From a virus, in the IMG/VR virus record IMGVR_UViG_3300009502_000203, positions 1 to 23,913 of that record: DNA of 23,913 nucleotides; one strand, 5' to 3'. The translations under genes and the position numbers were made by a program. Positions 1 through 23,913 of this stretch are shown piece after piece. The notes beneath the pieces are model-generated. The model saw nothing but the letters and a program-made list of their open reading frames with translations. It searched no databases and was not told where the DNA came from. Numbering within the stretch: position 1 is the first letter of the stretch; the number at the start of each line of letters is the position of its first letter.

Positions 1-624
1 ATCCGTCGAGCCAGAACAGACTGATGAGGGTGCGGTTATTGTGCAGCGGCACTTGGACACAGCAGTCCCACAACTATAGCTCCCCGGCGTGCAGGTATTG
101 GCACTTGATATGAGATTGGACCCGTCGCCGAAATCTACTGTCTGCCCGGGTGTAATCACAACGGTCTTAGAAGGTAGTGACCATGCATTGTGGCAGGGGA
201 CATACAGGGGATCGTTGTTGACCTCAGAGACATGAAGGTACTCTGTAAGAGTATATGTCCCAGCTGGAACCCAATATTCTGTCACATCGGGGCAGATTAC
301 AACATACCCCGATTGTTGAGTGCCACAATCATTGGCCACGATAGCTCCGGGATTGGTCCACGAAGCAGCTACCGTGGAATTAGCGAACGTAACTGCATTA
401 ATGCATACCCCGTGCTCCCAATCGGTAGTTAGGCCACGGCAACTCGAATCCGGCTGGGTGGGGCAGTTATGGAAGTTGGGTTCTGTGTTGTATGGGTGAT
501 CGTTCGAAACCTTTATCCACCCGCCATTGGCTTTCTGCCAGTCTTCATAGGTAGCAGAGGGTTGTGCTGAAGCAGCCGCTATCAGCAGCAAACCAACTAG
601 TATTCCCACAAGGATCAATCTCAT
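1..624 (-). CDS. Secreted Cys-rich extracellular protein, 3' end runs off the window (not in ORF track)
   Basis: Manual translation from ATG 624 is open to position 1: MRLILVGILVGLLLIAAASAQPSATYEDWQKANGGW...CRCTITAPSSVCSGSTD. It has a classic Sec signal peptide (ASA|Q) and many Cys residues. Confidence 0.85.
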   Translation of the reverse strand, partial: MRLILVGILVGLLLIAAASAQPSATYEDWQKANGGWIKVSNDHPYNTEPNFHNCPTQPDSSCRGLTTDWEHGVCINAVTFANSTVAASWTNPGAIVANDCGTQQSGYVVICPDVTEYWVPAGTYTLTEYLHVSEVNNDPLYVPCHNAWSLPSKTVVITPGQTVDFGDGSNLISSANTCTPGSYSCGTAVSKCRCTITAPSSVCSGSTD

Positions 625-1102
625 AGGATCGAATAAGTGATTGACGAATATATGCATATCGAGCTGGACGTTCATGGTCCAACTGGTCAAATTGATTGAT
701 GATTTGGTTAGAAAATCAAGCCTTATATCATAGATCGCTTTGCCTTGCACATACTATATTTGCATGTTGTATATACAGTCCTATACTGCTAAAAAGACCA
801 CTAACAGGGCCAGAATATTATTATATATACCATTCAGACCTCGTAAATACTGATGTTGCGCGGCGGATTCTACATCGCGTTCTCTGTTTATCTGTTGCGG
901 GTTAATCGATAGCGGACAATTGTCGAAATACATTCCATAAAGTATAGAATGGTCAGATAGACAAAGTGATTTAGGTTGTCTGGAAAAGGATGGAGCAAAG
1001 ATGAAATCTTTGCAGGTTATACATACTCCAGAAGCTAAGATGTCCAGTATATCGCGGTTTAGCCCTGACTAACAAAATAGTTACCATGAAATCGCCCTGA
1101 AT

Positions 1103-1127
1103 AAAAAAAGTCAGCGGCTTTAACCGC
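1103..1127 (-). terminator. Candidate terminator of the leftward ArdC operon
   Basis: Minus strand reads GCGG-TTAAAG-CCGC-TGAC-TTTTTTT, a short stem-loop followed by an oligo-T tract downstream of the operon. Confidence 0.45.
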
Positions 1128-1348
1128 GTTCAAGCATCCGTTCTTCCTCACCTGGTTTAAGAACATAGCTAACCGGCACAGAGGCACAACCCGAAAGGCC
1201 CCCTCCAAAGCCCCGGGCGGCCTCATCTCCGCCTCCCACTCAGGGCACGGTAGAAAGCCAAGACCCTCGCCTCCTGGGCATCCTTAGGCCTCGGTTTCTG
1301 CTAATTATATAAAAATAGGTAACCCGCCAAGGCAGTATGGAGGATCCT

Positions 1349-1639
1349 CTAAAACCTCCTCCCGTAGTACTCCTGCCGTTTCCTCTCTGCCTCCCGGAAC
1401 TCGTCCAGAGCTTGCCGGACCTCTGGGGAGAGCTCCGCCTCCGGCCACCTGTCCAGGGCCTCCAGGTTCTTGCGGCTGACCGGTCCGTACCACTTCTGCC
1501 GGTCCCGATCCCATTTGAAGTGCATCCCCTCGAACCCCAGGGCCTTGCACCTCTGCCGGGTCTTGCCGCTAACGATTAGCGTGAGATCCTGGACGGCCAC
1601 AAAAATAACGGGGAAGGTCTTAAGCCGTGGCAGTTGCAC
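1349..1639 (-). CDS. Hypothetical protein, 96 aa
   Basis: GTG start behind a GA-rich RBS, overlapping the ArdC stop. Protein-like sequence (FKWDRDRQKWY, charged helical C-terminus). Confidence 0.7.
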   Translation of the reverse strand: MQLPRLKTFPVIFVAVQDLTLIVSGKTRQRCKALGFEGMHFKWDRDRQKWYGPVSRKNLEALDRWPEAELSPEVRQALDEFREAERKRQEYYGRRF

Positions 1640-2480
1640 GCCCTCTCCCCTCCGGAAGCTTGCCGGTTAAGACGAACTCCACCGCCTCGCGGGCCTGCTT
1701 GCTGGCCTTCAAGACCCATTTAGGATTATTCTGTAGATGCTGGATCCAGGACTGAATATAGGCGGTCGAGTTTTGCAGGGTCTGGGATGTGTCGAGGGCG
1801 GCAATCTGGCAGAAGAAGGCGGCGCCCATCTCGGCGGTGAGCTCCTCCTGGCTCCTCACATCCTTGCCCATGTGGTAGTTGCTGATGCTATCCCGGCAGA
1901 GCCTCCCAGCTCCTCCCGTCCAGTGAGTCAACTCATGATAGGCGGTTGCATAATAAGCCTCACTGCTTTCGAACTGGTCGAGAGTGGGCAGATAAATCTT
2001 ATCGCTATGCGGGCGATAATAGGCCTGCTCTGTGTCGATTTCGATGCAGGGGCCTCTCCGCCTCAATAGCTCCTCGGCGCCCGGGATCTGCTGATTATCC
2101 CTCTCCACAGGGAGCTTTTCCGGCAAGCCTTTGGTCTGGCACCAGTTGAAGACGGTGTAATATTTGAGGAAATGAATGGGCCTAAGAACTACTTGCCCTT
2201 CCTTGTTCGTCTCTTCCTTGACCATACGATCTACAAAGACGATTGGCGAGCCCTTCTCACCGACCCGGATGACTCCTCCCATCTTCTGAGCCTGGCGGAA
2301 GGTGACCCAGTAAGGGCTCTCATAATTCGACTGCAAGAGGAGGGTATTGATTCCCTGATATTCTTTGTTGGTGGCGTAGGATGTCGGGCCGTTGGAGGTC
2401 CAGGGCCGGCGCCAGGGAATTATTCCCTCGTTAAGCTGCTTTAGTATCTGGCCGGTCACGACCTCGAAGACGTCCTTCAT
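1620..2480 (-). CDS. ardC: ArdC-family ssDNA-binding/antirestriction protein (DUF1738 N-domain plus zincin-like HExxH domain)
   Basis: N-terminal G..PWRRPW, YQGIN.LLL, WVTFRQAQKMGG.IR.GEKG and YTVFN motifs; C-terminal YYATAYHELTHWTG, EEL.AEMGAAF and AYIQSW. All are typical of ArdC. Confidence 0.92.
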   Translation of the reverse strand: MKDVFEVVTGQILKQLNEGIIPWRRPWTSNGPTSYATNKEYQGINTLLLQSNYESPYWVTFRQAQKMGGVIRVGEKGSPIVFVDRMVKEETNKEGQVVLRPIHFLKYYTVFNWCQTKGLPEKLPVERDNQQIPGAEELLRRRGPCIEIDTEQAYYRPHSDKIYLPTLDQFESSEAYYATAYHELTHWTGGAGRLCRDSISNYHMGKDVRSQEELTAEMGAAFFCQIAALDTSQTLQNSTAYIQSWIQHLQNNPKWVLKASKQAREAVEFVLTGKLPEGRGRATATA

Positions 2481-2617
2481 ATTGTTTGCCTCCCGGAGTC
2501 GTCATATCCCAGGGTCTGCAACTCTCCCAGGATGAGATAAGATAACGTGGTTGCTATTCTCTCCTGTTCGGAGAGAGAAAGCTTGAGGGCCTCCTCAAGG
2601 ATCTCGGCAGGGCTCAA
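2477..2617 (-). CDS. Small helical protein, 46 aa (MSPAEILEEALKLSLSEQERIATTL...), weak resemblance to addiction-module antidote N-termini
   Basis: TTG 2617 sits 5 nt behind GGAGGTGG and overlaps the upstream stop (TTGA). Its own stop overlaps the ArdC ATG (ATGA). The track start at 2677 is probably too long. Confidence 0.55.
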   Translation of the reverse strand: MSPAEILEEALKLSLSEQERIATTLSYLILGELQTLGYDDSGRQTI

Positions 2618-2772
2618 GGCTTCCACCTCCTGATTATATCCCGGTGCCTGGGGGCTTGGATCCAGGATTTCCACCACAAGTCAAAGGCGACAAGGGCCAC
2701 GGTCACGAAGAGCAGGCCAAAAAGGAGAAGATTGGCGTCTACCGGCCAGGCCGAGGTATCAACTAATTGCAT
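2614..2772 (-). CDS. Small single-pass membrane protein, 52 aa (not in ORF track)
   Basis: ATG 2 nt after the SWIM-gene stop: MQLVDTSAWPVDANLLLFGLLFVTVALVAFDLWWKSWIQAPRHRDIIRRWKP. One hydrophobic helix with a basic tail. Confidence 0.6.
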   Translation of the reverse strand: MQLVDTSAWPVDANLLLFGLLFVTVALVAFDLWWKSWIQAPRHRDIIRRWKP

Positions 2773-2774
2773 TT

Positions 2775-3518
2775 TCAATACCCCAGGCTGAGGCAGTAGC
2801 GGTTCTCTTCCCGCTCAAGGTCCTTGTATTCCTGGCAGTCCCACTGGCTGGCGTCTCCCAGGGCTTTTAGCCGGGCTTGTATCTTTTCCAGCCTGTGGGC
2901 CGATTTGCAAAAATTTTTGTAATCCATGGGCTGGAATTCGCGGACCCGGTGGGCGGCGTGATCGTTCTGCAGGTATTCTTCGTACTCTTTGACCCTCTTG
3001 GAGTCGGCCAGGGCCGGAATGGATTCCGTATTCTTCCGGCCGGCTTTGGACTTTTGAGAAGGAGCCTTCACTTGGCGAACCTCCCGGCAGCTTTCTGAGA
3101 CGTTCCCATCTTCTCGTTGGGCGACGAGTTCCGGGAATGCGGCCTTAAAGTGCCTGCACTTTCCGCGGTAGACAAAGCCCTTGCAGGTGCAACCCTGCGG
3201 AGTGACACGGTAGTAAAACTGGCCTGTAGAGGAGAGCACCAGGACAATTTGCTCGTAAGCTGTCTCCGGCATCTTAACCATATCAGGCTTGGCCACTGTG
3301 GCCCGGACGGTCATGATTTCGACCAAGGCTTGAACGAACCTAACCTCAAACTTTCCTTCGCTTGCAGCGGGCGGAAGAGGCAGCTTTGCCGTTATCCTCT
3401 CGGCTTCGGCCTGGGCACCGGCCGCCATCTGGTCTGCTGCCTGCTTAATCCTCTGCTGCTCGGCAAGCATATCCTCAACCATCCAGCTTGCCGATGTTGC
3501 TTTTGTCTCCGTTGTCAT
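2775..3518 (-). CDS. SWIM zinc-finger domain protein, 247 aa
   Basis: Motif YYRVTPQGCTCKGFVYRGKCRH (CxC...CxH). GGAGG RBS upstream of ATG. Confidence 0.8.
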   Translation of the reverse strand: MTTETKATSASWMVEDMLAEQQRIKQAADQMAAGAQAEAERITAKLPLPPAASEGKFEVRFVQALVEIMTVRATVAKPDMVKMPETAYEQIVLVLSSTGQFYYRVTPQGCTCKGFVYRGKCRHFKAAFPELVAQREDGNVSESCREVRQVKAPSQKSKAGRKNTESIPALADSKRVKEYEEYLQNDHAAHRVREFQPMDYKNFCKSAHRLEKIQARLKALGDASQWDCQEYKDLEREENRYCLSLGY

Positions 3519-3562
3519 TTTTCGAACCTCCCAAAGTTCTTAGTATATACCCTACCTTCGGA

Positions 3563-3614
3563 CTTATAAGAGTTACGCTTACGCCTACTCTTACTATTAC
3601 GCTTACGCTTACAT
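3563..3614 (-). promoter_or_regulatory. Promoter of the leftward operon (TATA CTTATAAG) abutting a 7 x 6-bp TTACGC-type array
   Basis: TATA at 3563-3570. Phased units at 3573-3614: TTACGC TTACGC CTACTC TTACTA TTACGC TTACGC TTACAT. Confidence 0.65.
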
Positions 3615-3878
3615 AAGGCAGAAAACGGGCACTTTTTCGGCCAGGCAGACGGCAAAACAGCGACTCTGCGCGACAAGATCACACAGAAAACGATAGCAAT
3701 AGACACAACTGGCGGAGCGAAAGCGCCCAGCGGCGGCGAGGCAGAATGGCATGCTCGAAGAGGCCCGCCCTCAAAAAAGTTCTTTGGCATTTTTTAACAT
3801 TACTCATTGAATGTCATAGAACAAAATCCAGCCCCAGGGCAGACTCCGCCCGGCCATCTCGCTCGTCCGTCTCCGTCA

Positions 3879-3913
3879 GTAAACCCCCGGAATGTGGGGG
3901 TCCGGGGGTTTAC
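3879..3913. repeat. Perfect 13-bp inverted repeat (hairpin)
   Basis: GTAAACCCCCGGA (3879-3891) / TCCGGGGGTTTAC (3901-3913), 9-nt loop. Confidence 0.9.
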
Positions 3914-3936
3914 GTTAATTCCAACAGCGACGAGCA

Positions 3937-3960
3937 CGGACCCCTACTGGTGGGGGTCCG
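3937..3960. repeat. 8-bp inverted repeat (hairpin) sharing the TGGGGGTCCG motif with the previous hairpin
   Basis: CGGACCCC (3937-3944) / GGGGTCCG (3953-3960), 8-nt loop. Confidence 0.8.
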
Positions 3961-4261
3961 CGCACAGGAGCGTGCTTTCTCTCATGCCCGAATCAACCTA
4001 AAAAGAAGCCGTGACCGGAGATTTCATGCCCCCTGATTACTGGCAGAGGCCCTGTGCCCCCTGAATTGCGGCCGCAAATACTCCCGCCCGGAAACGTCCC
4101 CGAATCCAAGCCTTCCCGGCGTTGAGGGGGCCCCGCCCCTTCCCGCGCGTTTAACCGCGCGCGGCACCCCGTAAGAAGAAGCTCAAGCAGCAGCAGTTAG
4201 GTGGAGAGGCCCAAACTGGCCCTGGAGAGGGCCATCCAGGCCCTTCTCCTAACAGTACCGT

Positions 4262-4323
4262 AAAGATGCAAAAGCCTTAAATGTAAGATACGCTTACGCT
4301 TACGCTTATGCCTACGCCTACAA
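4262..4323 (+). promoter_or_regulatory. Promoter of the small regulator with a 6 x 6-bp TTACGC-type array over the start site
   Basis: AAAGATGCAAAAGCC-TTAAAT (BRE/TATA-like) lies ~25 nt before ATG 4308, suggesting a leaderless transcript. Units at 4288-4323: ATACGC TTACGC TTACGC TTATGC CTACGC CTACAA. Confidence 0.65.
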
Positions 4324-4517
4324 AGAGAGATAAAATCATTGAGCGACTCAATGTGACCGTCCTCGCTACTGCCAAGAATGTCCTGAGCGATTTTCAAGAG
4401 AAGGGAGGCTACGCTTCTCAAGGCGACGCCCTCAACGACCTTCTTTTAGACTACGGAAGGCTCCAGGAGAGAGTAAAGGAGCTAGAGGCTCAGCTGACCG
4501 AAGCGAAGAAGGAGTAA
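4308..4517 (+). CDS. Small putative DNA-binding regulator (RHH/CopG-like N-terminus plus coiled coil), 69 aa
   Basis: Beta-strand-like RLNVTV followed by two helices (AKNVLSDFQEK; SQGDALNDLLLDY) and a heptad tail. A paralogous copy lies at 8.5 kb. Confidence 0.65.
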   Translation: MPTPTKRDKIIERLNVTVLATAKNVLSDFQEKGGYASQGDALNDLLLDYGRLQERVKELEAQLTEAKKE

Positions 4518-4566
4518 TAATTCCATCAGTTAATGCCTTAAAATCGCAAGAAAAACAGATTGTTGG

Positions 4567-4767
4567 ATGCAAATGCCCAAGCAACTTAGCGCTTATGTCC
4601 CCTGCCTCTACTGCCGGAGAGGCCCGAAAGGAGACGATCCGAACCCCTGCTCCGGAGTGCAGCACATCAGGTCCTTGCAGGCCGGCGGCTGCTTCCTGGG
4701 AGAGGTCACGCCGAGAAAAGAGAAGCTTCATGCCAGGTTCATAAAGACCCTGGAGGTGAAAGCCTGA
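4567..4767 (+). CDS. Small Cys-rich hypothetical protein, 66 aa
   Basis: CLYC plus two more Cys. Its 3' end carries a perfect RBS for the next gene. Confidence 0.6.
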   Translation: MQMPKQLSAYVPCLYCRRGPKGDDPNPCSGVQHIRSLQAGGCFLGEVTPRKEKLHARFIKTLEVKA

Positions 4768-5072
4768 AGATCGAGCGCAGGGACGACCCCCAGACCCAGG
4801 AGCATGTGATTACGATTACCCTGACCCGTGAAGAGATGCTGCGGGCAAGCGACGAGATGACCCCGGCCGAAAAGCAGGCCACCTATCTCATGAGCCAGAG
4901 CCCGTTGATCTCCACCCAGCTCTGCTCTCTGTTCGAGATGGCATCCGCCCTTGAGAAAGCTGATGCAAAGACGGAGTACTTCGTCTGGGCGAGGAACCAG
5001 AGCGAGGCCAAAGCACGGCTGGCAGGTCTGCGAAAAGAGCAGGCTACAAGTCAGGGCCTCTCCAGAGGATAA
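4764..5072 (+). CDS. Hypothetical protein, probably 102 aa from a CTG start (GTG 4806 is the alternative)
   Basis: GGAGGTGA (4752-4759) plus a 4-nt spacer precedes CTG 4764, which overlaps the upstream TGA. CTG is in frame with the track ORF, with no intervening stop. Confidence 0.6.
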   Translation: MKIERRDDPQTQEHVITITLTREEMLRASDEMTPAEKQATYLMSQSPLISTQLCSLFEMASALEKADAKTEYFVWARNQSEAKARLAGLRKEQATSQGLSRG

Positions 5073-5292
5073 CAAAATGCAAGATGAAATGGCTAAACAA
5101 TTTAGCGGTTATGCCATTATACTCCAGCTAAAGAGAGTCTAAAGGATACGACTAGGACACAAGCACCAGAACGCATCATATCAGATCTCTTCAGGCTGAG
5201 CGAAGATAGGTGTTAGGACAAGACCCAAGCAGATAGTAGTAGCAATCGCAAAGTTAATATTTAATGAATAAGAATTGTCTAACGATGCATCT

Positions 5293-6624
5293 ATGAGAAG
5301 AGAGATCTTTCTAATCTTGATAATTTTCATAAATATGTGCATGCCGGTACTTGGGCAGATGACCGCAGAACATTGGTTAGACAAGGGTAATGATCTCCTT
5401 TATCAAAGTAAATACAAAGAGGCTCTTGAAGCTTATAACAAATCTATCGAGATCAATTCAGACTTCACGGAAGCTTGGAGCAACAGGGGTATTGCTCTTG
5501 GACACCTATACAGATACAACGAGTCCATTGAATCTTTCAACAAGGCTATTGAACTCAATCCGGATTTCGCGGACGCTTGGAACAACAAAGGCAAGGTTCT
5601 CTCTGACCTGGGCGAATATGATGAAGCCATTCAGGCATTCAATATGGTAATCAAGATCAATCCACCAGAACTACAATTATTAGCGGGGGCTTGGTATAAT
5701 AAAGGCCTTGCTTATTATAACCTGGAAAAGTATGATGCAGCGGTTAGGGCTTACTACATGGCCACCGTTATTTACCCGCGATATGCCGACGCCTGGAACA
5801 ACATAGGCGTTGCTCTTATGGCTCAAGGAAAGGATGATGAAGCCCTCCAAGCTTATAACAAATCTATCGAGATCAACCCGACATATTATGCGTGGTACAA
5901 CATGGGCAATGATCTCCTTAATAAAAGCAAATACATTGAGGCCATCCAAGCTTATAAAAAATCCATCGAAATAAATTCAAAAAATGCATATGCATGGAAT
6001 AATAAAGGTTTAGCACTTCATGATCTGAGAAGAGATGGAGAAGCCCTTCAAGCTTACAACCAATCTATCAAGATCGATCAGAAATTAGAGGCTGCTTGGT
6101 TCAATAAAGGCTTAGCCCTCTATGAAAAGGCGTATTTCAACGAATCGATTCAGGCTTATGACCAGGCAATTAATCTAGATCCAACAGATTCAGAAGCATT
6201 GACCAATAAAGGTGCTTCTTACTATAAGCTTAAGAATTATCCCCAAGCCATTCAGACTCTTAATGATGCTATTAACATAACCCCAAACAATGCATACGCA
6301 TGGTACAACAAAGGTCTAGCTCTGGGGGCACTGGGTGAGTTCGATAGCGCCATCCAAGCCTTTGATCTGGCCATCAAAATCAATTCGAGCTATAAGGATG
6401 CCTGGTACAGCAAAGGAATGGCTCTCAATAACCTAGGCAAGTACGAAGAGGCCAACGAGTCTTTCGGCAAGGCTAACAAAATCTGTACATCAAAGTTGGT
6501 AATTTGCAGCGCTACAAATAATACAAGTCGACAGAATAACACTTCATATATGTCATTAGGTGATGAAGTACCTGCCGTTTTCAATCTAAAAGTGTGTCCC
6601 ACTACTGTGAGTATCCCTGGATAA
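5293..6624 (+). CDS. Secreted tetratricopeptide-repeat (TPR) protein
   Basis: Signal peptide MRREIFLILIIFINMCMPVLG followed by about eleven AW.NKG..L...EAI.AY.KAI.I.P repeats. DNA is visibly AT-richer than the flanks. Confidence 0.93.
   Translation: MRREIFLILIIFINMCMPVLGQMTAEHWLDKGNDLLYQSKYKEALEAYNKSIEINSDFTEAWSNRGIALGHLYRYNESIESFNKAIELNPDFADAWNNKGKVLSDLGEYDEAIQAFNMVIKINPPELQLLAGAWYNKGLAYYNLEKYDAAVRAYYMATVIYPRYADAWNNIGVALMAQGKDDEALQAYNKSIEINPTYYAWYNMGNDLLNKSKYIEAIQAYKKSIEINSKNAYAWNNKGLALHDLRRDGEALQAYNQSIKIDQKLEAAWFNKGLALYEKAYFNESIQAYDQAINLDPTDSEALTNKGASYYKLKNYPQAIQTLNDAINITPNNAYAWYNKGLALGALGEFDSAIQAFDLAIKINSSYKDAWYSKGMALNNLGKYEEANESFGKANKICTSKLVICSATNNTSRQNNTSYMSLGDEVPAVFNLKVCPTTVSIPG
6041..6396 (+). 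repeat. 356-bp direct repeat shared by the two TPR genes (second copy 7781-8136)
   Basis: Manual alignment at offset 1740 gives 18 mismatches in 356 bp (~95%), with no indels. Confidence 0.95.
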
Positions 6625-6630
6625 AAAACG

Positions 6631-8361
6631 ATGATATCAAATATTGACTTGATTGATCCACCTCTCAGCGAAATTGAGACAGAAAAGAACCCAGAGGATA
6701 TCCATATTAGGTTAATATATCAAAAAATTTTTTATGTTTTTAAAATTGTCATAATCTTAATCTCATTAGTTATTATTGGTTTTTTGATTTTAGTTGCAAT
6801 CGTTCCGGAGAACGGAATTATCATACAGCCGTTCGAAGGTAATCAAAAGAATCTTAGTGGAGTATTCACAGCCAATCATCTTAATTTCGAATTACTCGAC
6901 ATAAAAGATACTTATAGTAAGAAAATAGGTGACTCTGCATCTCAGTCTGATTATGGTAATGCACGTATAAGTATACCATCTATTTTAATACAAGCACACT
7001 CTATAGATTACAGCATCACCGGTTTGGGTAATGTTGGCGTTGGAGGAACATCTCTTTCCGTAGGTCAATTAGTTTTATCAATAAAGCAATTTACAGGTCA
7101 TAGTACACCGATCCTCTATGGCTGTATCGAGAGATCTAGATCGAATTTACGCATTATTGGCATTTTAAACGATCCAGGTCTCTCTGGGGGAACTAAGGCT
7201 TGGGAAATATGTAAGAATCTTTCAGAAAGCAGTGATGCTAGCGAAGAAGACATACCTTTGATGATCGAAGACCTTGCATTTCAAATAGCTACTAGCTTAA
7301 TAAATGAAGATAAATACCCTTGGTGGGATATCCTTCATTTCGTCCATTTATCGGAGACAGATTTCGGGAAAAATCCACAAACTTGGGAGGCATTCAAGAA
7401 TTTAACATTAAGCAGAAAAGCCTACATTAGATATACGGCTACTGGCAACATCAATGATCTAAACAGGGCCAGAGAATATGCAAGCATTGCAAATGAATCC
7501 GAACCCGGTTGCTCAGAAACTGCGGTTCTCTTTTCCCTCCTTGGTTCGTCCTATTTGAAGCTGCACGATTACTCAGAGGCAGAACAACTTTTCAAGAATG
7601 CTGTATATTTAAATCCTTCTGATAAAGTCTCCTGGTGTGGGATAGGCTTAGTTCTTCTCGAAAATAAAAATTTTGCAGAATCAATTCAAGCTTTTGACAA
7701 GGCAATAAGGATCGATCCGCGATATGCCGAGGCTTGGAACAACAAGGGCGTTACTCTTATGGCTCAAGGAAAGGATGATGAAGCCCTCCAAGCCTACAAC
7801 CAATCTATCAAGTTCGATCAGAAATTAGAGACGGCTTGGTTCAATAAAGGCTTAGCCCTCTATGATAAAACATATTTCAACGAATCGATTAAAGCTTATG
7901 ACCAGGCAATTAATCTAGATCCAACAGATTCAGACGCATTGACCAATAAAGGTGCTTCTTACTATAAGCTTAAGAATTATCCCCAAGCCATTCAGACTCT
8001 TAATGATGCTATTAACATAACTCCAAACAATGCATACGCATGGTACAACAAAGGTCTAGCTCTGGGGGCACAGGAAGAGTTCGATAGCGCCATCCAAGCC
8101 TTTGATCAGGCCATCAAAATAAATTCGAGCTATAAGAAGGAAGCCTGGTACCATAAAGGGGTGGTTCTCTATAACCAGGACAAGTGCGGAGAGGCCATCG
8201 AGGCTTTCGGTAAGGCCATCATGCTTGATCCCAACTATGCCAAGGAGCTTGAAAAGGACATGGCCGGCCAGGCACAAAGGATACCAATTCCCCCATGCAT
8301 GGCAGCAACTTCCACCTTCTTGAACAAAAGGGACGCGAAGAACGAGAACCTGACCTGCTAG
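6631..8361 (+). CDS. Membrane-anchored TPR protein
   Basis: N-terminal TM helix (VIILISLVIIGFLILVAIV), a non-repeat domain, then C-terminal TPR repeats. Confidence 0.92.
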   Translation: MISNIDLIDPPLSEIETEKNPEDIHIRLIYQKIFYVFKIVIILISLVIIGFLILVAIVPENGIIIQPFEGNQKNLSGVFTANHLNFELLDIKDTYSKKIGDSASQSDYGNARISIPSILIQAHSIDYSITGLGNVGVGGTSLSVGQLVLSIKQFTGHSTPILYGCIERSRSNLRIIGILNDPGLSGGTKAWEICKNLSESSDASEEDIPLMIEDLAFQIATSLINEDKYPWWDILHFVHLSETDFGKNPQTWEAFKNLTLSRKAYIRYTATGNINDLNRAREYASIANESEPGCSETAVLFSLLGSSYLKLHDYSEAEQLFKNAVYLNPSDKVSWCGIGLVLLENKNFAESIQAFDKAIRIDPRYAEAWNNKGVTLMAQGKDDEALQAYNQSIKFDQKLETAWFNKGLALYDKTYFNESIKAYDQAINLDPTDSDALTNKGASYYKLKNYPQAIQTLNDAINITPNNAYAWYNKGLALGAQEEFDSAIQAFDQAIKINSSYKKEAWYHKGVVLYNQDKCGEAIEAFGKAIMLDPNYAKELEKDMAGQAQRIPIPPCMAATSTFLNKRDAKNENLTC

Positions 8362-8516
8362 CCGGAGCGAAAACCAAGCAACGCGCGGAATTCTATAAGA
8401 AGAAGCAACCAAACGCATTTAAGACGAGTGGCTCCCAAACTGCCTTATCCAGGGCTATCTAGGCCCTCATTCTAACAGTTCCATAAAGATGCAAATACTT
8501 AAATTATTAAGATACG

Positions 8517-8745
8517 ATGACATTTACAGATAAGCCTACACAAAGAAAGAAGAGCATTAGACCGGATCTATGTAGCCGTTCTTTGGACAGCCAAGAAGGT
8601 ATTAACTGATTTTCAGGAAAAGGGACGCATCTCTCCTCAGGGAGATACGCTAAACGACTTGCTCTTGGATTGCAAGAAGGTCAAGGAGGGGATCAAGGAG
8701 CTAGAAATCCTACTAACTGAAGTAAAAGAGCAAACCGTCAATTGA
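8517..8745 (+). pseudogene. Frameshifted paralog of the 4308 regulator, with its promoter (homology from ~8434)
   Basis: ATG 8517 gives MTFTDKPTQRKKSI. After a +1 shift (ATT-A-GAC) it reads DRIYVAVLWTAKKVLTDFQEKGRISPQGDTLNDLLLDCKKVKEGIKELE, matching ERLNVTVLATAKNVLSDFQEKGGYASQGDALNDLLLDYGRLQERVKELE. Upstream CTAACAGT.CC.TAAAGATGCAAA...CTTAAAT is conserved. Confidence 0.85.
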
Positions 8746-8777
8746 ATTATATTAATTATATAATAAGTGATGACACT

Positions 8778-9416
8778 GCACTTCCAGCTATCCCGCCACA
8801 GCTGTGATCACCGAGGAGAGAGGGTGGGGTCCGGGGAAAGAAAGCTGAGGGCCTTCATGACTGATGCCATATTCTCGATCAAACACCGCTACGCAGAACG
8901 CATTTACAGCGGCCATAAGAGCGTAGAGCTGCGGTGGACGGCTCCGAAGACGCCCATAGAGCAGGCCTGGATCTACGAAACAGCGCCGGTGAAAAGGATT
9001 ACAGGCTGGTTTGAACCCGGCCTGATTCATCCACCGATGGACTGCGAGGCCCTCCTGGAGAGGTTCGGAGAGGATAAATGCCTGGGAATGCAGGTCATCG
9101 GGACCAAGGAGGAGCGACTCCAGGCGATGATCGAGGCCCTGGGAGACAAGCCTCTGCATGCAATCAGCATCAAAAGAGCCCAACGAATACGCCCTGTGGA
9201 GCTTCGCTTCAGGCCACCGCAAAGCTGGATGTACTGCAGGAAGACAGAAAAGCTCGGTTAGAAGTGCCTCCAAAGATCGCAAGCGTGGTGCTGGGCGCTG
9301 AGCAGGCCATGAAGCACGAAATTATCCCGGCCTGCCAGAAACGGCTACATCCCGCACTCCCGGCTATCCCGCCGCCGCGGCCGTGACCATCGAGGAGAGA
9401 GAGTGGGGTCCGGGGA
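8778..9416 (+). repeat. Imperfect ~60-bp direct repeats (8778-8837 and 9354-9416) flanking the ASCH gene
   Basis: GCACT.CC.GCTATCCCGCC...GTGA.CA.CGAGGAGAGAG.GTGGGGTCCGGGGA occurs in both copies. Positions 9434-9456 also match ASCH 9151-9173 (22/23). Confidence 0.85.
8857..9261 (+). CDS. ASCH (PUA-like) domain protein, 134 aa
   Basis: IFSIKHRYAERIYSGHKSVELR, WIYETAPVKRITGWF and C-terminal RPPQSWMY are ASCH signature motifs. The likely start is ATG 8857. Confidence 0.85.
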   Translation: MTDAIFSIKHRYAERIYSGHKSVELRWTAPKTPIEQAWIYETAPVKRITGWFEPGLIHPPMDCEALLERFGEDKCLGMQVIGTKEERLQAMIEALGDKPLHAISIKRAQRIRPVELRFRPPQSWMYCRKTEKLG

Positions 9417-9501
9417 GGGGGAGAGGAGAAATGCCTCTGTATGCAATCAGCATCAAGGAGCCAAGTGAATTAGCCCGGTTTGGCTTCGCATCCGGTCACC
9501 A

Positions 9502-10284
9502 TCACAAATACGCGCACACCGCCCTCACCTTCGTCTTCTGCTCGGTTCCCTTGAAAGTTATCGCCGTCATGGATGCCTGACCCGTCTTGCAGTTCAGGTA
9601 ATACGTCCCCTTGGCCGCCAGATCCAACAGATAGCCATAGAGGCTAACAGACCCCCTCAGAGAGACACCGGAGCTGATGCCGATCTTCGTCGTAGTCTCC
9701 TTATTCACCTCTGAATTGGCAGCCGTAGACAACGTTGCGAAGACATCAAGTGCTCCCGCCGCGGCCCTCGTGACTTCCAGCTCTGCAGCGTACTCTACCC
9801 TCCAGCGACCAATAGGAATCGTCAAAGATCCGCCCTTATTATACCAGGTTCCAGCCGCAGGCGACGCTTGAGAGCTATCCGATGTCACCAGGCTCTCGAC
9901 CCTCCATTTGGCTTCATCCACCGGGAATCCATAGGGCGCTTTTGCCATCGAGAAATAGGGCTCGATGATCCGGGAATTGGCCAGGCTGTAATCCGTGCCT
10001 GCATAGAGTGTAATCGTGGTGCTGGGTGCTGAGTAGGCCACGCCTGTGATGATGAAGTATGAAGTTATCCCGGCCTGCTGGAGCCTGACTCTCATTCCTT
10101 TTCCGTACTTCCAGGAGAGGTCTCCAGGCACGGTCAGAGTATAGGTCTTAACTGCAGCATCTGCGCCGGCATAAGTCCAGGACTCCTCCACCGCCGAGAT
10201 CCAGCCGCCATTATAGGCGTCCTCCAGGCGGCGGATTTTCTCCAGGAGGCTTTGCATCTGCTCAGATATCGCTTGCGAATCCAT
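9502..10284 (-). CDS. Putative tail fibre / receptor-binding protein, 260 aa
   Basis: Last gene of the structural operon. Short N-terminal coiled coil followed by beta-rich, Ala/Thr/Ser/Gly-rich domains. Confidence 0.55.
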   Translation of the reverse strand: MDSQAISEQMQSLLEKIRRLEDAYNGGWISAVEESWTYAGADAAVKTYTLTVPGDLSWKYGKGMRVRLQQAGITSYFIITGVAYSAPSTTITLYAGTDYSLANSRIIEPYFSMAKAPYGFPVDEAKWRVESLVTSDSSQASPAAGTWYNKGGSLTIPIGRWRVEYAAELEVTRAAAGALDVFATLSTAANSEVNKETTTKIGISSGVSLRGSVSLYGYLLDLAAKGTYYLNCKTGQASMTAITFKGTEQKTKVRAVCAYL

Positions 10285-11587
10285 CGTACAGGGTCAACTC
10301 CATCACATCAGAATTCAGGGCGCTCTCGAAGGCTTTGTTCAGGATCCTCATGTCGTACTGGCCGTTATAGGGAGGCGAGGAGATCGTCACCCTCACGAAA
10401 TCACCGCATTGCAGGGTGTAGTCCGGCCTGGTCCAAATCTTCAGATAACGCTCATCGCAGGTCTGGCCAATCATGGCCGAGGTGCAGCGGAAGACCTGAT
10501 CATAGCTCATGGAAATGTCGCTGGTTACGTGCTCCTTCCAGACTCCGGCAGAAGGAGAGTAGTTGCCAGTATGATAATCCCGGCCAAAGCGTGCAGGCGG
10601 CCAGAAGCTGTAGCCAAAGGTGCAATCCCGGCCCTTCATGACCACGGAATCAAAGCCATAATTAGCAGCATCAAGAGTTCCAACCTCGAAATCAACCAGA
10701 TCTGCCTCAATGTAGGCCTTGACCGGGTTATCATACCAGCCGTTATAGAGCTGCAGATCACATCTCAGCTCCTGATCCCCATCGGAGCGGTTGACAAAAT
10801 TCCACTCCAGGCCCTCATGAGACATGACACGGTTGAGAGTGGTGATCAGCCTTTCATGCACAGCGGGAACGCCGGGACTGGAGAGATTCCAGGTGGGCAT
10901 GGGCGAGCCTTTGCAAAGGTGTGCATTCTTGTAGTTCAAGACGTAGCAGGGATAGTTCTTGGGATTGCCCTCCGGATCAGCTACGCCCGTTCTGACATAC
11001 AGATAATCGGTATCTCTAAACCACTGATTAACGGCCATGCCGGCCAGAGATGCGGCCTGTGTCAGCAAAGTGGTGCCCAAATAAACGGCGGGAGTGGGCA
11101 CCGGGATTCTCTGAGGAAAGCCGGTCCCGGTGTAGTAAGGGGCGCTGTAGGTTCCTGCCGGCGCACCCATAGAGGAAGCATCCTGCCAATTTGGAGGCAT
11201 GAGGGAACCGGCCTGGAAGAGTATTCCCTGGCTGGCCACAGTATCTCCGAAGATGTTGCTTATGGCGTCATTACTCGTATAGGCCCGCACATGCGGAAAA
11301 CGATGATGCAGTATGGCCGAATGGCCCAGGCAGTGGTACTCCTGCGGCTTCTTTGACTTGAAAGACGGCCTCGAAATCTTATCAAACCAGCCGCAGAAGA
11401 CGGGCATGGTTTCACCGGCCTTGGTTACATTGATCTTGGCCCGCTCATCCACAGTCTGCCCGTCGAAGCACTGGAAAGAAAGCCTCTGGTGGCCCATATG
11501 CGGCCAATCGGCCCGGTACTCGATTGGCTTGAGGCTTAAGGTAGAGCCATCCGGATTGGTGGCCACGAAACTCAAATCAGTCGGCAT
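10262..11587 (-). CDS. Putative tail-tip hub (Tal/gp27-like) protein, 441 aa
   Basis: Position before the fibre-like gene; beta-rich N- and C-termini (LQCGDFVRVTI...YDMRIL...MELTL) resemble hub proteins; GAGGTGA RBS. Confidence 0.5.
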   Translation of the reverse strand: MPTDLSFVATNPDGSTLSLKPIEYRADWPHMGHQRLSFQCFDGQTVDERAKINVTKAGETMPVFCGWFDKISRPSFKSKKPQEYHCLGHSAILHHRFPHVRAYTSNDAISNIFGDTVASQGILFQAGSLMPPNWQDASSMGAPAGTYSAPYYTGTGFPQRIPVPTPAVYLGTTLLTQAASLAGMAVNQWFRDTDYLYVRTGVADPEGNPKNYPCYVLNYKNAHLCKGSPMPTWNLSSPGVPAVHERLITTLNRVMSHEGLEWNFVNRSDGDQELRCDLQLYNGWYDNPVKAYIEADLVDFEVGTLDAANYGFDSVVMKGRDCTFGYSFWPPARFGRDYHTGNYSPSAGVWKEHVTSDISMSYDQVFRCTSAMIGQTCDERYLKIWTRPDYTLQCGDFVRVTISSPPYNGQYDMRILNKAFESALNSDVMELTLYDGFASDI

Positions 11588-11595
11588 TTTTCACC

Positions 11596-12615
11596 TCAAG
11601 GCGCTATGGTGTAGCTGATTGTGGTCGTAGCGTCATAGCCGCCCTTTTCGGCGTGCTTTCCATCAATCACCTGCACCTTCAGGCCATTTGTCCCGCTGTC
11701 GGCCAGCGTGGGCTTCCAGCTCGTCCAGTTTCGACTCTGCCAGCCTGAGAGGTCCTTCCAATAAGAGGCTCCAGGCGGCTGATGCAAGAACTTGTAAAAC
11801 AGCTCGTTGCCATCAGCGTCCGTTGCGGTGCAGATCAGCTCGATCTCCAGGCCGGGAGGCTGGGGGCTGGCGAGCGAGGGCATGAGACTCGTAATTGTTG
11901 GCACCGCCTGGGCGGTTGCAGTGATTGTGTAGCTTATCGACGTTGATTGATCCGCAGCCCCTTTGTTGATGCCTCCCCGGATTTCTATGTAAATTGTGGA
12001 TACACCTACATCGGCCTCAGTAGTCCTCCAGCTTAAGCTGTTTCTCGATTGCCACTCAGACATATCCCGCTTAACCCCACCAGTGCCAGGACCAGTTATG
12101 AGAAATCTATACTCAAGTCCTTGATTAGGAGACGCGATCGCTGTAAAAACAATCTCACTTGTTGCCGCTTTTGGGCTCGCCTGAGATGGAGTTATTGTTA
12201 AGGTAAAAGTGCTTTTGATATGACAAGACACTTCCATCTTGCACCTGTAGCCTTTGATTATGGCATCGTAGGCCACAACGCCAAATATTTTAGTAACTGT
12301 GACACCACTAAATCCATCATCAAGAATCTGGCGCACTGCATCGGCAATCAGAGCGCAATACTCAGCGCCGCCGTCGCCAGCAGTCCCTTTTCTAGTCCTG
12401 ATATCCACGATAAAAACTTGATCTGCAGAGAGAATCTGGCCGTGCAAGTCCGAAAGTTCGCAGGAGATCTGGCTTTTATTTACATCTCCACTCAAATCTA
12501 CTACACTGGCAGAGATGGCTTTGTTCTTATAAATCTTTGAATTAACTAGCGTGCAGAGGGCCAAATTGCCGGTTAAGGCGGCAAGCAAATTATCAAGTGG
12601 TGTGTAGCCTGTCAT
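11596..12615 (-). CDS. Tail-terminator-like domain fused to two Y_Y_Y (Ig-like) domains, 339 aa
   Basis: Residues ~1-136 follow the terminator pattern (LLAALTGN.AL..LVNSKIY...IVDIR...IADAVRQIL). Two repeats follow: SP......EI.F.A.A......LEYRF...GP...W...S.WQSRN..SW..T.AD.G. Confidence 0.6.
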   Translation of the reverse strand: MTGYTPLDNLLAALTGNLALCTLVNSKIYKNKAISASVVDLSGDVNKSQISCELSDLHGQILSADQVFIVDIRTRKGTAGDGGAEYCALIADAVRQILDDGFSGVTVTKIFGVVAYDAIIKGYRCKMEVSCHIKSTFTLTITPSQASPKAATSEIVFTAIASPNQGLEYRFLITGPGTGGVKRDMSEWQSRNSLSWRTTEADVGVSTIYIEIRGGINKGAADQSTSISYTITATAQAVPTITSLMPSLASPQPPGLEIELICTATDADGNELFYKFLHQPPGASYWKDLSGWQSRNWTSWKPTLADSGTNGLKVQVIDGKHAEKGGYDATTTISYTIAP

Positions 12616-12622
12616 CGTTTCC

Positions 12623-12943
12623 TCAGATCATTGATTGCCCTAAGTATGCCTTCCTCATCTGTTCCGTTCCCATGCTTGGGTCTTTGCCAAGGCCAATTAC
12701 CGGCCAGGAGAAGCCGCCACGTGTGATTAGGTCGTCCTTTTGAATAGGGCTTGAGGTCAGGATATAGGCAATCTGTTGCAACTGCCTGCCTTCGTCGCCC
12801 TGAAATGACTTGACCTCATCGTACCACAAAACAGTGATTGTAGAATCTGAGTAAACCGGATCAACATTTGCATCTACGCCGGTTTTGTGCCGCCAGATAA
12901 CATATTCACCCATTGAATCAAGGTATGCATCCAATAAGCCCAT
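12623..12943 (-). CDS. Putative head-closure (stopper, SPP1 gp16-like) protein, 106 aa
   Basis: Size, position and the pattern V.WR.KTG.D....PVY...I...W...YILT..PIQKDDLI..GG.SW.V. Confidence 0.65.
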   Translation of the reverse strand: MGLLDAYLDSMGEYVIWRHKTGVDANVDPVYSDSTITVLWYDEVKSFQGDEGRQLQQIAYILTSSPIQKDDLITRGGFSWPVIGLGKDPSMGTEQMRKAYLGQSMI

Positions 12944-12997
12944 TGAATATCTCTCCCTAAAAATTATAGACGAGCATCGGGAAGTCCGAGAAGGCGC

Positions 12998-13270
12998 TCA
13001 TACCTTTCCCACTATCCAACCGATTGCAGCGAAGGCTGAACCCACGAGCCCCCATTTCAAGACGCCGTTCCGGCCCAGCCAGGAGAATGTGCATCGGGAG
13101 GCTTTGAAAACGAAAAGATATTTGTCGCCTTCATCCAGTCGGGCAAATATCTTATCATGCTCATTCTTGTTGCTCGTTGTCAGGCAGTTGACAGCCTGCA
13201 CGACCTGTCCGAGGATGATATCTCGGCTACATTCAGGAGGGATCTTGATGGCCGGGTCTTGGTCGTCCAT
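12998..13270 (-). CDS. Small membrane protein with C-terminal TM helix (holin/egress-like?), 90 aa
   Basis: Helical N-terminus plus the TM segment GVLKWGLVGSAFAAIGWIVGK. Confidence 0.6.
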   Translation of the reverse strand: MDDQDPAIKIPPECSRDIILGQVVQAVNCLTTSNKNEHDKIFARLDEGDKYLFVFKASRCTFSWLGRNGVLKWGLVGSAFAAIGWIVGKV

Positions 13271-13282
13271 GCGCCCTCATGC

Positions 13283-13477
13283 TCATGCATTGTGTGTGGC
13301 GGTGATCTTGCGCAGGCCTGCCATCAGCAGAGAACAAACTATGAGAATCGTCTGAGGCTCTATGCCTGTCTGCTGGCCCACGAAGGCAGCCGCGCCAGGA
13401 TCGATGTAGCCTACCAGACCGATCAGAAAAAGGGCAGCAGCGGCGATGTAGGTCCTATATCCTTCCAGATTCATCAT
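13283..13477 (-). CDS. Small two-TM membrane protein (holin-like), 64 aa
   Basis: GYRTYIAAAALFLIGLVGY...ILIVCSLLMAGLRK; GGAGGTGG RBS. Confidence 0.65.
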   Translation of the reverse strand: MMNLEGYRTYIAAAALFLIGLVGYIDPGAAAFVGQQTGIEPQTILIVCSLLMAGLRKITATHNA

Positions 13478-13684
13478 CTATTCCACCTCCCACACAAGCC
13501 ATCCTTTGGCCACGTAGAATTCTATCTGCTCATCTGAGAAGTCGAGGGCATTGTACCATGGGCCCTTTTCACCGGTGCCCTCCAGGATAATTAGTTCCTC
13601 GTTCTCGTTCTTGCTCAGGCTCTTTGGGCCGAAATCGCCCCTATTGATTCCGCCTTTCTTTTGACAATAGAATTTTTGTGACAT
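13478..13684 (-). CDS. Hypothetical virion-module protein, 68 aa
   Basis: Adjacent and co-oriented with its neighbours; GAGGTGA RBS. Confidence 0.6.
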   Translation of the reverse strand: MSQKFYCQKKGGINRGDFGPKSLSKNENEELIILEGTGEKGPWYNALDFSDEQIEFYVAKGWLVWEVE

Positions 13685-13692
13685 GTATCAAT

Positions 13693-14187
13693 TCACCTCA
13701 TTCTCGCTCCCCGGTACTTTCTCAAAAGTTTCCTGGCCACTGAGCTAAGCAAGCACTGACTGCCCGCACCTACTACAAAAGTCTCTGACAGTTTGCCTGC
13801 GACTGTAAAGGACTGCACGCCCTCATCTTGTAACCTCTTGCGGCCTCCTATGCCGACACGGTAGATCTCTAATGCCTCTTCGATGCACGCAGATTTCACA
13901 TCCTGGGGGACTATTGCAAGCCCGCTGGTGCTGTTGTAGTCCAGAGTCACGCCATCGATAATTCTGGGGAATGCCCGTTTCTGATCCAGTACACCCGCGG
14001 TTATTCCTGGATCATATTTTTTGCCCCGATAATTCCAAGAATCAATAGCCTGAGTGGCTCTGTTTAAGTAAGAGGTCATCTGTTGATCTGCCAGTGCCTG
14101 GAATTCTGCGGCCCGGTCATCTCCTACTAAGTAGGTTGCAGTCTCGGCCAAAGTCACATAGGCGTCTAATACGGGTAGTTCGACCAT
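13693..14187 (-). CDS. Head-tail connector/adaptor ('DnaT-like' adaptor family), 164 aa
   Basis: AYVTLAET..YL, L.RATQAIDS..YRG.K, Q.RAFPR, VPQDVK.AC.EEAL and VARKLLRKY are typical adaptor motifs. Confidence 0.75.
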   Translation of the reverse strand: MVELPVLDAYVTLAETATYLVGDDRAAEFQALADQQMTSYLNRATQAIDSWNYRGKKYDPGITAGVLDQKRAFPRIIDGVTLDYNSTSGLAIVPQDVKSACIEEALEIYRVGIGGRKRLQDEGVQSFTVAGKLSETFVVGAGSQCLLSSVARKLLRKYRGARMR

Positions 14188-14205
14188 GATGCACCTAAAA
14201 AAAGA

Positions 14206-14388
14206 TTATTTGCCGAGGCCGGTCTTGCTCGGCTTATCTTCCTTCTCGCCCTTGTCTATCTCTTTGGGATGATCTTCTTTTGCTGGCCTGATCTCATATT
14301 TCTCAGGATATTTCTGTAGGTGCTTGAGAGTGCCCTCATCTGAGATCTCCCAGACAGTCTTTTCGATCTTGTTAAAGACTCTGACTAT
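14206..14388 (-). CDS. Small charged protein, ~60 aa, possibly from an ATA start
   Basis: Reads (I)VRVFNKIEKTVWEISDEGTLKHLQKYPEKYEIRP. AAGGTGT plus a 4-nt spacer precedes ATA 14388, which overlaps the upstream TAG. Confidence 0.55.
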   Translation of the reverse strand: MVRVFNKIEKTVWEISDEGTLKHLQKYPEKYEIRPAKEDHPKEIDKGEKEDKPSKTGLGK

Positions 14389-14822
14389 CTTAACACCTTC
14401 AGAATGACCATAGTGGCCGTGGTTACGTTTGTAGTCGAGAACTTGAGATACTTGGTAGTGTTCAGGAACCGGGCTGACTCCAACGGGCCGCACAGGACCG
14501 AGCGGTTGACTATAAGAGGGATTGCCAGGTTGCCTATCTCGGCCCGGAATGCAGGCGGGTTATTTCCGGCCAAGATGTTCAGTTTTGGACTTGTTCCTAC
14601 AGTTGTAGCGTTGATAATCACGAAATACGTGTAGGCGCTATCGTAGGCGATATACTTTGTATTCGTGCTCGTGGGTGCAGCACTCCAATAGGCAGCCGTG
14701 ACATAACTATTCTCACCCGTTAGTGTCCCGGCAGCCGTGAGCGCGGTATCTGTAGCCTGTACCTCTGCCATACCGGCTAGAAGTAAAGCACCGGCTAGCA
14801 AAAAATATAGAATCCTATTCAT
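14385..14822 (-). CDS. Post-MCP capsid-decoration-type protein carrying an N-terminal signal peptide, 145 aa
   Basis: The C-terminal LAG..PPA.RA..G.L...GPLESARF motif resembles genes that follow P22-like MCP genes in actinobacterial prophages (from recollection). N-terminus MNRILYFLLAGALLLAGMAEVQA|TD. Confidence 0.7.
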   Translation of the reverse strand: MNRILYFLLAGALLLAGMAEVQATDTALTAAGTLTGENSYVTAAYWSAAPTSTNTKYIAYDSAYTYFVIINATTVGTSPKLNILAGNNPPAFRAEIGNLAIPLIVNRSVLCGPLESARFLNTTKYLKFSTTNVTTATMVILKVLR

Positions 14823-14835
14823 CTTATCCACCTCT

Positions 14836-15705
14836 TTAGCTGAAGTTGCAGGTCATAACGCCCAAGCATGCCGGCTTCACTACTTTTCTGCCGAACACGT
14901 ACTCCCCATCTACCTTTCTGGCATACTGCTTTTCCATAGTCATGATACGAGTATCTTCTACCTGAGATGCGAAGGTTATGGCCTGCTTGGTGCCGAACAG
15001 GATCTTGTTCAATGTTCCGTTGGTGTTAGGCACGTTGTTGGATACCAGTAGCTCAAATCCTCCGATGCGGCCAATCGAGCCGTTTAAGATTGCCGGAGTT
15101 GCCACAGTTGGCGCGCTGGAACCCTGATCGTGCAGGTCGTTTACAATCAGTGCCTCCATCTCAGGAGGTATGATCATCCACTTGGGCATGGCTGCCGGCA
15201 CTTTGGACTTTTTGAGCTTGGTTCCGCAGTCCGTGATTAACTTGAATATGTTGGAAGGATCGGCCTTCGTTACATTAGGAGTCTTGGGTGCTGCGTCCGT
15301 GCCCACCAGATTAGAGGCACTGGCATCGACATAAGAAGAAGCCACAGCCAAATCTACTGCATCAGCCACAGCATAAGCTGCCTCTATGTTGACCTCATCC
15401 ATTAGGTTAATTAGGGTCTGCTCTTCATCTTTCTTGGGGATCTTGAAGTTGTAACCCTTATGAAAATCGATCACAAGATGGGTATCTGTATCCGCAATGA
15501 TTTCAGGGTCGGGCATGTCGACATTATCAGTTACATCGAATACAGTAACTCCGCCGATGCCGGTTAGGCGCACACTCTTAGCGTACTTTACTGATCCCTC
15601 ATAATTGCGATTAATCACGCCTTCCTGGGCAAAAACTAATACAGATTGTAGCTGGTGTTGAACTTCCAGCGCGACTCTTTCTTCTTTAAACGCTTCATAA
15701 GCCAA
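14836..15705 (-). CDS. Major capsid protein (HK97 fold, P22 coat-like family), 289 aa
   Basis: VINRNYEG...SVRL..IG.VTV..., LVID..K..NFKI, AAYAVADAVD, WMIIPP, G.IGRIGGFELLVSNN and YVFGRKVVKP. TTG start behind GAGGTGG. Confidence 0.9.
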   Translation of the reverse strand: MAYEAFKEERVALEVQHQLQSVLVFAQEGVINRNYEGSVKYAKSVRLTGIGGVTVFDVTDNVDMPDPEIIADTDTHLVIDFHKGYNFKIPKKDEEQTLINLMDEVNIEAAYAVADAVDLAVASSYVDASASNLVGTDAAPKTPNVTKADPSNIFKLITDCGTKLKKSKVPAAMPKWMIIPPEMEALIVNDLHDQGSSAPTVATPAILNGSIGRIGGFELLVSNNVPNTNGTLNKILFGTKQAITFASQVEDTRIMTMEKQYARKVDGEYVFGRKVVKPACLGVMTCNFS

Positions 15706-15714
15706 AGTACCACC

Positions 15715-16323
15715 TCATTCTCTTACTCGTCCTTCTGCTTCTGCTCGCTTAATATCGGCTAGCACTTCCGCAGTTATGGTTCCAGTCTTGCGAAGTTCCC
15801 GGACCTTTGCCGCAGTCCAAATTGTCTTTCCCTGCTGGTCTCCATTCTGCAATCCCTGGTTCCCAGCTCCGTGTGCATTTCCTCCACCTCCTTGTGCAGC
15901 CCCGTTACCCTGCTGGCCTTGCTGTTGCTGTCCTTCCTGGGGCAGCATTTTGGCCAGAGCCAGGGCTTCAAGGCTGGCGTTGATCTCAGTAGGGGTCGTT
16001 CCGGCAATGTTCAGGAATTGCAGCAGTACCGGGATCTGACCCGATGGAACATTGCGCTGCATGAGGGCCTTCATCTTGGCCAGTTCCAGGTCAGCACCCT
16101 TTAGCGTCTCGCCCTTCGGCTCCTCTTTCGGCTTCTTGCCGGCTGCCAGGAGAGCCTTTGCTTCTGCTAGCGGCATTCCGAGCGCAGTTTCGAGGTCTGC
16201 TAAACTCATGTTATCCTCTTTTTGCTGATTCCCTTCTGGACCAGCTCCTTGGCCCTGGTCTACCTGGCCCTCTTCTTGACCCTGGTCTACCTGGCCGTCT
16301 CCTGCGTTTTCTTCATTTTCCAT
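15715..16323 (-). CDS. Capsid scaffolding protein, 202 aa
   Basis: Directly before the MCP. Acidic Q/G low-complexity segments (GQVDQGQ twice), helical core and C-terminal IKRAEAEGRV. Confidence 0.75.
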   Translation of the reverse strand: MENEENAGDGQVDQGQEEGQVDQGQGAGPEGNQQKEDNMSLADLETALGMPLAEAKALLAAGKKPKEEPKGETLKGADLELAKMKALMQRNVPSGQIPVLLQFLNIAGTTPTEINASLEALALAKMLPQEGQQQQGQQGNGAAQGGGGNAHGAGNQGLQNGDQQGKTIWTAAKVRELRKTGTITAEVLADIKRAEAEGRVRE

Positions 16324-16406
16324 TGGATTTTCTCCGTTCCTAACTTGTCGTATTCACTGTCTTTACTAACGAAAAAAAATAGAATTTATGATTTTAAAAA
16401 TGAGGC

Positions 16407-16718
16407 TTATAAGATCTGTATGTTGTGGATGCAACCGGGGTGAAATAGGCCCTCCTCTCTTGCTTCTTCAATCGAGGGAAAGCCCGGCACATCCCCAGTC
16501 AAGCTCACCACCTGGCCGGCCCATTTCAGGCATACTGAGCAGGTGTTTCCTGAGTGTCCTTCTGTGATCCTGCACAATGTCATCCTTGCCTCTACCATGC
16601 CGTTTAGGTTGCCTTGCCGGAAGCTCTGGATAGTGGCCTCTGGCCCCAGGAGAGAGGCATAGCGGCCCATGTCCCACTTGTTGCCGGTCTTATCTACGAA
16701 TCCTGTTAGCTCGTCCAT
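16407..16718 (-). CDS. Minor capsid protein (Phage_min_cap2/MuF-like), C-terminal part, 103 aa
   Basis: GFVDKTGNKWDMGRYA, C..C..WAGQVVSL and GLFHPGCIH. Own GGAGG RBS 5 nt before ATG. Confidence 0.8.
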   Translation of the reverse strand: MDELTGFVDKTGNKWDMGRYASLLGPEATIQSFRQGNLNGMVEARMTLCRITEGHSGNTCSVCLKWAGQVVSLTGDVPGFPSIEEAREEGLFHPGCIHNIQIL

Positions 16719-17146
16719 GTGGGCCTCCCTGGTGCGGCCTTTTGCATAGCTGCTTTTAGGTGTGCAAGATTGTGCTGCTTGATCATATCATCAATCTGCC
16801 TGCCTACTACATCCACCACACCGGCCAGCCTGGAAAATGTACTCTGAGCCAGAACATCCATCGTTTGCAGGTGCAGCGGGCTTAATGATGTTGGGTCTAA
16901 ATTGCCCCGGGCTGCTCTCAGGCCGGCCAAATAACAGTCAGGTATGGCCTCCTCGACCCACTGCCGGGAGCCCGCCAGCAGTTCTGCTCTTATCTGCTTG
17001 ATTCGTGCTACTCTCAAATCATCTGGTCCGATGATAGACGATTGCAAAAGAATGCAATTGCATTCTCTCAGTAGCTCTCGTTCTGCATCCTCGAATAGCT
17101 TAATGAGACGTTGGGCCTGGGGGCTGGTGGGGGGAAACTCAGGCAT
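16706..17146 (-). CDS. Minor capsid protein, N-terminal part, 146 aa
   Basis: Follows the portal; helical (RLIKLF..AEREL, W...AIP..YLAG, LH.Q....LA). Overlaps the C-terminal ORF by 13 nt in another frame. Confidence 0.7.
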   Translation of the reverse strand: MPEFPPTSPQAQRLIKLFEDAERELLRECNCILLQSSIIGPDDLRVARIKQIRAELLAGSRQWVEEAIPDCYLAGLRAARGNLDPTSLSPLHLQTMDVLAQSTFSRLAGVVDVVGRQIDDMIKQHNLAHLKAAMQKAAPGRPTWTS

Positions 17147-18545
17147 TCTGCTCCACAGGCTGGACGGGCAGGACTGGTTGCAGCTTGATAATTGGCTCTG
17201 CCGGTGCTATCCTCTGTTGTGCACCCCGGATTCGTTCAAGCTCCTGGTTAAAGGCGTCAGATCCTTCTTTAAATCCCTGTAGCTCCAACTTGCGCTCTAA
17301 TGAGAGTGCCCCAAGCGAATCCCAGATCTGGGCTGCTGTAGCAGTTTCGATCTGATCTACCGGCAGGCCGTCTTTCAGGATGACGCTGATATTACTAATC
17401 TCGATTACAGGAGGATGCAACTGAGACCAGAGGTTCAGGACTTTTGGTATTGCCTTTTCCATGGCCCTGGCGTGCTTGTCCACCTGAGACATAGTTGGAA
17501 TGAGGCGGAAGCGCAAGGCTGTTCCGGATTCGGCTGTACCTGCATCTTTGCCAGCCAGTAGAACTCGGCTGAGTTGGAGCATCTGAAGTAATTGGTCCAT
17601 CTTTTGATCTATGGCAGCCTCAACATGGCCGAGCTGGGCGTCCCAGACCATGAGAGAAGGCGGTACGTCCCCCGGCATTGTAAATATGGGCTCCCCTGGT
17701 CGATAGACCCACTCTCCTAATCCGTGATCGAATACCTGGGCACTGTCCGGTATTACAGGAGTGGGTGCTGTGAAATTGCTCTGTACCGCGTCACGCTCAG
17801 AAAATGAGATTTCCAAAGACTCGATCAGAGAGAGGACCGATGGCTTGTAGTCCGAGCGCCCATAATATCGCTCGCTTGATAGCGCATTCTGAACATGGAC
17901 AATTAAGGTATCATCCACATCTGTTTTCTGGACCCCATTTTCTTCTATGACAATATCTGCGAAGGCAGGGAAGCTGTTGAGCACCAGAGGGCCACTTAGC
18001 TTTCCTCCCCTCAACTCAAATAATAGGTGCTGAATCTGACCCTTGCTGTGGATCGTGAACTTGATATATTCCAGCTCTTTGCCTTCGTCGTTCTTCTGCT
18101 TGAACTTGGCAAAGATCACAAAATGAGTTATGTGCTGAAGATATACCGGCGAGACCACCAGATACATGTTTTCGGGATTGATGATATAAATCCCCTGGTT
18201 AGTGACTTCATAAGCCGCATGACCGTATCTACTGGCATCGATTACTACTTGCGAGTCTGGCCGATCCGGGATAACTTTCATAGGAGTCTTGATTTCGATA
18301 GGCTTACCAAAGCAGAGGTTCAAATATGTGGTTGTGGCCAATTGTGCCCAGTCCAGGATGATCTTTGGCTTATGCTGCCTCTCTGCCGTGTCGGCCAGGT
18401 AAGCTGCATACCGAGGGAAAATGCTATCGTGCAGGCCGTTATAGATCTGCCTCATGAGCACATGCTCAGCTATGCGGTTGGCCTCATCTTCGTCTTTAGG
18501 CGGCCACTGTCCCCCATCTATCAGAAAGTCCAGGTTATTTAGCAT
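17139..18545 (-). CDS. Portal protein (SPP1 gp6-like), 468 aa
   Basis: Position after TerL, size, and motifs HVQNALSSERYYGRSDY and AGTAESGTALRFRL. Confidence 0.88.
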   Translation of the reverse strand: MLNNLDFLIDGGQWPPKDEDEANRIAEHVLMRQIYNGLHDSIFPRYAAYLADTAERQHKPKIILDWAQLATTTYLNLCFGKPIEIKTPMKVIPDRPDSQVVIDASRYGHAAYEVTNQGIYIINPENMYLVVSPVYLQHITHFVIFAKFKQKNDEGKELEYIKFTIHSKGQIQHLLFELRGGKLSGPLVLNSFPAFADIVIEENGVQKTDVDDTLIVHVQNALSSERYYGRSDYKPSVLSLIESLEISFSERDAVQSNFTAPTPVIPDSAQVFDHGLGEWVYRPGEPIFTMPGDVPPSLMVWDAQLGHVEAAIDQKMDQLLQMLQLSRVLLAGKDAGTAESGTALRFRLIPTMSQVDKHARAMEKAIPKVLNLWSQLHPPVIEISNISVILKDGLPVDQIETATAAQIWDSLGALSLERKLELQGFKEGSDAFNQELERIRGAQQRIAPAEPIIKLQPVLPVQPVEQNA

Positions 18546-18759
18546 CTGGTATCTTCCCTGCCTCTTCGATTATCTCTTGGTCATTCTTTTTTATGTCACC
18601 GTAACACTTTTGGCAGCTTAGGCGATCTGTTAAAATCGTGCTGCCGAGCTTGTTTGGCGTCACACCGGGCAGATAAGGTACTACCGGCGTGAACTCAACA
18701 ATTTTAACTGGCACAGGTAACTCTTTTCCTATATCACCCCCACAAAATAAGCACTTCAA
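18535..18759 (-). CDS. Small zinc-finger protein, 74 aa
   Basis: CLFC...CQKC; TTG start behind AGGAGG, immediately after the nuclease stop. Confidence 0.65.
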   Translation of the reverse strand: MKCLFCGGDIGKELPVPVKIVEFTPVVPYLPGVTPNKLGSTILTDRLSCQKCYGDIKKNDQEIIEEAGKIPDAK

Positions 18760-19431
18760 TTATCTTTTCCTCCTATCGTTTTTGTCTACTGTTCTCCTGT
18801 GCCTGCGAGAATACCTGTATTCTCCGTACCAGGCAGATAGAGCCAGGCACAAAACCAGGTCGTCATGTTCAGATTCCCGCCATGCTGAATAAGAATCATG
18901 GCCACTGGCGTTTATCTTGAGCTTGAGGTTGGTTAATTCTCCTTTCAGTGGCTCGGCTAGTGGCAATGCCTCCGCTACCTTAATTCGCTGTGACTGGTAG
19001 ATAGCCAGCAGGGCAAAGACCAGATCCCTTTTTGGTACATGGTAGCCCCCAATTACACGAGAGGGCGTATGGCCTGCTGTGATGGTAATTTCTATGACTT
19101 CCTTGTTTAGCGCAATCAGGCCGCTAGTGTCAGGTTTCATGAGTTTGGGATTGAACATATCACAAACCGGAGCCCCTACCCCAGTTTTATCAATGATTAG
19201 CAGGGGCGGTTCGCTGGCTTGCAGTTCCGGCTTTTTCAATAGTGCCTCGACCTTATCCACAATCAGGGGGTAAGGCATCCCTCGCACTCGTTCTAAGTAA
19301 GGTAGTTCATACTCGAATCTGTGCCTCGACTCCACAAATTTCTGATGCAAAATCCCCAAAGCTGTGTAGTCGTTGGCCTGGCCCAAATCCAGGCCGACTA
19401 AATAGCGATGCTCTTCTTTAGGCGATTGCAA
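18760..19431 (-). CDS. terL: Terminase large subunit, nuclease (RNase H-like) domain as a separate gene
   Basis: LVGLDLGQANDYTA, IIDKTGVG.PV.D and EHDDLVL.LAL catalytic motifs. Likely TTG 19431 behind GGAGG (track start 19464). Confidence 0.88.
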   Translation of the reverse strand: MQSPKEEHRYLVGLDLGQANDYTALGILHQKFVESRHRFEYELPYLERVRGMPYPLIVDKVEALLKKPELQASEPPLLIIDKTGVGAPVCDMFNPKLMKPDTSGLIALNKEVIEITITAGHTPSRVIGGYHVPKRDLVFALLAIYQSQRIKVAEALPLAEPLKGELTNLKLKINASGHDSYSAWRESEHDDLVLCLALSAWYGEYRYSRRHRRTVDKNDRRKR

Positions 19432-20227
19432 GAACTTGTACCTCCGAAGTAAACGCTTGTGCAACTATATCGTAACTGAAGAGCTGGCTATCCGTATCTG
19501 TAAACTGGTTGAAATATTCCTGTTTCCAGAACAGCTCGGGCATGCCATCGTCAAGCTCCTGCTGCAAGAACTCCCTGGAGATCCTGGGGCATTGGTGGGC
19601 ACTAATCTCGTACTTCTCCCAGCCTTTAGCTGTGGTCCAGGTGTCATGGAAATGGCCCCTCTTTCCAAAGGGCGTGGACATCATTATATACCGGCCACCT
19701 GAGACCGCCAACATGGGCGAGACTGAGCGTTTTAGGAGGTCATCCACCCAGGCCGCCTCGTCCTCCAGGAGGAGAGTTACGGCAGATTTACCGCGGGAGG
19801 TCTTAGCGGACCCTGGCCGAGCAATGAATCTGTTTCCATTGGCGAATTTGACGGCAAGCTTGGTGTCCGTATCCAGGTACTCGCTGGTCAGCTCCACTGC
19901 CTGGCGGAACTCGTCAAACTTCATCATTAGCTCGCCGGACTGGTCTTGAGAGGGAGCGATGGCCATTCCAAAAGACGGGCGCCTGTAAATGGACTCATGC
20001 AGGCCCAGGGCGGCGCAGATGGTGCTTTTCCCGCTTTGTCGGGAGCAGTTGAGGATAATGCGCTTTGCTCTGGACTGCAAAAGGTTAGCCTGCCAGGGGT
20101 CCGGTTTGATTCCCAGAACCTCCTTAATCCAGATGGCAGGATCGAGAGCATAAAGCAGGTCATCGCTATTTTTCCATTTTATCCTGTGTACCTGCTTGCC
20201 GCTCTTTCTCCTGCGCTTGAACGTCAT
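19418..20227 (-). CDS. terL: Terminase large subunit, ATPase domain as a separate gene, 269 aa
   Basis: Q motif PDPWQ, Walker A RQSGKST, Walker B LLLEDEA and coupling motif MSTPFG. Confidence 0.92.
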   Translation of the reverse strand: MTFKRRRKSGKQVHRIKWKNSDDLLYALDPAIWIKEVLGIKPDPWQANLLQSRAKRIILNCSRQSGKSTICAALGLHESIYRRPSFGMAIAPSQDQSGELMMKFDEFRQAVELTSEYLDTDTKLAVKFANGNRFIARPGSAKTSRGKSAVTLLLEDEAAWVDDLLKRSVSPMLAVSGGRYIMMSTPFGKRGHFHDTWTTAKGWEKYEISAHQCPRISREFLQQELDDGMPELFWKQEYFNQFTDTDSQLFSYDIVAQAFTSEVQVLAIA

Positions 20228-20775
20228 CCTCTGAGGTCCTTCAGAGCCTCAATGATCTTCTTTTGCACCTCTGGGTGGTCTTCAACTGCTTTCAGGATCG
20301 CTACTCTGGCATCCTCCCAGTCAGACATAGCCTGAGCAATAATTCCTTCTGCATCGTCCCCTGAAAGCTCCATCTCCAGTTTTGCTGCTTGAAAGAGTAT
20401 GTTCATCCCAGTTGGCCAGTAAACCGAGGCCGACCCCAGGGTTAAGGTGTGCTCGGACCCATCCGAGACCAGGAATTTATCACCTATATTCACTTCAAGG
20501 AGCTGCTTAGCTCTCTTCAGTCCCAGGTGCAGCACATCCAGAGTCTTTACCACTTCTTCGACTGCCTGGCCTCTGGCCTCTTCATGCTTCTGGGCCCTGA
20601 TATCTTTGGCATCCTTCACCAGTCCTTTTAATCCCCAGACCGCCACCTTGTAACGGTTGATTGTCGAGTAGAGGTTAGGGTTCCCTAGTTCCCTAGCTAT
20701 CGCCCTGGGACTTTTCTTGTCAGCAAATCCTTTCTCGATCAGGTCGATAAAAGGAGCCAGGGATTCGAATGCCAT
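20224..20775 (-). CDS. terS: Putative terminase small subunit (N-terminal HTH), 183 aa
   Basis: Directly upstream of TerL with ATGA coupling; HTH-like SPRAIARELGNPNLYSTINRY and a helical oligomerisation region. Confidence 0.6.
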   Translation of the reverse strand: MAFESLAPFIDLIEKGFADKKSPRAIARELGNPNLYSTINRYKVAVWGLKGLVKDAKDIRAQKHEEARGQAVEEVVKTLDVLHLGLKRAKQLLEVNIGDKFLVSDGSEHTLTLGSASVYWPTGMNILFQAAKLEMELSGDDAEGIIAQAMSDWEDARVAILKAVEDHPEVQKKIIEALKDLRG

Positions 20776-20793
20776 AGATATGTCCTTAGGTAG

Positions 20794-21078
20794 TGATGCA
20801 AAGAAATTCGTGATGCAGGACTGTAGTGATGCAAACTGATGCAAAGCAATTCGTGTGGCTGTGACACAATTTAGTATTCTGATTCACTGGTGCAAAATGA
20901 TGCAAGGTTAAGGCTTGCCCGTTTTAGAGGCTTCCCTTAAAATGTGCTGCTCAAGATGGATCAGGAAGTTGATGAGCTTGCGGATTGCTTTTACTCGCCA
21001 TGCTGTCGTAGCTGGCACCTTTGCACTCGTCTTGCAATCCGTTTGCATGCTTGCATCACTCTGCATCAATTTGCATCA
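20794..21078. repeat. Cluster of TGATGCA motifs: five direct and three inverted
   Basis: TGATGCA at 20794, 20811, 20827, 20837 and 20898; TGCATCA at 21052, 21062 and 21072 (10-bp spacing). Confidence 0.9.
20908..21066 (-). CDS. Possible 52-aa small ORF (MQSDASMQTDCK...AWRVKAIRKLINFLIHLEQHILREA...)
   Basis: Open frame with an amphipathic C-terminal helix, but no clear RBS, and it overlaps the motif array. Confidence 0.3.
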   Translation of the reverse strand: MQSDASMQTDCKTSAKVPATTAWRVKAIRKLINFLIHLEQHILREASKTGKP

Positions 21079-21127
21079 TAGCTCGACATTTACATCAGCC
21101 GGAACGGACTTTTCATGAAGAGATGTC

Positions 21128-21391
21128 TTATCCCTTCACATGTTTCAGCAAGCCCCAGATCATATCAAGAAGTGTACGAGCCGCTCCGTAGTTTGTTGCC
21201 TTCTCCAGGCAAGCAGTGATTTCCTCGGCGGTCACATTATCGTCATCTGTGACATTGTCCAGTTCTGTTGAACCCACAGCCACGGCATGAAGGCCAACCT
21301 TGAATGCACCCCAAGCAGCAGGGTTGGTCTTCTTCAATACGATGATTCCGTTATTAACCAGCAATGCGCCGGCATTTTCTATTGGTCCCAT
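21128..21391 (-). CDS. Hypothetical protein, 87 aa
   Basis: Co-oriented with the late operon; AAGGT RBS; protein-like composition. Confidence 0.65.
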   Translation of the reverse strand: MGPIENAGALLVNNGIIVLKKTNPAAWGAFKVGLHAVAVGSTELDNVTDDDNVTAEEITACLEKATNYGAARTLLDMIWGLLKHVKG

Positions 21392-21405
21392 GTTTCAAAC
21401 CTTCT

Positions 21406-21424
21406 CCCAGGGTTATACCCTGGG
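21406..21424. promoter_or_regulatory. 8-bp palindromic site/hairpin just upstream of the 87-aa gene RBS
   Basis: CCCAGGGT-TAT-ACCCTGGG. Confidence 0.55.
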
Positions 21425-21649
21425 CAATTCTGGGCTGAAGTCCGGAAAAAGGATAATGGCAAGTTATTATTAGAGAAAACCAGGCTTCAGCTATCCAGTG
21501 AGTTTTAAAAGCAAGACCGCCCAGAGGTAAGACGGAGGCCCTGAATAGATCTTTTCTAGCGCACAACCCCAATGCTTTACGGGTAGGAAAATATGTTTAT
21601 AAAATTGTGCTGAATAGAATTGGCACGATAATCGCTATGAAGAGCCACA

Positions 21650-21943
21650 TTACAGAGGCAGTCCGCGAGCCATGCGAAACTCAATCCGATTTTTCTTGTA
21701 GTGATCCCTCAGAACAGAGAAATGAGTGCCTCTGCCCCAGACATTACGGCGCTTGCGGTAATCGATTTTGCGCTTCCCCTCAAATTTGAGCACTCCAGCG
21801 ACCTGCAAGACCTTAGCTATGCCCTGGGTCGGAAGACCCAACTCTATGTAATCGGCCTTTTCCTGACGCTCCATCAAGAGCGAATCAAGGTCAGCGCCAG
21901 CGTCCGCTAGCTTTCGTAAAGTATCCTTTGGCCTGAAAGACAT
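21650..21943 (-). CDS. Basic hypothetical protein, possible nucleic-acid binder, 97 aa
   Basis: GAGGT RBS; Arg/Lys-rich C-half. Confidence 0.65.
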   Translation of the reverse strand: MSFRPKDTLRKLADAGADLDSLLMERQEKADYIELGLPTQGIAKVLQVAGVLKFEGKRKIDYRKRRNVWGRGTHFSVLRDHYKKNRIEFRMARGLPL

Positions 21944-21952
21944 AAAAACCTC

Positions 21953-22147
21953 TTATTTCTGTTTTGCCAACTCTGCAGCCTTTTCCCAATCTTCCGGCGT
22001 TGGGGCTCGTGGGAGGTAGAGAACAGAGCCGGAAGCTTCGCCCATCTCTTCGGCATAGATCTCCTCCAGCTCTGGATCATCCGCAATCATGGCCTGCAGC
22101 TCCCTGTCGAGCTTGGCCATCTCACTGAAGATCGTCTCTACTTCCAT
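21953..22147 (-). CDS. Acidic hypothetical protein, 64 aa
   Basis: Co-oriented and closely spaced; helical acidic sequence. Confidence 0.6.
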   Translation of the reverse strand: MEVETIFSEMAKLDRELQAMIADDPELEEIYAEEMGEASGSVLYLPRAPTPEDWEKAAELAKQK

Positions 22148-22169
22148 TAAAGAACATATCTGAGCTTCA

Positions 22170-22469
22170 TTATTTATATATTATTCTGCCTGTCTTTTGC
22201 GCTTTCAACCTCCTGTATTGCTCAATATCTTGCCGTGATCTCCTCTTTGGCTGGGCCTTGAAAGGTTCATTGCCACAGCTAGGACAATAGGGAAAATCTA
22301 GCTCGTCGAAAACTACGTCCCCCTGCTTGCAATGCGGGCACTTTCTGGGCCGGAAGATGGTGATATCCTCAAGCACTACCTTTTCAAAGCCCCAGAAACG
22401 ACCAGCTTTGCCTCCATGATATTCGGTGGCAAGTCGTGTCCCAGGCTCCCGGAGGGGCTCAAGAAACAT
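22170..22469 (-). CDS. Zinc-ribbon protein, 99 aa (possible late transcription regulator)
   Basis: CPHC...CPSC followed by a basic tail; TTTAAATA box ~75 nt upstream. Confidence 0.7.
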   Translation of the reverse strand: MFLEPLREPGTRLATEYHGGKAGRFWGFEKVVLEDITIFRPRKCPHCKQGDVVFDELDFPYCPSCGNEPFKAQPKRRSRQDIEQYRRLKAQKTGRIIYK

Positions 22470-22577
22470 CGATAGGGTCCCCCGAAAAGAGTCTGCTCAC
22501 GAGCTGAGAAGCCTGAACATTATGCAAAATTGTAATTCTTATTATATTTAAAGATTTGTAATAAGAGGATGTCCAAT

Positions 22578-22847
22578 TCAACACTGCACCCCCAAGCATT
22601 TCTCAGATAGATCGGCATGGAGGGGCTCCACCTGATCCATGAAGGCCTTGGATAAGTCTTCGATATCGCTATCTAGCCCTTGAAGGTGCATCATGCGGGC
22701 CATCTCGGCCATGACCATGAAGCTCATCCTAAGATCTGAGGGAACGCTATGCATGTCATATTCGTCTTCCCTGAGACGGCCTGTGATCTCTACCAGAGCG
22801 GTCCTGGTGCTCTCCAATGCCGCGGAGCAGGGGCGACACATCCTCAT
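22578..22847 (-). CDS. Hypothetical protein, 89 aa
   Basis: Perfect GGAGGTGA RBS with 4-nt spacer; N-terminal CRPC. Confidence 0.7.
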   Translation of the reverse strand: MRMCRPCSAALESTRTALVEITGRLREDEYDMHSVPSDLRMSFMVMAEMARMMHLQGLDSDIEDLSKAFMDQVEPLHADLSEKCLGVQC

Positions 22848-23011
22848 GCTGTCACCTCCTGGGTCTCGACAGTCACCAGAACACGTTTTCCAATGGCTCC
22901 TTCCAGGAACTGGTTTGTGTCTCCGAGGGAGCCGGGCACATTCAGGCAGAAATGAACTGTGCCCATCATGCCGAAACTGGTCTGGAGAGTTCCTGCAAAC
23001 TCTTTTCTCAC
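22844..23011 (-). CDS. Small hypothetical protein, 55 aa (not in ORF track)
   Basis: (M)RKEFAGTLQTSFGMMGTVHFCLNVPGSLGDTNQFLEGAIGKRVLVTVETQEVTA; GTGA and ATGA overlaps with both neighbours. Confidence 0.6.
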   Translation of the reverse strand: MRKEFAGTLQTSFGMMGTVHFCLNVPGSLGDTNQFLEGAIGKRVLVTVETQEVTA

Positions 23012-23094
23012 GCGGTCGCCCCCATTAAAGCGGCCTTTTGCCTAAGCTCAAGATTCTCAGCGCTTAGGCTATTGACACCCACAATATGGCACAT
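23008..23094 (-). CDS. Possible 28-aa peptide
   Basis: MCHIVGVNSLSAENLELRQKAALMGATA; GGTGA RBS; stop overlaps the next GTG. Confidence 0.4.
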   Translation of the reverse strand: MCHIVGVNSLSAENLELRQKAALMGATA

Positions 23095-23357
23095 CTCGCT
23101 TCTCACCACACTACTCTGCGATATATTCCCGGTGAAACGTCATCTACAGAAGGGAACATGTTCCTGCCCGGCGCCCACACGCCAGGCAGAAACGAAGACG
23201 CATCTCACCTAATTATCGAACAAATTACGACTATTTAAATATTGTAGCAGTAAGTCTGATCAACTAGACCTTAGTTTTGATCAAGTAAAAATTTGTAAAT
23301 AGTGGCAAATGACCTCTACATTCTCCATGTTATCGATTTTCTTGAATATCATCTTTT

Positions 23358-23913
23358 CTATCCCTTCTTCATCTCAGCCAGATCATTGATAATCTCGACG
23401 TACTGCCGGACCAGGGATTTACTCATCTCCAGCTCCGAAGCGATATTCTCCGCAGGAATCCCATCTCCATGAAGCTTTAGAACCTTTTTGTAACCTTTGA
23501 TGTACCTATCGCATGCCTCTTCGCTATGGGAAGTTCTCCGCGCGATCTCAGGAGTAGGGATGTTCCTAACAAACTGCTGGATGATTATCTTCTTGTGAGT
23601 TAACGTTGGACCAATATCATGAATAGTCCCACGATACGGCAGGATAACCCCGCGCTCCAGTTGGAACTCTCTGATGTCCTTGCCAATAGTGCCTGCACTC
23701 ACTCCGATCAAGAGACTCACATCAGCTTGATTCAGAACTCCATCCTGCTCATATGCTTCACGAAGTAACCTGGCAACCTTACACTTGCGTATCTCTTTGG
23801 CAGAGTAACCATCAAGCCTCAGCTTCAAGTCATCCTGGTTAGCGATGGACAAAATAACCGGAACCATCTTGGTGTTCTCGATAGTCTTATTCCGTCCTGG
23901 ATATTCATCTTTA
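23358..23913 (-). CDS. DUF1670-family multi-HTH protein, 5' part outside the window
   Basis: RLLREAYEQDGVLNQADV, LPYRGTIHDIGPTLTHK and HSEEACDRYI are DUF1670 motifs. The frame is open to the window edge (KDEYPGRNKTIENTKMV...). Confidence 0.85.
   Translation of the reverse strand, partial: KDEYPGRNKTIENTKMVPVILSIANQDDLKLRLDGYSAKEIRKCKVARLLREAYEQDGVLNQADVSLLIGVSAGTIGKDIREFQLERGVILPYRGTIHDIGPTLTHKKIIIQQFVRNIPTPEIARRTSHSEEACDRYIKGYKKVLKLHGDGIPAENIASELEMSKSLVRQYVEIINDLAEMKKG

Follow-up and report, generated by a model that had tools for sequence, protein, structure and literature searches.

Here, we report a particle-building gene block that carries a normal set of head and neck genes and passes from a terminator-fold protein straight to distal tail proteins, with no recognizable tail tube or tape measure between them. 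The block is most likely part of a temperate virus of Methanothrix, a methane-producing archaeon, and belongs to a lineage of head-tailed viruses (Caudoviricetes). Because the whole lineage has a normal head and neck but no long-tail genes, an unusual stub-tailed particle is the most likely product; we propose, from its genes alone, a temperate virus lineage that is autonomous and has a minimal short tail, and give this reading about an even chance. The virion module lies on the minus strand at 20844-9502 of the window, i.e., the whole 23,913-nucleotide stretch that was analyzed, and runs from the small terminase (TerS, assigned by position) through a split large terminase (TerL), the portal, a split minor head protein, the scaffold, the major capsid protein (MCP) and the adaptor to g16, g17, g18, and g19. 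A preliminary description had recognized a head, neck, terminator, and tip block without tube or tape measure, and this is confirmed, with all genes on the minus strand.

Element, packaging, and head genes

The window lies at the left edge of a 57.9-kb contig from a genome that is 99.6% complete. The element runs off the contig end; it reaches beyond the virion module leftward to an ArdC/SWIM block (1349-3518) and rightward to a ParA pair at contig position ~30.8 kb. It is true, as first described, that the window holds no integrase or replicase, yet the element extends past the window, and integrase, D5-type primase-helicase, and ParA are present in the elements of relatives, which measure at least 38-44 kb; these genes would fit an autonomous temperate element. 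Pieces of the stretch from TerS to g19 also appear in metatranscriptome contigs of three studies, which hints weakly at expression.

The ATPase half of TerL, g02 (19418..20227; phrog_7579 E 1.8e-41; PF03237 E 4.5e-7), is the sole Terminase_6N match in the whole genome, and the nuclease half, g03 (18760..19464; phrog_27743 E 1.9e-34; weak PF17289), is a separate overlapping ORF; the split is also kept in relatives. Upstream of TerL, g01 (20224..20844) is a putative TerS by position only, kept in relatives at 35-99% identity, and family searches gave only weak HTH matches. Between TerL and the portal sits g04 (18535..18759), a Cys-rich protein of 74 aa which had no match in the family search and which occupies the same interval in relatives at 56-96% identity. 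The portal is g05 (17139..18545; PF05133 E 3e-12; phrog_533 E 2e-14). The minor head protein of the SPP1 gp7/Mu F type is encoded by two ORFs, g06 and g07 (16407..17146; g07 matches phrog_4611 and PF06152), which align in order to one gene, vir515_00050, and which are a single 260-aa ORF in other lineages. A putative scaffold, g08 (15715..16323), is suggested by its position before the MCP and its E/Q/G-rich composition; it is kept in relatives and had no match in the family search. The HK97-fold MCP, g09 (14836..15705; phrog_267 E 1.5e-44; PF25209), is 34% identical to that of the Methanosarcinales virus vir515, and the head-associated protein after it, g10 (14385..14831; phrog_24894 E 1.6e-8), has homologues after the MCP in vir515 and before the adaptor in the long-tailed contig L059.

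Neck, terminator, and distal proteins

The head-tail adaptor of the Ad1 type, g12 (13693..14187; phrog_477 E 1.4e-11; PF20557 E 2e-11), shares 52% identity with its counterpart in L059. It is followed by three small proteins, g13, g14, and g15 (12998..13684; 68, 64, and 90 aa), with hydrophobic segments in g14 and g15; g13 and g14 are limited to the closest relatives, and g15 (39-45% identity) is found ahead of g16 in every relative. g16 (12623..12943) had no match in Pfam, PHROG, or PDB searches; it is a putative head-closure (stopper) protein by its position and by homology to a gene directly after the adaptor in the siphovirus-type contigs L058-L060 (50-52% identity), and it is weakly similar to vir515_00025 (E about 1e-3).

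g17 (11596..12615) consists, in an AF2 model with pLDDT 85, of a terminator-fold domain (aa 1-135) and two Ig/PKD-like domains (aa 136-234 and 235-339). In VIA-align, the N-terminal domain matched terminators at Z 10-12.6 over 110-131 aligned residues, e.g., RcGTA 6tba_4A (12.6), the Chi neck protein (11.5), the pyocin R2 collar (11.3), the Mu terminator (11.2), T5 p142 (11.1), and lambda gpU (10.9), and no tube protein was among the top 50 structural matches. The tail-terminator fold of this domain is thus confirmed at the level of the predicted model. The number of C-terminal Ig repeats varies from two to six among g17 homologues. In a sister variant (variant B, as against variant A with the short g17), g17 is 771 aa long with six Ig repeats and evolves at dN/dS 0.13, and g18 and g19 are missing; both occur exactly where g17 is short and are missing where it is long.

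The junction between g17 and g18 (11588..11595) is 8 nt long and reads TGA-GGTGAAAA-ATG, with an overlapping ribosome-binding site, as had been described for the GAGGTGA motif. g18 (10262..11587, 441 aa) belongs to a narrow family, and its structure model reached a pLDDT of 43. A profile search led to P0048 (750 aa; hhalign probability 99.4, E 1e-21; blastp 24% identity over 414 aa), which is encoded four genes after a vir515-type tape measure in L048, an archaeal siphovirus-type contig; this homologue, encoded beyond a tape measure, makes g18 a probable distal-tail protein at the baseplate or hub position. g19 (9502..10284, 260 aa) is a putative fiber or receptor-binding protein at the last position in the module, with ESM Atlas neighbors among viral proteins (score 0.96) and weak C1q and collagen leads; it is replaced or missing in some relatives. 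The gene labels of the preliminary description therefore stand unequally: TerL, portal, minor head protein, MCP, and adaptor by family match and the terminator by fold, TerS and scaffold by position only, the stopper by position and homology, the hub-like label of g18 supported indirectly, and the fiber-like label of g19 only a lead.

In canonical long-tailed phages such as lambda and HK97, the terminator gene is followed by tube, chaperone, tape-measure, and Dit genes. Here, every ORF between adaptor and g19 is 441 aa or less, and neither tube nor tape measure was found in the window, the contig, or the genome. The search of the rest of the genome that had been proposed for tube and tape-measure genes or a helper gave no PF10145 tape measure, second terminase, or vir515-type tail homologue in the whole assembly. 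In relatives of 43.8 kb and 37.7 kb, a tape measure, a tube homologue, and a second terminase are likewise missing, and nothing like the nozzle, knob, or ejection proteins of known podoviruses was recognized.

We propose that the portal dodecamer would bear an adaptor ring and a g16 ring, that a g17 hexamer would cap g16 as a siphovirus terminator caps the stopper, and that g17 would dock straight onto g18 with no tube between, the N-terminal β-barrel of g18 possibly mimicking a tube ring. The host surface might be bound by g19, as trimers, and by the Ig-like arms that g17 carries. In variant B, six long arms on the terminator ring may take the place of g18 and g19, because the distal part consists only of the 771-aa g17 with its six Ig repeats. 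Variant B has no predicted component that would seal or lengthen the channel beneath the terminator ring, and this is difficult to square with the ways in which ejection is known to work.

Recurrence of the layout and rival readings

More than 10 contigs from IMG/VR and MAGs share this layout, every one of them Methanothrix/Methanotrichaceae, and the order adaptor, g15, g16, g17, g18, g19 is seen in L005-L009, L011, L016, L020, L031, and L047, spanning lineages with MCP identity down to 43%. Among the 105 genomes of the family, 8 carry g17, with two copies at most in any one genome, and genome matches are exclusively to Methanothrix or Methanotrichaceae MAGs. The dN/dS values of g16-g19 (0.05-0.17; g16 0.05-0.14, g18 0.10-0.17, g19 0.12-0.14) are similar to those of the head genes and indicate purifying selection on every tail-side gene. 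The modules are mosaic, e.g., g18 is 90% identical to that of L005 whereas the MCP is 43% identical, and relatives carry mosaic cargo; decayed relics of related elements also exist. An optional 7-8-gene module is present in relatives and absent from the window, L005, and L007, which retain the same neck and tip genes. One protein family of the optional module matches a fiber-position protein of a Paenibacillus phage. The recurrence that was to be checked is thus found, and since the layout is common to divergent lineages, this genome has not undergone a deletion of its own, and the tube-less layout is not a deletion scar.

The preliminary description had left four alternatives standing, of which the short-tailed virion fits best. 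A domesticated GTA-like cluster, or a provirus made defective by clean deletion, is in our estimate the least probable origin. The window by itself, without integrase or replicase, and the decayed relics would suit either; the integrase, primase-helicase, and ParA of relatives, the mosaic modules and cargo, and the patchy distribution (8/105) in up to two copies make domestication unlikely, and a cleanly deleted provirus is contradicted by a lineage-wide layout under purifying selection. It is improbable, though somewhat less so, that the tail genes exist and are of a novel fold, lie beyond the contig end, or reside in the optional module of relatives. The element does run off its contig, and the CheckV completeness of relatives is 53-63%, so genes could lie outside contigs; the proteins of the optional module are also uncharacterized, including the family with the phage match. 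However, in three long relatives the largest ORFs left unexplained encode a HEAT protein, a primase, a cEGF/PPC protein, and a protein of 705 aa, none of which has the size or composition of a tape measure, and the optional module is missing from three elements with the same neck and tip. Slightly below this reading in probability we place g17 as the tail tube itself, stacking into a short or variable tail without tape measure, with g18 as the tip. Major tail proteins (lambda gpV, SPP1 gp17.1*, T5 pb6) are usually made of a tube-class domain with Ig-like repeats behind it; since g17 combines the tube/terminator fold class with Ig-like domains, it might polymerize, and it is the only such protein in the module, with a repeat number that varies as in tube decorations. 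All high-scoring matches to aa 1-135, however, are terminators rather than tubes, no chaperone pair is present, and we know of no tailed virus that has a tube without a tape measure.

A capsid-forming satellite, which would encode its own head, neck, and terminator (in variant A also the tip proteins) and capture helper tubes and tape measures, appears unlikely, if less so than the readings above. Its helper would be a co-infecting long-tailed Methanothrix virus, whose tubes the satellite terminator would cap, joining them only to satellite heads. A full head and neck set without tube or tape measure speaks for such an arrangement, as do metagenomic long-tailed kin with compatible-looking adaptor and g16 (52% identity), g18 homologues that function in tape-measure-containing tails, and variant B without any distal protein; tail theft by capsid-forming PICIs (cf-PICIs) is a bacterial precedent (10.1101/2025.02.11.637232). 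Against it, none of the eight carrier genomes has a PF10145 tape measure or helper-type tail genes, the seven family genomes that have such a tape measure are a disjoint set, an L048-type tape measure is found in 0 of 105 genomes, and the genome of the window has no second terminase or capsid. The elements are also large for a satellite (at least 38-44 kb against 10-18 kb for cf-PICIs) and have replication, partition, and integration genes of their own. In known satellite systems, the helper itself assembles the terminator onto the tail, and to our knowledge there is no case of a satellite-encoded terminator.

Comparison with known systems

The closest comparison is with vir515 (BK063672; Methanosarcinales, bioreactor) and the uncultured L058-L060, long-tailed archaeal siphovirus-type viruses which share the MCP family (34% identity), the gene order, and homologous portal, minor head protein, g10-like protein, and adaptor (28-52%). 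They differ after the head-closure gene, where they have a 112-aa neck protein, a PF12691-type terminator, a major tail protein, chaperones, and a tape measure (1,622 aa in vir515; at least 1,009-1,025 aa in the contig-truncated ORFs of L048 and L059), whereas the window has its own, different terminator fused to Ig domains and then g18 and g19 directly. These kin have the head, adaptor, and g16 in common with the window, yet their terminator is different and comes with tail-tube-position genes and a tape measure; we conclude that the tail module was replaced. The preliminary description had considered that close relatives might carry tube and tape measure at the junction; only distant kin do (~50% identity in adaptor and g16), and their PF12691 terminators have no detectable sequence similarity to g17, which argues for module replacement rather than simple deletion. 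The lineage may thus descend from siphovirus-type ancestors in which everything downstream of the head-closure gene was replaced.

In lambda and T5, the terminator caps the tube. The terminators of lambda (gpU), T5 (p142), Mu, and RcGTA (6tba_4A) and the R2 pyocin collar share the fold of g17 aa 1-135, but they are small (about 130-175 aa), whereas g17 has two to six Ig-like domains, and a distal-tail gene comes after it. The cf-PICIs of Proteobacteria are 10-18 kb elements with a protease and an HNH gene and without tail genes, which need helper tails, and the specificity of their tail theft resides in adaptor and connector (preprint 10.1101/2025.02.11.637232). They resemble the Methanothrix lineage in having TerS, TerL, portal, capsid, adaptor, and connector, in lacking tube and tape measure, and in being integrated with their own replication genes; the Methanothrix lineage differs in its size (at least 38-44 kb, with its own replication, partition, and integration genes), in its own terminator and distal tail proteins, and in that no helper was detected in carrier genomes. 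HSTV-1, of the sole archaeal short-tailed family as of PMC8651126 (Shortaselviridae), shares an order with long-tailed viruses and is likewise an archaeal head-tailed virus without a tape-measure-sized gene. It differs in MCP family, haloarchaeal host, and replication genes (MCM, PCNA), and profile comparison of its gp15-gp29 with g16, the N-terminal domain of g17, g18, and g19 gave no similarity. What HSTV-1 offers is a precedent, i.e., a short-tailed form can sit within a clade of long-tailed archaeal viruses.

Packaging, head and adaptor genes

The window corresponds to G000:C59:19-23931, the left end of a 57.9-kb contig in a Methanothrix assembly (3.13 Mb, 99.6% complete), and positions 20844 to 9502 are occupied by a single co-directional gene row on the minus strand. 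PHROG and Pfam scans assigned its TerL to two overlapping ORFs within 18760-20227 (minus strand), an ATPase gene (269 aa; phrog_7579, PF03237) and a nuclease gene (234 aa; phrog_27743). Each half is about as long as the PHROG profile that it matches (239 and 233 positions, respectively), and the relatives keep the split, in contrast to the long-tailed kin, Caudoviricetes sp. vir515 (BK063672) and the contig L058, in which TerL is one gene. A minor head protein of the SPP1 gp7/Mu F type (16407-17146, minus strand; Pfam/PHROG) is encoded by two ORFs of 146 and 103 aa in different frames; the L005/L007/L031 lineage is split likewise, and the G001/L011 lineage has a single 260-aa ORF. The same strand carries an SPP1-type portal (g05; PF05133), an HK97-fold MCP (g09; phrog_267, PF25209) and an Ad1-type adaptor (g12; phrog_477, PF20557). 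An HK97-fold MCP, a portal and a large terminase are thus all present by Pfam/PHROG matches, as is expected of a member of the Caudoviricetes, whereas TerS and scaffold are putative names given by position only. The small protein g10 (14385-14831, minus strand; phrog_24894) probably decorates the head or has an accessory role there. Its N-terminus is hydrophobic and signal-peptide-like, and its homologues are found after the MCP in vir515 and before the adaptor in the long-tailed contig L059.

Past the adaptor there are seven ORFs, g13 to g19 (68, 64, 90, 106, 339, 441, and 260 aa), none of which matched a Pfam or PHROG family in scans of all seven. Between the adaptor and g19, every ORF has at most 441 aa, and no window ORF matched a tube family in the Pfam and PHROG scans.

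Neck and distal proteins g16 to g19

The protein g16 has no family match. Distant members of its own family (50-52% identity) are found in L058-L060, long-tailed (siphovirus-type) archaeal contigs, directly 3' of an adaptor gene with 42-52% identity to g12. The genes that follow there encode, in order, a homologue of vir515_00026 (112 aa), a tail terminator of the PF12691 type that is homologous to vir515_00029, a 333-aa protein, two small proteins, and a product rich in Ala/Gly, at least 1,025 aa long, whose identity to the vir515 tape measure is 28% over 781 aa (E 4e-50). Because these homologues directly follow the adaptor and tail genes come next, g16 seemingly takes the head-closure position of a siphovirus-type neck, i.e., it is a putative stopper by sequence comparison. 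The g16 profile and that of the N-terminal domain of g17 (g17N) found no match among the vir515 neck proteins in hhalign, and the profiles of g17N, g16, g19, and g18 found no meaningful match in the PDB.

For g17, AlphaFold2 produced a confident model (pLDDT 85) from a 17-row alignment. In an all-against-representatives structural search, residues 1-135 aligned best to the RcGTA virion chain 6tba_4A (Z 12.6, 120 residues aligned), followed by the phage Chi neck (Z 11.5), the R2 pyocin collar (Z 11.3), the Mu terminator (Z 11.2), T5 p142 (Z 11.1) and lambda gpU (Z 10.9), and they also aligned to the SaPI1/80alpha, P74-26 and HFTV1 neck chains. The N-terminal domain therefore has the gpU-like terminator fold (Z 10-12.6, rmsd about 3 Å, 110-131 residues), and tube proteins are absent from its top 50 structural matches. 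A Foldseek search with the g17 model against PDB and BFVD gave matches dominated by Ig-like domains; residues 136-234 and 235-339 are Ig/PKD/FN3-like. The usual order of a terminator followed by a tube is not found, as g18, of a distal-tail family, starts 8 nt past g17; this short junction was noted in the preliminary description, and the sequence indeed reads TGA-GGTGAAAA-ATG.

Homologues of g17 keep the N-domain and vary in repeat number, and they fall into two variants. In variant A (G000, G067, G070, and G082), g17 is 315-454 aa long and g18 comes next; short g17 is always accompanied by g18. In variant B (G054, G062, and G072, and the IMG/VR contigs L013, L018, and L019), g17 is 771-776 aa long with six Ig repeats, for example at L013:9375-11690 and L018:6354-8669, and neither g18 nor g19 was found anywhere in the genome or contig. 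The long g17 is under purifying selection (dN/dS 0.13). The Ig-like repeats of the window's g17 (11596-12210, minus strand) are 25-37% identical to long repeat arrays in the host genome, on contigs C13, C45, C49, C65, and C80 of G000. These arrays presumably belong to cell-surface proteins, and the likeness in sequence suggests that adhesion domains may have been exchanged between virus and host.

The g18 family is narrow, with 21 proteins at 49% identity or more; an exhaustive profile search extended it to 51 remote members. One of these remote members, P0048 (750 aa) of the long-tailed contig L048, matches g18 with an hhalign probability of 99.4 (blastp, 24% identity over 414 aa). In L048, an ORF of at least 1,009 aa with 30% identity to the vir515 tape measure over 564 aa stands four genes upstream of P0048. 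As this homologue sits downstream of a tape measure, g18 can be assigned to a distal-tail protein family. No PDB sequence matched g18, tblastn against 50,697 phage records gave no match, and none of 27 remote homologues matched a tail family in Pfam or PHROG. Its AlphaFold2 model (17-row alignment) was discarded as unusable at pLDDT 43; VIA-align of residues 1-97 of that model, with the N-terminal barrel, gave Z values of 5-6.4, within noise, with tube, hub, and knob proteins intermixed with unrelated split-barrel proteins. The last protein, g19, has an N-terminal heptad-like stretch, and viral proteins surround it in the ESM Atlas, where C1q and collagen are weak leads; g19 is a candidate fibre protein, as a lead only.

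Recurrence of the layout and extent of the element

Related loci were collected by IMG/VR searches with g18 and MCP, from one ENA contig, and by a scan of species-representative genomes, which together yielded more than 20. With the window proteins mapped onto them, the order adaptor, g15, g16, g17, g18, and g19 is found in L005-L009, L011/L016, L006/L020, L031, and L047, in part in lineages with an MCP identity of only 43%. The named genome matches are without exception Methanothrix or Methanotrichaceae MAGs, and the g17 N-domain occurs in 8 of the 105 species genomes of the family. Pairwise dN/dS of g16, g17, g18, and g19 is 0.05-0.17, and portal, MCP, and adaptor lie in the same range. The layout without tube, for which the preliminary description had proposed a test by synteny and selection, thus recurs under purifying selection. 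Identity is mosaic, e.g., against L005 it is 90% for g18 and 43% for MCP, and decayed relics are found in L040, L046, and the own genome (C47:22226-23118). The last of these relics lies amid host genes and consists of the C-terminal 45 aa of g18 at 96% identity and a frame-broken copy of g19 (about 72-81% identity). Recurrence, selection, mosaicism, and relics together are the behaviour of an active temperate virus family and not of one broken provirus.

Some relatives have, between MCP or adaptor and g15, an optional block of seven to eight genes (about 4 kb; L011:12045-15901, L018:1847-5679, L031:2676-7920, and L047:4118-7496), which sits before or after the adaptor gene depending on the relative and is absent from the window. 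Its proteins match phrog_4368, phrog_12121, and phrog_27227, and one of them weakly matches the tail-fibre-position protein of the P2-like Paenibacillus phage phiERICV.

The element reaches well past the window and off the contig end, because a ParA pair and two DUF1670 regulators, and on the opposite side an ArdC/SWIM block, are common to the relatives; it takes up at least about 29 kb of the contig, and a search for tRNA genes and att sites gave none that would mark its ends. Just right of the window (G000:C59:29212-30775) are a ParA gene and a 274-aa gene with 97% and 86% identity to their counterparts in G001, a 43.8-kb IMG/VR relative; a short integrase-like ORF (193 aa) lies 21 kb to the right (G000:C59:45165-45746), and homologues of the D5-type primase-helicase and replication-module genes are on two other contigs (G000:C23:21024-23630 and G000:C75:785-4645). 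Within the window, the ArdC (ArdcN and zincin peptidase), SWIM, and DUF5710 block (1349-3518, minus strand) and low-GC TPR genes (5275-8361, plus strand, downstream of the structural genes and on the opposite strand) are conserved cargo of this element family, since a 122-kb ENA contig has the same arrangement (L031:11802-18840). G001 encodes a D5-type primase-helicase, a HEAT protein, a short integrase-like protein, TPR proteins and the ParA pair, and G002, a 37.7-kb provirus, has a full integrase. We considered G001 as a circular genome on account of MCP pieces at both ends, and rejected this, as there is no exact terminal repeat and IMG/VR calls the contig linear.

The lack of a tape measure, first noticed within the window, holds on a wider scale. 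PF10145 is absent from the own genome, as is any homologue of the vir515 major tail protein or of any other vir515 tail protein, and neither the own genome nor the 105 family genomes has a tape measure of the vir515 or L048 type. G001 has nothing resembling a tape measure, none was found in G002 either, and the largest unexplained ORF of G002 (705 aa) is not tape-measure-like. The tape measure and chaperone pair of a long non-contractile tail was accordingly not found, and the own genome has no terminase other than that of the window.

Lake and freshwater metagenomes contain the whole window stretch, and runs from soil, permafrost, and peat contain parts of it. In peat and wetland metatranscriptomes of three studies, contigs with 90-99% identity match pieces of the region between TerS and g19, both included; in runs X15-X17, pieces of nearly every structural gene were matched (window 8500-21500). 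Other parts of the stretch had no cover by contigs in the RNA runs, to which no meaning attaches. These contigs weakly hint at expression of the structural genes, with DNA carry-over as another possible source.

Particle form and comparison with known systems

Methanothrix, for which to our knowledge no virus has been isolated, ranks among the chief methane producers that use acetate in wetlands, peat, and digesters. The simplest account, to which we give about an even chance, is an autonomous temperate virus lineage with its tail reduced to a stub. The predicted form is a short-tailed caudovirus with a neck of the siphovirus type, the last ring of which has the terminator fold: the stack would run from portal to adaptor, g16 ring, and g17 ring, and then to g18 and g19 in variant A or to long Ig arms in variant B, as we infer from the roles of the homologous parts in siphoviruses. 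That this amounts to an undescribed particle design, i.e., a full-size head, only a neck of adaptor, stopper, and terminator ring as tail, and either six long Ig-repeat arms in variant B or a single distal protein with a fibre in variant A, is a tentative proposal that we consider rather unlikely as yet. If it is true, such a design may provide free-standing DNA delivery into sheathed Methanothrix filaments or, alternatively, may be the first archaeal head-tailed satellite, with its own terminator capturing the tube of a helper.

A satellite whose own terminator would cap a helper's tube is improbable, and it stays a rival; the preliminary description had named a satellite that borrows tube and tape measure. 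Of the 105 family genomes, 7 have a PF10145 tape measure and 8 carry the element, and the two sets do not overlap, a disjointness that is statistically not meaningful with so few genomes; the co-occurrence survey gives the satellite no support, and L048-type tape measures, found in none of the 105, give no support either. The lineage is also much larger than the capsid-forming PICIs and encodes terminator and distal-tail proteins of its own. Tail genes that went unrecognised and lie outside the contigs are a doubtful explanation; the own element runs off its contig end. It is still harder to see g17 as a tube that works without a tape measure, because its N-domain matches terminators, with no tube protein among the best 50. 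A GTA-like domestication or a defective provirus is likewise unlikely: relatives carry integrase and primase-helicase, the element is patchy (8 of 105 genomes) with mosaic modules, and a layout common to divergent lineages with low dN/dS speaks against the defective provirus that had been suggested.

Capsid-forming PICIs, which are tail-stealing satellites, are 10-18 kb long and without any tail gene (10.1101/2025.02.11.637232), whereas the relatives here measure 37.7-43.8 kb, although rated incomplete. The window encodes capsid, portal, adaptor, connector-position protein, and terminase together with a terminator and distal tail proteins, no protease or HNH gene was found, and the gene set is therefore not that of a capsid-forming PICI. 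The archaeal satellites found in published work to date (pSSVx, pSSVi, and the SRCE candidates) are all associated with spindle-shaped viruses (10.1101/2025.02.15.638363); the satellite reading, if true, would make this the first report of a head-tailed virus satellite from Archaea. RcGTA-type GTAs, unlike the relatives here, lack integrase and replication genes and form a fixed locus with vertical inheritance. In the 2021 taxonomy (PMC8651126), Shortaselviridae stood alone as a recognised family of short-tailed archaeal viruses. Profiles of g16, g17N, g18, and g19 were compared by hhalign with gp15-gp29 of its member HSTV-1, and no pair exceeded 20% probability, with single-sequence targets of low sensitivity. 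In podoviruses of the P22, T7, and phi29 classes, a nozzle, hub, or knob protein of known fold comes after the adaptor; in the window an adaptor is present, and g18, with a model at pLDDT 43, matched no PDB sequence, while even its remote homologues gave no Pfam or PHROG match. The closest sequenced relatives, the long-tailed vir515 and L058-L060, have everything up to the head-closure gene in common with the lineage and differ thereafter, which argues for module replacement and not deletion: the lineage would have passed from a long-tailed to a tube-less type through a swap of everything behind the head-closure gene, with a terminator-fold protein kept as the last ring. Compared with these relatives, the lineage may serve as a test case for short tails evolving from long ones and for the least that a tailed virus needs to deliver its DNA.

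Follow-up and report, generated by a model that had tools for sequence, protein, structure and literature searches.

The heads of tailed viruses are believed to be assembled wholly in the cytoplasm. The auxiliary capsid (decoration or cement) proteins, such as lambda gpD, T4 Soc and Hoc, phage L Dec, epsilon15 gp10, the BPP-1 cement protein, and, in archaea, the HFTV1 turret proteins, are the one class of head protein known to join, in trans, capsids that are already complete. We know of no decoration protein among these that carries a signal peptide, and a search of the full-text literature for decoration proteins with signal peptides found no relevant report. Exported proteins encoded in prophage late operons are exemplified by lambda Lom and Bor and by the Cor-type exclusion lipoproteins; these are 'moron' products, morons being inserted extras that possess their own promoter and terminator.

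In archaea, N-glycosylation takes place only outside the membrane. Glycans are attached by the oligosaccharyltransferase AglB on the outer side of the membrane, and the sheath of Methanothrix is itself a glycoprotein (PMC2952790). Tailed viruses of archaea are regarded as membrane-free and as leaving the cell by lysis, and glycoprotein staining has been described for some of the HRTV-DL1 structural proteins (PMC10384203). Medvedeva, Borrel, and Gribaldo (2024) reported secreted sheath-like (SH-like) proteins from viruses of sheathed archaea, among them 13 of 16 Methanotrichales (pro)viruses, and proposed that these proteins disturb the sheath for exit (PMC11576556). Their screen kept signal-bearing proteins of 150–350 aa, the viral SH-like proteins being 159–288 aa long, and according to the same study SH proteins lack structural homologues in bacteria (PMC11576556). 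The host sheath, together with these secreted proteins of Methanothrix viruses, provides the most relevant context for the locus described here and was absent from the first reading of it.

Gene X lies in the window, by which is meant the whole 23,913-nt stretch of viral DNA that was analysed, and can be set against each of these systems. Like the auxiliary capsid proteins, its product is small and its gene adjoins the capsid gene. Gene X resembles the morons in being a gene for a signal-bearing protein within the structural gene block of a tailed virus; unlike them, it belongs to a family already resident at this position, where it was altered, and the gap in front of it is too short for a promoter. 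With the viral SH-like proteins it shares a Methanothrix-virus origin, a Sec-type leader, richness in sequons, and a predicted site of action outside the membrane. With the leaderless phrog_24894 family, annotated as 'unknown function', it shares a homologous domain, a predicted beta-sandwich, and a place after a Phage_capsid_4-type capsid gene; it differs from that family in possessing a 23-aa secretion-type leader and conserved sequons, both of which the leaderless members lack.

Gene X and its place in the head module

The window makes up nearly all of one contig (C59) in a 3.13-Mb, 99.6%-complete genome (G000). An archaeal SSU rRNA (1566 bits) and at least eight SH-type (sheath protein) genes are present in this genome; five of the six related loci in species-representative genomes lie in Methanothrix MAGs; and vir515, the only match in a tblastn search of 50,697 phage records, has its host given as Methanosarcinales. 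The host is therefore a sheathed Methanothrix. Two STT3/AglB genes (PF02516) score above cut-off on another contig of the same genome (C39), so that the original prediction's appeal to an archaeal AglB acting outside the membrane finds both the enzyme in this host and, in the literature, the external-face activity (PMC2952790).

The head module is read leftwards in the order portal, minor-head pieces, scaffold-like gene, capsid gene, gene X, small ORF, and adaptor (Table 1). Gene X had been described as an ORF at 14385–14822 behind a good ribosome-binding site, and its coordinates, ATG, and GAGGTGG all match: the ATG is at 14822, 13 nt past the capsid stop, with AGAGGTGGATAAG in front. In relatives, translation of the conserved small ORF that follows is coupled to that of gene X; at the coupled position in the window, there is no canonical start codon.

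Table 1. Features of gene X and of the neighbouring head genes in the window.
Feature	Position	Strand	Description
Gene X (P0001)	14385-14822	-	145 aa, stop codon included in coordinates; ORF and translation
Gene X leader, residues 1-23	14754-14822	-	MNR n-region, ILYFLLAGALLLAGMA h-region, EVQA c-region; predicted SPase I cut after A23
Gene X mature domain, residues 24-145	14388-14753	-	Beta-sandwich (predicted from model); NNPPAFR and GPLESARF motifs; four sequons
Capsid gene-gene X spacer, 13 nt	14823-14835	-	Shine-Dalgarno-like GAGGTGG; read from sequence
Major capsid protein, HK97 fold class	14836-15705	-	Directly upstream of gene X; phrog_267 E 1.5e-44, PF25209 Phage_capsid_4 E 1.8e-8
Conserved small ORF, ~60 aa	14206-14388	-	Between gene X and head-tail adaptor
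Head-tail adaptor, Ad1 type	13693-14187	-	Next structural gene; phrog_477 E 1.4e-11, PF20557
Portal	17139-18545		Head module, read leftwards
Two minor-head pieces	16407-17146		Head module, read leftwards
Scaffold-like gene	15715-16323		Head module, read leftwards

No terminator-like site was found by a promoter and terminator scan that is of bacterial type and has little value for an archaeon. The 13-nt spacer and the lack of such a site speak for late co-expression of gene X with the capsid gene.

This arrangement bears directly on the proposal that gene X encodes a surface-conversion or superinfection-exclusion factor, which would sit on the lysogen surface and block related viruses. Lambda Lom and Bor are likewise small exported proteins encoded within a structural module, the element lies on a contig binned with the host genome and may be temperate, and the locus of one leaderless relative (L079) carries an integrase. 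Exclusion genes need to be expressed in the lysogen, however, and gene X belongs to a late operon with a gap in front that cannot hold a promoter; it is, in addition, a modified resident family gene at the ancestral position and not an inserted extra, and its product, after cleavage of the leader at the predicted site, has neither a lipobox nor any membrane anchor or sorting signal at the C terminus left to hold it at the surface. With gene X packed so closely behind the capsid gene in a late head operon, a role in exclusion is highly improbable.

The profile of phrog_24894 matches residues 31–143 of gene X (E 1.5e-8; profile positions 8–119 of 123). A Pfam search identified no family for the gene, a profile search of PDB sequences with the gene X family returned only noise (E 0.1 or worse), a search of the ESM Atlas returned unnamed viral clusters only, and a 400-genome sample of the host's phylum yielded, besides the window itself, only spurious leader-only matches. 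Leader-bearing homologs comprise 28 close sequences and about 60 further ones. Relatives without a leader were sought by exhaustive phmmer and profile searches; they are 119–135 aa long and start MA(R/N/D)T, and the leaderless profile found more than 368 relatives.

Each of the 76 loci for which upstream sequence exists has a capsid ORF immediately before the family gene, and in the leaderless loci L078–L081, L092, and L093 the family gene likewise follows directly after the capsid gene. Leaderless relatives behind capsid genes, as described in the original prediction, are thus real and occupy the same position, and one is in a verified bacterial genome. The genome is G401, where the gene occupies a prophage-like region; G401 contains four penicillin-binding transpeptidase and two Amidase_2 genes, both families occur only in bacteria among the control genomes, and G401 is therefore verified as bacterial. 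The phage contig of another leaderless member carries homing endonuclease genes of the GIY-YIG and HNH types and has a weak Acb2/Tad1-like match. The family gene does not accompany every capsid gene of this kind, since no member follows the related ones in phages D6E, phiCP39-O, Rita, and Jace.

The leader and sequons of one clade

A tree of 218 unique sequences, constructed with the leader columns removed, places all leader-bearing sequences in a single clade (support 0.94), with 128 sequences making up the leaderless set. The leader clade consists of 87 unique sequences plus three N-truncated gene calls (MRCA of 90 tips), and these truncated calls are the sole exceptions within it. Genome assignments in the clade are to Methanothrix/Methanosarcinales, with the exception of one short contig from a bacterial MAG, which is probably mis-binned. 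The original prediction had asked whether leader and sequons co-occur only in archaeal members: their co-occurrence does keep to this one clade and, bar that contig, to these assignments. The split between the clades is not, however, purely one of archaea versus bacteria, because a contig from a Methanothrix MAG (L010) carries both forms, leaderless at 5440–5802 and leader-bearing at 5818–6270, in tandem after the capsid gene.

A recent in-place duplication was considered as the source of the L010 pair and rejected, the leaderless copy ranking 116th of 131 in similarity to the leader clade. The pair argues for the two forms doing different jobs. Most leader-clade viruses have no remaining leaderless copy.

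The gene X product begins with MNRILYFLLAGALLLAGMAEVQA, followed by TD after the predicted cut. The n-, h-, and c-regions that had been read into this N terminus hold up across the family: the architecture is kept in 86 homologous leaders with a mean length of 22 aa and an uncharged run averaging 17.5 aa. By a hand-made analysis of hydrophobicity and of the −3 and −1 positions, 83 of the 86 leaders have a net positive charge over their first six residues, 71 have alanine at −1, and 84 have A, V, T, or S at −3. A leader is present in 28/28 close homologs and in every member recovered from 67 viral contigs. Substitutions within it are periodic by codon, with an excess at the third position (1712, 1118, and 2531 at positions 1, 2, and 3, respectively); an SD-like GAGGTG stands in front of the leader ATG in 49 of 58 unique related loci; and several homologs are without any internal Met usable as a downstream start. 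From the conserved architecture, the codon periodicity, the position of the SD, and the Met-less homologs it follows that the leader is translated. The last three of these observations rule out an ORF-extension artefact with its true start at M18.

Neither gene X nor its homologs contain a twin arginine, a Cys at +1, a lipobox, or a pilin-type site in the leader, and there is no short charged leader cut before the h-region, so that Tat, lipoprotein, and class III (pilin) signals are not matched. A conserved, translated signal of Sec/SPase I type is the supported assignment. The predicted mature N terminus, TDTA(I/L)TA, aligns with the extreme N terminus (MA-R/D/N-TA-x-T) of the leaderless homologs, which makes the leader a clean N-terminal addition; position 1 of the phrog_24894 profile projects to about residue 24 of gene X. 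Comparison of the two clades shows that one of them gained a predicted Sec/SPase-I-type leader of 20–25 aa exactly before the ancestral N terminus. Protein-level change is greater in the leader than in the mature part (synonymous to non-synonymous substitutions 1373:2033 and 10215:7035, respectively), and the residues immediately after the predicted cut are highly conserved, whereas the leader sequence is fast-evolving.

The four N-X-S/T sequons claimed for the mature part of about 122 aa are exactly as described: NAT (N71), NRS (N106), NTT (N121), and NVT (N132). Four in a domain of this length is not above chance (shuffles of the same composition yield a mean of 2.2, P(≥4) = 0.14); the density in gene X is the highest among 17 ORFs of the window, at 2.8 per 100 aa versus 1.4 or less. 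It is the comparison of the clades that separates the two forms, with 4.76 and 1.36 sequons per mature domain (3.9 and 1.1 per 100 aa) in the leader and leaderless clades, respectively, a 3.5-fold difference in density. Occupancy in the leader and leaderless clades, respectively, is 43% and 1% at N52, 91% and 21% at N71, 51% and 3% at N98, 98% and 2% at N121, and 69% and 2% at N132; N71, N121, and N132 are invariant among the 28 close homologs.

The leader clade gained three to five conserved sequons, in which the N and the T/S are kept and the middle residue is free. At N121, the middle residue may be S, T, A, E, G, D, N, or Q, and in the leaderless clade position 121 reads Q-x-D. Maintenance of the sequons across sequences only 30%–40% identical points to selection acting on the sequons themselves. 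Since the leader clade arose once, the co-occurrence of leader and sequons is, on this tree, a single evolutionary transition and not many independent events. Export and N-glycosylation of the gene X product are together well supported as predictions.

These patterns also weigh on a different account, in which the hydrophobic N terminus would stay uncleaved, as an anchor holding the protein, and perhaps capsids, at the inner face of the membrane or across it, or as an arm buried in the capsid, and the sequons would be unglycosylated structural turns. N-X-T can indeed be kept for structural reasons, a host archaeal signal peptidase I was matched only below the family cut-off (29.6 bits), and the AlphaFold2 (AF2) model presents the leader as a plain helix (pLDDT 72–82). 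An uncleaved segment would not, however, be expected to display the small residues at −3 and −1 described above, nor to evolve fast up to a predicted cut beyond which conservation is high, and the cut itself restores the ancestral N terminus. The leaderless clade, moreover, has the same fold without N-X-T at the sequon positions, and the middle residues of the sequons are unconstrained. Retention of the N terminus is accordingly improbable.

Predicted fold and comparison with decoration and sheath proteins

AF2 folds both the gene X product (pLDDT 89) and one leaderless member (pLDDT 90.7) into a beta-sandwich or jelly-roll-like domain, the former with about nine strands. The best VIA-align matches of both are generic, namely the SID1 ectodomain (Z 8.8 and 9.5), GOLD, clostridial collagen-binding (Z 7–8), and CUB domains; a CBM is also among the extracellular binding modules nearest to the gene X fold. 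A Foldseek search against the PDB returned nothing at E ≤ 1e-3 for either model, and the only match to a virus head, between the leaderless model and the HFTV1 turret chain 8qpg_TA, is weak (Foldseek E 4e-3). Matches in BFVD are to uncharacterised phage proteins of 113–129 aa, such as one from Mycobacterium phage Typha. No solved decoration or cement protein is among the top structure matches of either model. The original prediction had called the gene 'capsid-decoration-type': its position after the capsid gene and its small size agree with the term, but solved decoration and cement proteins are missing from the top matches of both predicted folds, and the label is best taken as one suggested by gene position and size.

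The relationship to the sheath proteins can be judged on several counts. At 145 aa, gene X falls under the 150-aa filter of the SH-like study (PMC11576556). Its modelled strands differ from the two six-stranded beta-sheets (amyloid-like core) of SH-like proteins, and its origin in a capsid-adjacent phage family that is also present in a bacterial prophage is unlike that of SH proteins. The motifs of the gene X family are absent from the sequences and HMMs of the published viral SH-like set (PMC11576556), and in an hhalign comparison of the family with seven host SH proteins only 19 leader columns aligned (probability 8%). With the motifs absent and only the leader aligning, SH-like membership of gene X is unsupported by sequence. 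The family is, by these comparisons, distinct from the published viral sheath-like proteins.

Gene X could still act on the envelope without being an SH-like protein. Its product may be an envelope-directed egress or adhesion factor and no part of the virion, one that would bind or intercalate into the S-layer, sheath, or plug from inside late in infection and so weaken these layers or mark them for exit. By analogy, the secreted SH-like proteins of 13/16 Methanotrichales (pro)viruses (PMC11576556) provide a precedent, and the leaders of the gene X family resemble those of host sheath proteins: 46 of the 86 end in G-x-A-x-A, with GMAGA and GMASA identical to host sheath-protein leader ends. 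The retention of cytoplasmic and exported paralogs in L010 suggests non-redundant roles, the nearest folds (SID1 ectodomain, collagen-binding, CUB, and CBM) are those of extracellular binding modules, and late, high-level co-expression with the capsid protein would fit mass action on the envelope. The likeness to host SH proteins does not, however, extend to the mature domain, and the published viral SH-like set lacks the family motifs. Those motifs are conserved in common with the leaderless relatives, including the one in the verified bacterial prophage, which would be unexpected if the partner were an archaea-specific sheath; adjacency to the capsid gene is, furthermore, strict over deep divergence. 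An egress or adhesion factor is the main rival to the capsid-binding reading and is, on this evidence, possible but doubtful.

A possible route for the gene X product beyond the membrane

On the best reading of the sequence data, the gene X product is a late, exported, and probably N-glycosylated protein that would act between the membrane and the sheath, where it may either coat virions after rupture or target the envelope. In the form that is favoured here, with a tentative probability of about 0.4, the exported and N-glycosylated protein would still bind capsids and would be added to them under the sheath after rupture of the membrane. The precursor would be exported via Sec and cut after A23, and host AglB would N-glycosylate the product on the outer face of the membrane. 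Lacking an anchor, the soluble glycoprotein would build up between the membrane/S-layer and the tubular sheath until, with rupture of the membrane at the end of infection, finished capsids would meet it. Binding would take place via an interface common to the leaderless relatives (the NPPAFR and GPLESARF motifs), and a capsid assembled in the cytoplasm would in this way gain a host-type N-glycan coat otherwise out of its reach.

Capsid binding is favoured because the shared motifs are kept (residues G86, P89–A91, R93, G97, and G112–F119 in both clades), linkage to the capsid gene is kept, most members have no cytoplasmic copy, and addition in trans is possible. Relocation of the product would be tolerated for the last of these reasons, since auxiliary capsid proteins can join completed capsids in trans. 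Attachment to the virion is nevertheless the weakest step of the scheme; with a family annotated as 'unknown function' and no match to a decoration protein, it is suggested by gene position alone. Binding after lysis would also be inefficient unless the sheath retains the gene X protein.

Taken more broadly, the scheme would have a capsid of the HK97 class completed outside the cytoplasm, by a Sec-exported, AglB-glycosylated auxiliary protein that is stored under the sheath and added after the membrane breaks, a proposition that is speculative and rather unlikely. If true, the scheme would be the first way for a Caudoviricetes capsid assembled in the cytoplasm to obtain host-type N-glycans, and it could explain the glycoprotein staining of archaeal tailed-virus structural proteins.

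A protein bearing a secretion signal is apparently sent outside the membrane from within the capsid gene block, which is unusual for tailed viruses. A resident head-module gene appears to have been turned once into an exported, sequon-rich form and retained across a diverse clade of Methanothrix-associated viruses. Gene X is thus a testable candidate either for extracytoplasmic capsid decoration or for a new class of exit or adhesion factor directed at sheathed hosts. The leader together with N121-x-T, beside a capsid gene, may serve as a simple marker for viruses of Methanothrix, globally important acetate-using methanogens.

Further genes in the window

Four of the features in the table lie in the window. 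The second putatively exported protein opens with the leader MRLILVGILVGLLLIAAASA, followed by QPS and then a cysteine-rich domain; it lacks its C terminus, and this incomplete protein found no match in Pfam. Both TPR-repeat proteins have hydrophobic N termini and are encoded in a low-GC island (GC 0.38–0.42 against approximately 0.5–0.56 around it); the pair look like foreign cargo. The structural gene block includes two small membrane-type genes, the first encoding 64 residues with two hydrophobic segments and the second 90 residues with a C-terminal hydrophobic segment, and these could be holin-like exit proteins.

Features in the window, L009, and L010
Feature	Location	Strand	Remark
Leader-bearing family member	L009		2.7-kb contig in Dehalococcoidia MAG
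Second putative exported protein	window 1-625	(-)	cut by contig end
Small ORF 3′ of gene X	window 14206-14493, core 14206-14388	(-)	conserved in relatives
Two long TPR-repeat proteins	window 5275-8361	(+)	
Two small membrane-type proteins	window 12998-13477	(-)	downstream of adaptor gene
Tandem family pair	L010:5440-6270		contig from Methanothrix sp. fen_7 MAG

The small ORF after gene X

Gene X is followed in its relatives by a conserved small protein of around 60 residues, containing VRVFNKIEKTVWEISDEGTLKHLQ and a K/E-rich tail, whose ATG overlaps the gene X stop as TAATG or ATGA. At the equivalent position, the window and four near relatives carry ATA, and the only canonical in-frame start in the window is GTG 14493, located 109 nt inside gene X. 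Translation in the window could restart at a near-cognate codon, the ORF could overlap gene X over a long stretch, or the gene could be decaying.

Family members elsewhere and their leaders

In L010, two family copies stand in tandem immediately 3′ of the capsid gene, one leaderless (120 aa, one sequon) and one leader-bearing (150 aa, six sequons), and are followed by a 1819-aa repeat protein; recent duplication was rejected as their origin. L009 carries a leader-bearing member that hardly differs from those on several IMG/VR contigs belonging to the archaeal-type clade, and this 2.7-kb contig is most likely a mis-binned virus fragment rather than evidence of a leader-bearing bacterial member.

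Many leaders of the virus family end in G-M-A-G/S-A, as do those of the host's own sheath (SH) proteins (for example, ..ALVGMAGA before ANYMYEK; loci L101-L108 of the Methanothrix genome G000). This common ending suggests that a host leader was captured, or that the viral leaders have been tuned to the same route of export and processing.
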